Part shown: piece by piece, positions 1 through 32,000 of the stretch | Position numbering within the stretch: the stretch's first letter is position 1 | Layout: every line of letters starts with the position of its first letter | Source: Candidatus Parcubacteria bacterium | GTDB lineage: Bacteria > Patescibacteriota > Microgenomatia > UBA12405 | Length of the DNA: 32,000 nucleotides | Direction of reading: 5' to 3' | NCBI GenBank assembly: GCA_023443725.1 | Contig: JAEZTF010000010.1 | Location: 1 to 32,000 of the forward strand | The notes under the pieces: generated by a model | What the model was told of the DNA's origin: nothing | Database searches by the model: none | Seen by the model: only the letters and a program-made list of their open reading frames with translations | Translations under genes and position numbers: made by a program

Positions 1-65
1 ACTAGAAACCTCCCCTACTTGAGGGATTTTTTCAGAAATAATAAGAGAGGTTTCTTTTTCCATTT

Positions 66-500
66 TTATTTATTTCTTTTGTTTTGAATCCCTGCTTTTA
101 TTCTTTTGGAAACAATTTCTCTTTCGAGACTGCAAAACAATCCAAGAATTAAAATTGAACAAATGTCCTTTTGGATATCAAAATCTTTATCGGGAGTTAT
201 TATCCCTTCTAGATTTTTCCTTTGTATGAGTTCAATAAGCTGATTAAAATCTGCTTGGCGACGACAAAGTCTGTCTATTTTCGTCGTTAGCAAATAATCC
301 ACCTTGTTTTGTTTTATCCACTCAACTAATTCTTTAATGTTGGGATTTGTTCCAAAGCTTTCAAAAATCTTTTTAATCTCAAGATTTCTTTTATCGGCTA
401 TAGCCTTAAGAGTTTTCTCTTGATTTTTAATCGAACTATTATTGTTTTGTTGAACTGCTGATTGTCTACAGTAAATGACACAAGTTTTCTTGTTTTTCAT
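66..500 (-). CDS. Small serine recombinase (resolvase/invertase catalytic domain only, no recognisable HTH domain)
   Basis: 144 aa. 'VIYCRQSA' fits the catalytic-serine motif (YxRxS). 'KIDRLCRR' and 'SLEREIVSKRIKAGI' fit the resolvase core and E-helix. The protein ends directly after the E-helix. Confidence 0.8.
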   Translation of the reverse strand: MKNKKTCVIYCRQSAVQQNNNSSIKNQEKTLKAIADKRNLEIKKIFESFGTNPNIKELVEWIKQNKVDYLLTTKIDRLCRRQADFNQLIELIQRKNLEGIITPDKDFDIQKDICSILILGLFCSLEREIVSKRIKAGIQNKRNK

Positions 501-546
501 TGTTTTATCTAATTATTAATTTGAGGTTTGGGAGTGATGATTCATT

Positions 547-1437
547 TCATGGTGGTCTGTATTTTTGAATTAATTCATCAAAATCTTTCTTCACCATTCC
601 AGCCGAAAAATAATTACACCAATCTTTCCCTAAAATTTCAGGCACTTCAATTTGAATAATTTTTTTAGGATCAATTTGTTTTGAGAGTATTTTTATTGTT
701 TTCTGGCCTCCAGCTTTTCCTTCCAAGTCGTTATCAAAAGCAACAATTATTAGGTCGAAACCAGTAAGTTCGGAAACATATTTTTCACTAAAGCTCATAT
801 TCCCAGATGTCGGAGAAAAACAGCTATAACCTGTTTCCTGATGGGTTCTTATGCTGTCAAATTCACCTTCAGTAATAATGGCAATTTTGGGATCTCCTCC
901 AGTTTTGAAGAATGTATGTTTTGAACCTTTTTCAAATCGATATTTGATTCCACTACAGCCAAAAACACGATGTTTATAGCCCCCAGGAGTTCTGAATTTA
1001 ATTGTTGGATACTGATACGTTCCTATCCAAGTTTTACTGAAGCAAAAATCAAATTTTTGCTGAGACTCATAATTAATGCCGTGATTTTTAAGGTACTCTT
1101 TGGCTTCGTCAAAATTAATTTCTGGATTTATCTCAAGTGAAGAATCAAACCATTTAAGTGCTTGTTTGAAATTCAGCTTCAAATGCTTTTGAACCAATGC
1201 AATCACATCTCCTGTGGCTGAACAGCCAAAGCAGTAGAATGTTCCCGTTTTTGGATACAGTGTCAGAGATGGTGTTTTTTCTTCATGGAAAACACATTTT
1301 GTCTGAATCGGTTTATCGCCAATGGCTTTAATAGTTGAGATAATTCCAATTTTTTGGGCAACGTCAACAATACTGTTTTCCCTCTTAATCTTTTCAATGG
1401 TTTCCTTATTAACTAGTTCCATATTATTTACTTTCAT
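547..1437 (-). CDS. DNA primase, CHC2 zinc finger + Toprim (phage/plasmid type)
   Basis: 296 aa. 'CVFHEEKTPSLTLYPKTGTFYCFGCSATGDVIALV' is a DnaG-type CHC2 zinc finger. 'IITEGEFDSI' and 'VAFDNDLEGKAGG' are the Toprim E and DxD motifs. Confidence 0.85.
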   Translation of the reverse strand: MKVNNMELVNKETIEKIKRENSIVDVAQKIGIISTIKAIGDKPIQTKCVFHEEKTPSLTLYPKTGTFYCFGCSATGDVIALVQKHLKLNFKQALKWFDSSLEINPEINFDEAKEYLKNHGINYESQQKFDFCFSKTWIGTYQYPTIKFRTPGGYKHRVFGCSGIKYRFEKGSKHTFFKTGGDPKIAIITEGEFDSIRTHQETGYSCFSPTSGNMSFSEKYVSELTGFDLIIVAFDNDLEGKAGGQKTIKILSKQIDPKKIIQIEVPEILGKDWCNYFSAGMVKKDFDELIQKYRPP

Positions 1438-1885
1438 GAACAGCTAATAGGAAAGAGTTATCTTCAGGACATATATTCTCGGATGAATTAATAGTATTTA
1501 TTAAATCTCTCTTATTTGTTACTTCGTAATTCTTATTTATGGTTGTGTTTTGGATTTTCTGTTCTGGATTGATGTCAAAAATGGTGGAATCTATGAGTTT
1601 AGCTGCTGTCCCCCTATCGTGTTTTCTAGTGGTGATGAAACCAAGTTTTTTGAGCCATTTCAAATCAGTTCGATATTTTGATCGGGTGGAGTTGTATCTT
1701 TCAAAGTCACCAACCCAAGCCTCGTTGGTTTTCAATCCAGTTTCATCATCTGAAACTCTTTTGGCTCTTTGGGCAATGATGCACAATAATATGAAAGCAG
1801 AATGTCTTGTTTGGACGAGTTTCCAAAAGGATTCAGCATCGCGATTGAATTTTATGAAGCCATTTTCTTTTAGCTTTTCGATCAT
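1424..1885 (-). CDS. Hypothetical protein, possible winged-helix DNA-binding/replication accessory protein
   Basis: 153 aa. It overlaps the primase start by 14 nt on the same strand. The basic segment 'KYRTDLKWLKKLGFITTRKHDRG' looks like a DNA-binding wing. No family recognised. Confidence 0.45.
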   Translation of the reverse strand: MIEKLKENGFIKFNRDAESFWKLVQTRHSAFILLCIIAQRAKRVSDDETGLKTNEAWVGDFERYNSTRSKYRTDLKWLKKLGFITTRKHDRGTAAKLIDSTIFDINPEQKIQNTTINKNYEVTNKRDLINTINSSENICPEDNSFLLAVHESK

Positions 1886-1955
1886 AGCTAAAAGATATAA
1901 TGGGCTTAAAGGAGATAAAACTACACTAAAAAATAAAAAAAGTGTTGTATTGAAA

Positions 1956-2666
1956 TTATTCCTTTCTTCTCAGTTTTTTTATTAGTTTCCTATATCTATT
2001 CAACATTGCACTAACCTCGTTTTCAGACAAGCAGCGACCATTATTTTTCTCAAGTTCGTCAGCAATAAAAGTGAGTGACTTATTTTTTCTGACTTTCAGA
2101 TCGTATATCTTTTGATAAGTATCCAATATTTTGACAGGGATCTTTTTAATTGGTTCACAAAATCGGTTTTCATTAAAAAATGCCTTAATTTGTGGATACT
2201 CTTGTTTTATTTTTTTAACTAAATTATCAAAATTTGAATCAGCGTTTATTTTTATAAAAATAGAAGAATCTGTTCCTAAATATTTTTTTCTTTTCCCTAC
2301 CAAATTCTGGTATAACTTTTTTTCTTCAAAAATTTCGATCTCATTGACTTTTGCAAAAACAAACCTGTTAAACAAGACATAGTGAAATAATGAAACTGAC
2401 CATTCTGCGGGAAAATAATATTTATCTCTTAAAACATAGATTTCAGTTTGAAGATCATCTTCAAATCCTTTGTTTTCAATTATTTTGATATCTTTTTCTG
2501 TTCTTTTATATCCATTCCTTGGTATTTGGAATTTTGTTCTTATCTCTTTTATTTTTCTTTCAAAGTAGGTGTCGTCTTCTAGAATTTTTAATATCAGAAG
2601 TTGATAATCGACATTTTTAGGATCTTCTTCTTGGATTGTTTCATCAAATTCCACTTTTATTTTCAT
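1956..2666 (-). CDS. Hypothetical protein
   Basis: 236 aa, K/E-rich, first gene of the co-oriented module. The C-terminal 'SLTFIADELEKNNGRCLSENEVSAMLNRYRK' is HTH-like. No family recognised. Confidence 0.45.
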   Translation of the reverse strand: MKIKVEFDETIQEEDPKNVDYQLLILKILEDDTYFERKIKEIRTKFQIPRNGYKRTEKDIKIIENKGFEDDLQTEIYVLRDKYYFPAEWSVSLFHYVLFNRFVFAKVNEIEIFEEKKLYQNLVGKRKKYLGTDSSIFIKINADSNFDNLVKKIKQEYPQIKAFFNENRFCEPIKKIPVKILDTYQKIYDLKVRKNKSLTFIADELEKNNGRCLSENEVSAMLNRYRKLIKKLRRKE

Positions 2667-2865
2667 AGCAGTATTTTACCGCCTTAAAACAATTTATTTT
2701 CATTTTATTGTTAATAATTACCGTATCTTATCGATTAAGGAATCTGGTTGGTTTAGCTACAGTGAGGATCTTTCACGTCCACAGGTCGGCTGTGTGACTC
2801 CCGACAAAAGTTCACGTCGCCATTAAAATTGAAAAAATTTTTGAGGGGTCAAAAAATATTGAAAG

Positions 2866-2920
2866 ATTAAAAAATTATTAAAAAAGCATTAAAAAATGAT
2901 TAAAACTAATCAAAAACTAA
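2866..2920. repeat. Five tandem 11-bp A-tract units (iteron-like / intrinsically bent DNA)
   Basis: Units start at 2866, 2877, 2888, 2899 and 2910: ATTAAAAAATT / ATTAAAAAAGC / ATTAAAAAATG / ATTAAAACTAA / TCAAAAACTAA. The period is exactly 11 bp. Confidence 0.75.
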
Positions 2921-3110
2921 TCAATTTAATGATGATTATTGCTTTGTTTGTGATGATTATCAGACTTTTGAGCTGCTAATTTGTACATCTTGAAAAGTGA
3001 ATATTTGGCGGAAAGATAGATTTTCACTGCAACATTAAAATTGGGTGATATCTAGATTTTTATCTGAAGAATAGTCAGTGGCGGACGCGTTTTTCGATTT
3101 TAAGGGGGGG

Positions 3111-4082
3111 CTATTGATAATCTTTGTATTCTTTTTCCATCTCAGCTCTAATCTCTTCAATCATTTTCTTATCATCATCACTGGTTATGAAGTTTGAAGG
3201 AATAGTTTCAGGGCTAGTATTGAGAATAAATTTAGCATAGCCCTCATCATTCTTTCCAATCTCCTGATAATCCCAAAAATCCTGAATCGCTAAAGAAATA
3301 ATTTGTTCAAGAGTAGCGTCTTTGTCTTTGAATATTTTTTTACGAAGAATGTCTCGTTTGGAAATGTTTTTAAGATAATAGGACGAAGATGCCAATCCAT
3401 CTCTCTGATATTTTCCATCCTTCCAAGTGAGAGTAATAACATGACTTGGAGCACTTGCATGACAAAACCATCCATGCCCGTTTTCCCAAGAGTCATCAAC
3501 CACCATAATGTCATCTGGTTTGCCATTATTAGATTCTGACACCCAAACATTTGCATATTTATAGCCTTCTACTTTTGGTAGATCTGGAAACATATCTTTC
3601 ACTTCGCCGTTAACAATTTGAAAGACCGATTGTCCATGACAGTTCCAGCAGTTACCGTAATTTCCATGTTGGATGATTAACTCTGGAGTGCCGTCTTTGT
3701 TGATATCCCGAATCTTCACACTGTCAAACATTTCATCTTCCATGGAAAAGATTATTTTCTCTTGGTCTTTGTCATCCATTTTAGTTAAAAGGAAAACTCT
3801 TGGAAGTGTGTCATCATCACTGGGACACTCAAATGTCATCCAATTATATTTTTCATTTTTCCAGACAAGTCTTCCTCCGTTATCCTGTTTTGCAGAAATT
3901 TGTCGATCATTTTGTTGGTAGAGTTTAATAGTCTCAGCAGTGCAGTCAAACGCGCGTTCTTGAGGCTCTGGTGAAGCCGCAGGAATATTATTATCGGTCT
4001 GTTGTTTGTTTAGTTTGAAGAAAATTAGGAATACGGAAACGACGAAGATTGAAAGAATTATGAGATTGTTTTTATTTTTCAT
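3111..4082 (-). CDS. Membrane-anchored or secreted hypothetical protein
   Basis: 323 aa. N-terminal hydrophobic anchor 'LIILSIFVVSVFLIFF'. 'DINKDGTPEL' is a Ca-binding/FG-GAP-like turn. No family assigned. Confidence 0.55.
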   Translation of the reverse strand: MKNKNNLIILSIFVVSVFLIFFKLNKQQTDNNIPAASPEPQERAFDCTAETIKLYQQNDRQISAKQDNGGRLVWKNEKYNWMTFECPSDDDTLPRVFLLTKMDDKDQEKIIFSMEDEMFDSVKIRDINKDGTPELIIQHGNYGNCWNCHGQSVFQIVNGEVKDMFPDLPKVEGYKYANVWVSESNNGKPDDIMVVDDSWENGHGWFCHASAPSHVITLTWKDGKYQRDGLASSSYYLKNISKRDILRKKIFKDKDATLEQIISLAIQDFWDYQEIGKNDEGYAKFILNTSPETIPSNFITSDDDKKMIEEIRAEMEKEYKDYQ

Positions 4083-4476
4083 ATTTTGGGAAAATCTTTT
4101 TCAAATTTTCTTCTGTTATGTTTTGAATAATAACCTTTGGCCATTGTTCGACTTTTGCATTTGCTAATTTAACAATTGTGACATTATCAAGAATTCTAAC
4201 CTCTGCTAATTCAATTTTACCTTCCATTGCTAATTCATCGAATGTTTTATTAATTTTATTAAAGATAAATGGAAGTATTACTGAATTAATTATTAAAGAC
4301 ATAACGATTAAAACAACTACTCCAAAAAAACCCAAATGCCATACCCACCAGACAAGATAAATTGAAATTATTATTCCAACTCCTCCAAGAATATTATTTA
4401 AGAGCCATAAAACAATTAAAGTTGAAGAGGCTTTCTCAATCTTTTTGTAGGATTGTTGTGGTGTTAGTTGTGTCAT
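4072..4476 (-). CDS. Small integral membrane protein (start re-assigned)
   Basis: The ORF track gives 4072..4557 from a GTG that overlaps the upstream gene by 80 nt. An internal ATG at 4476 (MTQLTPQQ...) lies 1 nt after the upstream stop. Two hydrophobic helices are present (LIVLWLLNNILGGVGIIISIYLVWWVW; FFGVVVLIVMSLIINSVILPFIF). Confidence 0.5.
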   Translation of the reverse strand: MTQLTPQQSYKKIEKASSTLIVLWLLNNILGGVGIIISIYLVWWVWHLGFFGVVVLIVMSLIINSVILPFIFNKINKTFDELAMEGKIELAEVRILDNVTIVKLANAKVEQWPKVIIQNITEENLKKIFPKYEK

Positions 4477-4477
4477 T

Positions 4478-4918
4478 TTATTTTTTGATAATTCCAATCT
4501 TCTCCCAAATGTTTTTATAACTGACTTGTTTGCCATATTTATTGCCGTCATCGACACTCTTTGAAAAAGCCAAGTAAAGGAAATAAATAAAACTCATCAA
4601 TCCACCGATACTCTTGTCGATTGATGATAAAACCGCCAAAACAAATCCAATAAGAACTGGAACCACCCATGATTGATTGAGGTCATGATGTCTCCTAATC
4701 AAAATCGAAAGCGATAAAAGTCCAGACATAACAATTGGAGCGACAATAAAAAACAAAGAAAGTATTCCAGAAGTAGAAAACATAAGACCAAAAATAGTAT
4801 CGATCAGTGATACAACTGCCCATAAGACAAAGATTGGTATCCAAACAATAATCGGGGTGAGAATAATGGCAATAATAAAATCTTTTTTTGAAAGCCTGTC
4901 TTTGAAGTTTATTTTCAT
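4478..4918 (-). CDS. DUF805-family inner-membrane protein
   Basis: 146 aa, multi-pass hydrophobic. 'IRRHHDLNQSWVV' resembles the DUF805 RRLHD..SGW signature. Confidence 0.65.
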   Translation of the reverse strand: MKINFKDRLSKKDFIIAIILTPIIVWIPIFVLWAVVSLIDTIFGLMFSTSGILSLFFIVAPIVMSGLLSLSILIRRHHDLNQSWVVPVLIGFVLAVLSSIDKSIGGLMSFIYFLYLAFSKSVDDGNKYGKQVSYKNIWEKIGIIKK

Positions 4919-5041
4919 AATTTTAATAAAAGGTGATCAAATACAACTAACTTTTGTTTTACCAATTATAAGGCGATTTTTAATCAAAATCTACACGATA
5001 GTAAAGGACGCAACTGTCAATAAAATCGTAAGATTAGGATA

Positions 5042-5254
5042 ATGTTGTCTAAAGAGAGACTTATAGAAAAATTTAGTAAAAAACTCAAGGAAGAAATGGG
5101 TAATATGAGCCAAGAATCTTTGGCGACTAAGTCTGGTTTGAATATCAGTTATATTGGTAGGCTTGAGCGAGGAGATGCTTGTCCAACAATTTATGCTGTC
5201 TACAAAATTGCTTTGGCTTTGAAAGTTAAACCTAGTGATTTGATGGAGTTATAA
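5042..5254 (+). CDS. XRE-family helix-turn-helix transcriptional regulator
   Basis: 70 aa. 'MSQESLATKSGLNISYIGRLERGD' is a classic HTH_3 motif. Confidence 0.8.
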   Translation: MLSKERLIEKFSKKLKEEMGNMSQESLATKSGLNISYIGRLERGDACPTIYAVYKIALALKVKPSDLMEL

Positions 5255-6493
5255 ATCTCCGCTTGGCAATTCTAGTGATTCGATTTTAGGTAACGCTTGA
5301 CCAGTTAAATCCTCAAGATCCCCATACATTCCGATAGTATTTTCAATTACTCTGTTAATTTGAGATTCTCTCTTTGCCCAAATTTTGGTGTAAGAGTCTT
5401 TTTCTTTTTGTAAATCGGTTCTCAATCCTCGGAACGCCTCGACAATTGCCTCAACTCTTTGATTAAAACCAGTGCCAGTTAAATAATTGAACAGAACTTC
5501 CATTTTTTCGTTTTTACCAACATTGGCTAATTTAAGAGAAGTTAATTGAAGAAGATTTGTTCTCAATGCTAATGCTAAACCTAAAAATGAGGCAAAATCT
5601 GTGATCCAAACTCCATCCTTTTGACCGAAATTCTTCATATCTTTCGGTAAAACAGTGGTAACTATAACTGCAATTTCTGCCTTTGCATTTCGTTGGTCAT
5701 CTTTTAATTTTGGAATCCAGTTGTCAGTCCAAGCTTTTGTGTGTTTTGACTCCCATACAATGGTTCCACAATGATGTCCGAAATTATCGAATACTTTTTG
5801 AGTGATATCCGCTCCATTCTCCCCTTTTCCAACTGGGATGATTTCATCTCTAGTAAATTCTGTTCTTAGTAACCCTTCTAATTCCAATTCTTGGACTTCT
5901 CCTTGAGTTTGTTGTGATCCTTGTTGAAGTTTTCTTTTTAGTTCATCATTCACCTTCATGGCATCAGTAAGTTGTTTTGATAATTCTGCTAATTTATATT
6001 GTTGCTCTTCAGATGCTTTTTTAGCTGCATCTTCAGTAATTTTCTTTCTTTCTTCATCAAGCTGTCTTTGTTTTTCTAATTCAAAGTTTTTCTTTTGATC
6101 CTCAAGCTCCAATTTTTCTTTTCTTAAATCAAGTTCAGCCTTTCTGGCCTCTTCAAGTTTTTTATCCTTTTCATCCAATTTTTCTGAAAGCATTTTGATT
6201 TCATCAGCCGATTCTTTTTTGGCTTCTTCCTTGATAATTTCTTTTAGTTTTGTCTTTTCAATTTCTAAAGCTTTTGAAACACCTTGGTTAACTAGCAGCT
6301 GAACATTGTTTCGAGCATCATTAATCCGTTTTTCTTGTTCTTCCAGTGCTTTTTTCTTTTGATCAATCTCATCTTCTTTGATCTTTTGATCTGCCTCAAA
6401 TTTCTTTCTTAATTCGTCACCAATTTGATGGGCTAAAACCTCATCAACTGATATTTCTGTACTACATTTTGGACAAATTATTTTTTGCGTCAT
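5249..6493 (-). CDS. DUF2130-like protein: N-terminal CxxC, long coiled coil, C-terminal PD-(D/E)xK-like nuclease core (RmuC-like architecture)
   Basis: 414 aa. 'IICPKCSTEISVDE' at the N-terminus. Residues about 25-205 are K/E/L-rich heptad-like. 'GADIT' (D229) and 'IVWESK' (E248-x-K250) are in nuclease-motif order. Its ATG overlaps the upstream stop (ATGA, 6490-6493). Confidence 0.7.
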   Translation of the reverse strand: MTQKIICPKCSTEISVDEVLAHQIGDELRKKFEADQKIKEDEIDQKKKALEEQEKRINDARNNVQLLVNQGVSKALEIEKTKLKEIIKEEAKKESADEIKMLSEKLDEKDKKLEEARKAELDLRKEKLELEDQKKNFELEKQRQLDEERKKITEDAAKKASEEQQYKLAELSKQLTDAMKVNDELKRKLQQGSQQTQGEVQELELEGLLRTEFTRDEIIPVGKGENGADITQKVFDNFGHHCGTIVWESKHTKAWTDNWIPKLKDDQRNAKAEIAVIVTTVLPKDMKNFGQKDGVWITDFASFLGLALALRTNLLQLTSLKLANVGKNEKMEVLFNYLTGTGFNQRVEAIVEAFRGLRTDLQKEKDSYTKIWAKRESQINRVIENTIGMYGDLEDLTGQALPKIESLELPSGDL

Positions 6494-9132
6494 AGATTTT
6501 TGATATTAAATTTGTTTCTTCTGTTTTCAAAGGCTTCTTTTCCTCCTTCGAGCAAATCGCATGCATGTTCTCTTATTCCCATTTTATTTAGAAAACATGA
6601 AGCTTCAGGTTCAGTAAAAGTATTCTCAATACTTCCAGTAAAATATTCAAACATTATGTCATTTGTATTTTTAGTTTGTGGTCCATTTCTGTTAACGACG
6701 ATTATTTCTTCAGCATCTGCTTTAATGGCGATATTGGCATTATGAGTAACAAGAATAATTTGTCTTTCTTTCTTTTTTATTCTTAAAAAATTAACAATTT
6801 CGTTTGAAATCGATCTACTGTCAAGATCATCTTCTGGTTGGTCGATTAATATCGGATATTTATCTTTGCTGGATTCAATTAAAAGTTTTAATACCACTAG
6901 GGCTTTTTTACCAGGTGTCATGTCTGGATATTCGTCACCTTCATAAGACAAAGAATAATTTATGAATTCAAAATCGGAAAATAAACCTTCGACTGCTCTT
7001 TGAATATCGACTCCTGATTTTGTTTTAAGTTTTTCATCAAGTAACAAGTTCAATACAGTGGTAATATTATCAGCTTTTATCAAAGCAGATGGATCATAAA
7101 TATCGTCGTTCTTGTATCCAGGTATTGCATTTAGAGACAACCTGCAGTCTGTTGAGTTGTGAATATTTATCGAGTCTTCCAAATATTTATTTAATTTTGT
7201 TTTGTCAATTTCAACATTAGCTGAATATTTAATACCATCAATGTCACCTACCGTGTTTACTATAAATCCATTTTTAAGTTCAGTTCTTTGTTTGTGAGCT
7301 TCAACAATTTTGTTTTTAATGTCTAGAAAGGAAGTTTCTAGATTGCCTAGGACACCTTCTTCTTTTATGATTTCGGCTAGTTTAGCCTCTTGCTGTTCCC
7401 TTTCTTTTATTTTTTCTGTGGCTGATTTATTTTCTCTTGATTTGTCGATCAAATCTTTATTATCAGTTAGAATTTTTGAATTAGTGGATTCGAGTGCAAC
7501 TTTTTCTGCAGTAAGTTGTTCATTTTTTGTTTTTAAGAAAGCCAAGTAATTTATTAAATATTTTGTTTTACTTTCTTTTTCAAATTTTGAGAGTTCTTCA
7601 ATTAAATCAACTGACTTTAATAATAAAGCTCGGTCTTGAAATATTTCAGCTTCTGATGGTGGTTGTGACATTTCAGTAGTAAATACTCCGATATCATTTG
7701 ATAAATTTTCGATTTTGTTCTTATTTTCGTTAAATAATTTGCTTATTTCAGTTAACTTAACGCGATCTTCTGGAGTGAAATTCTTTTGTAGCGATTTAAT
7801 TGTCTCATCTAATAATTTAATCTGTTCAGAAATACCTGCTTTATCTCCAATCTTCTTAATTTTTTCTTTTTGTTCAGAAATTTGTTTTTTCAGAGTAAAT
7901 AAACGAAAAATATTACTAGCTAAATTAGTTCCTAATATTTCAACTTGGTTATCCAATTCTTCTTTTTGAGAAGAGATAGGATTTTGGCTATCAAAGATAG
8001 CTTTTTCAGCTATCTCCAAAATAGGTGCTTCTTCATCTTTTGCTTCTGCAAGATTGATTATGTAATTTTGTGGTATATAAGTAATTCCTTTATTAATATC
8101 ACTAGTTGGAAGAATGCTACCGTCTTTCCATTTAACAGTTAAAGATGGAGGCTCTCTTGGTGGTTTTTGTCCGTCAAATCTAGAGTTGTACTCTGAAATG
8201 TCGATCGCTTTCGCAATGCTATTTAATAATGTCGTTTTACCTGATGATCTGCTACCAATAATGACAGTAAGGTTAGAATTCAAAGGAATTGGAGTTGGTG
8301 AAAAGTTTGTATCATTTATAACTACTTCTGAAATTACTCGATAGACGTCTTTTTCATCTGGTTGAAATTCCTGTACCGCCACTCTTTCATCTGGTTCATA
8401 TAAAATTTGTTTTAATCCCTCAAAAGTTAAATCTGCTTTGATCCAGCAATTTTGTTTAAGAACGTATTCTTCAATATTATGGTTATCGGAGCACAAAATC
8501 ATTGGAAAAGTTTTTTTAATGTTTGGAAAAACATGTTGACGATAATCGTTTAGATCACTTTCTTTACCAATTTCAAAAATGTCGACATTTTTAGAAATGT
8601 CTAATTTTTCAGCCATATTTACAGGTAAGGCATTGGTGATATTTTCGATACTATTAGATTTCTTTCCTGAATGTATTGATACTAATCCTCCAAGATTTCT
8701 GATTAATGCACATGTCTCGTCTAACTTACAATAAATTTCATTATTTCCACGACCAGACTTTTCTTGTGATGCAATATCAGCCCCGTTGTAGAGCTGTCCC
8801 CATATATAGTCTAAGTCAGAGTTCTCTGGAAAAATACCGATAAAGTGAATCGGTTCTGATCCTCTTGAGTTTGAACATAATTCTATACCTGGAAAAATTG
8901 TAATTTCGTCTCCTGCTAGCTTCCTTAATTCCAAAATTCTGTTTATATCAATAATATGATGATCTGTTATTGCAACAGCATTAATTTGATTTTCCTTTAA
9001 GACTTCAATAATTCTGTCGTTACCTACCGACTTATTTTGGTAGTCGTAGGAACTTGGAGTGTGAAAATGTAAATCCCATTTTCTCCATTCTGATCCCTTT
9101 GAAAATCTATTGTTCACCCCACACCTCCTCAA
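6490..9132 (-). CDS. PHP-domain phosphoesterase fused to a coiled-coil ABC (Rad50/SbcC/SMC-like) ATPase
   Basis: 880 aa from TTG 9132. The likelier start is GTG 9117, 6 nt after GGAGG at 9124-9128. PHP ligands: H22xH24, D57-H58, E84, H96, H154, D216xH218. Walker A GSRSSGKT at 293-300 (nt 8233-8256). Coiled-coil-like region about 385-625. Signature-like TPGKK at 739-743, Walker B ILIDQPEDD at 761-769, H-loop VTHN at 795-798. Confidence 0.8.
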   Translation of the reverse strand: MRRCGVNNRFSKGSEWRKWDLHFHTPSSYDYQNKSVGNDRIIEVLKENQINAVAITDHHIIDINRILELRKLAGDEITIFPGIELCSNSRGSEPIHFIGIFPENSDLDYIWGQLYNGADIASQEKSGRGNNEIYCKLDETCALIRNLGGLVSIHSGKKSNSIENITNALPVNMAEKLDISKNVDIFEIGKESDLNDYRQHVFPNIKKTFPMILCSDNHNIEEYVLKQNCWIKADLTFEGLKQILYEPDERVAVQEFQPDEKDVYRVISEVVINDTNFSPTPIPLNSNLTVIIGSRSSGKTTLLNSIAKAIDISEYNSRFDGQKPPREPPSLTVKWKDGSILPTSDINKGITYIPQNYIINLAEAKDEEAPILEIAEKAIFDSQNPISSQKEELDNQVEILGTNLASNIFRLFTLKKQISEQKEKIKKIGDKAGISEQIKLLDETIKSLQKNFTPEDRVKLTEISKLFNENKNKIENLSNDIGVFTTEMSQPPSEAEIFQDRALLLKSVDLIEELSKFEKESKTKYLINYLAFLKTKNEQLTAEKVALESTNSKILTDNKDLIDKSRENKSATEKIKEREQQEAKLAEIIKEEGVLGNLETSFLDIKNKIVEAHKQRTELKNGFIVNTVGDIDGIKYSANVEIDKTKLNKYLEDSINIHNSTDCRLSLNAIPGYKNDDIYDPSALIKADNITTVLNLLLDEKLKTKSGVDIQRAVEGLFSDFEFINYSLSYEGDEYPDMTPGKKALVVLKLLIESSKDKYPILIDQPEDDLDSRSISNEIVNFLRIKKKERQIILVTHNANIAIKADAEEIIVVNRNGPQTKNTNDIMFEYFTGSIENTFTEPEASCFLNKMGIREHACDLLEGGKEAFENRRNKFNIKNL

Positions 9133-11584
9133 TTCTTTGATTTATTTTTTCTTGGTAGAGCTCGATAAGTTTCTTTAGTGGTTCAATTATAGATTTCTCA
9201 TTTTCTATTTTTTCGATTATTTGCCTTTGTGTGTTTATCGAAGGTAAAGCAATTGTCAGCTCGTTTAAGTCCTCAGGATTTACACCAGACTGTCTCACTC
9301 TTCCTGATAATGAAATTATTTTCTTTTGAACGGGGTCTGAAGATAAAAAATAATAAAGCCAATCATTGGTAATTTTATTATTGTCTGGTAAACACTTCAT
9401 TAATGCAACGTTATACGCTCCTGTTTTGCCACGTAAAATTTGAAAAACTGGTGGTCCATATCTTCCAATCATAATATCGGTTTCGCTACAAGTTTTGTGT
9501 CTTGCAGATTTGGGAATATAAACTGCATTTTTGTCTGATTTATAATCTCTAATCTGAAGTAATCGTATATATCCTGTTTTTGGCGTATCGATAAATGTGG
9601 ATTTTGGAGGTTGAGTTCCACCAGCATAGCTACAAACTTCTCCCAATCTTACTTTTTTCCATTTTGGATCATTTTTGAAGATGGGTTTCCAATTCTCAAC
9701 CACTTGTTTTGCCCCGTCGATAATTTTTTGAAATTCGTCAATTTCTTTTACAATTTGTTTTTGAATTTCGATTGGTGGTAACGGTATCTGTTTTTGATAA
9801 GCATCGTTTCTATTTAATCCTGGCACTCCTGATTGGATTTTTAATTTTCCCAATTCAAGTTTTTTCAACATCCAAAAAAGATATTTCAATAAAATTTTTT
9901 CTTCATTTTCTAATTTGATGTAGAACGTTGTGTCTATTGGAAAACCTGATATTTCTGACATTGTAATTTCACCAGCAGACCCTTTTCTTCCAACAATAAT
10001 AAATGGCCCTTCAACAATGTATTGGTTATGAAAACCGATAATTCCAGACGAACCAAATACTGGGTAGTCGCCTGATTTTCTAGAATTTTCTTTTAATGGT
10101 TTTCCATATTCAAAAGTACAAATGTCACCTAATTTAGCTAAAGGATAATTTCCTTGGGTGTAAACGGTATTATCTTGATATTTGTCTCCATTTAATGAGT
10201 AATCTTCTTTTTCTTTTATTTTAGTAATTGGAATTAAATTGGCTTTTGATTTTGGCCCATGATCCAATAATATTGGTTTTAACCCTGGTTCTAATGGTTT
10301 TAATAATAACTCTCTGTAACCATTGATCCAATTTAATGCTTCAGGTAAGTCATTTTTATCTATTGGACGTTTGGTGGCTCCAAGATCGAAACCGTCATTT
10401 TCTACTTTTACAAAAAGGATATCTTTAACTTTGTTTTTGAGAGATTTGTCAAAAAAGAGAATACTAGTTTTAACTCCTGCATAAGGATTAAAAATTCCAC
10501 TAGGTAAAGAAACTACACACCAAAGACCAGCATCTTCAACCAACATTTGGCGAATTTTTTTATGGGCGTTTGTCGAATTAAAAACTACTCCTTCGGGAAC
10601 AATAACACCTGCTCGACCAGATGGTGAAAGATGGTCGATCATGTAACGTAAGAAGAGTAATTCTGTTGATCGAGTTCCCATTCTTAAATCTTCACTGACA
10701 CTGTCGATATCTAAAGCCCCAGCAAAAGGTGGATTGGCTAATATTACATCCCATTTGGTTCTATCCCCTGCGGTATCGACTAAGGTATTCTGTCTTTTCA
10801 TGTTTGGATGCTCGAGTTTATGAAGATAAAGATTCATAAGTCCGAATTTGAACATGTCAAAGTCACTGTCAAATCCAGTAAAGGTGTATTTGTAGACAAA
10901 ATCTCTTTCTTGAGGAGTTAATAAATCCATTGGATATTTATCAATTTTTTTGTACTCGTCTGATGAATATTTTTCTTCAAGATGTTTGAGAGCGGCAACT
11001 AAAAAACCTGCTGTACCACAAGCAGGGTCTAAAATTGTTTCGCCTTTTTTAGGATCGATAACATCGACTATAAATTTGATAATGTGTCGTGGAGTTCGAA
11101 ATGATCCAAGAGTACCAGCTTGAGAAAGTTTGCTTAATAAATATTCGTACATGTCACCAAAAATATCGGTGTGACCAGCGGTAGCTTGTTTTTCCAAATC
11201 AGAAAACATTTTTTCGATCTCATGGACTAATCTTCTTAATGTTGGTTTGTCAAAAACTTTTACATGAGCATCGCGGAAAAGTAATTTTATTGTTTGACTG
11301 GTGGTTATCTCTGGGAGTTTTCGAAAGACTTCTTCAAGGGAGTTAAATAATTCATCAGCATTAAGAATTAAGAGATTGTCCCAGTGATATTTTCTTAATT
11401 CTCCACTAAAAATTTTTTCGGCAGATGGATCAAGGATCATGGCATTATCGTCTTTTCTAGAAAGAGATCTTAAAAAGACAAGATAATTTATTTGTTCAAT
11501 GATGGTGGCATGACTAGCGACTCCAGCACCGAAAAGAATATTCATTAAATTGTCTACTTGGTTTTTGAAATCTGTTTGGGTCAT
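9107..11584 (-). CDS. hsdM: Type I R-M methyltransferase fused to a complete two-TRD specificity subunit (HsdM-HsdS fusion)
   Basis: 825 aa. 'DPACGTAGF' (AdoMet motif I, 186-194) and 'NPPF' (284-287). From about residue 480 there are two target-recognition domains ('LGDICTFEYGKPL...', 'LGEVCSYAGGTQPPKS...'). They are separated and followed by conserved helical spacers ('IPLPPIEIQKQIVKEID', 'LPSINTQRQIIEKIE'). Confidence 0.85.
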   Translation of the reverse strand: MTQTDFKNQVDNLMNILFGAGVASHATIIEQINYLVFLRSLSRKDDNAMILDPSAEKIFSGELRKYHWDNLLILNADELFNSLEEVFRKLPEITTSQTIKLLFRDAHVKVFDKPTLRRLVHEIEKMFSDLEKQATAGHTDIFGDMYEYLLSKLSQAGTLGSFRTPRHIIKFIVDVIDPKKGETILDPACGTAGFLVAALKHLEEKYSSDEYKKIDKYPMDLLTPQERDFVYKYTFTGFDSDFDMFKFGLMNLYLHKLEHPNMKRQNTLVDTAGDRTKWDVILANPPFAGALDIDSVSEDLRMGTRSTELLFLRYMIDHLSPSGRAGVIVPEGVVFNSTNAHKKIRQMLVEDAGLWCVVSLPSGIFNPYAGVKTSILFFDKSLKNKVKDILFVKVENDGFDLGATKRPIDKNDLPEALNWINGYRELLLKPLEPGLKPILLDHGPKSKANLIPITKIKEKEDYSLNGDKYQDNTVYTQGNYPLAKLGDICTFEYGKPLKENSRKSGDYPVFGSSGIIGFHNQYIVEGPFIIVGRKGSAGEITMSEISGFPIDTTFYIKLENEEKILLKYLFWMLKKLELGKLKIQSGVPGLNRNDAYQKQIPLPPIEIQKQIVKEIDEFQKIIDGAKQVVENWKPIFKNDPKWKKVRLGEVCSYAGGTQPPKSTFIDTPKTGYIRLLQIRDYKSDKNAVYIPKSARHKTCSETDIMIGRYGPPVFQILRGKTGAYNVALMKCLPDNNKITNDWLYYFLSSDPVQKKIISLSGRVRQSGVNPEDLNELTIALPSINTQRQIIEKIENEKSIIEPLKKLIELYQEKINQRIEEVWGEQ

Positions 11585-13959
11585 AGGTTGAGAATTCGAC
11601 TATCTTTAACTTCCAAAACCATATTAATTAAATTATCTCTTCCAAAGATATTAACCCATTCATCTGGGGTAAAAGTATTGAAAGGACTAGTATTCAAAAA
11701 TAAGATATTTGGTGATTTTTTGATTTCGTTTCTTAATTCTTTATTTTGAATTAATTCATCGATAAGTAATTTGACCATCATGACTTTTTGTTGTGATCCG
11801 CCAGTAGTAGCCTCGCCATATTTTTCGACGATTCCATCTTTCCATTCTTTTAATTGTTGATCTCGATTTGGTAATTCTTTTTTACCAATGGCTGATAAAA
11901 AGAAATCTCTGATAGTGGCGACGACTTGGTGAGATTCGATTAAAGTTTCTTCATTAAAATAAAGTTCTGGTTTGTTGAGCAATTCAGTATTAATGATTTC
12001 TAATAATTCGTCTTGTCTGTTTTCGTCTTCGGCAATTTGTTTGATATCTGGTCGACTCTCGGCAAATTTAATGACTGTTTTTGTCCAATCGCTTTGATAC
12101 ATTTCTCGATCAACTCTGTCGCCATTTGGGCCATAAATAAGCTCATCTCTTCCATTAACAAAATCAAGACGATTAATGATTGGTTTATCTCCATAATCAA
12201 TAATGACTCCAGGACCTTCTCCTATTGGTTGTTCGATGACTCCTGTTTCTCCTGGGGATGGTCTTTCAATTGGTTTGGCTGATTCTTCAGTGACTTTTAG
12301 TGGTGCTGTCCAATCATATGTTTCTTCAAAATACTGACAAACACCGCAGAAATCGAAAATGACAAATTCTTTTTTATCAATTTCTTTACAAAGACGAGTA
12401 CCCCGACCTTTAATTTGTTGGTAAAGAGTTGGTTCAAAAACTGGTCGACAAAGAACAATATTTAGAATCTCTGGAGCATCGAATCCAGTGGTTAACATAT
12501 CAACAGAAACGGCAATTCGAGGTAATTGAATATCAAGATTTCTAAAGTCTTTGGCCAACTCATGAGCACCTTTCACTTGACTGGTAATGGTTTGTGCAAA
12601 ACGGCCATTAAATTCTGGTCTGAGATTATTCAATATTTTTTCGAGAGCTAAAGCATGTCTTTGATTGACGGCAAAAATTATAGTTTTACCAATTTCATTT
12701 GTTGGAGTTTTTAAGGCATATTCTAAAAACTCTTTCATCATTAATTCGTTTCTTTTGGGAATTGAGACTTTCTTTTCGATATCAGTTATTTTGTAATTTT
12801 CATTTTCAAAATCACCTTCACCAGCTAACCCTTGATCGCTTAAGGCTTGTTGAGTAATATCAGAAGTCATTTTGTGAAGTTTGGCAGGGACTAGATATCC
12901 ATCTTTAACTCCGTCTTGAATGTTATATTGATAAGTGGCTTTGCCGTCTTCACATCCGAAATATCGATAAGTACTTCTTTGAATTCTTAACTCAACAGCT
13001 CTTGGATCATCAAGACCCAATTTATTAATATCAATGTTTTTTAGGAAGTCTTTTGGAGTGGCGGTTAAACCAATTCTGGTAGCTCCAACAAAATAATCCA
13101 TTATTCCCCTAGCTTCGGCTGAATAAATACTTCGGTGAGCTTCGTCATGGATAATTAAATCAAAATATCCTGGAGTAAAAACATCTCTTCCGTGAGCGAT
13201 TAATGATTGGATAGTAGCGACGACGATATTGGCTCCAGTTAAATTCTTTTTTGATTCTCCCCAGTAAGTGGCAATAGCTGATAAGTTTCCAAGAAGTTTT
13301 TCAAATGATCCTTTTGTTTGACGAGCTAATTCAATTCGATCGACTACAAATAAAACAGTTTGAGCTTGATTTGTTTTGATAAATTTGGAAATGATAAGAG
13401 CAGATAAAACAGTTTTTCCTGTACCTGTGGCCATCTCCAATAAAAATCCTCTTTTGCCTTGATCGTATTCATTAGCAATGGCATTGAAAGCATCAATTTG
13501 ATAAGGTCGAAGTTTAATATCGGAATTAATATCTGAAAAATAATCGGAGCTTATAGGTTTTTGATTAAGAGGTTCACTAATTTTGGCTGATCTGGTTTGT
13601 CTTTTTCTAACTAAATCGTCTTGAGAAAAGAAAGCTGGAACTGGGGTGGCATCACCACCAGAATTAAAATCCCAAAAATAAATGATATGATCATTGGCTA
13701 AAAAAATATAATCGATATTTCCTTTGTACTGTAAATCGGCATAATCAAAAGATTGTTTCTTGGCTGAATAAGGATCAATATCTGGGGCTTTGGCTTCGAT
13801 TAGAGCTATTGGTTTTCCATGTTTGTCCTTAAGAACGTAGTCGGCCCTACCTGCTACACCATGATCTTCAAAAACAACTTGATTAGTATCAAAAATGTCC
13901 CAACCTACATCTTTAAGATGTTGATCGATAACTGCTCTTGAATAAGCTTCTTTTGGCAT
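11581..13959 (-). CDS. hsdR: Type I restriction enzyme R subunit (PD-(D/E)xK nuclease + SF2 DEAH translocase)
   Basis: 792 aa. N-terminal 'GRADYVL...IALIEAKA' (D40, E55-x-K57). Walker A 'ATGTGKT' (177-183). 'DEAH' (272-275). Motif VI 'QQIKGRGTR'. Its stop overlaps the hsdM-S start (ATGA, 11581-11584). Confidence 0.85.
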   Translation of the reverse strand: MPKEAYSRAVIDQHLKDVGWDIFDTNQVVFEDHGVAGRADYVLKDKHGKPIALIEAKAPDIDPYSAKKQSFDYADLQYKGNIDYIFLANDHIIYFWDFNSGGDATPVPAFFSQDDLVRKRQTRSAKISEPLNQKPISSDYFSDINSDIKLRPYQIDAFNAIANEYDQGKRGFLLEMATGTGKTVLSALIISKFIKTNQAQTVLFVVDRIELARQTKGSFEKLLGNLSAIATYWGESKKNLTGANIVVATIQSLIAHGRDVFTPGYFDLIIHDEAHRSIYSAEARGIMDYFVGATRIGLTATPKDFLKNIDINKLGLDDPRAVELRIQRSTYRYFGCEDGKATYQYNIQDGVKDGYLVPAKLHKMTSDITQQALSDQGLAGEGDFENENYKITDIEKKVSIPKRNELMMKEFLEYALKTPTNEIGKTIIFAVNQRHALALEKILNNLRPEFNGRFAQTITSQVKGAHELAKDFRNLDIQLPRIAVSVDMLTTGFDAPEILNIVLCRPVFEPTLYQQIKGRGTRLCKEIDKKEFVIFDFCGVCQYFEETYDWTAPLKVTEESAKPIERPSPGETGVIEQPIGEGPGVIIDYGDKPIINRLDFVNGRDELIYGPNGDRVDREMYQSDWTKTVIKFAESRPDIKQIAEDENRQDELLEIINTELLNKPELYFNEETLIESHQVVATIRDFFLSAIGKKELPNRDQQLKEWKDGIVEKYGEATTGGSQQKVMMVKLLIDELIQNKELRNEIKKSPNILFLNTSPFNTFTPDEWVNIFGRDNLINMVLEVKDSRILNL

Positions 13960-14013
13960 GGTTAATTATACCGCCTATCTGATGAGATTCTTAGGCAGTT
14001 GTTTATAATTAAT

Positions 14014-14184
14014 TTATTCAATTTTGGTATCTTCGGACGGTTTTTTGATTGGCTTTGATATTAAGGCAAAAAACTTCAAAAAACTCTCTGCCTCAATTCT
14101 TGCCTTTTCAAAACTAATTTCTCCACATTTTTTCCTGTAGATTTCTTGAAATTCTTTGACGGCTTCATCTGATAGAAATGACAT
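14014..14184 (-). CDS. Hypothetical 56-aa ORF directly upstream of hsdR (not in the ORF track)
   Basis: Hand translation: MSFLSDEAVKEFQEIYRKKCGEISFEKARIEAESFLKFFALISKPIKKPSEDTKIE. Same strand as the R-M operon, 54 nt upstream of the hsdR ATG. No family recognised. Confidence 0.3.
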   Translation of the reverse strand: MSFLSDEAVKEFQEIYRKKCGEISFEKARIEAESFLKFFALISKPIKKPSEDTKIE

Positions 14185-14200
14185 ACCCTATTATAGGGTA
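14184..14200. promoter_or_regulatory. Perfect 17-bp palindrome between divergent mini-ORFs (candidate operator)
   Basis: TACCCTAT-T-ATAGGGTA: 8-bp arms with a 1-nt centre. It abuts the start codon of the minus-strand mini-ORF and lies 10 nt before the plus-strand ATG at 14210. Confidence 0.5.
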
Positions 14201-14209
14201 AGATTAATT

Positions 14210-14377
14210 ATGGATCTTAAGAAAGCAAGAGAATTACTTGGAGAGGAAAATAACAAATATGATGACGACCAAATTCTTGAATTTATTGATACTGCCAAAC
14301 TCTTGTCTAGTATTGCGATTGATACAATTCAAAAAATGACAAAGAAAGAATTGGAAGAACTTGTGAAGAAAAAATAG
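14210..14377 (+). CDS. Hypothetical 55-aa protein (start moved to the first ATG)
   Basis: The track ORF 14156..14377 starts at TTG. The ATG at 14210 gives MDLKKARELLGEENNKYDDDQILEFIDTAKLL..., predicted helical and acidic/basic. No family recognised. Confidence 0.35.
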   Translation: MDLKKARELLGEENNKYDDDQILEFIDTAKLLSSIAIDTIQKMTKKELEELVKKK

Positions 14378-14479
14378 TAGCTTTGATTTAATTCACAGCT
14401 ATGCCGTACAACTCAAAAACATTTTTTAGTTTGACTAGGTATACTAAAAGGTGTTCGAAATTCGGAACACTCAGCTCAC

Positions 14480-14716
14480 ATGTATTATGTGTATGTATTA
14501 AAAAGTCTTAACACAGGGAAATTTTATAAAGGTCAAACTTCTGATCTTAATGACAGATTGTATCGTCATTTTACAGGTCAGTCTATTTCGACAAAATCAC
14601 TTCTGCCACTAGAATTGATTTTCGTCCAAATTTGTAATACCAGAAGTGAAGCAGTTTTATTGGAAAAATATTTAAAATCAGGAATAGGGAGAGAGTTTAT
14701 TAAACATATAGTTTAG
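14480..14716 (+). CDS. GIY-YIG nuclease superfamily protein (small stand-alone type)
   Basis: 78 aa. 'YYVYVLKS...GKFYKGQTSDLNDRLYRH...E' matches GIY-(10-11)-YIG plus the conserved R and E. Confidence 0.8.
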   Translation: MYYVYVLKSLNTGKFYKGQTSDLNDRLYRHFTGQSISTKSLLPLELIFVQICNTRSEAVLLEKYLKSGIGREFIKHIV

Positions 14717-14747
14717 GACATCCGCCTTTGGCGGATAATCGTGGGTT
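14711..14747 (+). pseudogene. tRNA-Asp-derived fragment (D-loop to T-stem), non-functional
   Basis: GTTTAGGACATCCGCCTTTGGCGGATAATCGTGGGTT aligns to 28131-28169 of the intact tRNA-Asp. About 31 of 39 columns are identical, including two exact 10-mers in the same order. The anticodon loop is shortened to 5 nt, and there is no acceptor arm or proper T-loop. Confidence 0.6.
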
Positions 14748-14786
14748 TCCACCACAGCGGATAAATTTTTTCCACTGGAGTCACAT

Positions 14787-15443
14787 TTATTTTTTAAGAG
14801 AGACGATTTGTTTTATTAATCTGATTTGATGACGAAGAACGATTAGAATAGACCCAAATAAAACTGGTAGAAATAATTTTGGTTCTATAAGAGAAATAAT
14901 TGGTATAGCGATAAGTTCACCAATTAAACGACCGATGATTTGATCGGAAATTGATTGAAAAATAATTTTTGAAGTAATCTGTTGATGATTGAATATTCGA
15001 AAAATAATTTCTGTAATTAGAGATGAAAGAAAAATAATTAATAGCCAATATAAAAAAATAGAAAAACGAAAATACATTAATATTCCCATAAAACAAGCAG
15101 CTCCCCTACCGCCTTTACCTTTTAACCAAATTGGATAATTGTGTCCTAAAATAACAAATAAGGTGGAAAGAGAAGTTGTGATTGTAAAATTTAAATTAAA
15201 TTTAAGTGATAAATAAATGGCAGTAGCGGCTTTAAAACAATCAAACAACCAAACAAAAAGAAAACTGAGAATAGCCACAAATAGACCTTTTTCTTTTTTA
15301 GTAATTCGAAGAGTATTCATGGCTCCCATATTTCCAGAATCGCTAGATCGAACATCTTTTTTGGTAACAATTTTTACTAAAATAAGAGCTGTTGGAATGG
15401 AGCCTAAAAGATAAGAAATAAAACAAATTAATATATAGTTCAT
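14787..15443 (-). CDS. plsY: Acyl-phosphate:glycerol-3-phosphate acyltransferase PlsY, divergent paralog
   Basis: 218 aa, multi-pass. 'LLGSIPTALIL...SDSGNMGAMNTLR' and 'LKGKGGRGAA' correspond to the PlsY motifs. Its ATG overlaps the upstream stop (15440-15443). Confidence 0.7.
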   Translation of the reverse strand: MNYILICFISYLLGSIPTALILVKIVTKKDVRSSDSGNMGAMNTLRITKKEKGLFVAILSFLFVWLFDCFKAATAIYLSLKFNLNFTITTSLSTLFVILGHNYPIWLKGKGGRGAACFMGILMYFRFSIFLYWLLIIFLSSLITEIIFRIFNHQQITSKIIFQSISDQIIGRLIGELIAIPIISLIEPKLFLPVLFGSILIVLRHQIRLIKQIVSLKK

Positions 15444-17242
15444 ATGTTTTGAAGTAAAACTCCAATTGAAATTGAATCTGGACCTCCGTGAATTCCTAAA
15501 ACTGGAGATAATAATGAGCTATGGATAATTTCAAATTTTTTGGGATCAAGTTTTTGAATAAGTTGTCTGATAACTTTATCATCACAACTGTGTTGAATAA
15601 TTACCTTTAATGGTAAATTATTAATATTATTTTTTTTAGCTATCTGATTTAAGTATTTATTAATTAAAAAAGAAACACTTTTATGGCCAAAATAGATTCT
15701 CATAATACCGATACTTTTGGGGGTTAAATATAGTGTTGGTCGAAAATTAAATTTTTGAGCAAAGTTAACTATTTTAGCTTTGTTTCCAGCCACTCTACCA
15801 CCTTTGACAGCCCACGATATTTTGTCTGGGATGACAAAAACTTTAAGATGATTACTAACACTAAAAAGTGTTTTTTCAATTTGTTGAGATGAATAACCTT
15901 GTTTAATCAACTCAACAGCTTTGATAGTTAAAAAACCTTGTCCTGGACCAACTTGTCGGAAATCTGGAATAATAACTCGATTTTGATCTGAAGTAGGTAA
16001 AAAAGACCTAGCCTGAAGTGAACTATTGTATGAACCAGAAATAGCAGATGAGGCAGTGATACACATAACAATATTGTATTTTTGAAGTTGTTCTTTAAAA
16101 GCATTTAAAAAAGCTTGAGGTGATGGTTGTGAAGTTTTGGGCCAGCCATATTTTTCAGTTTGATTTTCAAAAAGTTTCATTTTTTGATAAATAGAAATTT
16201 TTGGATCACTTATTTTTTGATCAACTTTTTCCCATTTAGCTTTGAATTGAACTACAGAAATATCGTTTTCTAAAGTAAAGTCAGGATCTAGACTAGCGGT
16301 ACTATCGACAACTAAACCAGTTGATTGTCTGTGATCATTATTACCTTCGACTTGTTGGGTCATATCAGTAGTTTTAATATTGATGACTGTACCGTATTGA
16401 GAAATTAAATTAACTACTTCATCAGGTAAATCTGTATGGATATGAATTTTAACTTTTTGATTAGCCTGAACAATATCGAGACAATTACCGTAATTAATTA
16501 ATTGATCGATAATTTTTTCTTTAGTTATTTTTGGTGATTGGATTAAAGAAATAACTTCATAACGATGATCAATTATCTGTAGAAAACTAGTGGTTTTTTG
16601 GGATATTTTTTGGGGAATATTAAAATGATATTTTTTACCATTTAATCCATCAAGAAAACCTTCTAACATCAAAAGAAAACCATAACCACCAGCATCAACA
16701 GTATTAGTTTTTTGATATAAATCCATTTTTAATTGAGTAGCATCTAGGGAAATTTTGGCTTTTTTAATAGCTTCTTGAAGGTTTTGTTGAAAGCTGTTTT
16801 TAGTAGAATTGGAAAAACTATCATTACTTGCTTGAATAACATCTAGAATAGTTCCTTCTTTTGGGTTTTGAATTGATTCATAAGCAGATATCATGCCTTG
16901 AGAAAAAGCTTGGTTAAAATCGGAAATGGAAATATTGTTATTAGACAGGTTTGATAAAAAACCATTTAAAAAACCAGTGACAATAATACCGACATTTCCA
17001 GATGCATTACAAATGGCTCCATCAACGGCCGTGTCTCGAAGTTGAGTTATATTTGAAAATTTTTTTTGATCAATAGCGTCGTAAACTCCTTGTAAAGTGG
17101 CGGTTAAATTATCTCCTGTATCTTTATCTGGTACAGGAAACATATTAATTGAATTTATTTGTTCTTTCTTGGAAATAACTTTTTGATAAGCTGAAATTAG
17201 CATTCGACGAAGAGTTTCCGGAGTAAGAAATTGAGACTTCAT
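15440..17242 (-). CDS. DAK2-domain / DegV-like fatty acid kinase subunit (FakA/YloV-like)
   Basis: 600 aa. N-terminal DAK2/DhaL-like 'PDKDTGDNLTATL'. The C-terminal half has a DegV-type 'GLVVDSTASLDPDF...ISVV' start. Confidence 0.7.
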   Translation of the reverse strand: MKSQFLTPETLRRMLISAYQKVISKKEQINSINMFPVPDKDTGDNLTATLQGVYDAIDQKKFSNITQLRDTAVDGAICNASGNVGIIVTGFLNGFLSNLSNNNISISDFNQAFSQGMISAYESIQNPKEGTILDVIQASNDSFSNSTKNSFQQNLQEAIKKAKISLDATQLKMDLYQKTNTVDAGGYGFLLMLEGFLDGLNGKKYHFNIPQKISQKTTSFLQIIDHRYEVISLIQSPKITKEKIIDQLINYGNCLDIVQANQKVKIHIHTDLPDEVVNLISQYGTVINIKTTDMTQQVEGNNDHRQSTGLVVDSTASLDPDFTLENDISVVQFKAKWEKVDQKISDPKISIYQKMKLFENQTEKYGWPKTSQPSPQAFLNAFKEQLQKYNIVMCITASSAISGSYNSSLQARSFLPTSDQNRVIIPDFRQVGPGQGFLTIKAVELIKQGYSSQQIEKTLFSVSNHLKVFVIPDKISWAVKGGRVAGNKAKIVNFAQKFNFRPTLYLTPKSIGIMRIYFGHKSVSFLINKYLNQIAKKNNINNLPLKVIIQHSCDDKVIRQLIQKLDPKKFEIIHSSLLSPVLGIHGGPDSISIGVLLQNI

Positions 17243-17247
17243 TATGG

Positions 17248-17907
17248 TTAGAAAAATTTAGAGATAGAGTCTTGAAATTCTTTAAGTAATTTTGCCATTG
17301 GTTTTTTGGCAGCTAGTCCAACTGAAATACCAATAGCTAAACTGATAGCCAGAGCAAAACCAATAAAAATAATGATGATTAATTGAGGAACAATTTGTAA
17401 TTGAAAAAGAATAGCTAAAAATGTAAGAACTCTGATAGACCAATCAATTATCTTGGCTAAAAATCTTGAATAAGTGATTTCTTTTGAAGTTTTAGTACCA
17501 ACAACAATTTTTTGAATAAAGTCGATACTATAAATAGAAATTATAAAAATAATAATAGAAATAAAAATATTTGGGTAATAAAGAATAATCTTTGTTAAAA
17601 GATTGGATAAAGCAAAAAGACTAACGGCTTCACAAAAAAACATAGCAAAAAGAGTAATAAAAAAAAGTTGAACCACAATGGCGATTAACTTTCCAACATC
17701 AATATTTGGTTCAAATTTTTTGACTGTTCCGCTTAATCCAACTCGACTAATAGCACTATCAAAGTGAATATTTTTTAGAAATTCAAGACAAATTTTTTTG
17801 ACCCAAAAAGCAACTAGCACACCTGCTAAAAAAAGAATGAAAGCACGAATTAAATCTATTTGAGTAGTATTAGTAAGATTAAGAATATTTAAAAGAAACC
17901 AATTCAT
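17248..17907 (-). CDS. Integral membrane protein, function unknown
   Basis: 219 aa with about 5 hydrophobic helices. It sits inside the plsY-fakA operon, and its start overlaps the plsY stop (17904-17907). Confidence 0.55.
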   Translation of the reverse strand: MNWFLLNILNLTNTTQIDLIRAFILFLAGVLVAFWVKKICLEFLKNIHFDSAISRVGLSGTVKKFEPNIDVGKLIAIVVQLFFITLFAMFFCEAVSLFALSNLLTKIILYYPNIFISIIIFIISIYSIDFIQKIVVGTKTSKEITYSRFLAKIIDWSIRVLTFLAILFQLQIVPQLIIIIFIGFALAISLAIGISVGLAAKKPMAKLLKEFQDSISKFF

Positions 17908-18494
17908 ATTTTATTTTCCTTTCCTTTAATTAGTTTTTTAATATTTTTTTGGTGAGCTATAAAAATAACAAAAGTAAGAATTGTACCTATGACAATACTA
18001 GCAAAAGAATGAAATTTAATCCAGAAAAATATAGGAAATGAAATAGCCATGATTAAATTAGTTAAGCTCATGAGTCGACTAATAACTAAAATTAATAGCC
18101 AAAAAATAAACCAGATTAAAATGAATTTCCAGCCAAAAATGGCAGCTAATAAACCGTAAGTACAACTAACACCCTTACCACCCTTAAATCTTAAAAATAT
18201 AGAAAAAACATGACCGAAAATTGGTAATAAAGATAAAATTAATTTTTCAATTAAACTGACTTGAGGTAGAGAGAAAACAAATAAACAAAAAAAATATGAT
18301 TTTAAAAAATCTAAAACACCAACAATTAAAAAACCTTTGATACCAAATTTGCGAGAAATATTGGTAGCGCCAATATTACCACTACCAAATTGTCGAATAT
18401 CTAGATGATTAATTTTGCCAAAAATATATCCAAAAGGAATGCTACCAATTAAATAACCTAAAAAGAAAAGAACTACAAAATAGATGTTCACCAA
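17904..18494 (-). CDS. plsY: Acyl-phosphate:glycerol-3-phosphate acyltransferase PlsY
   Basis: 196 aa. 'GYLIGSIPFGYIFGK...DIRQFGSGNIGATN' and 'FKGGKGV' are canonical PlsY motifs. Confidence 0.9.
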   Translation of the reverse strand: MVNIYFVVLFFLGYLIGSIPFGYIFGKINHLDIRQFGSGNIGATNISRKFGIKGFLIVGVLDFLKSYFFCLFVFSLPQVSLIEKLILSLLPIFGHVFSIFLRFKGGKGVSCTYGLLAAIFGWKFILIWFIFWLLILVISRLMSLTNLIMAISFPIFFWIKFHSFASIVIGTILTFVIFIAHQKNIKKLIKGKENKI

Positions 18495-19193
18495 ATGATT
18501 ATATTCGATAATGAGGTAAAATGGGAAATGGAAGTAAAGATAGAGGAAAGCTGGAAAAAAGTTCTAAAAAAAGAATTTGATGAAAAATATTTTGAAGAAT
18601 TAATTAGTTTTGTAAAGTCGGAGTATCAAAAAACAACTGTTTATCCACCAGCTAAATTTGTTTTTAATGCTTTTAATTTAACTCCATTTGATAAGGTAAA
18701 AGTAGTGATTTTAGGACAAGACCCATATCATGGACCAAATCAGGCCAATGGATTGGCTTTTTCAGTAAATAACAATATTCCAAATCCCCCATCGTTGGTT
18801 AATATTTATAAAGAGATAGAAACTGATTTGGGAATTAAAACTAAAAATATAAATGGTAATTTGGAAAATTGGGCTAAGCAAGGAGTTTTAATGTTAAACG
18901 CAACTTTAACTGTAAGAGCACATATGGCGGGGTCTCATCAAAATAAAGGTTGGGAGAAATTTACTGATACAGTAATAAAAATTTTGTCAGAACAAAAAGA
19001 AAATTTAGTATTTATTTTATGGGGAGCTTATGCTCAAAAAAAAGGCAGTGTAATTGATGAAAATAAACATATGGTGATTAGATCAGCTCATCCATCTCCA
19101 TTGTCAGCTTATAATGGTTTTTTTGGATCAAGGCCATTTTCTCAAACAAATACTTATCTGATTTTTAACGGAAAAGATCCAATTGATTGGTGA
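18495..19193 (+). CDS. ung: Uracil-DNA glycosylase, family 1
   Basis: 232 aa. 'VVILGQDPYHGPNQANGLAFSV' and 'HPSPLSA' are Ung active-site motifs. The true start may be the ATG at 18528. Confidence 0.95.
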   Translation: MIIFDNEVKWEMEVKIEESWKKVLKKEFDEKYFEELISFVKSEYQKTTVYPPAKFVFNAFNLTPFDKVKVVILGQDPYHGPNQANGLAFSVNNNIPNPPSLVNIYKEIETDLGIKTKNINGNLENWAKQGVLMLNATLTVRAHMAGSHQNKGWEKFTDTVIKILSEQKENLVFILWGAYAQKKGSVIDENKHMVIRSAHPSPLSAYNGFFGSRPFSQTNTYLIFNGKDPIDW

Positions 19194-19196
19194 TTA

Positions 19197-20279
19197 TTAG
19201 TATTCTTTAGCTGGTTCTTCACCAGTCAAAACACGAATAGTACCATCACGTAGAGCTTCTAATTCTTTTTCTCCCGGAATGACAGTAATGCCAATATTTA
19301 CTTGTTTTAAATATTGTGTAATTCTATCGGTTAAAAGTTTCCATTGAGCTATACCTCCAGTAAGGATTATTTGATCAACATGTTCTCCTTCAAAATCAGG
19401 AATGATATGGCAAATATAACGAGCAAAACCGGTAATCATTTCATCAACAATATCCTTGGTATTTTTATCTAAACTATTGTAGTTTACATTTAAATAATAA
19501 ACATCTTTTGTATTGAGAAGTGAAAATAATCCACCACCACCAAGAATTTTATGTAAAATTTCTTCTTTGGTAAATTTATTTGAAAAACATAATTCAACCA
19601 ATTGTTGTGAAGGTAGATAACCAGACCTTTCTGGTGTAAATGGACCCTCGCCAGGAATAGCATTAATGACATTAATGGTCTTTCCTTTTTTATGGGCACC
19701 AAAAGAAGAACCACCACCAAAATGAGCCACGATAAGATTCAAATCTTCATATTTTTTGCCAATAGATTTGGCATATTCTCTAGCAATGGCTTTTTGATTG
19801 AGGGCATGCCAACCAGCGTATCTTTTGATTTCTGCAATACCAGTGACTTTTTTCTTGGGTTCGATTTCATCAGTAGTGACAGGATCAACTATATAAGCTT
19901 TATCGGTAATATTAAATTTTTGAGCAACTTTTAGAGCTAGTGGTGCTCCTAAATTAGAAGCATGATTGGCTTGTGGACGATTTTTTAGATCATCAAGCAT
20001 TTTATTGTTTATTTGATAAGTTCCTGATGGAATTGGTGGTAACATACCTCCACGACCAACTACGGCGTCAAGACGATCAATATGATTTTGTTGTAATAAA
20101 TCTTCAATGGCTTGATATCGATCTTCAATTTGGTCTAGAACACTTCCAGGGCGACTAAATTTTTTTTGAAATTCTTGATCTTGAGCGTGATCGATTTTTG
20201 TTTCAAAAATGGTTTCTTGATTGTCGTAAATAGCTAATTTAGTAGTGGTTGAACCAGGGTTAATGACAAGTATTTTCAT
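19197..20279 (-). CDS. buk: Butyrate kinase (ASKHA family)
   Basis: 360 aa. 'ILVINPGSTTTKLAIYD', 'VVGRGGMLPPIPSGTY', 'HASNLGA', 'IVAHFGGGSSFGAHKKGKTINV', 'GEGPFTPERSG'. Confidence 0.85.
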   Translation of the reverse strand: MKILVINPGSTTTKLAIYDNQETIFETKIDHAQDQEFQKKFSRPGSVLDQIEDRYQAIEDLLQQNHIDRLDAVVGRGGMLPPIPSGTYQINNKMLDDLKNRPQANHASNLGAPLALKVAQKFNITDKAYIVDPVTTDEIEPKKKVTGIAEIKRYAGWHALNQKAIAREYAKSIGKKYEDLNLIVAHFGGGSSFGAHKKGKTINVINAIPGEGPFTPERSGYLPSQQLVELCFSNKFTKEEILHKILGGGGLFSLLNTKDVYYLNVNYNSLDKNTKDIVDEMITGFARYICHIIPDFEGEHVDQIILTGGIAQWKLLTDRITQYLKQVNIGITVIPGEKELEALRDGTIRVLTGEEPAKEY

Positions 20280-20886
20280 ATCTTATGATTATAATACCTA
20301 AAACAATAAAAATTAAACTTAAAAATTGGGCAAAAGTAATAATGGAAAATGAAATTGTATCAGTACGAATAAATTCGAATATAAATCTAATAGCTCCATA
20401 ATAAATTAAATAAATTGCTGTTTGGTGATGTTTTAGTTTTTTTATAAAAAAGAAAAATAAAAAAAGTAGAATTGATTCATATAACCAAATAGGTTGACCA
20501 TTGGATCCATAAATTTCGTGATTAAAAAAATTTCCCCATCGACCAATACTTTGACACAAAGGAATTATAGGAACTATAAGATTAGTAATACTTAAAAATT
20601 TGATTTTGTTTTTTTGGGAAAAAATATAAACAAAAATAATTCCGGCTATAAGTCCACCAAAGATTCCAAGTCCTCCACCACGTAGATTTAGAATTTGAAT
20701 TGGATTTTGATAAAAATAATCCCAAGCAGCGATAACTCCATAGACTCTAGCTCCGACAATAGCAGAAATAATGATTCCTAAAATAAAATAATCTTCTTTG
20801 TTTTTTGGGATTACAGAATTCTTTTTTTGAAAATAAGTTATACCAATTACCAGTGCAATGCCAATAATTAAACCGTAAAGAGACAT
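20260..20886 (-). CDS. lgt: Prolipoprotein diacylglyceryl transferase (short form)
   Basis: 208 aa. 'GARVYGV', 'LRGGGLGIFGG', 'GRWGNFFNHEIYG', 'YYGAIRFIFEFIR'. Confidence 0.8.
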   Translation of the reverse strand: MSLYGLIIGIALVIGITYFQKKNSVIPKNKEDYFILGIIISAIVGARVYGVIAAWDYFYQNPIQILNLRGGGLGIFGGLIAGIIFVYIFSQKNKIKFLSITNLIVPIIPLCQSIGRWGNFFNHEIYGSNGQPIWLYESILLFLFFFFIKKLKHHQTAIYLIYYGAIRFIFEFIRTDTISFSIITFAQFLSLIFIVLGIIIIRYENTCH

Positions 20887-20890
20887 AAAT

Positions 20891-21568
20891 TTATTTTTTT
20901 AATGGTTTTGCTGATAAACCAGAATTAATTAATCTTTGATAAGCTTTTTCAACTTTTTTATAAATTGGTTGTTTTGTCATCCAACCATATTGTGGATAAG
21001 TTTTTGTACGTTCATAATCACCTAACATAAGTTCTATCATCTTATTATTTTTACCGTCTATTTTTTGATTTAGTTTATAAAAATCAAATATGTTAGTTTC
21101 AATACTAGTGGAAAATAGATTTGGTTGTGGTTTAGGCCAATAAGCTTGTGCGGTTGCTAAAAAACGCCTAGTCATATATGGTTTATGAACTAAAATGACG
21201 TTTTTGGGTTGAATATTATGCTTTTTTAAAATGATAACTGAATTAGTGATATTTTCCGCAGTGTTTGTAGCTTTTGGCTCTAATATAATAGCAGTTTTTG
21301 GTACGCCATTTCGAATGGCGACTTTTGATAGAATTTCTGCCTCTGGTTGTTTACCGTGAAGATATGGATTGGCAAAACCAGAAAAAATAATCAGAGGTGC
21401 TATTTTCTTTTTATATAATTCAGATGCTCTAATAGCAGCGTCGATCAAGTTCCCTTCTCCGCCGACAATGATAACATCAGCTTTTTTTGGTAGTTTAACT
21501 TTCAAATTGAGATAATCCCAAATAATTTCTAAATCTTTCCAGTTTTGTTGAGAAACACTTGATTCCAT
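20891..21568 (-). CDS. DUF218 (YdcF/SanA-like) domain protein
   Basis: 225 aa. 'ADVIIVGGEG', 'IIFSG', 'EPKATNTAENI' fit the DUF218 Rossmann-like pattern. Confidence 0.65.
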   Translation of the reverse strand: MESSVSQQNWKDLEIIWDYLNLKVKLPKKADVIIVGGEGNLIDAAIRASELYKKKIAPLIIFSGFANPYLHGKQPEAEILSKVAIRNGVPKTAIILEPKATNTAENITNSVIILKKHNIQPKNVILVHKPYMTRRFLATAQAYWPKPQPNLFSTSIETNIFDFYKLNQKIDGKNNKMIELMLGDYERTKTYPQYGWMTKQPIYKKVEKAYQRLINSGLSAKPLKK

Positions 21569-21629
21569 ATAACTATATTATCATTCAAAGAATGGCCAAG
21601 AGAATAAACACCAATAGAAATAAAAAATG

Positions 21630-21702
21630 TGGGTCCTGCGGGACTCGAACCCGCGACCAATTGCTTAAAAGGCAACTGCTCTACCGACTGAGCTAAAGAC
21701 CC
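21630..21702 (-). tRNA. tRNA-Lys (anticodon UUU)
   Basis: The reverse complement folds as a cloverleaf: acceptor GGGTCTT/AGGACCC, D GCTC/GAGC, anticodon stem GTTGC/GCAAT with loop CTTTTAA, T GCGGG-TTCGAGT-CCCGC. 73 nt, no encoded CCA. Confidence 0.9.
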
Positions 21703-21720
21703 AGATTGTAAAATTTCTAA

Positions 21721-22032
21721 TTAAATCTTTCTAGCTTTTGAATCGCGAAGATAGTAAAGCTTAGCTCTTCTAATTTTGGTTTTAGGAGATCGTAATTTTT
21801 TTATACTATCAATCCAAGGGGAATTGATTGGAAAAATTCTTTCAACTTTAACATCACCAGAAGCTGCTTTTTGAACGATGAAATTTTTATTATCTTCAAG
21901 ACCTTGAATAGCTAAAATAATGCCATCGAAAGCTTGAATTCTTTCTTTATCTTTTTCTTTAATTTTATAGTTGACCTTAACAGTATCTCCGACTGAGAAG
22001 ACTTGGTCTTGATATTTAAATTGGATTGCCAT
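21721..22032 (-). CDS. rplS: 50S ribosomal protein L19
   Basis: 103 aa. 'FSVGDTVKVNYKIKE..KERIQAFDGIILA' and 'RRAKLYYLR'. Confidence 0.95.
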   Translation of the reverse strand: MAIQFKYQDQVFSVGDTVKVNYKIKEKDKERIQAFDGIILAIQGLEDNKNFIVQKAASGDVKVERIFPINSPWIDSIKKLRSPKTKIRRAKLYYLRDSKARKI

Positions 22033-22082
22033 ATTTTTTGATTTGAAATTATATCAAAATTAAACTCTGGTAGTTTATCAAG

Positions 22083-25000
22083 CTAAGGTTTTTTTAGCAA
22101 GAGTTTGTCTATTTGATCTTTTAATTCTTGGTTATAGTTTACACCGTAATTGAGAGGAATATTTTTACCATTTGGTAGGATAATAAGTCCTCTATGCCCA
22201 TTTGGATTATCTTTAAGGAGTTTATTTAACTGCATTAATTGACCTTGGCTGGTTTTATCAGGAATTTTAATCACAAAATCATATTTACTGGTGCTTTGAG
22301 GAATTTTGTCTGTTATAGTATCAACCAAAATAGATATTTCTCCTTCTCGGAGATTTATTTTCCCCTCGATATAAAAAGGTTTATTTTCAGCTAAGATTGA
22401 CTCAACGTCATTAAAAATTTTAGGGAAAATAACAGATTCTATTTCTCCAGTACTATCGGAAAGAGTGGCAAAAGCCATTTTTGAGTTATTTTTTTTGGTT
22501 CGGATAACTCTAAATTTGGTAATAACAGCGGCTAATTTGACATTACTGTTTGGTGTTTGACGAGAAACCTCTTCAATATTGGGTAGTCCTAAATCCTCAA
22601 AAGATTGAAGTATTTTGACTAATGGATTTTCTGTAACGAAAACGCCTAAAAGTTCTTTTTCTAAATGGAGTCGTTGATTTTCGTCCATTGGTTCGGTTTT
22701 AATAAAATCATCTGGTGGAGCTACAATTTTTGTATCATTATCTTCAGTTGGTTTATCAAAAAGACTGAATTGTCCATTGTTTTTTTTGGTATTTAGTTTT
22801 TCACAATCAGTTCTAATTTTATCAATTGAAGCTAAAATAGAATTTCTTTCTCCAAATTGATCCATAGCCCCAACTTTAATAAGACTTTCTAAGACTCTTT
22901 TATTAATTTTTTGGGTGTCAACTCGAAGACAAAAATCAGTAAAGCTAACAAATGGTCCATTTTCTTTACGTTCATTAATGATGTTTTCAATAGCAGCAGC
23001 ACCGACATTTTTGATAGCGCTAAGACCAAAGCGAATAGCATAACCTTCTAATGATTTTGAATTTTCTTCTATTTCAAATCCACTAAATGATTGATTGATG
23101 TCAGGTGGAGCTACAATTATGCCCATTTTACGACAACCTTCAACACCATCGGTTACTTTTTCGCTATCTCCAGATTCGGCAGTTAATAAGGCACACATAT
23201 ATTCAACTGGATAATTGGCTTTCATATAAGCTGTTCGATAAGCCAACATTCCATATGAAGCTGCATGAGCTTTGTTGAAACCATAACTAGTAAATGGTTC
23301 GATTAATTTAAAAACATTTTCGGCTTGTTCTTTGGTGTATCCATTATTAATACAACCATCGATAAATTTTATTTTTTGAGCAGCCATTTCTTCTGGAATT
23401 TTTTTACCAATAGCTTTTCTAAATTTATCAACTTCAGTCCAAGTGTAACCAGCAAGTTCGATAGCAGTATATAAACAGTCATCTTGATAAACTAAAAGAC
23501 CATAAGAACTTTTTAAAAATTTTTCCATTTTTGGATCAAAAAATTCAATTTTTGAAGGGTCACTTTTGCGAGCAATATATTCTGGAATGATAGCCATTGG
23601 ACCAGGTCGATACAAAGCCACCATAGCCATTAAATCTTCAACACGATTTGGCTTTAGTTCTTTAAGCCATTTGGTCATACCATCGCCTGATAATTGAAAA
23701 ACTCCCATAGTGTCCCCTTTTGAAAGCATGTCAAAAGTTTTTTTATCATCGAGAGGAATTTTTCGAAGATTAATATCAATATTTTTAATACGACGAACAT
23801 TTAAAACCGACTCTCCTAAAAATGACAAATTTCTAATTCCTAAAATATCGAATTTAATTAAACCAACATCTTCGGCGGCATGCATTTCATATTGAGTAAT
23901 TGTTTTATCACCACCAGTTTCTAATTGAGTAGGTGAAAATTCGTTTATAGTAGTTGGAGAAATAACGATAGCACAGGCATGAACACTAATATGGCGGGCA
24001 CAGCTTTCAATTTGTTTGGCTGTATCAATAATTCTTTTAGAGTCTGGATCAGAAGCATATAAAGCACTGAGTTCGGGGACAGTACTTAAAGCTTTATCAA
24101 TAGACATAGGAAACCCTTGAGATCCCATAGGAATAAGTTTGCTTATTTTGTCTCCAATTGCATATTCATAGCCTAAAACTCTAGCAGTATCACGAACAGC
24201 ACCTTTAGCCATCATTCTTCCAAAAGTACATATTTGAGCCACAGCGTCTTTGCCGTATTGGTCAATAATGTGATAAAGCATATCTTGTCTTTTGGTATCA
24301 GAAATATCTAAATCGATATCAGGAGGAGATGGACGATCTTTGTTTAAAAATCTTTCAAAAGGTAGTTGATAAATTAATGGATCAACAGAGGTAATACCTA
24401 AAACAAAAGCAACTAAACAACCTGCTGCAGAACCTCTCGTATTAGTCGGCGTGTCATTCTTTTCTGTCCATTGGATAAAATCTCGCATGATTAAAAAATA
24501 GGCCGCGTAACCTTTTGAACAAATGACATCAAGTTCATATTCCAATCGGTCTTTTATTTCTGAACTAATTTCCCCATAGTGTAATTTTGATTCCTCGTAA
24601 ACTAAATCTTTTAAAGTTTCCTCGGCTGTTTTTCCTTCAGGAAGTTTGAATTTAGGAAAATACCAATTACCTAATTCAATTTCTAAGTCACATTTATCAG
24701 CAATTTTTTGAGTATTTTCTATGGCATCTGGTAAATCAGCAAAGGCATCAATCATTTCTTGTGGAGATTTTATATAAAAATCATCACCAGCCTCCATCAT
24801 ACTTAATCTTTTGGTGTCATTAATAGTTGATTGAGTATTAATCATCAATAAAACGTCTTGTGCAAAAGCATCTTCTTTTTTAAGATAATGAGCGTCGTTG
24901 GTAGCTACTAAAGGAATTCCCAATTCACGGCTAATTTTGACTAACCCTTTGTTGGCAATTTCTTGAACATCAAGTTTTGGATGACGCATAACTTCCAAAT

Positions 25001-25505
25001 AGTAGTCTTCCCCAAATAAATCTTGAAATTCTTTGGCTCTAGATTTGGCTTTTTCATATTCACCGTCAATAACTAATTGGGCAATCTCTCCCTCGACACA
25101 AGCACTGTTACAAATTAAACCTTCGTGATATTTAACTAAAGTTTCCCAATCAATACGTGGTTTATAATAATAACCTTCAATATTAGCAATACTAACTAAA
25201 GTCATTAAGTTTTTATACCCTTGAGTATTTTTGGCAAGCAAGATTAAATGATTACTACGACGATTGTTGGGAGATTTGTCTAAACGGTTTGAAGTGGTAT
25301 ATATTTCACAACCAATAATTGGTTTTATTTCTGCTTTTTTACAAGCTTTGTAAAATTCAATTGCTCCATACATATTGCCATGATCAGTGATGGCAATAGA
25401 ATTCATCCCCATTTCTTTAACAGTATTAACTAAATTTTTTATTTTAGTTAATCCGTCTAATAAAGAATATTCTGTGTGAACATGAAGATGAACAAAATTA
25501 GACAT
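22083..25505 (-). CDS. dnaE: DNA polymerase III alpha subunit
   Basis: 1140 aa. N-terminal PHP 'FVHLHVHTEYSLLDG', palm/fingers 'PDIDLDI', 'FDILGIRNL', 'FNKAHAASY'. C-terminal OB region. Confidence 0.95.
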   Translation of the reverse strand: MSNFVHLHVHTEYSLLDGLTKIKNLVNTVKEMGMNSIAITDHGNMYGAIEFYKACKKAEIKPIIGCEIYTTSNRLDKSPNNRRSNHLILLAKNTQGYKNLMTLVSIANIEGYYYKPRIDWETLVKYHEGLICNSACVEGEIAQLVIDGEYEKAKSRAKEFQDLFGEDYYLEVMRHPKLDVQEIANKGLVKISRELGIPLVATNDAHYLKKEDAFAQDVLLMINTQSTINDTKRLSMMEAGDDFYIKSPQEMIDAFADLPDAIENTQKIADKCDLEIELGNWYFPKFKLPEGKTAEETLKDLVYEESKLHYGEISSEIKDRLEYELDVICSKGYAAYFLIMRDFIQWTEKNDTPTNTRGSAAGCLVAFVLGITSVDPLIYQLPFERFLNKDRPSPPDIDLDISDTKRQDMLYHIIDQYGKDAVAQICTFGRMMAKGAVRDTARVLGYEYAIGDKISKLIPMGSQGFPMSIDKALSTVPELSALYASDPDSKRIIDTAKQIESCARHISVHACAIVISPTTINEFSPTQLETGGDKTITQYEMHAAEDVGLIKFDILGIRNLSFLGESVLNVRRIKNIDINLRKIPLDDKKTFDMLSKGDTMGVFQLSGDGMTKWLKELKPNRVEDLMAMVALYRPGPMAIIPEYIARKSDPSKIEFFDPKMEKFLKSSYGLLVYQDDCLYTAIELAGYTWTEVDKFRKAIGKKIPEEMAAQKIKFIDGCINNGYTKEQAENVFKLIEPFTSYGFNKAHAASYGMLAYRTAYMKANYPVEYMCALLTAESGDSEKVTDGVEGCRKMGIIVAPPDINQSFSGFEIEENSKSLEGYAIRFGLSAIKNVGAAAIENIINERKENGPFVSFTDFCLRVDTQKINKRVLESLIKVGAMDQFGERNSILASIDKIRTDCEKLNTKKNNGQFSLFDKPTEDNDTKIVAPPDDFIKTEPMDENQRLHLEKELLGVFVTENPLVKILQSFEDLGLPNIEEVSRQTPNSNVKLAAVITKFRVIRTKKNNSKMAFATLSDSTGEIESVIFPKIFNDVESILAENKPFYIEGKINLREGEISILVDTITDKIPQSTSKYDFVIKIPDKTSQGQLMQLNKLLKDNPNGHRGLIILPNGKNIPLNYGVNYNQELKDQIDKLLLKKP

Positions 25506-25521
25506 AGATAGATTTTATCAG

Positions 25522-26406
25522 TTAAAGCATCTGTTCTAGAGCTTTAATTCTGTCTTCAATTGGGGGGTGAGTTGAAAACATAGAGGCAATTTTATTGCCT
25601 TTAAATGGATTAGTAATATAAAGAGAAGCGGTAGCAGTGGAAGCGGTTTCTAATTTTTGATTATCTGAAGATAATTTTTTTAAAGCATTAATTAAACTTT
25701 GTGGTTGTCTGGTAAGTTTTACGGCTGAAGCATCAGCAAAATACTCACGACGACGAGAAATAGCTAATTGAATAAGTTGGGCGATTATAGGGGCAAAAAT
25801 AACTAAAATAAAACCAATTATAGCTAATACACCGCCATTATTGTCATCATTATCACGACTATCTCTAAAAAAACTACTACGGTAAGCCATATTAATCAAA
25901 ATTGATAAAGTGCCGATTAAGACACTAACAATAGTCATTAGACGAATATCATAATTTTTGATGTGAGAAAGTTCATGAGCTATGACTGCTTCTAACTCGC
26001 TGCGGTTTAGTTTTTCTAAAAGTCCAGTGGTAGCACAAACTACAGCGTGGTCTGGATCTCTGCCAGTAGCAAAAGCATTCATGGCTGGACTATCGATGAC
26101 AAAAATTTTTGGAGTTGGAGTTTGATTTACTAAACTTAAGTTTTCAGTAACGGTATAAAAATTAAAAAATTCTTTTCTAGTGGCTGGTCTGGCTTGATTT
26201 AATGTAAGAACAATTTTATCTCCCCAAAAATAGCTACTAAATGAAGAGACTAAAGAAAAAATAACAGCAATGATTAATAATGATGAGTCGAGATTTAGAG
26301 AATAAGAAATTAAATAAACAGTAATACTAATAAATAGAATAAACAAAGAGATAATAATCCCTGATCTGATTTTGTTATTATTTATTTGTTCGTAGACATT
26401 GACCAT
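25522..26406 (-). CDS. htpX: Zinc metalloprotease HtpX (M48)
   Basis: 294 aa. TM helices plus 'HELSHIKNYD' (HExxH) and 'EYFADASA'. Confidence 0.9.
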   Translation of the reverse strand: MVNVYEQINNNKIRSGIIISLFILFISITVYLISYSLNLDSSLLIIAVIFSLVSSFSSYFWGDKIVLTLNQARPATRKEFFNFYTVTENLSLVNQTPTPKIFVIDSPAMNAFATGRDPDHAVVCATTGLLEKLNRSELEAVIAHELSHIKNYDIRLMTIVSVLIGTLSILINMAYRSSFFRDSRDNDDNNGGVLAIIGFILVIFAPIIAQLIQLAISRRREYFADASAVKLTRQPQSLINALKKLSSDNQKLETASTATASLYITNPFKGNKIASMFSTHPPIEDRIKALEQML

Positions 26407-26407
26407 T

Positions 26408-26986
26408 TTATAGAGTTACTTTTGGATTTTTCATTTCCTCATCTGTAACTTTGATTTGATCGGAATTGGTGGCAGTTTCTAAACCTTTTTCAGGTTTAAA
26501 ACCGAGAACAGAAGCAATCCAAACACCAGGAATAGTAACAATTGAACTATTATAGTCAGCGCTTAGATCAATTAAAGTTCGTCTGGCATACATAAGTTTG
26601 TCGGCAGTATCACGAAGTTCATCCATAAGATTGTTGACCAATCCAGAAGTTTGAATTTCTGGATTACTTTCCATAATCACTTTAAGTGAACTAATACCCT
26701 TGTTAATTAATTCTTGAGCTTTATCGATTTTTTTATTGTCTTGACTAGTAATGGCTTCATCGACACTTTTTCGAGCATTGGTAAGATCTTCAAAAATTCC
26801 TTTCTCATGTTTCATATATCCTTTAACGGAATCAACTAGATTAGGGATAAGATTGGCTTGTCGTTTGAGTTGGTTACCAATTTCTTGAACAGATGCTCCA
26901 ATTTGAACTTGAAGACGTTTGAGTTTGTTGTAAAAAGATAAAACAAATAAAGCTAAAATAATTATGAGTGCAAGAATATATATCAT
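26408..26986 (-). CDS. lemA: LemA family protein
   Basis: 192 aa. N-terminal TM segment and 'YNKLKRLQVQI...QLKRQANLIPNLVDSVKGYMKHE'. Confidence 0.85.
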   Translation of the reverse strand: MIYILALIIILALFVLSFYNKLKRLQVQIGASVQEIGNQLKRQANLIPNLVDSVKGYMKHEKGIFEDLTNARKSVDEAITSQDNKKIDKAQELINKGISSLKVIMESNPEIQTSGLVNNLMDELRDTADKLMYARRTLIDLSADYNSSIVTIPGVWIASVLGFKPEKGLETATNSDQIKVTDEEMKNPKVTL

Positions 26987-26995
26987 TTAAATAAA

Positions 26996-28042
26996 TTAAA
27001 CTTTAACTTTTTCATTATAGCATTTTTGAGCGGTTTCAATTTCTTTTTCGCCGGTTCTAGATTGTGGTTCTATAAATCTAAGTTTAAGAAAATTATAAAG
27101 CTTTTCTTCAGTATCAAAAGTATTAGTTTTACCTGTTTTAAGGTCTTTTATGCCATATTCTGAAATAGATAAACCCAAAGACAAAGCATATTTTCGAAGT
27201 AAAATATTGTGTTGTCTTGAGCCAGTAAAATGTTGAACTAAAGAAGCAAAGTTTTTACTTGGCTGAACCATGATATCAACTCTAATATCGGGATAAATTT
27301 TTATAGAAGCTTTTTTGGTGCCGATATCTAAAGTTTGGATATTATCGGGATAAGATATAAAGTGCTCTAAAATTGGTCTAGAATCATTTGATTTGGCAGC
27401 TATATCAATATCACCAACAGTTGAACTTTGGCGACGAAGACTACCTAAAGCGACAAACTCAATTTGAGGAAATTTTTGTTTTAAAAAAACAATAATTTTA
27501 TCGGCTATCATTTTAGCTTCACTGTATTTCATCCGACGAGATTGACCTAAAAAAGCCAAACTGTTTTCTAAAATAACTTTTTCTGATTTTTCTCCAAAAT
27601 GAGGCCAATTTCTAATTTTCTGATTTTGAGCATATTCAATTAACTGGTTGACAGAAACTAAGGGATTTTTAGAAAATTTTAATTTTTTAGTCAGGGTGTA
27701 GGCAATTTTTGGTCCGATACTATTTATTTTAGTAAAAGTAAAAACGGCAGGATGAATGTTTTTAAAAGCTTTAATAATATCGGGATGTAATTTATTTTTT
27801 TCGAGTAAGTAAGATATTTTTTTAAAAATATTTGGGCCGATACCAGGGATATTATCAACTAAACTAGGATCTTTTTGGTAAAGTTTTTGGATAGACTTTG
27901 GATAACTAATGATAGTTTCTGCAGCGTCTTGATAAGATTTGATTCGAAAATAATCTTTACCTTTGATTTCGTAGGCGGTGGCAATATTTTGAAGAATTTC
28001 AGCTATATCAGAATTGGAATAGATTTTAGATCTATTAATCAC
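26996..28042 (-). CDS. Family X DNA polymerase, core only (no C-terminal PHP domain)
   Basis: 348 aa. 'IAEILQNIATAYEIKGKDYFRIKSYQDAAETI' (HhH N-terminus), 'IPGIGP', nucleotidyltransferase 'GSLRRQSSTVGDIDI'. Confidence 0.8.
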   Translation of the reverse strand: MINRSKIYSNSDIAEILQNIATAYEIKGKDYFRIKSYQDAAETIISYPKSIQKLYQKDPSLVDNIPGIGPNIFKKISYLLEKNKLHPDIIKAFKNIHPAVFTFTKINSIGPKIAYTLTKKLKFSKNPLVSVNQLIEYAQNQKIRNWPHFGEKSEKVILENSLAFLGQSRRMKYSEAKMIADKIIVFLKQKFPQIEFVALGSLRRQSSTVGDIDIAAKSNDSRPILEHFISYPDNIQTLDIGTKKASIKIYPDIRVDIMVQPSKNFASLVQHFTGSRQHNILLRKYALSLGLSISEYGIKDLKTGKTNTFDTEEKLYNFLKLRFIEPQSRTGEKEIETAQKCYNEKVKV

Positions 28043-28113
28043 ACTTATTATTATAAATCATTGTTTTGAATTAAAAGTTTTGATATAGTATCTATACTTT
28101 AAGACCGACTTAA

Positions 28114-28187
28114 GGGCTCGTGGTGCAGCGGTCTAGCACATCCGCCTGTCACGCGGAAGATCGTGGGTTCGAATCCCATCGGGCCCG
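28114..28187 (+). tRNA. tRNA-Asp (anticodon GUC)
   Basis: Cloverleaf: acceptor GGGCTCG/CGGGCCC, D GTGC/GCAC, anticodon stem TCCGC/GCGGA with loop CTGTCAC, T GTGGG-TTCGAAT-CCCAT, discriminator G. 74 nt, no encoded CCA. Confidence 0.95.
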
Positions 28188-28197
28188 CAAAGTAATT

Positions 28198-28218
28198 AAT
28201 CCCCTATTTTAGGGGATT
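28198..28218 (+). terminator. Hairpin terminator after tRNA-Asp (copy 0 of the cassette hairpin)
   Basis: AATCCCCT-ATTTT-AGGGGATT, 8-bp stem. It also lies just 3' of the convergent ORF 28239..28973. Confidence 0.6.
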
Positions 28219-28238
28219 AATTAATGATGGTAGTGAAA

Positions 28239-28973
28239 CTATTTTCCTAAAAATATATCTAATAAACTTCGTCTTGTTTTAGGTTTGGCTCCGTATTCTG
28301 TTTTTAAATATTCAAATCCTTTTGGAATATGTGGATCTGGTATATGTGGTGAACAATCTCGATCAGCTGTTTCTACTAATTTTGTTAAAAGACCTGGTTT
28401 AGAGAGAAGTATTGGTTCAATTTTTGAATAATCACGTCTCTTGGAACAATCTTCTAATAATATTTGATGTAACTTATCTTTATCTTCTTCATTTTCTGCT
28501 AAAGGTATTAATATTGATTTTTCTGCGTAATCTCTAGCAATAAAAATAGATAAACAATCCGTACTAATTATTAAATATGGTCTTGTGTCAAATGCTTTTT
28601 CGTCTGTTGAATCTGGGTTTCCCTTATCATCACAATAAGATTGTGGAGGTATATAACTTATAGTATGGGTATGTAATTTGTATTGGGGTTTTAAATGTGT
28701 ATTTTTTTTAAATTCTTCAAAATCTTTAGGGCTTTTCTCTATCTCTCCAATTTTCCAAACTTGATCTCTTATTTCTTGAAGTGTAGTTGATATTCCTAAT
28801 TTATCTAACAATTCAAATCCAGGTAAAATTTCACTTCTGTAACGTTCTTCTAATTTAATAATTACTTCTCTTTCTTTTGTTTGTTTAGATAATAATTGAG
28901 CATCTTTTTCATTTCTATCATTTTCGGCTTGTTGTTGTAAAAAATTAATTCTTTCGCTTTCCCAGTTTGTCAT
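28239..28973 (-). CDS. Cassette protein A, unknown function (paralog of 29150..29884)
   Basis: 244 aa. Shares MTNW start, an alignable N-terminal region of about 90 aa (..LL.., IP.F..LD, L.EI.DQV, PKDF) and an identical C-terminal RRSLLDIFLGK with cassette B. No known domain recognised. Confidence 0.6.
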   Translation of the reverse strand: MTNWESERINFLQQQAENDRNEKDAQLLSKQTKEREVIIKLEERYRSEILPGFELLDKLGISTTLQEIRDQVWKIGEIEKSPKDFEEFKKNTHLKPQYKLHTHTISYIPPQSYCDDKGNPDSTDEKAFDTRPYLIISTDCLSIFIARDYAEKSILIPLAENEEDKDKLHQILLEDCSKRRDYSKIEPILLSKPGLLTKLVETADRDCSPHIPDPHIPKGFEYLKTEYGAKPKTRRSLLDIFLGK

Positions 28974-28980
28974 TTTTTAT

Positions 28981-29102
28981 TTATCGTTATTTAACGGATA
29001 ATATCGAGTATATTACTTTTTTCTACTTTTTCAATATAGAAATGTTACTTTTGAGATCAAAATCTATCAAAAACGTTCCAACTTCGTCCCACACGGCCCG
29101 TA
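28981..29102. repeat. Cassette arm copy 1: promoter/5'UTR of cassette A plus degenerate tRNA-Asp 3' end (29083-29102)
   Basis: 118/120 identical to 29891-30010. TTCGTCCCACACGGCCCG matches the tRNA T-loop/acceptor 3' strand at 17 of 22 aligned positions. Confidence 0.85.
29007..29034 (-). promoter_or_regulatory. Sigma-70-like promoter of cassette A
   Basis: Minus strand TTGAAA (29034-29029), a 16-nt spacer, then TATACT (29012-29007), about 35 nt upstream of the ATG at 28973. The same sequence recurs at 29917-29944 and 30635-30662. Confidence 0.5.
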
Positions 29103-29110
29103 AATGAATT

Positions 29111-29129
29111 ATCCCCTATCTTAGGGGAT
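29111..29129. terminator. Cassette hairpin copy 1
   Basis: ATCCCCT-ATCTT-AGGGGAT followed by T7 on the plus strand. Lies 3' of ORF 29150..29884. Confidence 0.55.
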
Positions 29130-29149
29130 TTTTTTGTGTGTTGGTAAAA

Positions 29150-29884
29150 TTATTTTCCTAAGAATATATCTAATAAACTTCGTCTTTGTTTTTGTCGTTG
29201 TAGTTGATTGTATCTTAACAGTAAATCTTTGCGCGAATTGACATATTCTCTACGTCTGATTAATACTGAGCAATATTCTACCAAATGATTTTTAATTAAT
29301 TCATTTATTTCTTCTACTGTGTTTTTATTAAGTTCAATATGAATACCACTTATTTCTAAATAAGTCCCATCAGATACTACCTTAATTGTTTCGTACCCTT
29401 CCTTGACATATTCACTCTCAACACCATCTCCGTCTGTACTTGAGTAATAGATTAGTCTTTTTGGTCCGGCTAATACATATGTTGCATGTGGACAATTTTG
29501 ACCAATATCTCTTTTATCTTCTTCGGTTAAATCAAAATTATTGTTTGGTGGTAAATTATCGAATTTTGTTATAAAACGATGATAGGAACTATCCCATATA
29601 TCACGTAATGATAATTCTTTATGTTGATTAAAATCTTTTGGGGTTTTTATTATTTGACCTCCACCAAGAACTTGATCTTTTATTTCGCTTAGTCTTTCAG
29701 GGATATGAAAACTATCTAAAATATGAAAACTAGGAATCACTCTGTTTTCATAGTTTATTTTTAGTTCGTTGATAATTTGATTTTCTCTTCGTTCATTACC
29801 TCTTAATAATTGAGTCTGTCCGGTTTGAAATTCAGTTTGTTCTTGAGCTCTTAGTCTTGTTATTTCAGCATTCCAGTTTGTCAT
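29150..29884 (-). CDS. Cassette protein B, unknown function (paralog of 28239..28973)
   Basis: 244 aa, the same length as A. Same MTNW start and RRSLLDIFLGK end. The central and C-terminal body is not alignable by eye. Confidence 0.6.
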   Translation of the reverse strand: MTNWNAEITRLRAQEQTEFQTGQTQLLRGNERRENQIINELKINYENRVIPSFHILDSFHIPERLSEIKDQVLGGGQIIKTPKDFNQHKELSLRDIWDSSYHRFITKFDNLPPNNNFDLTEEDKRDIGQNCPHATYVLAGPKRLIYYSSTDGDGVESEYVKEGYETIKVVSDGTYLEISGIHIELNKNTVEEINELIKNHLVEYCSVLIRRREYVNSRKDLLLRYNQLQRQKQRRSLLDIFLGK

Positions 29885-29890
29885 TTTTTT

Positions 29891-30012
29891 TTATCGTTAT
29901 TTAATGGATGATATCGAGTATATTACTTTTTTCTACTTTTTCAATATAGAAATGTTACTTTTGAGATCAAAATCTATCAAAAACGTTCCAACTTCGTCCC
30001 ACACGGCCCGCA
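29891..30012. repeat. Cassette arm copy 2: promoter/5'UTR of cassette B plus degenerate tRNA-Asp 3' end (29993-30012)
   Basis: See copy 1. In addition, 30005-30041 is 37/37 identical to 28182-28218 (tRNA 3' end + spacer + hairpin). Confidence 0.85.
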
Positions 30013-30020
30013 AAGTAATT

Positions 30021-30041
30021 AATCCCCTATTTTAGGGGATT
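30021..30041. terminator. Cassette hairpin copy 2
   Basis: AATCCCCT-ATTTT-AGGGGATT followed by a T-run on the plus strand. Lies 3' of ORF 30055..30609. Confidence 0.55.
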
Positions 30042-30054
30042 TTTTAATGAAATC

Positions 30055-30609
30055 TTATGGATATTTAAGAAAATCAACTGATCCAGTTTTTTCTATTCTT
30101 TGATTATGTTTAAAAATCGCAATAACGGTAGCTAATTCGTTTAGAACTTCATTTCTTTGTGATATCATTTTTGCACGCATATCATAATGAGAACAGGTTT
30201 CTCCTTTGTTTTCCCACCAACAAGTATTGTCTTCTACGCTTCTATTGTAACAACCAACTTGGTAACCGACTTGAGTTTTTACAACTCCTATTGCTTCTTT
30301 TGTAATATTAAAGTAACCGCTATAATCACCACTACCTTCAATCCAATGTTTGCAGTCTGTGTACACTAAAAAATAACCAGGGAACGAAAATGATGCCCCA
30401 GTTTCTATATGAATTGGTTTATCTGAATTCCCTTTTATAGTTATAATTCCTTTATCAATTACTTCTTGAAAAGCTGATACTACACCAAGATCAGTAAGGT
30501 CTTTTTGTGCTTCTGTAATATTTCTTTGTGATTCATTTCCACAAACACCGTTAATATTTTGTTGGGCGGAATTAACTCGATCAAGAAAACTAGGTCTTTC
30601 TGTAGGCAT
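30055..30609 (-). CDS. Cassette protein C, unknown function (unrelated to A/B by eye)
   Basis: 184 aa, Cys/Trp/Gly-rich ('CWWENKGETCSHYD'). Driven by the same conserved arm as A and B. No family recognised. Confidence 0.55.
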   Translation of the reverse strand: MPTERPSFLDRVNSAQQNINGVCGNESQRNITEAQKDLTDLGVVSAFQEVIDKGIITIKGNSDKPIHIETGASFSFPGYFLVYTDCKHWIEGSGDYSGYFNITKEAIGVVKTQVGYQVGCYNRSVEDNTCWWENKGETCSHYDMRAKMISQRNEVLNELATVIAIFKHNQRIEKTGSVDFLKYP

Positions 30610-30614
30610 TTTGT

Positions 30615-30705
30615 TTATTTAACGGATAATATCGAGTATATTACTTTTTTCTACTTTTTCAATATAGAAATATTACTTTTGCGATCAAAATCTATCAAAA
30701 AACGT
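30615..30705. repeat. Cassette arm copy 3 (promoter/5'UTR of cassette C; no tRNA-like end)
   Basis: About 91 nt matching copies 1 and 2 with 2 substitutions and 1 single-base indel. Similarity stops exactly at ...ATCAAAAAACGT. Confidence 0.8.
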
Positions 30706-30749
30706 ACTATATTTATTTAATTATCTATTTCGTAGTTGTATAATTTGGA

Positions 30750-31172
30750 ATGGAGATAGAAATATTAAAAAAGTCGGATATAGAATCATATAAAGCGTTA
30801 ATCGATGAATGTTTTGATGGAAGTAATAGTATTTCTGAATATGAAAAATACGACACAGAAGCTAATTATAAAATTATAGTGGCGAAAAATGGAAATAAAG
30901 TTGTTGGAAGTGTTACTTTTTACAAATTAGATTTGTTTACTTTTTCTTTTCAACCAGCATTAGAAGTTTTTAATGTGGCAGTATTAAAAGAATATCGAGG
31001 TCAAAAAATTGCTAAAAAACTTTTTGAATATGTTATTGATTATGCCAAGAAAAATGGTTACAAATCGATAAATTTGACTTGTTTAGATACGGCTATATCG
31101 GCTCATAAACTTTATGAAAGTATTGGTTTTGTAAAAGCTAGTAGCATTAAATATAATTTTTATTTAAAATAG
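30750..31172 (+). CDS. GNAT family N-acetyltransferase
   Basis: 140 aa. 'VAVLKEYRGQKIAKKLFEYVIDYAKKNGY' is the acetyl-CoA binding motif A (R/Q-x-x-G-x-A/G type). Confidence 0.85.
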   Translation: MEIEILKKSDIESYKALIDECFDGSNSISEYEKYDTEANYKIIVAKNGNKVVGSVTFYKLDLFTFSFQPALEVFNVAVLKEYRGQKIAKKLFEYVIDYAKKNGYKSINLTCLDTAISAHKLYESIGFVKASSIKYNFYLK

Positions 31173-31203
31173 TTTTTATTTTAGTTTTTTATTCTAAAGA
31201 AAA

Positions 31204-31229
31204 GCCGTATAAATAGGTATTTATACGGC
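31204..31229. terminator. Bidirectional hairpin between convergent genes
   Basis: GCCGTATAAATA-GG-TATTTATACGGC, perfect 12-nt inverted repeat between the GNAT stop and the stop of 31250..31642. Confidence 0.6.
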
Positions 31230-31249
31230 GTGGGTGCCAAAAAAGAGTG

Positions 31250-31642
31250 TTAATTTTGTTCAGGTGAAACGAATGATGCTTTGGCTTCTTCGTAATAAAA
31301 AGATAGGTTTGGATCTGCACATTTGTCAATGTCTTTGGTAATCATTTCCAATCTGACATCGGACTTGGCGGTGGCGATGAACTGTTGGAGAATGAAAATT
31401 GCCAGATTATTGTTTTCTTCGGAGTCGATAGCTGGATGATCTATGAAATTGGTTTTAATAATTCCAAGATCGGTTTCGTCTGTTGTTTGACTGGTGATTT
31501 CTTTGACTTTGTCGTAGAAAGCCATAATCGTTTTGGGATTTTTTTTACAGACCCTTAGTTCTGGAATCAGTCCGACAATTTCTACTACAGTTTTGGCGGC
31601 TTCAATCTTACTTTTCAACATTTTAAACACACTCCTTTTCAA
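31250..31642 (-). CDS. Hypothetical protein
   Basis: 130 aa ORF with ordinary amino-acid composition. No motif recognised. Confidence 0.45.
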   Translation of the reverse strand: MKRSVFKMLKSKIEAAKTVVEIVGLIPELRVCKKNPKTIMAFYDKVKEITSQTTDETDLGIIKTNFIDHPAIDSEENNNLAIFILQQFIATAKSDVRLEMITKDIDKCADPNLSFYYEEAKASFVSPEQN

Positions 31643-31747
31643 TGTTCTTTCTTACTTTTTTGAAAAACGCTATCGTTCTTCGGGGTAATCGGATTATAAC
31701 ACTCAAAGTGATTTACTTAAAAAAAATGAATAAAGTATAATGTAGCC

Positions 31748-32000
31748 ATGATTAAATTTATTTATTTTGACTTTGGGGCGGTATTAGTTAATTATGATAA
31801 TGTTTTTACAAAAGTTTGTAATGATTTTGGTTTAGACAAAAATGAATTTAAAAATTTTTATAACAATTTTGTAGATGAAATGGATGTGGGTAAGGATAGT
31901 GTTGATGGATTTTGGAAAAAATGTGTGGAAAATTTTAATCTCAATAATGGTTTAAATTATAAATTGGCAAAATCTTGGGTGTCGGATTATAAAATTATTA
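31748..32000 (+). CDS. HAD-superfamily hydrolase-like protein, 5' partial (runs off the window)
   Basis: Hand translation MIKFIYFDFGAVLVNYDN... resembles HAD motif I of the FDxGxVL subtype. The frame is open to the window end. Confidence 0.45.
   Translation, partial: MIKFIYFDFGAVLVNYDNVFTKVCNDFGLDKNEFKNFYNNFVDEMDVGKDSVDGFWKKCVENFNLNNGLNYKLAKSWVSDYKII

What the first reader, a model, noticed from the sequence alone, without database searches (positions are those of the whole stretch)
5249..13959. Type I R-M operon extended by two translationally coupled genes (PHP-ABC ATPase + DUF2130-like nuclease): candidate composite or guarded defence system
Seen: four minus-strand genes run head to tail with no intergenic space. 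The hsdR stop and the hsdM-S start share ATGA at 11581-11584. The 3' end of hsdM-S contains GGAGG (9124-9128) 6 nt before an in-frame GTG (9117) of the next gene. That gene's stop and the last gene's start share ATGA at 6490-6493. The two extra genes are therefore very likely co-transcribed and co-translated with the R-M enzyme. Established: type I R-M loci are known to host embedded restriction-linked genes. The best-studied examples are the anticodon nuclease PrrC in the EcoprrI locus and RloC, a Rad50-like coiled-coil ABC ATPase. Both act as backup nucleases when phage disable the R-M enzyme. Inference: the pair here follows the same genomic logic but uses different catalytic domains (PHP phosphoesterase, PD-(D/E)xK). 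It may be an undescribed R-M-linked backup, abortive-infection or DNA-end-processing module. I cannot tell from the sequence alone whether this pair already has a name in defence-system catalogues.
Basis: partly seen in the sequence, partly recalled or inferred. Interest (0 to 1): 0.85.

Follow-up and report, generated by a model that had tools for sequence, protein, structure and literature searches.

The report
Restriction operon with swappable defence cassette
A bacterial restriction-modification operon carries two extra nuclease-type genes: one is a constant partner that turns up inside such operons in many bacteria, and the other sits in a slot where related strains carry a completely different ATPase gene, so the locus looks like a modular, layered anti-phage unit rather than one fixed new two-gene system.

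Summary
Four minus-strand genes are packed head to tail: hsdR, a fused hsdM-S, an 880-aa PHP + SMC-like ABC ATPase, and a 414-aa DUF2130 protein. They are joined by ATGA overlaps and by a conserved GGAGG-N6-GTG start.

- **The ATPase has a family name.** It passes NCBIfam's cut-off for TrlF (492 vs 350 bits). Its closest characterised relative is the single-gene anti-phage exonuclease Ppl.
- **No named system fits.** PADLOC v2 has no model that fits DUF2130, and no named system fits the pair.
- **The two genes are not a fixed pair.** In sister contigs, with flanks 82-94% identical in DNA, the same operon carries an unrelated AAA_13 ATPase (PADLOC PDC-S06) exactly in the TrlF slot, while DUF2130 stays.
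- **Census of 80 TrlF loci.** Three have DUF2130 adjacent.
- **Census of 78 DUF2130 loci.** None has TrlF. However, 16 have an OLD or AAA_13 ABC ATPase as immediate neighbour, and 16 lie inside type I R-M operons.
- **The pairing recurs elsewhere.** TrlF and DUF2130 are also juxtaposed in Clostridia, on Lactococcus pNP40-like plasmids and on a Bradyrhizobium plasmid.

Best reading: an R-M-anchored layered defence operon, with DUF2130 as a recurrent R-M-embedded nuclease and an interchangeable ABC-ATPase nuclease. This is a new variant of the PrrC/RloC kind. The mechanism is inferred, not shown.

The parts
11581..13959 (-). hsdR: type I restriction subunit (N-terminal PD-(D/E)xK nuclease motif D..IEAK, SF2 helicase motor)
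   Evidence: Pfam ResIII 1.8e-40, SWI2_SNF2, HSDR_N. NCBIfam EcoAI/FtnUII family 294 bits, below the cut-off of 550. PADLOC REase_I 2e-66. 94-95% protein identity to the hsdR of L081 and L083.
9107..11584 (-). hsdM-S fusion: N6-adenine methyltransferase (DPACGTAGF, NPPF at residue 284) fused to a two-TRD specificity subunit
   Evidence: Pfam N6_Mtase 2e-56 and Methylase_S with two stretches. PADLOC MTase_I 2e-117 and Specificity_I 7e-85. The M part is 86-88% identical in DNA to sister loci; the TRDs have diverged except for the conserved spacers 9655-9771 and 9114-9254.
9124..9128 (-). Shine-Dalgarno GGAGG inside the 3' end of hsdM-S, 6 nt upstream of the GTG start of the slot-3 gene
   Evidence: The same GGAGG-N6-GTG is conserved in L081, L082, L083 and L084 whichever gene follows.
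6490..9117 (-). Slot-3 gene: TrlF-family PHP phosphoesterase + SMC/Rad50-like ABC ATPase with a ~240-residue coiled-coil insert (the ORF is open back to TTG 9132)
   Evidence: NCBIfam NF045780 TrlF_fam_ATP 492.5 bits, cut-off 350. Ppl model 128.6 bits over residues 13-312. PADLOC Ppl 3.9e-30. AlphaFold model pLDDT 81: PHP domain resembles 2anu (E 1e-7); head plus coiled coil resembles Smc, JetC, MukB, Rad50 and LmuB. Invariant D20, E84, D216, G293, S296, G298, K299, D764-D768 and H797; H22, H24 and H218 conserved in at least 90% of sequences.
6500..9113 (-). Replaceable cassette: the stretch with no DNA similarity to sister operons, which carry an AAA_13/PDC-S06 ATPase gene here
   Evidence: blastn of the window against L081, L082 and L083. 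L084 against L083: the flank is 94.4% identical over 7 kb and slot 3 is unrelated. The AAA_13 gene was identified.
5249..6493 (-). DUF2130 protein: N-terminal CPxC ribbon, one ~170-residue helix, PD-(D/E)xK-type core (D229, E248, K250), C-terminal helical bundle
   Evidence: Pfam PF09903 220 bits. Invariant C7, P8, C10, D229, E248 and K250. Model pLDDT 75.5 with an alpha-beta-beta-beta-alpha-beta core. Weak Foldseek hits to MspJI, the SPARDA nuclease and Bax1, E 0.01-0.1. Listed as PD-(D/E)XK family 109 in PMC3424549. 86-94% identical to the DUF2130 of sister operons.
11581..11584 (-). ATGA overlap: hsdR stop / hsdM-S start
6490..6493 (-). ATGA overlap: slot-3 stop / DUF2130 start
   Evidence: The same 4-nt overlap occurs in L081-L084.
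13960..14437 (-). Conserved upstream leader of the operon (probable promoter region; contains a 56-aa ORF at 14014-14184)
   Evidence: DNA similarity to L081 continues to window 14437. Small ORFs listed. The promoter scan was not informative.
5042..5254 (+). 70-aa helix-turn-helix ORF, convergent with DUF2130 and overlapping its 3' end by 6 nt; possible local regulator
   Evidence: The equivalent genes in L081 and L082 carry Pfam HTH_3.

Best explanation
The locus is a type I restriction-modification operon (hsdR plus a fused hsdM-S) in a Patescibacteria-like genome. It carries an embedded, co-expressed accessory layer of two modular parts.

Part 1 is DUF2130, a coiled-coil PD-(D/E)xK-type nuclease. 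It is the constant member of this operon lineage, and its family recurs inside type I R-M operons across phyla.

Part 2 is a hot-swappable slot between hsdM-S and DUF2130 that holds an ABC-ATPase defence protein. Here it is a TrlF-family PHP-exonuclease/SMC-like ATPase related to the anti-phage protein Ppl. In sister strains it is an AAA_13 (PDC-S06) ATPase. In other lineages an OLD-family ATPase-TOPRIM nuclease sits next to DUF2130.

Inferred mechanism: the R-M enzyme cuts unmodified invading DNA. By analogy with Ppl, the TrlF protein dimerises through its ABC head, engages DNA ends and degrades them with its PHP 3'-5' exonuclease. DUF2130 adds endonucleolytic cleavage. Together they would finish off restricted DNA, or act on phage DNA that escapes restriction.

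Shown: gene order, overlaps, family memberships, the cassette exchange and the neighbourhood statistics. Inferred: defence function, enzymatic activities, and any cooperation between the parts.
For: - **Operon anatomy.** The architecture and its conserved coupling signals are confirmed.
- **Family assignment.** TrlF membership and Ppl similarity. The predicted fold is PHP plus an SMC-like head with a coiled coil. Ppl is described as a single-gene, NTP-regulated 3'-5' exonuclease that senses 3'-OH ends (PMC12904381).
- **Cassette exchange.** Sister operons L081-83 have hsdR/hsdM at 86-88% and DUF2130 at 82-85% DNA identity, but an unrelated AAA_13 gene in the slot. L084 (TrlF type) and L083 (AAA_13 type) share a 94.4% identical 7-kb flank. 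The AAA_13 protein matches the single-gene candidate PDC-S06, 2e-56 to 9e-62.
- **DUF2130 does not track its partner.** It is 93.5% identical to the copies with an AAA_13 partner and 92.1% to the copy with a TrlF partner.
- **DUF2130 census.** 16 of 78 loci lie inside type I R-M operons. 16 of 78 have an ABC ATPase (12 OLD, 4 AAA_13) as immediate same-strand neighbour, against 1 further away. Pair-with-R-M association: 8/16 vs 8/62, Fisher p=0.003.
- **TrlF contexts.** It occurs beside type I, IIG or III R-M genes and also alone on plasmids.
- **Recurrent juxtaposition.** TrlF and DUF2130 lie together in Clostridia (L031/32/34), on pNP40-like plasmids and on a Bradyrhizobium plasmid.
Against: - No experiment links TrlF or DUF2130 to phage defence. 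In Photorhabdus the trl locus gave a temperature-restriction phenotype, with mutations only in trlG, not in trlF (PMC7554251).
- The PD-(D/E)xK assignment for DUF2130 rests on motifs, a medium-confidence model and weak Foldseek hits (E above 0.01).
- The census loci are not phylogenetically independent (for example L090/L091 and L107/L115/L119), and many contigs are short, so the proportions and the Fisher test are rough.
- Co-transcription is inferred, not measured.
- Cooperation with restriction-generated DNA ends is pure inference.
Confidence: 0.55

Rival explanations
1. Obligate two-component system. The slot-3 ABC ATPase (TrlF here) and DUF2130 form one physical complex. It would work as sensor/motor plus nuclease effector, as in PARIS AriA-AriB, Septu PtuA-PtuB, Gabija GajA-GajB or Lamassu. 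The R-M genes would be only neighbours.
For: A 4-nt ATGA overlap joins the slot-3 gene to DUF2130 in all five related loci. ABC ATPases are immediate neighbours of DUF2130 16 times and lie further away once. TrlF and DUF2130 are juxtaposed in at least four lineages, with two DUF2130 subfamilies only about 25% identical and in both gene orders. One TrlF is followed by RmuC, another coiled-coil nuclease-type protein.
Against: DUF2130 is nearly unchanged whether its partner is TrlF or the unrelated AAA_13, and its sequence does not cluster by partner. That is hard to reconcile with a specific interface. TrlF and OLD already carry their own nuclease domains. 76 of 80 TrlF loci and most DUF2130 loci lack the other partner. 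Ppl, the closest characterised relative of TrlF, works as a single gene. A RelE/HTH pair sits between the two genes in Bradyrhizobium.
Confidence: 0.22
2. PrrC/RloC-type guard. The extra proteins are held inactive by binding the R-M complex. They are released as suicidal or backup nucleases when a phage anti-restriction protein disables the enzyme.
For: The genes are embedded in a type I operon and translationally coupled to it. DUF2130 usually sits between hsdM and hsdS, where prrC sits (PrrC description in PMC12707154). The alternative slot-3 protein has RloC-like architecture: an ABC ATPase with a coiled coil carrying CxxC.
Against: TrlF gives no PrrC or RloC match, and no anticodon-nuclease or HEPN-type domain was detected. 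Both families occur mostly without any R-M gene nearby, and with different R-M types (I, IIG, III), so no specific R-M partner is implied. The predicted catalytic domains point to DNA rather than tRNA.
Confidence: 0.15
3. Not defence. TrlF and DUF2130 are DNA-repair or recombination proteins (SbcCD/Mre11-Rad50-like and RmuC-like) that happen to lie on the same mobile island as an R-M system.
For: The TrlF fold resembles Rad50/SMC heads joined to a phosphoesterase. DUF2130 is unusually well conserved, 53-60% identity across phyla. The only genetics on a trl locus gave a growth-temperature phenotype.
Against: Distribution is patchy and biased towards plasmids and islands. Neighbours are dominated by R-M, OLD, GmrSD, Abi, Fic, RhuM and toxin-antitoxin genes. 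Slot-3 replacement between near-identical strains is typical of defence loci. The N-terminal 300 residues match the anti-phage Ppl model. hhalign found no DUF2130-RmuC homology.
Confidence: 0.08

Closest known systems
Ppl (Gao et al. single-gene anti-phage system; NCBIfam NF042955, PADLOC Ppl)
   Same: N-terminal PHP phosphoesterase followed by a P-loop/ABC-type NTPase. The Ppl models align to residues 12-312 of the window protein (2e-37 and 3.9e-30). It is found in defence contexts.
   Different: The whole-protein score is 128.6 against a cut-off of 1000, so it is not a Ppl orthologue. The window protein belongs to the separate TrlF family, has a long SMC-like coiled-coil insert, and sits inside an R-M operon rather than standing alone.
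TrlF of the Photorhabdus temperature-restriction locus trlR-trlF-trlG (PMC7554251; NCBIfam NF045780)
   Same: Same protein family by the curated cut-off (492.5 vs 350 bits). It is also a large 'histidinol-phosphatase-like' ATPase in a small accessory operon.
   Different: The partner genes differ. Photorhabdus has TrlG (AlbA_2 + HATPase_c_4) and TrlR; here the partners are DUF2130 and a type I R-M system. TrlG-type neighbours were seen in only about 3 of 54 operonic TrlF neighbours. No phage phenotype has been reported for trlF.
PrrC in the EcoprrI locus and RloC (restriction-linked ABC-ATPase anticodon nucleases)
   Same: The genomic logic is the same: an ABC-ATPase accessory gene embedded in and co-expressed with a type I R-M operon. 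The sister-strain AAA_13 protein even has a coiled coil with CxxC, like RloC.
   Different: No anticodon-nuclease domain and no PrrC/RloC model hit. The catalytic domains are PHP and PD-(D/E)xK, which predicts DNA targets. A second accessory gene (DUF2130) is present.
Mre11-Rad50 / SbcCD
   Same: A metallo-phosphoesterase nuclease combined with an SMC-like ABC ATPase bearing a coiled coil. Rad50 and Mre11-Rad50 complexes are among the structural matches.
   Different: The nuclease is PHP, not calcineurin-like, and it is fused in one chain. The coiled coil is short (~240 residues) and contains no cysteine, so there is no zinc hook. Distribution is that of a mobile defence gene.
OLD-family systems (class 1 OLD, Gabija GajA-GajB, PARIS)
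   Same: An ABC ATPase coupled to a nuclease. OLD-family genes occupy the position next to DUF2130 in 12 of 78 loci, several inside type I R-M operons.
   Different: TrlF has PHP instead of TOPRIM. DUF2130 is not GajB (UvrD) or AriB. PADLOC GajA and AriA hits cover only the ATPase motifs.

Membership tests
TrlF family AAA-like ATPase (NCBIfam NF045780) | Whole-protein HMM score at or above the curated cut-off (350 bits), full-length alignment | tested here: met
   492.5 bits, E 4e-147; residues 12-874 align to profile positions 1-942 of 944. Plasmid homologues are annotated TrlF by PGAP.
TrlF family AAA-like ATPase (NCBIfam NF045780) | Operon partners TrlG (AlbA_2 + HATPase_c_4) and TrlR, as in the founding Photorhabdus locus | tested here: not met
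   The window has no such genes; the neighbours are hsdM-S and DUF2130. This is a property of the founding locus, not of the protein-family model.
Ppl anti-phage protein | HMM score at or above the NCBIfam cut-off (1000 bits) | tested here: not met
   128.6 bits, and only the N-terminal ~300 residues align well. PADLOC Ppl 102.7 bits.
Ppl anti-phage protein | PHP nuclease domain with metal-binding residues plus an NTPase with Walker A and Walker B | tested here: met
   DLHFH (H22, H24), E84, SDNH (D216, H218), GSRSSGKT (K299), ILIDQPEDD. The PHP fold matches 2anu and the Pol III alpha PHP domain.
Ppl anti-phage protein | Protects against phage as a single gene; 3'-5' ssDNA exonuclease inhibited by NTPs | not testable with these tools
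   Needs biochemistry and plaque assays. The property is taken from PMC12904381.
Type I restriction-modification system | HsdR with an SF2 helicase motor and an N-terminal nuclease | tested here: met
   ResIII 1.8e-40, HSDR_N 3.7e-8, Helicase_C. D..IEAK motif. PADLOC REase_I.
Type I restriction-modification system | HsdM gamma-class N6-adenine methyltransferase (NPPF, SAM motif) and HsdS with two target-recognition domains | tested here: met
   N6_Mtase 2e-56, NPPF at residue 284, DPACGTAGF, Methylase_S with two stretches. The variation is that M and S are fused in one 825-aa chain, as in sister loci.
Type IB (EcoAI/FtnUII) HsdR family NF046051 | HMM score at or above the cut-off of 550 | tested here: not met
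   294.2 bits. It is the best-scoring HsdR model but falls below threshold.
PrrC / RloC restriction-linked anticodon nucleases | Gene embedded in, and co-oriented with, a type I R-M operon | tested here: met
   The position is after hsdM-S rather than between hsdS and hsdR.
PrrC / RloC restriction-linked anticodon nucleases | C-terminal anticodon-nuclease (HEPN-like) domain; model-level similarity to PrrC or RloC | tested here: not met
   No PrrC or RloC hit for the 880-aa protein in the Pfam, NCBIfam or PADLOC scans, nor for the sister AAA_13 protein in the NCBIfam or PADLOC scans.
PrrC / RloC restriction-linked anticodon nucleases | Latency through binding to the R-M enzyme and activation by anti-restriction factors or DNA damage | not testable with these tools
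   Requires genetics and biochemistry.
DUF2130 (Pfam PF09903, COG4487) | HMM score above the gathering threshold (26.7 bits) | tested here: met
   220 bits, E 4.2e-65; residues 167-410 align to profile positions 4-253 of 255.
PD-(D/E)xK nuclease superfamily | Alpha-beta-beta-beta-alpha-beta core with a conserved D...(D/E)xK catalytic triad | tested here: inconclusive
RmuC family | Sequence or profile homology to RmuC (PF02646) | tested here: not met
   hhalign of the DUF2130 profile against an RmuC protein (L042): probability 0.2%. No RmuC hit in Pfam. The only resemblance is a coiled coil followed by a predicted nuclease.
Named multi-gene defence systems in PADLOC-DB v2 (Gabija, Septu, PARIS, Lamassu, MADS and others) | Model hits to all required components | tested here: not met
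   Only partial ATPase-motif hits for TrlF (GajA, PtuA, AriA, mad3/mad8; 1e-10 or weaker). For DUF2130 only a marginal BovA hit, E 0.007.

The most novel reading that the evidence does not exclude
DUF2130 is the hub of a widespread, unrecognised composite immune architecture. It would be a partner-agnostic coiled-coil nuclease that plugs into type I (and type III-like) R-M operons and works together with whichever ABC-ATPase nuclease occupies the adjacent slot (TrlF, AAA_13 or OLD). This would give a three-layer system (R-M + ATPase sensor/exonuclease + DUF2130) whose ATPase module is exchanged between strains to change what is sensed. The uncharacterised DUF2130-TrlF pair on the classic Lactococcus phage-resistance plasmid pNP40 would be a tractable example.
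Probability: 0.25. Interest if true: 0.8.

Novelty: new variant of a known kind. Interest (0 to 1): 0.58.

Why it matters
Accessory genes embedded in R-M operons (PrrC, RloC) are the textbook case of layered or guarding immunity, but very few have been studied. This locus adds three things.

- A DUF family with no assigned function (DUF2130) turns out to be one of the recurrent residents of type I R-M operons and a frequent immediate neighbour of ABC-ATPase nucleases.
- The TrlF family was previously known only from a Photorhabdus temperature phenotype. Here it is placed among Ppl-like defence nucleases and shown to ride with R-M systems.
- There is a clean natural 'slot' in which two unrelated ATPase genes alternate between strains whose flank is 94% identical. 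That is a ready-made comparison for asking whether neighbouring defence genes cooperate or merely co-reside.

Because the same DUF2130-TrlF pair sits on Lactococcus plasmid pNP40, the question can be tested in a cultivable host, even though this window comes from an uncultivated Patescibacteria-like genome.

Tried and rejected
- **My own DUF2130 HMM was too narrow.** An HMM built from close DUF2130 homologues (A2) found no DUF2130 in the 80 TrlF loci. Pfam then showed three divergent DUF2130 proteins directly downstream of TrlF. I rebuilt a Firmicutes-type HMM and re-scanned.
- **Promoter and terminator scan.** Counts equalled the shuffles, so it was not used.
- **PDB sequence search.** No solved relative of DUF2130 was found, and only generic ABC-motif hits for TrlF. 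No Ppl structure was found.
- **DUF2130 to RmuC homology by hhalign.** Negative, so I call it only an architectural analogy.
- **The 445-aa family downstream of Flavobacteriia TrlF (L035/53/62/63).** No Pfam domain or nuclease motif was recognised; I left it unexplained.
- **Literature.** No paper in the held library links TrlF or DUF2130/PF09903/COG4487 to phage defence. Krishnan et al. 2020 on ABC ATPases is not held. The lactococcal plasmidome paper does not mention a PHP protein or this pair.
- **MADS membership.** Rejected. The mad2 and mad5 hits are much weaker than the type I MTase and S models, and mad3/mad8 match only the P-loop.
- **Phage origin.** Rejected. Both families are nearly absent from phage genomes.

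Full report
**1. What is in the window**

Four minus-strand ORFs fill 5249-13959 without intergenic space:
- hsdR, 11581-13959 (792 aa);
- a fused hsdM-S, 9107-11584 (825 aa);
- an 880-aa ORF, 6490-9132;
- a 414-aa ORF, 5249-6493.

ATGA at 11584-11581 and at 6493-6490 joins stop and start codons. GGAGG at 9128-9124 lies 6 nt before an in-frame GTG at 9117, and the hsdM-S stop is at 9109-9107.

The mechanical ORF runs back to TTG 9132. However, the GGAGG-N6-GTG arrangement is conserved in four related contigs, even where a different gene follows it. In L081 the product begins MIKK exactly at that codon. GTG 9117 is therefore the probable start.

**2. What the four proteins are**

- **HsdR.** It has ResIII/SWI2_SNF2 helicase and HSDR_N nuclease domains. 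Its best NCBIfam model is the EcoAI/FtnUII family, but below cut-off (294 vs 550 bits).
- **HsdM-S.** It has N6_Mtase (NPPF, DPACGTAGF) and two Methylase_S target-recognition domains in one chain.
- **The 880-aa protein.** It passes the curated cut-off of NCBIfam NF045780, 'TrlF family AAA-like ATPase' (492.5 vs 350 bits). Its first ~300 residues also match the anti-phage Ppl models (2e-37 in NCBIfam; 3.9e-30 in PADLOC), far below Ppl's own cut-off. The AlphaFold model (pLDDT 81) shows a PHP domain resembling TM0559 and the Pol III alpha PHP domain, followed by an SMC/Rad50/JetC/LmuB-like ABC head. The head is split by a ~240-residue coiled coil that contains no cysteine. The PHP and Walker residues are conserved.
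- **The 414-aa protein.** It is a clear DUF2130 member (220 bits). The model shows an N-terminal CPxC ribbon, one ~170-residue helix, and an alpha/beta core carrying invariant D229, E248 and K250. Foldseek hits to PD-(D/E)xK nucleases are weak. The family is listed as PD-(D/E)XK, function unknown, in PMC3424549.
- **PADLOC v2.** It has no model that fits DUF2130 and no named system that fits the pair.

**3. Where the name TrlF comes from**

It comes from the Photorhabdus 'temperature restriction locus' trlR-trlF-trlG. There, temperature-tolerant mutants mapped to trlG, never to trlF (PMC7554251). No paper in the held library connects TrlF or DUF2130 with phage.

Ppl, the nearest characterised relative, is described as a single-gene 3'-5' ssDNA exonuclease. 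It is inhibited by NTPs bound to its PHP and NTPase domains and is activated by 3'-OH ends (PMC12904381).

**4. The decisive comparison: sister operons**

Proteins 86-95% identical to the window's DUF2130 lie on contigs L081-L083. These carry the same operon, hsdR - hsdM-S - X - DUF2130, with the same 4-nt overlap. But X is a ~745-aa AAA_13 ATPase, not TrlF.

At DNA level the window matches these contigs as follows:
- 86-88% across hsdR and the M part of hsdM-S;
- only the conserved spacers of the S part;
- 82-85% across DUF2130;
- nothing between 6500 and 9113.

A second TrlF-type locus (L084-86; TrlF 88%, DUF2130 92% identical) shares a 7-kb downstream flank with the AAA_13-type locus L083. 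That flank (DUF2130, GmrSD and further genes) is 94.4% identical, while slot 3 is unrelated.

The AAA_13 protein matches PADLOC's single-gene candidate PDC-S06 (down to 9e-62). It has a CxxC motif inside its coiled coil, which is an RloC-like architecture, but gives no PrrC or RloC hit.

DUF2130 identity does not follow the partner. The window copy is 93.5% identical to the copies next to AAA_13 and 92.1% to the copy next to TrlF.

So DUF2130 belongs to the operon backbone, and the ATPase is an exchangeable cassette.

**5. Census from the TrlF side**

I examined 80 species-level genome loci. The neighbours are very diverse:
- type I R-M genes: L046, L049, L052, L070;
- type IIG methyltransferase-nucleases: L002, L005, L006, L045;
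- N6_N4 methyltransferases;
- TrlG-like AlbA_2/HATPase_c_4 proteins: about 3;
- HNH, GmrSD, Fic and toxin-antitoxin genes.

DUF2130 is directly downstream in three Clostridia loci (L031, L032, L034) and 7 kb away in L045. These belong to a DUF2130 subfamily only ~25% identical to the window's. RmuC follows TrlF once (L042).

On plasmids TrlF is common. It stands alone beside Abi genes in Enterobacteriaceae, lies upstream of a type III R-M system in Lactococcus, and lies beside hsdR in Levilactobacillus. On pNP40 and related lactococcal plasmids it lies immediately downstream of a DUF2130 gene. On a Bradyrhizobium plasmid TrlF and a window-type DUF2130 are separated only by a RelE/HTH pair.

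**6. Census from the DUF2130 side**

I examined 80 metagenome loci, of which 78 were usable. None has TrlF. The main counts are:
- 16 have an ABC ATPase as the immediate same-strand neighbour (12 OLD-family ATPase-TOPRIM, 4 AAA_13). Only one such gene lies further away.
- 16 sit inside type I R-M operons. Typical orders are hsdM-DUF2130-hsdS, hsdM-DUF2130-OLD-hsdS and DUF2130-AAA_13-hsdS-hsdR.
- DUF2130-ATPase pairs are more often R-M-embedded than DUF2130 alone: 8/16 vs 8/62, Fisher p=0.003. The loci are not phylogenetically independent, and many contigs are short.

A Citrobacter plasmid shows OLD-DUF2130 inside a type III-like R-M island. Both families are nearly absent from phage genomes.

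**7. Interpretation**

The shown facts fit a type I R-M operon carrying an embedded accessory layer. DUF2130 is a recurrent R-M-resident nuclease-type protein. Next to it is a slot for an ABC-ATPase defence protein, filled here by a Ppl-related TrlF.

I consider independent but co-regulated modules the most likely arrangement (0.55). They may cooperate through a shared substrate, namely DNA ends. The reasons are that DUF2130 is indifferent to which ATPase is next to it, that TrlF and OLD have their own nuclease domains, and that each family mostly occurs without the other.

The proposed mechanism is inference by analogy with Ppl and from domain content. Restriction, or phage processes, would produce DNA ends. 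TrlF's ABC head would engage them and its PHP exonuclease would degrade them. DUF2130 would add endonuclease activity.

The rivals are:
- **An obligate ATPase-DUF2130 complex (0.22).** It is favoured by the strict adjacency and by repeated independent juxtaposition. It is disfavoured by the partner-agnostic sequence of DUF2130.
- **A PrrC-like guard (0.15).** It is favoured by position. It is disfavoured by the lack of any R-M specificity and by the absence of an anticodon-nuclease domain.
- **A repair function unrelated to defence (0.08).**

**8. Novelty and score**

R-M-embedded accessory genes are a known kind, and TrlF already has a family name. New here are:
- the recognition of DUF2130 as a frequent R-M-embedded partner of ABC-ATPase nucleases;
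- the placement of TrlF among Ppl-like defence proteins;
- the natural slot polymorphism.

I rate it a new variant of a known kind, interest about 0.58. The ceiling is higher if DUF2130 proves to be a general hub that links R-M enzymes with interchangeable ATPase sensors.

Noticed in passing
window 1-5200 (compare L081 9991-13828 and L082 5633-12485): The region downstream of the operon is 69-78% identical in DNA to the equivalent flank of L081 and L082. There it encodes DUF805 (in L082), a DnaG-like primase (Zn_ribbon_DnaG/Toprim) and serine recombinases/resolvases. The R-M operon therefore abuts a probable integrative mobile element. In L083 and L084 the same operon is instead followed by GmrSD, a sigma70_r4 protein and a HATPase_c_3 protein.
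   Followed up: partly
window 5042-5254 (+): A 70-aa helix-turn-helix ORF is convergent with DUF2130 and overlaps its last 6 nt. The equivalent genes in L081 and L082 carry Pfam HTH_3. It may be a local regulator.
   Followed up: partly
window 9107-11584 (-); also L081-L083 and L165 476-3259: hsdM and hsdS are fused into one 825-846-aa protein with two TRDs. This would change the usual M2S1 stoichiometry. The fusion is conserved in the sister loci, and a similar fusion occurs in an unrelated metagenome locus.
   Followed up: no
window 14480-14716 (+): A 78-aa ORF (MYYVYVLKS...KFYKGQT...) between the R-M operon and plsY looks like a small GIY-YIG-type nuclease domain. This is judged by eye only.
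   Followed up: no
L167 4662-8532 (Lactococcus lactis pNP40, NC_010901.1 11074-14944): The classic phage-resistance plasmid pNP40 carries a DUF2130 gene followed 46 nt later by a TrlF-family gene, near two cytosine-methyltransferase genes and an Abi gene. The pair recurs on at least 7 related lactococcal plasmids. I found no description of it as a defence system in the papers I could search.
   Followed up: partly
L171 2310-7263 (Bradyrhizobium ottawaense pBoOM27): A TrlF-family gene and a window-type DUF2130 gene lie on the same strand, with a RelE/ParE toxin and an HTH antitoxin inserted between them.
   Followed up: no
L170 1-12120 (Citrobacter freundii plasmid NZ_CP056645.1): A six-gene co-oriented island: helicase-related protein, DUF4391, OLD-type ATP-dependent endonuclease, DUF2130, DNA methyltransferase, DEAD/DEAH helicase. 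DUF262 (GmrSD-like) follows. DUF4391 also appears upstream of one TrlF locus.
   Followed up: no
L081 5467-7692, L082 3400-5640, L083 6591-8834: The AAA_13/PDC-S06 ATPase that replaces TrlF has an invariant C-x-F-C motif in its coiled-coil insert, like a Rad50/RloC zinc hook. It also has a conserved C-terminal ~140-residue domain (W-H-H-D-D-S motif) of unknown function. DUF2130 has its own invariant N-terminal CPxC.
   Followed up: no
L035 12670-14013, L053 12839-14173, L062 and L063 12841-14175: In Flavobacteriia, TrlF is followed at 17-38 nt by a conserved ~445-aa protein family with no Pfam domain, and preceded by a conserved ~371-391-aa protein. This may be another TrlF partner set.
   Followed up: partly
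P0121-P0240; H64-H110: DUF2130 is unusually conserved for a mobile gene. The window-type subfamily is 53-60% identical across Patescibacteria, Omnitrophica and Nitrospirota. The Firmicutes-type subfamily is ~62% identical between Lactococcus and Bradyrhizobium/Ralstonia replicons. One Arthrobacter copy is annotated 'MG148'.
   Followed up: no

What the first reader, a model, noticed from the sequence alone, without database searches (positions are those of the whole stretch)
6490..9132. Single-chain PHP phosphoesterase + coiled-coil ABC ATPase: an SbcCD/Mre11-Rad50-like design with PHP swapped in as the nuclease
Seen: residues about 15-225 carry the PHP metal-ligand set in canonical order (H22xH24, D57-H58, E84, H96, H154, D216xH218). 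Walker A GSRSSGKT follows at 293-300. About 240 residues of K/E/L-rich heptad-like sequence (385-625) separate it from a signature-like TPGKK (739-743), Walker B ILIDQPEDD (761-769) and H-loop VTHN (795-798). Established: an ABC head split by an inserted coiled coil is the Rad50/SbcC/SMC/RecN design. Rad50/SbcC act with a separate calcineurin-type phosphoesterase (Mre11/SbcD). PHP domains are metal-dependent phosphoesterases/exonucleases, as in the DnaE N-terminus and the C-terminus of bacterial PolX. Inference: this protein could clamp or tether DNA ends and degrade them in one polypeptide. That activity would be useful against linear phage DNA or R-M cleavage products.
Basis: partly seen in the sequence, partly recalled or inferred. 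Interest (0 to 1): 0.75.

Follow-up and report, generated by a model that had tools for sequence, protein, structure and literature searches.

The report
PHP-nuclease/ABC-ATPase defence gene inside restriction operon
The gene encodes a real fusion of a PHP metal-dependent nuclease domain with a coiled-coil ABC ATPase, but it belongs to the already named TrlF family (a relative of the anti-phage protein Ppl); the most useful new point is that it fills a slot in a type I restriction operon that sister genomes fill with other ATPase-nuclease defence proteins.

Summary
The gene lies on the minus strand at 6490-9132, and its start is probably the GTG at 9117. It encodes a PHP phosphoesterase with a complete metal-ligand set, fused to an ABC ATPase whose head is split by a ~240-residue antiparallel coiled coil. 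The AlphaFold2 model has pLDDT 85. Foldseek matches SMC, JetC, Rad50 and RecN heads, and RNase AM and Pol III-alpha PHP domains.

The design is not new. The protein passes NCBIfam's curated cut-off for the "TrlF family AAA-like ATPase" (492 bits against 350). Its N-terminal 300 residues are homologous to the anti-phage protein Ppl. The family is large and found in many phyla and on plasmids.

The gene overlaps its neighbours in an operon, hsdR-hsdMS-trlF-DUF2130. Sister contigs with 75-88% DNA identity in the flanks carry a different gene in the same slot: an RloC-like anticodon nuclease or an OLD-family nuclease. Other TrlF genes sit inside type I or type III R-M operons.

My best reading is a restriction-linked contingency nuclease. 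It has the architecture of Rad50/SbcC, but no zinc hook and no Mre11/SbcD partner. Verdict: new member of a known kind, moderate interest.

The parts
6490..9117 (-). trlF-family gene (875 aa from GTG 9117; the mechanical ORF extends to TTG 9132; stop codon 6490-6492)
   Evidence: ORF list and translation. Shine-Dalgarno and GTG. NCBIfam NF045780 scores 492.5 bits against a cut-off of 350, aligned over residues 12-874.
9124..9128 (-). Shine-Dalgarno GGAGG, 6 nt upstream of the GTG start, inside the 3' end of hsdMS
   Evidence: Sequence read. The homologue N-termini agree with the GTG start.
8368..9096 (-). PHP (TrpH/PolX-type) metal-dependent phosphoesterase domain, residues ~13-255 (TTG numbering); ligands D20, H22, H24, D30, D57, H58, E84, H96, H154, D216, H218
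   Evidence: Pfam PHP is sub-threshold (21 bits). Foldseek hits RNase AM 9etk at 2e-6 and Pol III alpha PHP at about 1e-4. A profile of the family hits 9etk at 3.7e-4.
7981..8349 (-). ABC ATPase head, N-terminal half (residues ~262-384): Walker A G293-T300 and Q-loop Q355
   Evidence: G293, S296, G298, K299 and Q355 are invariant in 37 of 37 homologues. PDB sequence hits to AriA, PtuA and Rad50 fall on this stretch.
7258..7980 (-). Antiparallel coiled-coil insert (residues 385-625); apex 490-507 (MSQPPSEAE...); no cysteine, so no zinc hook; conserved kink at G429
   Evidence: AlphaFold2 helices 385-489 and 508-625. Heptad z = 4.1 and zero Cys. G429 is invariant. Foldseek hits to SMC, Rad50, JetC and RecN.
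6493..7257 (-). ABC ATPase head, C-terminal half (residues 626-880): signature-like TPGKK 739-743, Walker B/D-loop ILIDQPEDDLD 761-771, H-loop TH797N
   Evidence: G741, D764, Q765, P766, E767, D768, D771, H797 and N798 are invariant. PADLOC GajA (1.4e-10) and Pfam AAA_21 and SMC_N hits fall here.
11581..13959 (-). hsdR (792 aa), EcoAI-like type I restriction subunit, first gene of the operon; it carries its own D40...E55-x-K57 nuclease motif
   Evidence: Pfam ResIII, HSDR_N and Helicase_C. NCBIfam restrict_EcoAI 2e-87, below its cut-off. PADLOC REase_I. The motif was read.
9107..11584 (-). Fused hsdM-hsdS gene (825 aa); overlaps hsdR by 4 nt and the trlF GTG start by 11 nt
   Evidence: Pfam N6_Mtase 2e-56 plus Methylase_S (two stretches). 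PADLOC MTase_I 2e-117 plus Specificity_I 7e-85.
5249..6493 (-). DUF2130 gene (414 aa), last gene of the operon, with a 4-nt overlap onto the trlF stop. It has an N-terminal CPxC, a ~175-residue single helix, and a C-terminal PD-(D/E)XK-type core (invariant D229, E248, K250)
   Evidence: Pfam DUF2130 4e-65. Invariant residues. AlphaFold2 pLDDT 78. Weak Foldseek hits to the SPARDA, Bax1 and MspJI nucleases. DUF2130 is listed in the PD-(D/E)XK superfamily census (PMC3424549).

Best explanation
The gene encodes a TrlF-family protein. A catalytically competent-looking PHP metal-dependent nuclease is fused to an ABC ATPase whose two head halves are joined by a ~16-nm antiparallel coiled coil without a zinc hook. 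It is the third gene of a tightly overlapping operon, hsdR - hsdM/S - trlF - DUF2130.

I propose that it is a restriction-linked contingency nuclease, that is, an anti-phage effector of the Ppl / RloC / OLD kind. In this model the ATPase head and coiled coil sense nucleotide state and/or DNA ends and gate the PHP nuclease. The nuclease then degrades nucleic acid when the co-encoded type I R-M enzyme fails or is inhibited.

What is shown:
- domain identity and family membership;
- conservation of the catalytic residues;
- operon embedding;
- interchangeability of the slot with an RloC-like and an OLD-family ABC-ATPase nuclease.

What is inferred: the defence function, the substrate (DNA 3' ends, by analogy with Ppl), gating by ATP/NTP, and the relation to the R-M enzyme and to DUF2130.
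For: Family and fold:
- TrlF HMM scores 492.5 against a cut-off of 350 over the full length. The N-terminal 300 aa are homologous to Ppl (NCBIfam 2e-37; PADLOC Ppl 3.9e-30; PDC-M49A).
- The AlphaFold2 model and Foldseek hits support both domains.
- The ATPase motifs are invariant. The complete PHP ligand set is present here and in 26 of 37 homologues, and one more differs only by H96N.

Operon:
- 4-nt and 11-nt gene overlaps, with a Shine-Dalgarno for trlF inside hsdMS.

Slot swap:
- L089, L090 and L091 share 75-88% DNA identity with window 10143-14437 (hsdR plus the M part) and with 4477-6487 (DUF2130 and downstream). Homology breaks at 6487-6500, the trlF stop.
- In place of trlF they carry a 742-748-aa AAA_13 ABC ATPase. 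It has a CxxC in its insert and an R-x3-E-x52-H motif that matches the published RloC anticodon-nuclease triad.
- L086 has HsdR at 80% and DUF2130 at 77% aa identity, and carries an OLD-family AAA_15+TOPRIM nuclease in the slot.

R-M embedding elsewhere:
- L064 hsdM..hsdS-trlF-hsdR; L084 mod-trlF-res; L085 mod-res-trlF; L046 hsdR-M-S-trlF; L061 trlF-hsdR-hsdM.
- 15 of 80 genome loci have type I or III R-M genes within 6 kb, all on the same strand.
- The same association appears on plasmids.

Literature:
- Ppl is a PHP+ATPase single-gene defence, described as an NTP-inhibited, 3'-OH-end-dependent ssDNA 3'-5' exonuclease (PMC12904381; PMC11482910).
- PrrC and RloC are ABC-ATPase nucleases linked to type I/III R-M. 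RloC carries a Rad50-like coiled coil (PMC2610378, PMC3458546).
Against: - No experiment exists for any TrlF-family protein. In Photorhabdus, trlF showed no phenotype of its own (bioRxiv 10.1101/2020.06.02.129163).
- About 80% of TrlF loci have no R-M gene nearby, so R-M linkage is not a family trait.
- The best structural PHP match is an exoribonuclease (RNase AM), so the substrate could be RNA.
- The Ppl homology covers only the N-terminal third. Ppl's own cut-off is far from met (128 against 1000).
- Pfam PHP is below its gathering score (21 against 26.4).
- Co-location in one operon could reflect co-mobilisation of independent defence genes rather than functional coupling.
Confidence: 0.6

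Rival explanations
1. End-processing partner of the R-M enzyme. TrlF would clamp the DNA ends produced by type I cleavage and digest them. It would play the post-restriction role that RecBCD or SbcCD plays elsewhere, and would not be an independent sensor-effector.
For: - It is translationally coupled to hsdR and hsdMS.
- It has the SMC/Rad50-like head plus coiled-coil architecture.
- Ppl is reported to act on 3'-OH DNA ends (PMC12904381).
- The recurrent links are to the translocating R-M types I and III.
Against: - The same slot in orthologous operons holds an RloC-like protein with the anticodon-nuclease triad, which is an RNA-directed toxin and not a DNA-end processor.
- Most TrlF genes stand without any R-M genes nearby.
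- HsdR keeps its own nuclease motif.
- I did not test whether the host lacks RecBCD or AddAB.
Confidence: 0.2
2. An autonomous single-gene defence like Ppl, whose position in the R-M operon is incidental (defence-island hitch-hiking, co-mobilisation, shared promoter only).
For: - Neighbours are highly variable. Only about 19% of loci are R-M linked.
- The gene occurs on conjugative plasmids next to IS elements and recombinases.
- RloC is likewise thought to carry an internal switch that lets it move without a silencer (PMC3458546).
Against: - All 15 R-M-linked genome loci are co-oriented, and several have overlapping or <100-bp junctions. In some, trlF is inserted between mod and res or between hsdS and hsdR.
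- The gene is repeatedly paired with DUF2130 across phyla.
Confidence: 0.15
3. Housekeeping DNA repair or chromosome-maintenance factor (a true SbcCD/RecN analogue), or a growth-arrest component as in the Photorhabdus temperature-restriction locus.
For: - Fold hits to Rad50, RecN and SMC.
- The family name comes from the TRL operon, which arrests growth at 36 C (bioRxiv 10.1101/2020.06.02.129163).
Against: - Distribution is patchy, plasmid-borne and context-variable.
- No trlG/trlR-like neighbours occur here.
- No repair genes are linked.
- No mutations mapped to trlF in the TRL study.
Confidence: 0.05

Closest known systems
TrlF family AAA-like ATPase (NCBIfam NF045780; named after trlF of the Photorhabdus laumondii temperature-restriction locus)
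   Same: The match covers the full length and is above the curated cut-off. The PHP + Walker A + coiled coil + Walker B/H-loop layout is the same. Homologues on plasmids are annotated with this name.
   Different: Photorhabdus trlF sits with trlG (AlbA_2/HATPase_c_4) and trlR. Here the partners are a type I R-M system and DUF2130. No function has been shown for any family member.
Ppl (single-gene PHP + ATPase anti-phage protein, E. coli)
   Same: The N-terminal ~300 residues (PHP plus P-loop) are homologous (NCBIfam 2e-37; PADLOC 3.9e-30). The concept is the same: a nuclease gated by an NTPase. Ppl is reported as an ssDNA 3'-5' exonuclease (PMC12904381).
   Different: The score is far below Ppl's cut-off (128 against 1000). 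The C-terminal two thirds do not align as one piece. Ppl works alone, whereas this gene is embedded in an operon.
RloC / PrrC (restriction-linked ABC-ATPase anticodon nucleases)
   Same: Both are an ABC ATPase fused to a nuclease. RloC's head is likewise split by a Rad50-like coiled coil. Both are linked to type I/III R-M loci. An RloC-like gene occupies this very slot in sister operons (PMC2610378, PMC3458546).
   Different: The nuclease here is an N-terminal PHP domain, not a C-terminal R-E-H anticodon-nuclease domain. There is no CxxC zinc hook. The two are not demonstrably homologous beyond the ABC fold.
Rad50-Mre11 / SbcCD
   Same: Both have an ABC head interrupted by an antiparallel coiled coil plus a metal-dependent phosphoesterase. 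Foldseek hits to Rad50 have E about 1e-5 to 1e-7.
   Different: - The nuclease is fused rather than separate, and it has the PHP fold, not the calcineurin fold.
- The coiled coil is short (~105-118 residues per arm).
- There is no zinc hook.
- The signature motif is TPGKK.
- By sequence it is nearer to AriA, PtuA and GajA.
OLD-family nucleases / GajA (ABC ATPase + TOPRIM)
   Same: Both are defence ABC ATPases fused to a metal-dependent nuclease. PADLOC GajA hits fall on the C-terminal head half (1.4e-10). An OLD-family gene replaces trlF in L086.
   Different: The nuclease domain differs (PHP against TOPRIM) and is placed differently (N-terminal against C-terminal). TrlF has a long coiled-coil insert.

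Membership tests
TrlF family AAA-like ATPase (NF045780) | Whole-protein HMM score at or above the curated cut-off (350 bits), with end-to-end alignment | tested here: met
   492.5 bits, E = 4e-147, residues 12-874 aligned to model positions 1-942 of 944.
TrlF family AAA-like ATPase (NF045780) | N-terminal PHP ligand set plus ABC Walker A, Q-loop, Walker B and H-loop conserved with the family | tested here: met
   The window protein has the family-majority residue at all 11 PHP sites and at all ATPase motifs.
TrlF family AAA-like ATPase (NF045780) | Operon with trlG and trlR, as in the founding Photorhabdus locus | tested here: not met
   The neighbours are hsdR, hsdMS and DUF2130, with no AlbA_2/HATPase_c_4 gene. 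This is a feature of the founding locus, not of the HMM definition.
Ppl anti-phage protein (NF042955 / PADLOC Ppl) | HMM score at or above the cut-off (1000 bits) over the full length | tested here: not met
   128.6 bits. The best stretch is residues 13-312 against model positions 1-303 of 882. PADLOC aligns 12-310 to 3-308 of 894.
Ppl anti-phage protein (NF042955 / PADLOC Ppl) | NTP-inhibited 3'-5' ssDNA exonuclease activity that confers phage resistance | not testable with these tools
   This needs biochemistry and phage assays. The property is taken from PMC12904381.
PHP domain superfamily (PF02811) | Pfam gathering score | tested here: not met
   21.0 bits against 26.4, covering only residues 20-118.
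PHP domain superfamily (PF02811) | PHP barrel fold with the His/Asp/Glu metal ligands in canonical order | tested here: met
   Foldseek hits 9etk (RNase AM) at 2.3e-6 over 280 columns, and 3e0d, 2hpi and 4gx8 (Pol III alpha PHP) at about 1e-4. The family profile hits 9etk. The ligands are listed.
Rad50 / SbcC (SMC-like DSB-repair ATPases) | ABC head split by an antiparallel coiled coil | tested here: met
   AlphaFold2 helices 385-489 and 508-625 lie between Walker A and the signature/Walker B motifs. Foldseek hits to SMC, Rad50 and RecN.
Rad50 / SbcC (SMC-like DSB-repair ATPases) | CxxC zinc hook at the coiled-coil apex | tested here: not met
   There is no cysteine in residues 385-625. The apex is not conserved among homologues.
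Rad50 / SbcC (SMC-like DSB-repair ATPases) | Separate Mre11/SbcD calcineurin-type nuclease partner | tested here: not met
   No such gene is in the operon or its flanks.
OLD family / GajA | C-terminal TOPRIM nuclease domain | tested here: not met
   The window protein has no TOPRIM hit. The L086 slot protein does have OLD-like_TOPRIM.
PrrC / RloC anticodon nucleases | C-terminal R-x3-E-x(36-52)-H anticodon-nuclease triad after the ATPase | tested here: not met
   The C-terminus of the window protein is the second ABC head half and ends at the H-loop region. The motif is present in the L089 slot protein.
PrrC / RloC anticodon nucleases | Genetic linkage to a type I (or type III) R-M locus | tested here: met
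   The gene lies inside the hsd operon with overlapping junctions. This shows that it is placed like an rlo gene, not that it belongs to the family.

The most novel reading that the evidence does not exclude
Type I (and type III) R-M operons, especially in Patescibacteria, may carry a dedicated exchangeable effector slot, usually followed by the coiled-coil PD-(D/E)XK protein DUF2130. TrlF (PHP), RloC-like (anticodon nuclease) and OLD (TOPRIM) ABC-ATPase nucleases would be swapped into this slot as cassettes. In that case TrlF and DUF2130 would form a previously undescribed two-nuclease module. The pair also occurs without R-M genes and on the classic lactococcal phage-resistance plasmid pNP40. 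The R-M complex would silence or license it, and anti-restriction would trigger it, as in the PrrC model.
Probability: 0.3. Interest if true: 0.7.

Novelty: new member of a known kind. Interest (0 to 1): 0.45.

Why it matters
The TrlF family is large. It has at least 1180 representatives at 50% identity with E <= 1e-30, and it occurs in more than 578 species and on conjugative plasmids. No experiment has assigned it a function.

This locus gives the family a concrete, testable context. TrlF is genetically interchangeable with RloC-like and OLD-family defence nucleases inside one orthologous restriction operon, and it repeatedly travels with DUF2130. That predicts what TrlF does: it should act as a second-line nuclease coupled to restriction. 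It also names the constructs needed to test the prediction.

The result extends the "restriction-linked ORF" idea (PrrC/RloC) to a PHP nuclease and to the reduced genomes of candidate-phyla-radiation bacteria.

Tried and rejected
- Plus-strand translation of 6490-9132 is full of stops; the gene is on the minus strand.
- The sigma-70 promoter and terminator scan of 4900-14500 gave counts equal to shuffles, so it says nothing about operon boundaries.
- tblastn and phmmer with the window's DUF2130 protein missed the DUF2130 genes next to TrlF in other phyla. They were recovered by clustering plus Pfam.
- L068 (HsdR + TrlF + DUF2130) is fragmented by frameshifts and was not used beyond the tblastn signal.
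- No solved structure of a close relative exists. phmmer and a family profile against the PDB gave only P-loop-level hits to AriA, PtuA and Rad50, plus the PHP protein 9etk. The RloC-like slot protein had no PDB hit.
- Foldseek on the DUF2130 model gave only weak hits (E >= 0.013).
- The primary Ppl mechanism paper and the ABC-ATPase classification paper were not in the searchable library. The Ppl properties are therefore quoted from a review.
- The lactococcal plasmidome papers do not mention the pNP40 DUF2130-TrlF pair.
- My recollection that Pfam AAA_13 is the PrrC/RloC family could not be confirmed from the literature. I relied instead on the published RloC criteria: size, CxxC and the R-x3-E-x52-H triad.
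The Patescibacteria assignment rests on the closest named homologues.
- I considered and rejected an inactive PHP domain for this protein. A diverged N-domain subclade does exist (P0003-P0031), but the window protein has the full ligand set.

Full report
**1. What is there**

The window has an 880-codon ORF at 6490..9132 on the minus strand; the plus-strand reading is full of stops. The true start is probably the GTG at 9117. GGAGG (9128-9124) precedes it by 6 nt, and the resulting N-terminus MNNRFSKGSEW matches the homologue consensus MxxxYxxGSEW.

**2. Domains**

Pfam gives only sub-threshold hits: PHP 21 bits, SMC_N, AAA_21. NCBIfam gives a full-length hit above cut-off to "TrlF family AAA-like ATPase" (492.5 against 350 bits). 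It gives weaker partial hits to Ppl (N-terminal 300 residues) and to the Spaf_1101 ATPases (C-terminal half). PADLOC gives Ppl at 3.9e-30, PDC-M49A, and then GajA, AriA and PtuA on the ATPase motifs.

An AlphaFold2 model built on 37 homologues has pLDDT 85.4 and pTM 0.69. It shows four parts:
- an alpha/beta N-domain (residues 15-255);
- an ABC half-head with the Walker A motif;
- helices 385-489 going out and 508-625 coming back, with the apex at 490-507;
- the second half-head.

Foldseek against the PDB matches the head plus coiled coil to SMC (5xei, 6e-11), JetC, MukB, Rad50, RecN, LmuB and AriA. It matches the N-domain to RNase AM (9etk, 2e-6) and to the Pol III alpha PHP domains (about 1e-4).

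The coiled-coil segment has heptad periodicity (z = 4.1 against shuffles). It contains no cysteine, so it has no zinc hook.

In the 37-sequence alignment the ATPase motifs are invariant. The PHP ligand pattern D20-H22-H24-D30-D57-H58-E84-H96-H154-D216-H218 is complete in the window protein and in 26 of 37 sequences, and one more (P0010) differs only by H96N. A Patescibacteria subclade has a diverged N-domain.

**3. Family size and spread**

An exhaustive HMMER scan found 1180 50%-identity representatives at E <= 1e-30 and 4032 at E <= 1e-10. A capped scan of one genome per species found at least 578 species across Patescibacteria, Bacteroidota, Bacillota, Pseudomonadota, Actinomycetota, Spirochaetota and others. 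Full-length copies annotated "TrlF family AAA-like ATPase" occur on conjugative plasmids of Lactococcus, Levilactobacillus and Enterobacter. The closest named relatives of the window protein and of its neighbour are from Patescibacteria.

**4. The operon**

Four co-oriented genes overlap one another:
- hsdR, 11581-13959, EcoAI-like, with its own D..ExK nuclease motif;
- a fused hsdM-hsdS gene, 9107-11584;
- trlF;
- a DUF2130 gene, 5249-6493.

DUF2130 has an N-terminal CPxC, a ~175-residue helix, and a C-terminal core with invariant D229, E248 and K250, a PD-(D/E)XK signature. The family is listed in the PD-(D/E)XK census (PMC3424549). Fold hits to the SPARDA, Bax1 and MspJI nucleases are weak.

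**5. The key comparative result**

Sister contigs carry the same operon with a different third gene.

- L089, L090 and L091 share 75-88% DNA identity with window 10143-14437 (hsdR plus the M part of hsdMS) and with 4477-6487 (DUF2130 and downstream genes). Homology breaks at 6487-6500, the trlF stop.
- In the slot they carry a 742-748-aa AAA_13 ABC ATPase. It has a CxxC in its helical insert and an R-x3-E-x52-H motif. Its size, its zinc hook and this triad meet the published criteria for RloC anticodon nucleases (PMC2610378).
- L086 has HsdR at 80% and DUF2130 at 77% aa identity. It carries an OLD-family nuclease (AAA_15 + OLD TOPRIM; PADLOC Old 1.5e-45) in the slot.

The slot therefore accepts three unrelated nuclease domains, each fused to an ABC ATPase.

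**6. R-M embedding elsewhere**

TrlF genes sit inside or beside R-M operons in several other loci:
- L084 (46% identical TrlF): between a type III mod and res, with overlaps.
- L085: after mod-res.
- L064 (Bacteroidota): between hsdS and hsdR with overlaps, the position PrrC occupies in its locus.
- L046: after hsdR-M-S. L061: before hsdR-hsdM.

Of 80 genome loci, 15 have type I or III R-M genes within 6 kb, and all 15 are on the same strand. Among 110 immediate neighbours, the most frequent Pfam families are ResIII (9), SWI2_SNF2 (6), HSDR_N (4), Methylase_S (4) and DUF2130 (4). Otherwise the neighbours are highly variable, as expected for a mobile defence gene.

The TrlF-DUF2130 pair recurs without R-M genes in Ruminococcaceae, Streptococcus, Glaciihabitans and an alphaproteobacterial MAG. 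It also occurs on the lactococcal phage-resistance plasmid pNP40.

DUF2130 is itself often found inside R-M loci. Several of those loci also gave weak tblastn matches (40-126 bits) to the OLD-family or AAA_13 slot proteins, but none of the 80 contained a TrlF gene.

**7. Interpretation**

The best-supported reading is a restriction-linked contingency nuclease of the Ppl / RloC / OLD functional class.

Ppl is a PHP+ATPase single-gene defence (PMC11482910). A 2026 review describes it as an ssDNA 3'-5' exonuclease that is inhibited by NTPs bound to both domains and activated by 3'-OH ends (PMC12904381). PrrC is silenced by its type I enzyme and released by a phage anti-restriction peptide. RloC has a Rad50-like coiled coil that acts as an internal switch (PMC2610378, PMC3458546).

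By analogy, TrlF's ATPase and coiled coil would gate the PHP nuclease. Whether the trigger is R-M failure, DNA ends or nucleotide depletion is inference.

It is weakened because a tRNA nuclease can occupy the same slot. A housekeeping repair role is unlikely given the patchy, mobile distribution.

**8. Comparison with the known, and novelty**

The protein is a member of the TrlF family (tested: met). It is not Ppl (cut-off not met). It is not Rad50/SbcC (no hook, no Mre11/SbcD partner, variant signature motif). It is not OLD (no TOPRIM) and not RloC (no anticodon-nuclease domain). It works like these proteins in layout only.

The fused PHP-ABC design is already catalogued, so this finding is a new member of a known kind. 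The new information is the cassette exchange inside an orthologous R-M operon and the recurrent DUF2130 partnership. I did not find either described in the searchable literature.

Noticed in passing
window 5249-6493 (-); also L009, L020, L021, L022, L068 and pNP40 (NC_010901 11074-14944): DUF2130 is a coiled-coil protein with an invariant D-ExK nuclease signature. It repeatedly sits next to TrlF in several phyla and on the classic lactococcal phage-resistance plasmid pNP40. It is itself common inside type I/III R-M loci. It may be an uncharacterised restriction-linked nuclease or a partner of ABC-ATPase nucleases.
   Followed up: partly
L089 5467-7695, L090 6591-8837, L091 3400-5643, L086 6397-8004: In orthologous hsdR-hsdMS-X-DUF2130 operons, the X slot holds an RloC-like AAA_13 protein (CxxC plus R-x3-E-x52-H) or an OLD-family ATPase-TOPRIM nuclease instead of TrlF.
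   Followed up: yes
window 9107-11584 (-): HsdM and HsdS are fused into one 825-aa polypeptide, with two Methylase_S stretches after the N6_Mtase domain. Between sister contigs the S part is much more diverged than the M part: DNA homology stops near 10143-10350, and HsdMS is 57% identical against 80% for HsdR. Specificity domains appear to be exchanged together with the slot gene.
   Followed up: partly
P0003, P0004, P0006, P0014, P0018, P0022, P0027, P0030, P0031 (incl. loci L083, L085): A Patescibacteria subclade of TrlF-like proteins keeps a closely related ATPase (about 55% identity over the C-terminal 75%). Its N-domain is diverged: only HxH, D57 and E84 of the PHP ligands are retained. 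This is either a degenerate or a re-tooled nuclease domain. These copies are linked to type III R-M.
   Followed up: partly
window 66-1437 (-) and sister loci L089, L091: A small serine recombinase (144 aa, 66-500) and a DnaG-like zinc-ribbon/Toprim primase (296 aa, 547-1437) lie a few kb downstream of the operon. Further resolvase genes lie beyond the window end (L001). The R-M/TrlF island may be part of, or adjacent to, an integrative mobile element.
   Followed up: no
window 5042-5254 (+): A 70-aa HTH_3 (Xre-type) gene converges on and slightly overlaps the 3' end of the DUF2130 gene. It is conserved in L089 and L091. It may be a controller-like regulator of the operon.
   Followed up: no
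window 14480-14716 (+): A 78-aa ORF with a GIY-YIG nuclease domain hit (from the gene calls of L001) lies just upstream of hsdR, on the opposite strand.
   Followed up: no
window 14787-18494 (-): Two PlsY (G3P_acyltransf) paralogues (14787-15443 and 17904-18494) flank a 600-aa FakA(Dak2)-DegV fusion gene (15440-17242). This is an unusual fused fatty-acid kinase arrangement.
   Followed up: no
L174 (pIBB109_AgSa_3) and L175 (pUCCLB521_A): Plasmid-borne TrlF genes in Lactococcus and Levilactobacillus also lie next to R-M genes. One is followed by a type III mod-res pair on the same strand. The other is divergent from an hsdR gene.
   Followed up: partly

Follow-up and report, generated by a model that had tools for sequence, protein, structure and literature searches.

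How does a row of single-gene units, each under nearly the same promoter, come to stand behind one intact tRNA gene? The tRNA-Asp locus of an uncultured, small-genome Patescibacteria bacterium raises this question, and we analysed it within a stretch of 32,000 nt (here called the window). The tRNA is followed by three units, each consisting of a hairpin, a minus-strand ORF and a promoter arm, and a pseudo-tRNA 3' end (pt3') closes units 1 and 2. The features are as follows.

28114..28188, + strand: tRNA-Asp (GTC), intact, anchor of the array (ARAGORN; Rfam RF00005, 67.3 bits)
28182..28227: GGCCCG (proposed core), spacer CAAAGTAATTA and hairpin 1 (AATCCCCTATTTTAGGGGATT), left boundary of cassette 1
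28239..28973, - strand: ORF1, 244 aa, family A
28974..29074, - strand: arm 1, promoter region of ORF1
29075..29100: pt3'-1 GTTCCAACTTCGTCCCACACGGCCCG, right boundary of cassette 1 (attR-like)
29101..29136: spacer TAAATGAATTA, hairpin 2 (ATCCCCTATCTTAGGGGAT) and T-run, left boundary of cassette 2
29150..29884, - strand: ORF2, 244 aa, paralog of ORF1
29885..29984, - strand: arm 2 (promoter match with -35 at 29944-29939 and -10 at 29922-29917)
29985..30010: pt3'-2
30011..30050: spacer, hairpin 3 and T-run
30055..30609, - strand: ORF3, 184 aa, family B
30610..30705, - strand: arm 3 (promoter match with -35 at 30662-30657 and -10 at 30640-30635), no pt3' after it
30750..31172, + strand: GNAT acetyltransferase gene, in a second strain-variable slot (30699-31652)

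A sequence-only reading of the locus had described three cassettes of ~910 bp. Three units are present, but only two of them measure ~910 nt: successive units are spaced 910 and then 718 nt apart rather than at 3 x 910, and the third unit is ~700 nt long. A repeat search of the window returned a 162-nt family (at 28974, 29884 and 30602) and a 54-nt family (at 28174, 29086 and 29997), the latter corresponding to tRNA end plus hairpin. Each of cassettes 1 and 2 lies between modules of tRNA end or pt3' plus hairpin and contains one gene, which is not a recombinase gene. Cassette 1 lies directly behind the 3' end of the tRNA, which is left intact, and the cassette genes point towards it.

The promoter arms were as similar as that reading had claimed. 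In the alignment, 28981-29100 and 29891-30010 differ at two positions (118/120 identical) at a spacing of 910 nt, with 97% identity over 100-101 nt. Arm 3 carries two substitutions and one extra A, and its similarity ends abruptly at ...AAACGT. Within the genome the arms are 92-97% identical, and a 31-nt arm core was observed three times against 0 expected by chance. The putative promoter TTGAAA-N16-TATACT has three minus-strand matches (10/12 each), one in each arm; in arm 1, the -35 (TTGAAA, 29034-29029) and -10 (TATACT, 29012-29007) elements are accompanied by a leader of ~30 nt and a conserved upstream block of ~45 nt. Between the window and locus L015, arm identity is ~90%, compared with 87.7% for PolX and 66% for ORF3; across species, the arm is better conserved than adjacent coding DNA. 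We read the ~100-nt arm as a strongly conserved sigma-70-type promoter and leader common to two cargo families.

In the boundary module, pt3' mimics the region from T-loop to acceptor with a 5-nt insertion, and pt3'-1 and pt3'-2 are identical. The tRNA-like end and the tRNA 3' end align in 15 of 20 columns, which reaches only p ~ 0.04 against shuffles; it lies in exact register with an identical 3' flank, and 17 positions match, as stated earlier, once the 5-nt T-loop insertion is allowed. The reported 37-nt identity between 28182-28218 and 30005-30041 was also seen again, and consists of GGCCCG and a 31-nt flank. The direct repeats include a tRNA 3' portion, namely the exact 37-nt repeat and, before it, a degenerate T-loop-to-acceptor copy (29075-29100 and 29985-30010). 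We propose that the last tRNA bases, GGCCCG(C), form the crossover core on the attB/attL side.

Hairpin 1 is an extended palindrome (28193-28223; -25.9 kcal/mol, z -3.7); it lacks the + strand T-run that follows hairpins 2 and 3, and terminator prediction gave no call for it. Hairpin 2 with its T-run was predicted to be a terminator on both strands. Hairpin 3 is probably the displaced original tRNA terminator, because it matches the tRNA-Asp terminator of the related genomes L004 and L011. Judging from the spacer and hairpin variants, both inferred insertions in the window exchanged in the short stretch from GGCCCG to the spacer: hairpin 2 is distinct from hairpins 1 and 3, whereas the two pt3' copies are identical.

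Repeats of this kind could have misled the assembly: flanks repeated over 100-185 nt break assemblies, and many family members lie on contigs of 0.9-1.2 kb. Yet the array is not an assembly artefact, because 28000-31300 shows 0 mismatches in assemblies from three different samples (L001, L002 and L023), whose contig names (NODE_, k141_ and scaffold_, respectively) indicate different assemblers. The three units also contain three different ORFs. We consider collapse or expansion, which had been raised as a possibility, to have next to no probability.

Comparison with related genomes at tRNA-Asp, as suggested earlier, revealed that cassette number and content vary. The sister strain L011 is 98.1% identical to the window over 21627-28233, and window positions 29985-30698 correspond to L011 8624-7912 at 98.0%. 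The slot of ORF1 and ORF2 is occupied in L011 by a single, unrelated forward gene of 162 aa with the same hairpin and pt3' as borders; one breakpoint lies just past hairpin 1, at 28233, and the other coincides with base 1 of pt3'-2 (29985), and the stop codon of the gene abuts pt3'. ORF3 and its arm are common to the two strains (ORF3, 98.6% nucleotide identity) and are probably the resident or oldest unit, which would explain why there is no fourth tRNA end. The missing end had been thought to be better explained by duplication; a resident distal gene is the better explanation. Three stacked cassettes would also be an overstatement, two inserted cassettes and one resident or oldest unit giving the better fit. 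In the second variable slot, the GNAT gene is missing from L011 and was found in L016.

Two further contigs extend the comparison; both are short and probably of low coverage and cross repeats of 37-100 nt, such that chimeric assembly is possible. L021 (99.5% identical, from another sample) reads ORF1-arm 1-pt3'-hairpin 3-ORF3, without ORF2, and the exact ORF2 protein has no record in that sample. Loss of ORF2 is equally explicable by RecA-mediated deletion between the 97%-identical arms. L022 reads pt3'-hairpin 1-ORF1-arm 1. The window has no such junction, which would arise if cassette 1 had been excised between the tRNA end and pt3'-1, if a tandem copy were present or if a further cassette lay upstream. 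Presence/absence polymorphism with breakpoints at the repeats was thus seen between the window and each of L011, L021 and L015. The differing cassette content of strains with 98-99.5% identity implies that turnover has been recent.

The three genes had been described as being of unknown function. ORF1 and ORF2 are more than that: they are paralogs of equal length (BLASTP E=1e-15, 29% identity, range 29-37%) that have the N-terminus and the C-terminal RRSLLDIFLGK in common. Family A is characterized by an N-terminal MTNW..., the motif ILPGFExLD...EIRDQVW, a variable, beta-rich centre and the RRSLLDIFLGK tail; it is an unannotated, fast-evolving family with a conserved N-terminal region and a variable centre. 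Family A matched no annotated family or solved structure: Pfam, PADLOC and PHROG gave only sub-threshold, inconsistent hits, and a sequence profile search against PDB gave 0 hits. An AF2 model of ORF1 was obtained with a pLDDT of 86.5, and Foldseek searches with family A against PDB and BFVD returned nothing significant (best E 0.025-0.065). The tail consensus, KRSFLDKLFG, resembles the membrane-targeting sequence (MTS) of E. coli MinD, KGFLKRLFGG (PMC5471200), and AF2 gives the tail a short terminal helix with low confidence. Targeting sequences of the MinD type are short, amphipathic C-terminal helices through which a protein binds the membrane. Solely from this short motif resemblance to the MinD anchor, we infer that ORF1 and ORF2 are putative peripheral membrane proteins with some conflict or interaction function. 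The ORF3 N-terminus, MPTERPSFLDRV, shares an SFLD(R/K) motif with the family A tail.

The layout of hairpin, cargo, pt3' and hairpin recurs with differing cargo in about ten metagenomic lineages (seen in L007, L008, L009, L011, L014/15, L018, L020 and L025). The cargo found there comprises families A and B, a TnsA-like PD-(D/E)xK protein, DUF2726, NUDIX, a weakly NIF-like protein and a predicted membrane protein. The tRNA-Asp is conserved in L004, L005, L008, L011, L015, L020 and L025; in the related genomes L004 and L005 other genes stand behind this same tRNA-hairpin pair, and in L008 a further true copy of the tRNA 3' end is accompanied by a second copy of the terminator, no gene separating the two. 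The pt3' motif stands at the right ends of cassettes in L007, L008, L011, L015, L018, L020 and L025, and across many lineages it deviates from the resident tRNA identically, by the 5-nt insertion. Judged by this pattern, pt3' is a sequence family that is old and conserved and did not arise as a recent copy from the resident tRNA. Almost every module keeps the start of pt3', GTTCCAA, including those whose arms show no more than ~77% identity, and such conservation over distant lineages suggests a protein-binding site.

These comparisons bear on the second model offered by the sequence-only reading, in which a segment starting in the tRNA T-arm was tandemly duplicated, the coding parts then diverging and the flanks being homogenised. 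This model accommodates the equal numbers of tRNA-like ends and units, the true paralogy and identical length of ORF1 and ORF2, the 92-97% arm identity, and the models of ORF1 and ORF3, which have the order long helix, short helix, beta region and helix in common. It does not sit well with coding regions of 29% identity between flanks of 97-100%, nor with ORF3, for which neither BLASTP nor hhalign profile-profile comparison detected homology to ORF1 or ORF2. The unrelated gene in the L011 slot and the reversed order of families A and B in L015 also count against it, as does the 5-nt insertion of pt3', which in so many lineages argues against copying from the resident tRNA. Tandem duplication is largely refuted by the L011 and L015 comparisons, and we consider it very improbable.

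The other model, in which integrase-less cassettes are mobilised in trans, gained from the same data: content is strain-variable, breakpoints fall at the hairpin and the pseudo-tRNA end, and unrelated cargo lies between the same boundary modules in other lineages. Scans with Pfam, PADLOC and PHROG detected no recombinase domain in ORF1-3 or in the cassette cargo of other loci, and no tyrosine recombinase was found among the window ORFs scanned. The only recombinase-like ORF of the window, a 144-aa Resolvase-domain protein (66-500), lies 28 kb from the array with no demonstrated link to it. No element combining an integrase with this att-like module was found among 26 retrieved loci, and the viral contigs and phage records gave no hits.

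Our main reading, to which we assign a probability of about 0.5, is that the array consists of strain-variable, miniature single-gene cassettes without a recombinase that accreted at tRNA-Asp by recombination near GGCCCG. The comparative data favour accretion over tandem duplication because of the slot swap in L011, the L021 and L022 junctions, the about ten lineages with other cargo and the recombinase-free cassettes. An incoming cassette would carry an attP-like site composed of pt3' (GTTCCAA...CCCACAC), a 6-7-nt core, GGCCCG(C), and a copy of the spacer and terminator hairpin. This site would recombine with the matching site at the tRNA-Asp 3' end, in or next to GGCCCG, such that the tRNA is kept intact, the new cassette lies directly behind it and older units are displaced outward, each retaining a pt3' and hairpin module at its distal border. 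In the window, ORF2 would have been inserted first and ORF1 second, with ORF3 and its arm resident or oldest. We infer a recombinase acting in trans, which may be a host Xer-type enzyme or belong to a helper element. Read-through from the tRNA and transcription of the convergent cassette gene are both predicted to end at each hairpin.

Exchange might also proceed by RecA-mediated homologous recombination without a dedicated site-specific recombinase, with pt3' plus hairpin (~65 nt) and the arms (~100-185 nt) serving as portable homology, either by unequal crossing-over within the array or by replacement after DNA uptake from related strains. A recombinase is found neither inside nor beside the array, identical tracts are on hand (37 nt at the tRNA end and hairpin, ~98 nt in arms 1 and 2), the L021 crossover lies within a ~100-nt identical tract and fits homologous deletion, and the window and L011 differ in a whole slot between flanks of ~98% identity, as in allelic replacement. 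But pure homology gives no obvious reason for the boundary module to mimic a tRNA 3' end, as att sites typically do. Counting against it are also the short GGCCCG-spacer interval used by both inferred insertions, the arm-less forward-gene cassettes, which have only ~65 nt of homology per side, and the conservation of GTTCCAA in distant lineages. We regard it as a possible but rather unlikely account. Lower still we place the decay of integrase-bearing tRNA-Asp islands or prophages, in which repeated integration and erosion left single immobile genes between old attR scars. There is ample documentation of tRNA-adjacent islands that contain scattered partial tRNAs and degenerate elements (10.1101/2020.12.28.424599; PMC5704250), and the extra tRNA end and terminator of L008 resemble such scars. 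The cassettes, however, are compact and complete (terminator, intact ORF, promoter and immediate pt3'), to the point that a stop codon abuts pt3' in L011; no fragment of an integrase was found in them, the single-gene unit recurs across lineages, and the recent turnover is at odds with decay.

Published work has established tandem accretion at tRNA and tmRNA genes as well as partial-tRNA repeats and CIMEs without an integrase (10.1101/2020.12.28.424599; PMC5704250; PMC3146451). Like the array, the Prochlorococcus tycheposon (10.1101/2020.12.28.424599) and the Dehalococcoides ssrA islands (PMC3146451) are inserted at the 3' end of a tRNA-type gene, consist of tandem units split by partial gene-end copies with newer units pushing older ones outward, and vary in content between strains. 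In Dehalococcoides, each direct repeat is closely preceded by a conserved motif without a match in the target gene (PMC3146451), a placement like that of pt3'. Those elements range from kb to tens of kb, at least some with tyrosine or serine recombinase and replication modules, whereas the units described here are of 0.5-0.9 kb, hold one gene, are recombinase-free, reside in a Patescibacteria (CPR) host and include the tRNA terminator hairpin in the repeated module. Of the traits of a classical tRNA-integrating island, the array has the 3'-end location, the tRNA-portion repeats and the strain polymorphism but not its own integrase. CIMEs keep attL and attR, encode no integration or transfer genes and lie in tandem at a target gene; by definition they have decayed from a known ICE or IME and move along with that element (PMC5704250). 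They depend on a recombinase from another element (PMC5704250; Pavlovic 2004 and Bellanger 2011 cited there). The array cassettes likewise have both boundary modules and no integration genes, but no helper element was found for the array among the loci and the viral and phage records covered, and they look compact and functional rather than like deletion remnants.

In integron arrays, single-gene cassettes stand close together and each terminates in a conserved, hairpin-containing recombination site; the sites are species-typical, the cargo is diverse and mostly of unknown function, and some arrays have no nearby integrase (CALINs, defined by two or more attC sites). An integron comprises IntI, attI and Pc, from which the generally promoterless cassettes are expressed, and attC has an R''/L''/L'/R' architecture with a GTTRRRY core. 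The array resembles these systems in its compact single-gene cassettes with a conserved, site-like hairpin module at their ends. It differs in having no IntI, attI or Pc, in its self-promoted cassettes and in its tRNA anchor; the module, read by eye, is not attC, having neither R''/L''/L'/R' nor GTTRRRY, and its hairpin is a perfect GC-rich terminator. Acinetobacter pdif modules and IMEX (CTX-phi) are also small and recombinase-less, like the array cassettes, and are moved by host tyrosine recombinases at short conserved sites. They use dif-like 28-bp XerC/XerD sites, whereas the array module has no evident dif-like sequence and the target is a tRNA 3' end. Near-identical 5' non-coding regions upstream of divergent coding regions occur in Mycoplasma vsp/vlp and Borrelia erp (upstream homology box), comparable to the promoter and leader common to the paralogous, fast-diverging genes here. 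Those families encode surface lipoproteins with signal peptides and switch by inversion or phase variation; families A and B lack signal peptides, and the array showed no invertible element. We conclude that the array is a variant of tRNA-anchored island accretion, CIME-like or integron-like.

More tentatively, Patescibacteria of the Shapirobacteria lineage might possess an integron-like capture platform, in which a host or helper recombinase inserts and excises self-promoted, single-gene minicircles of ~0.5-0.9 kb at a site made of the tRNA-Asp end and hairpin. If so, these organisms would maintain an array of accessory genes with rapid turnover, in which nuclease-like, NUDIX and GNAT genes and a diversifying, putatively membrane-tethered family would come with one shared, conserved promoter arm.

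Downstream of the intact tRNA-Asp, the window carries three minus-strand genes, each with a promoter region of ~100 nt (the arm) on its 5' side:

28114-28188, tRNA-Asp(GTC), intact (ARAGORN and Rfam)
28239-28973, minus strand, ORF1, 244 aa
29150-29884, minus strand, ORF2, 244 aa
30055-30609, minus strand, ORF3, 184 aa

A repeat search of the window returned a 162-nt family with copies at 28974, 29884 and 30602 (spacings of 910 and 718 nt) and a 54-nt family at 28174, 29086 and 29997 that spans the tRNA end and the hairpin. A 31-nt core of the arm occurred three times (0 expected). The counts of the sequence-only reading were reproduced: arms 1 and 2 are identical but for 2 of 120 positions, arm 3 shows two substitutions and one indel with similarity ending at AAACGT, 28182-28218 is identical to 30005-30041, and TTGAAA-N16-TATACT is a sequence match in all three arms on the minus strand. 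Its description of three units of ~910 bp holds for the first two units; the third is ~700 nt. The three genes, described as being of unknown function, indeed have no annotated match, but ORF1 and ORF2 are paralogs (BLASTP-type comparison, E = 1e-15; family A), and ORF3 (family B) showed no detectable relation to either. The two paralogs have the same length, exactly 244 aa, in units of 910-912 nt, although they are only 29-37% identical with many indels; this may reflect chance or a constraint on cassette length. An assembly artefact, which had been considered as an explanation of the whole array, is excluded: assemblies of three different samples had 0 mismatches across 28000-31300, and the array is therefore real.

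Alignment of 16 copies of the boundary module gave its anatomy. A pseudo-tRNA 3' end (pt3'; GTTCCAA-N-TTCG-TCCCACAC) is followed by GGCCCG, a spacer of about 11 nt, the hairpin ATCCCCTATTTTAGGGGAT and a T-run. Aligned with the tRNA stretch that begins at the T-loop (GTTCGAA / TCCCAT / GGCCCG), pt3' has a 5-nt insertion, present in all lineages compared, and a few substitutions. The local alignment of pt3' with the tRNA, taken alone, was marginally above shuffles (15/20, p ~0.04), and its register agrees exactly with that of the 37-nt identical tract. GTTCCAA was near-invariant, even where the arms were only ~77% identical. Since pt3' would be unable to form a functional tRNA end, exchange must take place at or 3' of GGCCCG. 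Hairpin 2 and its spacer differ from hairpins 1 and 3, and the two pt3' copies of the window are identical; this pattern, which fits that requirement, places both exchanges in the window between GGCCCG and the spacer. The ssrA islands of Dehalococcoides offer a parallel to pt3': immediately upstream of each of their direct repeats is a conserved motif without a match to ssrA (PMC3146451). By inspection, the module architecture does not fit an integron attC site. A phage or plasmid origin was rejected, as the module and family A were absent from the viral contigs and phage records searched.

To compare strains, we used L011, a 104-kb contig of a sister strain that carries a protein 98% identical to ORF3. 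BLASTN aligned 21627-28233 of the window at 98.1% and 29985-30698 at 98.0%. The interval between these blocks is 1751 nt in the window (ORF1, arm, pt3', hairpin, ORF2, arm) versus 497 nt in L011, where it holds a single forward ORF of 162 aa with a weak TnsA-like PD-(D/E)xK match. The left breakpoint lies immediately past the hairpin and the right one at the first base of GTTCCAACTT(C/T)GTCCCACACGGCCCG. The 162-aa gene of L011 has no arm, and its stop codon directly adjoins this motif; pt3' is therefore the right-hand boundary of the slot occupant and does not belong to the promoter arm. Both strains have ORF3, its hairpin, the preceding pt3' and arm 3. Cassette content, which the sequence-only reading had proposed to compare among related genomes, does differ, one occupant being replaced by another with breakpoints at the module.

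Two variant-junction contigs bear on the same point. L021, from a different sample (99.5% identical), reads ORF1-arm1-pt3'-hairpin3-ORF3 and has the arm1-specific bases; ORF2 is therefore missing from it, and there was no record of the exact ORF2 protein for that sample. L022 (100% identical) reads pt3'-hairpin1-ORF1-arm1. This junction is absent from the window and is exactly that predicted for an excised circle (tRNA end to pt3'-1), a tandem copy or an extra upstream cassette. The two contigs are short, and each crosses repeats of 37-100 nt; they are therefore supportive rather than conclusive, and either could represent a chimeric, low-coverage assembly path.

A second strain-variable slot (30699-31652) lies directly past arm 3, and all versions compared terminate at the same terminator, GCCGTATA...TATACGGC. 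Its contents were as follows:

Window and L016, a GNAT gene and a gene of 123-130 aa
L011, a 103-aa gene alone
L015, a 166-aa gene

The JGI protein P0028 (182 aa, on a contig of 1158 nt) is 98% identical to ORF3 over its C-terminal ~80 residues and unrelated over its N-terminal 100; it is an ORF3 variant formed by recombination or fusion, or else a chimeric assembly product.

The best named relative of the PolX-like neighbour gene belongs to a Candidatus Shapirobacteria MAG (Patescibacteria/Microgenomates group). In the more distant relatives L004 and L005 (PolX about 71% identical to the window at the nucleotide level), tRNA-Asp is followed by the same hairpin, AATCCCCTATTTTAGGGGATTTTTTAATG, and then by different genes. 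The same hairpin behind the same tRNA, with differing genes beyond, identifies it as the native tRNA-Asp terminator, and those genes mark the interval from tRNA-Asp to ndk as a variable region. Hairpin 3 (30021-30041 plus T-run) matches the ancestral terminator more closely than does the tRNA-adjacent hairpin 1 (28199-28227, GGGGATTAATTAATG), which has lost its T-run and gave no terminator call on the + strand. This suggests that the original terminator was displaced 1.8 kb downstream, and that transcription of tRNA-Asp may read antisense into ORF1 in the window strain. Assemblies of two related MAGs also break off at this point: the L003 contig ends just beyond tRNA-Asp (positions 3-78), and L006 has a masked N-run at the expected tRNA-Asp position (~9900-10000); these breaks are consistent with a locus that is hard to assemble or variable there as well.

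A HMMER scan with a profile of ORF1 and ORF2 yielded about 22 cluster representatives of a family without annotation. A word-index homology search with ORF1 returned ORF1 itself, and with the family profile three proteins; the full HMMER scan alone recovered the family. The contexts of family A genes and of ORF3 relatives repeat the layout hairpin, cargo, pt3', hairpin.

Gene order at compared loci, in tRNA orientation
L014/L015, tRNA, hairpin, family B gene, arm, pt3', hairpin, family A gene, diverged arm
L025, tRNA, hairpin, family B gene, arm, pt3', hairpin, forward membrane-protein gene
L008, tRNA, hairpin, family A gene, arm, pt3', other hairpin, tRNA-end copy, terminator copy
L020, tRNA, hairpin, family A gene, different promoter, pt3', other hairpin
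L018, pt3' variant, family A gene, arm, pt3', hairpin, unrelated 249-aa gene with its own promoter, pt3', hairpin, forward DUF2726 gene
L007 and L009, single cassettes with the same ends

The module recurs with unrelated cargo: besides families A and B, we found DUF2726, NUDIX and GNAT genes and weak PLD-like and NIF-like matches. At 2290-2420 of L008, past the first cassette, the last 16 nt of the resident tRNA-Asp recur exactly (AATCCCATCAGACCCG), followed after ~80 nt by a second copy of the tRNA terminator. Because no gene lies between them, these copies look like scars of older insertions or excisions. Many family members are on contigs of 0.9-1.2 kb whose ends are the flanking repeats; multi-copy flanks break short-read assemblies into such contigs. 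The ends of L007 overlap by just 11 nt, which gives no evidence of a circle. In the forward cassette genes (GNAT, DUF2726 and the 162-aa gene), a TATAAT/TATATT-like hexamer stands just 5-7 nt ahead of the ATG and a Shine-Dalgarno sequence is lacking (window 30737-30752; L005 ~3430-3445; L018 ~325-345; L011 ~9115-9135), which suggests leaderless transcripts. Minus-strand cassette genes likewise have no obvious Shine-Dalgarno sequence. No report of comparable arrays in Patescibacteria emerged from the literature searches.

The arm combines a good sigma-70-type promoter match (10/12) with a ~30-nt leader, and a further block upstream is conserved. Arms within the window are 92-97% identical at the nucleotide level. 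Between the window and L015/L016, arm identity is ~90%, compared with 87.7% for PolX and 66% for the orthologous position of ORF3 (both against L015). By these values, the arm is under strong purifying selection and the genes evolve very fast, which points to a dense regulatory function of the arm. Since the arm is conserved while the genes diverge, gene conversion is not needed to explain the similarity of the arms. As an RNA element, the arm folded no better than shuffles (z-score -0.31), and Rfam returned nothing but a sub-threshold Phe_leader match. Nor is it a recognizable tRNA relic, its distal part not being significantly similar to the tRNA anticodon arm.

We propose that small cassettes enter at the tRNA-Asp 3' end and terminator by Campbell-type insertion. 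Every cassette would bear an attP-like pt3'-GGCCCG-hairpin site; newcomers would land beside the tRNA and shift older cassettes outward. The recombinase would act in trans, because domain scans of the cassette ORFs found no recombinase gene. ORF3 with arm 3, being common to the strains, would be the resident or oldest unit, and this would give three tRNA-type ends for three genes without duplication. Tandem duplication of a segment had been favored as the better account of the missing fourth tRNA end; a resident ORF3-arm3 unit accounts for it better, and the slot replacement in L011, the breakpoints at the module and the unrelated cargo elsewhere support stacking of cassettes over duplication, which we regard as less likely. 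Decay of an island is less likely too.

The main rival is homology-driven exchange, in which modules and arms would serve as portable homology. We infer that exchange was site-specific rather than homologous, that it passed through circular intermediates and that the enzyme was a trans-acting recombinase. That the array is an integron-like capture platform, with the tRNA terminator as its anchor and a host or helper recombinase as its driver, is a tentative reading to which we give a probability of roughly 0.3. The sole recombinase-like gene of the window is a 144-aa ORF at 66-500 with a Resolvase N-terminal (serine recombinase) domain only. It adjoins a DnaG-type primase (CHC2 zinc finger and Toprim), and the region 66-1437 may be the edge of a mobile element; nothing beyond co-occurrence in the window ties this ORF to the array.

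Family A proteins share an MTNW... start, an ILPGFExLD...L.EIRDQVWK.GE block, a variable beta-rich middle, a conserved helix (..DC..RRDYSK) and the tail KRSFLDKLFG. In AF2 models of good confidence, ORF1 (pLDDT 86.5) has helices at 4-58 and 61-73, a beta region at 77-152 and a helix at 162-177, and ORF3 (pLDDT 79.6) has helices at 8-41 and 43-53, a beta region at 67-124 and a helix at 152-175. The likeness between the two models lies in the order of these elements. For ORF1-3 and for all 22 family members, Pfam, PADLOC and PHROG returned no consistent match. The remote-homology and structure searches advised for the three proteins produced no significant neighbour: sequence-profile searches of PDB gave 0 matches, and Foldseek against PDB and BFVD no significant match. 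The weak top Foldseek match of ORF3, CapZ-alpha (E 0.05, TM 0.34), is a topological resemblance only.

Besides the arm, the sole similarity between families A and B is a short motif, (R/K)(P/R)SFLD(R/K)(V/L), found at the N-terminus of family B (ORF3, 30574-30609, and its relatives) and at the C-terminus of family A (ORF1, 28242-28274; ORF2, 29153-29185). ORF3 was rejected as a remote member of family A, hhalign having given just the 8-11-residue SFLD(R/K) motif at a probability of 1-3%. The family A tail KRSFLDKLFG resembles the membrane-targeting sequence of E. coli MinD, KGFLKRLFGG (PMC5471200). For the cargo we infer a putative peripheral membrane association and, because of its rapid divergence and its nuclease-, NUDIX- and GNAT-type neighbours, a putative conflict or interaction role. 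Elsewhere in the window, a block at 6490-13959 (with 5249-6493), on the minus strand throughout, resembles a defence island:

Minus strand, 880-aa PHP + AAA_21/SMC-like (OLD-like) protein
Minus strand, 825-aa fused HsdM+HsdS type I methylase/specificity protein
Minus strand, 792-aa HsdR-type helicase/restriction subunit
Next to these, a DUF2130 protein

The closest known systems are tRNA- or tmRNA-anchored islands built by successive integration (tycheposon islands and Dehalococcoides ssrA islands) and integrase-less CIMEs. Integron cassette arrays and CALINs are near by architecture, and Xer-dependent modules by logic. Unlike classical islands, the array has no integrase of its own; unlike integrons, it has neither IntI nor attC and its cassettes are self-promoted; and, as regards CIMEs, no integrase-bearing helper with this module turned up in the 26 loci, the viral contigs or the phage records searched. 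The differences lie in its one-gene units of 0.5-0.9 kb, in a repeated module that takes in the tRNA terminator, in a conserved promoter arm common to two cargo families and in its host clade, the Patescibacteria.

The genomes of bacteria in the candidate phyla radiation are tiny and leave little space for accessory genes, and to our knowledge the mobile DNA and mechanisms of gene flux of these bacteria are poorly characterised. If the exchange is plain homologous exchange or island decay, the locus is an ordinary, neatly resolved variable islet beside a tRNA. As an array anchored at a tRNA, sub-kilobase, recombinase-less, single-gene cassettes would rank among the smallest described at a tRNA hotspot, and their att-like site of about 65 nt would be a concrete and testable starting point for a recombinase search. 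Two fast-evolving protein families without annotation are also defined by the array; they have an unusually conserved promoter in common, and both are good candidates for a role in conflict or in host interaction of episymbiotic bacteria.

Follow-up and report, generated by a model that had tools for sequence, protein, structure and literature searches.

A tRNA-Asp-adjoining cassette array as a recombination hot spot for swapping orphan genes

Three single-gene cassettes beside a tRNA-Asp gene

The window, a 32,000-nt stretch of the genome of an uncultured Candidatus Parcubacteria bacterium (contig JAEZTF010000010.1, positions 1 to 32,000), carries an array of three minus-strand units, C (30609-30055), B (29884-29150) and A (28973-28239), which have in common a promoter/5′UTR arm of ∼100 nt; A and B additionally have the same terminator hairpin and the same 27-nt remnant (relic) of the 3′ end of tRNA-Asp. 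The array is anchored by a tRNA-Asp (GTC) gene on the plus strand (28114..28188; found by ARAGORN and by Rfam, 67.3 bits), which converges on cassette A, and a bidirectional terminator hairpin, AATCCCCTATTTTAGGGGATT (28198..28218; repeat families D2 and I2), with an RNA folding energy of -17.5 kcal/mol (z -5.4), is common to the tRNA and gene A. Genes A (28239..28973, minus strand) and B (29150..29884, minus strand), in units spaced 910/911 nt apart, encode exactly 244 aa each, and gene C (30055..30609, minus strand) encodes 184 aa behind the same arm, just as the original prediction had it. Arm A (28974..29074, minus strand) comprises an upstream box, TTTGATAGATTTTGA (29071-29055), a promoter with a -35 element TTGAAA (29034-29029) and a -10 element TATACT (29012-29007), and a conserved 5′UTR box, ATTATCCGTTAAA (29002-28990). 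The same elements make up arm B (29885..29984, minus strand; box 29981-29965, promoter 29948-29917, UTR box 29912-29896) and arm C (30610..30703, minus strand; box 30699-30683, promoter 30666-30635, UTR box 30630-30614). Between arm A and gene B lie a 27-nt, att-like tRNA-Asp 3′-end relic, ACGGGCCGTGTGGGACGAAGTTGGAAC (29075..29101, minus strand; repeat family D2), and the terminator hairpin of cassette B (29110..29130); between arm B and gene C lie the second 27-nt relic, GCGGGCCGTGTGGGACGAAGTTGGAAC (29985..30011, minus strand), and the terminator hairpin of cassette C (30021..30041). No tRNA relic was found upstream of arm C, which therefore marks the distal end of the array. Between arm C and the left boundary gene (31204..31642, minus strand; 123/130 aa, a variable family, with its own terminator at 31229-31204) is a GNAT acetyltransferase gene (30750..31172, plus strand). 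The C-B-A order is identical in three independent assemblies (L005, L006 and L007) and is therefore not an assembly artefact.

Each cassette has its own TTGAAA-16-TATACT promoter, which is near-consensus and of the sigma-70 type, with a predicted start of transcription some 7 nt beyond TATACT, and is followed by a conserved, unstructured 5′UTR (z 0.1-1.0 by RNA folding). Three exact copies of the 35-nt promoter core occur in the window, where 100 shuffles give an expectation of 0.00, the upstream box likewise occurs three times, and within the window the arms are found at this locus only. Exact scans for the promoter core returned one match in GTDB genomes and none in JGI metagenomes. Further, the arm motifs are conserved family-wide: the -35, -10 and +1 box motifs are kept in L019 and L008, with proteins 27-35% identical, and in L019 the promoter and UTR motifs persist despite 27% protein identity and a different genomic context. 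The conservation of the arms is thus in part ordinary purifying selection on a shared cis-regulatory module that drives the A/B and C families. Because the 5′UTRs are unstructured, we rejected a riboswitch or leader RNA there, and a search of 27900-30900 against Rfam (gathering threshold and E≤1) returned the tRNA only, plus one chance sub-threshold leader match. We also rejected a MITE, because terminal inverted repeats are lacking and the arms are confined to this locus of the window.

The tRNA-Asp gene is 100% identical in five related genomes, and its last 16 nt and the 38 nt that follow recur after B and C (D2, 91% over 54 nt). This copy of the tRNA 3′ end, with the terminator hairpin, was missed in the original prediction. 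Compared with today's tRNA, all relics have three derived substitutions and a 2-nt deletion in common, which indicates that they descend from one copy and not from independent fresh integrations; their common descent fits a spread by homologous recombination or duplication and weakens serial integration. The relics have no T-arm dyad, and across genomes they are conserved at least as well as coding DNA. Thus, as in an island built at a tRNA, an intact tRNA stands at one boundary, with the arrays of relatives bounded by the same tRNA, and direct repeats of its 3′ end lie inside, though they are diverged and none is at the distal end. There are n att-like copies for n cassettes, not n+1, so that an integration history needs the assumption that the distal cassette originally neighboured the tRNA. 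The att-like tRNA-fragment anatomy explains why the arms exist.

Two orphan protein families

A and B are 28.5% identical and homologous over their whole length (BLASTP 29%, E 1e-15), and both fit one HMM family. Therefore, the view that the two gene bodies cannot be aligned holds for the DNA but not for the proteins. An exhaustive HMMER search found the family, whereas a word-indexed protein search returned just the two queries. Members of the family agree at both termini and vary in between: N3 and W4 are present in at least 90% of members, and the C-terminal consensus is KRSFLDKLFG, against RRSLLDIFLGK in A and B, so that the terminal tags are indeed conserved outside this genome. A and B thus belong to a new orphan family with the conserved ends MTNWE... 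and ...KRSFLDKLFG. C belongs to a second orphan family and is unrelated to A and B in sequence; profile-profile comparison of the A/B and C families detected no homology (probability 1.5%) and only a 9-residue motif match.

Searches of other resources did not place A, B or C in a defence or toxin family: Pfam gave nothing significant for any of the three, PADLOC gave a single weak match to B only (E 0.0051, to a model annotated 'Unknown'), and PHROGs gave weak matches to unannotated families only. Nor do two conserved termini around a variable middle match the layout of a polymorphic toxin/immunity pair, in which a conserved N-terminus precedes a variable C-terminal toxin and an immunity gene adjoins. 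The AF2 model of A has a pLDDT of 85.8, with a short helix at 237-241 in a block of pLDDT about 70. Foldseek returned no match at E≤0.001 for model A against PDB and BFVD or for model C against PDB; the best fold match of C, actin-capping protein alpha, was not significant and was rejected (E 0.05, TM 0.34). Two orphan protein families are thereby defined, with predicted folds that are confident but unmatched. The MinD tail of Escherichia coli reads KGFLKRLFGG, and the last ∼10 residues of the A/B family appear similar to it by sequence, with basic residues followed by F-L-x-x-L-F-G in the consensus KRSFLDKLFG. In MinD the C terminus is a membrane-targeting amphipathic helix (PMC8155659). Unlike MinD, the A/B family proteins are not ATPases and are unrelated to it, and the tail of A and B themselves is altered to RRSLLDIFLGK. 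The hydrophobic moment of this tail was not above that of shuffles, and neither was that of the MinD control sequence.

Cargo turnover and divergence across related loci

We compared the locus with a wider sample of about 30 related loci, most of them metagenomic contigs, with strains assigned by flank identity. The comparison placed the locus among cassette arrays that adjoin tRNA-Asp (GTC) in the genomes of Shapirobacteria-like CPR bacteria; a literature search returned no description of such a locus type in CPR. Each cassette across the sampled loci terminates in the hairpin and tRNA relic. This block bounds cassettes in L004, L008, L009, L010, L011, L013, L016-18, L020 and 11 JGI loci and adjoins tRNA-Asp (GTC) in most loci, and the edges of the cassettes are constant: one lies after ...TTGGAAC(GTTTTT), the other before an A-run and the hairpin. 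The cargo is unrelated between cassettes (cupin, RidA, radical SAM and TnsA-like genes and orphans, in either orientation) and varies both between genomes and between strains of the same species. L020, which is of the window's species (flanks 94-98%), has C (98%) followed by a reversed 162-aa gene and lacks A, B and the GNAT gene; the C allele is present again in L004, where another reversed gene comes next and the GNAT gene is likewise absent from this position. Homologues of the left boundary gene precede the first cassette in L004, L013, L016 and L020. In L001 the order is GNAT-arm-A, without C and B, which could be a k=31 assembly path through a 42-nt invariant core and not a real deletion.

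The contrast between arms and bodies is sharp within the window. In a global alignment of the A and B units, three 30-nt windows (29090-29001) are each identical at 30/30 positions and the next, reaching into the ATG, at 27/30; the first four codons are the same (ATG ACA AAC TGG), identity then falls to 11-21/30 per window through the body, and 26/30 is regained over 28261-28232. The last 39 nt of the coding sequences are identical at 35/39 positions and the tail codons at 10/11, and the differences, indels included, spread across the whole body. Hence near-identical arms around coding DNA that collapses after codon 4 and resumes at the tail were found again, and the inference at the core of the original prediction, that arms are homogenised or bodies exchanged between conserved arms, holds, with both processes supported. 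Its sharp breakpoints are a different matter: in part they may mark recombination, and in part they reflect conservation of both protein termini. Arm identity in the window is 95-97% overall, rising to 98-100% in the core, and is given as 97-100% for arms A and B; spacer positions and the tRNA relic are identical too. Arms of one genome are 81% identical in L009 and 73% in L013.

Consistent with these results, arms and bodies do not diverge in parallel between genomes, and with the terminal tags conserved elsewhere, neither outcome set out as refuting the original prediction was found. Arms are 77-96% identical, tracking housekeeping DNA (72-91%) or slightly exceeding it, by 3-5 points, whereas bodies, which are saturated with changes, are 25-40% identical in amino acids, independent of genome distance. 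For example, A has 38% identity with the allele from the genome that is most distant (housekeeping 72-76%) and 31% with the allele from the genome that is closest (88-91%). The P0004 coding sequences of L009 and L010 have 0 differences in 654 nt, although their NDK genes are 81% identical. In L002, three diagnostic arm-A sites show the arm-B state, the arm being anchored by junction-specific hairpin variants, and A and B share a genome-specific tail, yet A is closer to alleles of other genomes than to B. Within the C allele, dN/dS is 0.13-0.16, so that short-term evolution within one allele is purifying and the ongoing diversifying selection that had been proposed is not supported. Overall, because the flanks are near-identical while the genes they enclose are deeply divergent and differ between strains, the tRNA-Asp-adjoining array is a recombination hot spot for the swapping of orphan genes.

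A mobile element occupies the array in one relative. The first slot of L033 holds a 4.85-kb element that encodes a large serine recombinase (486 aa), a RepSA/G2P-like Rep protein and small ORFs; it directly abuts tRNA-Asp without a hairpin, and its other end falls exactly at the relic and hairpin. In L028, with flanks 90% identical to those of L033, three small cassettes take the corresponding place. L033 is the only locus in which an integrase was found next to the att site. No integrase was found in 28000-32000 or the flanking genes, no recombinase in or adjoining the array in the window or in most relatives, and no Phage_integrase domain in a Pfam scan of the window ORFs. The only serine recombinase of the window is a resolvase-domain ORF at 66-500, 28 kb away; because it is a 144-aa catalytic-domain fragment with 26% identity to the L033 recombinase, we rejected a link between it and the array. 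Viral contigs gave 0 matches to the relic pattern and to a hypothetical attP pattern, and no relatives of the L033 recombinase.

Origin and maintenance of the array

We favour, at a probability of roughly 0.6, the reading that integration at the tRNA gave rise to the array, and that homologous recombination and gene conversion in the conserved arms maintain it today. A cassette would consist of a promoter and 5′UTR, one accessory gene, the bidirectional terminator hairpin and the 27-nt tRNA-Asp 3′ relic, and the relics and hairpins would be copies of the tRNA 3′ end and terminator that integration events displaced and left behind. As a recombinase is missing from the window and from most arrays, we infer the integration from L033 and from the anatomy of the relics, and with it the order of events. 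The conserved arms, 60-190 nt long, may act as homology anchors, so that present-day exchange would proceed mainly by homologous and not by site-specific recombination. Gene conversion would homogenise the arms of one genome and extend into genes A and B by 4 codons at the start and 11 at the end, and whole cassettes or gene bodies would be gained, lost or replaced through exchange with related genomes; the bodies would be alleles or paralogues of old and deep divergence that are conserved over short times. Such conversion and exchange, together with old but conserved bodies and purifying selection on the arms, would explain how non-coding DNA came to be better conserved than coding DNA.

Two known kinds of locus are similar to this picture in different respects. 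Tycheposon-bearing islands of Prochlorococcus are bordered on one side by a complete tRNA and contain scattered partial tRNA copies (bioRxiv 10.1101/2020.12.28.424599). Our locus is like them in this layout, in which incoming elements push older ones inward, and in its persisting degenerate remnants, strain-variable cargo and streamlined genome. It differs in that its units are single genes of ∼0.6-1 kb with their own promoter and terminator, its relics are one diverged sequence type common to genomes and its host belongs to the CPR; unlike tycheposons, which carry a tyrosine recombinase and replication modules, the sole intact element (in L033) has a large serine recombinase and Rep, and the window contains no tycheposon-type integrase and replication module. 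Capsule and O-antigen loci, like other balanced polymorphisms of this kind, are hypervariable and are swapped by homologous recombination between conserved flanks. They resemble the array in having flanks at genome-background divergence, deep alleles off the genome tree and purifying selection within alleles, but here the flanks are non-coding arms of about 100-190 nt, tandemly repeated in one locus, so that conversion within a genome occurs as well.

Of the alternatives, the one that survives best, although we consider it doubtful, is an integron-like, site-specific platform in which the hairpin and relic serve as an attC analogue or pseudo-attB and a large serine recombinase acting in trans captures, excises and reshuffles cassettes. 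Integron arrays and CALINs (attC clusters that lack an integrase) consist of tandem single-gene cassettes with short, hairpin-containing sites and mostly orphan cargo, often with no adjoining integrase, and the array shares these traits, down to the occasional reversed gene. The precise, constant cassette edges around unrelated cargo in both orientations, the preservation of the relic and the L033 element, bounded by tRNA and relic, are what such a platform would leave, and the recombinase family is common in Microgenomates. Many A/B family members lie on contigs of one cassette length (0.93-1.05 kb), which assemblies breaking at repeats explain equally well. However, the array lacks an IntI tyrosine recombinase, attI and a Pc promoter, its cassettes have their own strong promoter, and, unlike attC with its R''/L''/L'/R' boxes, the repeat combines a tRNA 3′ relic with an intrinsic terminator and, on inspection of the sequence, showed no GTTRRRY/RYYYAAC pair. 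The missing recombinase in the window and most arrays, the distant fragment at 66-500, the lost T-arm dyad and the lack of an attP-type junction in viral contigs also count against it. In addition, the substrate pairs of serine integrases are attP x attB and attL x attR, and attR x attR is not known to be one. In its fullest form, which we regard as similarly tentative, the hairpin and tRNA-Asp relic would be the working site of a capture platform of Microgenomates, driven by the large serine recombinase, at which single-gene cassettes with their own promoters are inserted, excised and reordered at the tRNA; A/B and C would then be resident, co-regulated cargo with a common short docking or membrane motif, SFLD[KR][LV], at opposite ends of the proteins.

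Less probable still is a purely local history, in which an ancestral cassette and tRNA end were tandemly duplicated, the bodies diverged in place under diversifying selection and the arms were kept by selection and gene conversion, with no exchange between genomes. The regular 910/911-nt spacing, the equal lengths of the A and B coding sequences, the paralogy of A and B and the family-wide arm motifs would all follow from it. Yet it cannot account for identical boundaries around genes that are unrelated (C, cupin, RidA, radical SAM, reversed genes), and it is at odds with bodies whose divergence is not proportional to that of their genomes, with an identical cassette in genomes whose NDK genes are 81% identical, with cassette content that differs within a species and with the low short-term dN/dS. 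The wider sample has thus already largely refuted it.

We give a slightly lower probability to pure purifying selection, under which the arms are an unusually constrained promoter, operator and terminator and recombination is unnecessary. Such constraint would account for the -35, -10 and +1 box kept in L019 and L008 and for arms just 3-5 points above housekeeping DNA; it does not account for the identity of spacer positions and of a non-functional tRNA relic in the window, for other genomes tolerating 73-81% between their own arms, for polymorphic sites that shift among arm copies across samples or for a genome-specific tail in paralogues that each resemble alleles of other genomes more than one another. 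Targeted hypermutation or phase variation (a diversity-generating retroelement or an invertase shufflon) and an assembly artefact are very improbable: CPR genomes often carry diversity-generating retroelements, and a resolvase-domain ORF is present in the window, but the locus lacks both a reverse transcriptase and a template/variable repeat pair, its repeats being arms in direct, not inverted, orientation, A and B differ across the whole body with indels, and the order is the same in three independent assemblies.

The genomes of CPR bacteria are tiny, few mobile elements have been recognised in them, and the ways in which these bacteria gain and replace accessory genes are little understood. 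The array is a compact, recurrent hot spot where this turnover is directly readable: its boundaries are defined, there is a candidate recombinase element, strains differ in which cassettes are present, and the data point to both conversion and horizontal exchange. The strongly conserved promoter/5′UTR module could provide an expression element for CPR bacteria and a marker by which to find further cassettes. If the relic is an active site, the array would be a serine-recombinase analogue of the integron.

Organization of the array beside tRNA-Asp

Three transcription units lie head-to-tail on the minus strand, spanning positions 30703 down to 28190 of the window: cassettes C (gene at 30609-30055, 184 aa), B (29884-29150, 244 aa) and A (28973-28239, 244 aa), an order that agrees across three independent assemblies. 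Each gene is preceded by the same arm, a promoter/5'UTR stretch of ~100 nt that contains an upstream box (TTTGATAGATTTTGA), a near-consensus promoter (TTGAAA-16 nt-TATACT) and a conserved, A/U-rich, unstructured 5'UTR including ATTATCCGTTAAA; the promoter core occurs 3 times in the window, compared with 0 expected by chance. On the 3' side of every gene is a terminator hairpin, AATCCCCTAAAATAGGGGATT (fold z -5.4), and after the hairpins of C and B comes the 27-nt GCGGGCCGTGTGGGACGAAGTTGGAAC (the relic), which is a diverged copy of the tRNA-Asp 3' end. Beyond the hairpin of A, and convergent with A, is the complete tRNA-Asp(GTC) (28114-28188), whose final 16 nt, together with 38 nt downstream, are repeated at 29997-30050 with 91% identity (repeat family D2). 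Thus, the array can be written as n x [arm-gene-hairpin-tRNA 3' piece], with the real tRNA as the final piece. A reversed GNAT acetyltransferase gene (30750-31172) sits between the terminator of the left boundary gene and arm C; because it is missing at that position in two related loci, L004 and the same-species L020, it represents another presence/absence variant of the island.

The original prediction described near-identical arms around almost unalignable bodies (the gene interiors) in A and B. At the DNA level this was borne out: the arms matched at 30/30 positions in three consecutive comparison windows and at 27/30 in the next, the bodies collapsed to 11-21/30 per window, and identity resumed in the tail (35/39 nt, 10/11 codons identical). 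At the protein level, however, the claim that most of A and B cannot be aligned was contradicted, the homology being full-length (29% identity, E 1e-15).

Elsewhere in the window, the region 66-13959 resembles a defence or mobile island, with a resolvase catalytic-domain ORF (66-500, 144 aa), a DnaG-like primase (547-1437), DUF2130 (5249-6493), a PHP/AAA_21/SMC-like ATPase (6490-9132, 880 aa), an N6-methylase and type I S domain fusion (9107-11584) and a ResIII/HSDR_N helicase (11581-13959). The region 14787-18494 holds two PlsY (G3P_acyltransf) paralogues (14787-15443 and 17904-18494), between which lie a FakA-like Dak2/DegV gene and a gene with an MscS-type transmembrane helix.

The A/B and C protein families

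A word-indexed protein search with A and B matched only the two queries themselves. An exhaustive HMMER search recovered 24 clusters of A/B-family proteins of 200-280 aa, and their alignment has three conserved regions: the N-terminal M-T-N-W-E, the block ILPGFxxLDxxxIxExLxEIRDQVW-GEI-K-P and the C-terminal KRSFLDKLFG. The terminal tags, seen at first in this genome, are therefore features of the whole family; A and B have in common the derived tail RRSLLDIFLGK, compared with KRSFLDKLFG in the family. Many members lie on contigs of 0.93-1.05 kb, as expected if assemblies break at repeated arms. One named record places a member in Candidatus Shapirobacteria, and one contig with a C cassette is labelled Candidatus Peribacteria; on these grounds we describe the host as Shapirobacteria-like, within the CPR bacteria.

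In the AlphaFold model of A (pLDDT 85.8), an N-terminal helix of 55 residues is followed by a second helix, a beta domain (77-154) and then further helices; the model matched nothing in the PDB or BFVD at E<=0.001. C is a member of a second small family, and its own predicted architecture (helix, sheet, helix; pLDDT 79.6) resembles that of A; profile comparison of C with A/B detected no homology, and a fold search of the PDB with the C model gave no significant match. A, B and C had no significant Pfam annotation and only weak PHROGs matches, all to unannotated families, and PADLOC returned a single weak match, for B alone (E 0.0051), to a model annotated 'Unknown'.

Compared with the sequence of the MinD membrane-targeting helix, the A/B-family C-terminal KRSFLDKLFG has the same residue spacing, a clue to putative membrane targeting that we treat as a lead and not as a result. 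The concept of a C-terminal membrane-targeting helix is described for MinD (PMC8155659). The C-family N-terminus holds SFLDR[VL], which is akin to the A/B C-terminal motif at a level that is statistically not significant; hhalign of the two families aligned those 9 columns alone (E 0.035). The A/B C-terminal KRSFLDKL resembles the C-family N-terminal ERPSFLDRV (ESFFNKL in the related locus L009), and in the window the pair comprises the tails of A (28239-28271) and B (29150-29182) and the N-terminus of C (30571-30609). On this likeness of sequence, KRSFLDKL/SFLDR may be a short common docking or membrane motif of two families under the same promoter, which is likewise a lead.

Arms, bodies and content of the locus in relatives

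The framework LysM - HTH_5 - NDK - [variable region] - tRNA-Asp - PolX - LemA - M48 peptidase - DnaE is conserved, and tRNA-Asp is 100% identical throughout the compared relatives, in which the variable region always consists of cassettes closed by a hairpin+relic block. From its distal end toward the tRNA, it holds a reversed 342-aa gene, a cupin, an A/B-family gene and RidA in L011; A/B- and C-family genes in L013; a 171-aa gene, then C- and A/B-family genes in L009; and two A/B-family genes flanking a reversed 348-aa gene in L016. A hairpin+relic pattern scan of JGI metagenomes gave 11 further loci with up to five or more such sites per locus, whose cargo, in both orientations, is mostly orphan genes but also a radical SAM gene and TnsA-like genes. 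Cassette edges are fixed, after TTGGAAC(GTTTTT) and before the A-run preceding the hairpin. In L020, the flanks of which are 94-98% identical to the window, what follows C is a reversed gene of 162 aa, and A, B and GNAT are all missing; thus, array content varies within one species. In L015 (2536-10579), an A/B-family gene comes after NDK and HAD, and in place of tRNA-Asp are genes with Schlafen AlbA_2, FtsK_alpha, HTH_3, Peptidase_S26 and HTH_36 domains; this stretch may be a larger integrated element.

Measured as identity to the window genome, the arms stood at 90-93% in L013 (housekeeping DNA 82-91%), 92-96% in L017 (87-88%), 88-90% in L011 (81-87%) and 77-82% in L009 (72-76%), indicating that arms evolve at, or slightly slower than, the background rate of the genome. 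No such tracking is seen for the bodies: the identity of A is 38% to the allele of L009 and 31% to that of L013, and C shares 40% with its counterpart in L013, even though the DnaE DNA is 91% identical. Arms and bodies therefore do not diverge in parallel across genomes, in keeping with the original prediction. Identical or near-identical cassettes were found in diverged backgrounds: L009 and L010, the NDK genes of which are 81% identical, show 0 differences over 654 nt of P0004 coding sequence, and the C cassettes of the window and L004 are 97% identical beside a neighbouring gene at 40% protein identity. Within the C allele, dN/dS is 0.13-0.16, and thus the alleles are conserved, functional genes that are not hypermutating.

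Across the tRNA from the array, PolX (26996-28042) is unstable as well, being absent in L009 and called at just 270 aa in L013. Between the window and the same-species L020, synonymous divergence reaches 0.20 in both PolX and LemA and only 0.03 in the neighbouring M48 peptidase, a contrast that indicates a recombination mosaic adjoining the tRNA.

Probable integration, conversion and selection at the island

In L033, tRNA-Asp has no hairpin behind it and an element begins directly. This 4.85-kb element (L033 2555-7529) runs from tRNA-Asp to a relic+hairpin, exactly at which its far end falls. Besides three small ORFs, it carries genes for a Rep protein (REP_ORF2-G2P/RepSA) and for a large serine recombinase of 486 aa (Resolvase + Recombinase + Zn ribbon), the latter from a family widespread in Microgenomates. 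At L028, where the flanks are 90% identical to L033 and the tRNA region is identical, the slot is occupied by three small cassettes. This geometry matches the prediction for integration into the tRNA T-loop/3' region: the integrating element would give the tRNA a new 3' end and push the old 3' end and terminator to its own far side. Three points qualify this reading. Compared with the tRNA, the relics of all genomes have their derived changes in common and have thus propagated as copies; the distal cassette has no relic upstream; and no recombinase was found near the array in the window. In L010 (2290-2490), the non-coding DNA that separates a hairpin from the P0004 cassette includes a second tRNA-Asp 3' copy, ACGGGTCTGATGGGATT, which is fresher and matches the tRNA variant of L010 itself; it may have been left by an element that integrated more recently and then decayed.

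Arms within the window are 95-97% identical overall and 98-100% in the core, compared with own-arm identities of 81% in L009 and 73% in L013; such near-identity is specific to the window lineage. In L002, from another sample, arm A shows the arm-B state at all three diagnostic sites, and this stretch is not an assembly path error because it is linked to B-A junction-specific hairpin variants in a single 141-mer. Despite their common tail, A and B are each closer to other-genome alleles than to one another. The arm near-identity, the L002 site states and the common tail provide evidence of probable gene conversion. The -35, -10 and +1 boxes are retained in L019 and L008 despite 27-35% protein identity; plain selection accounts for part of the arm conservation.

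The Logan contig L001 (1-2040) joins window 31828-30615 to 29076-28162, placing gene A directly behind the GNAT-side flank via an arm of mosaic make-up (upstream part of C type, invariant core, UTR of B type). Either this variant has lost two cassettes by deletion, or the contig follows a k=31 path through the invariant core of 42 nt. In L023 (1-1158, P0033), ~790 nt of unrelated, GC-richer DNA containing small ORFs with Shine-Dalgarno leaders is fused, with the reading frame kept, to the C gene's 3' half, the sequence from position 794 being 95% identical to the window; either a cassette gene underwent an insertion or recombination event, or the contig is a chimera of the assembly.

A site-specific, integron-like mechanism is unlikely. 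In appearance the island resembles an integron/CALIN array, but the defining IntI, attC and Pc are all lacking. The island works like tRNA-linked islands of serial integration (e.g. tycheposon-containing ones) but lacks the tycheposon modules that define the latter, and a literature search for such arrays in CPR found no description. Overall, we consider, with a probability of about 0.6, that the inverted conservation is the local imprint of a cassette island anchored at tRNA-Asp that is integration-founded and recombination-reshaped, with selection on the arms contributing. Integration events would have founded the island, and homologous recombination in the conserved arms would now be the main reshaping force, acting as conversion within genomes and as cassette or body replacement between genomes, while selection on the common promoter/UTR module would add to the conservation of the arms.
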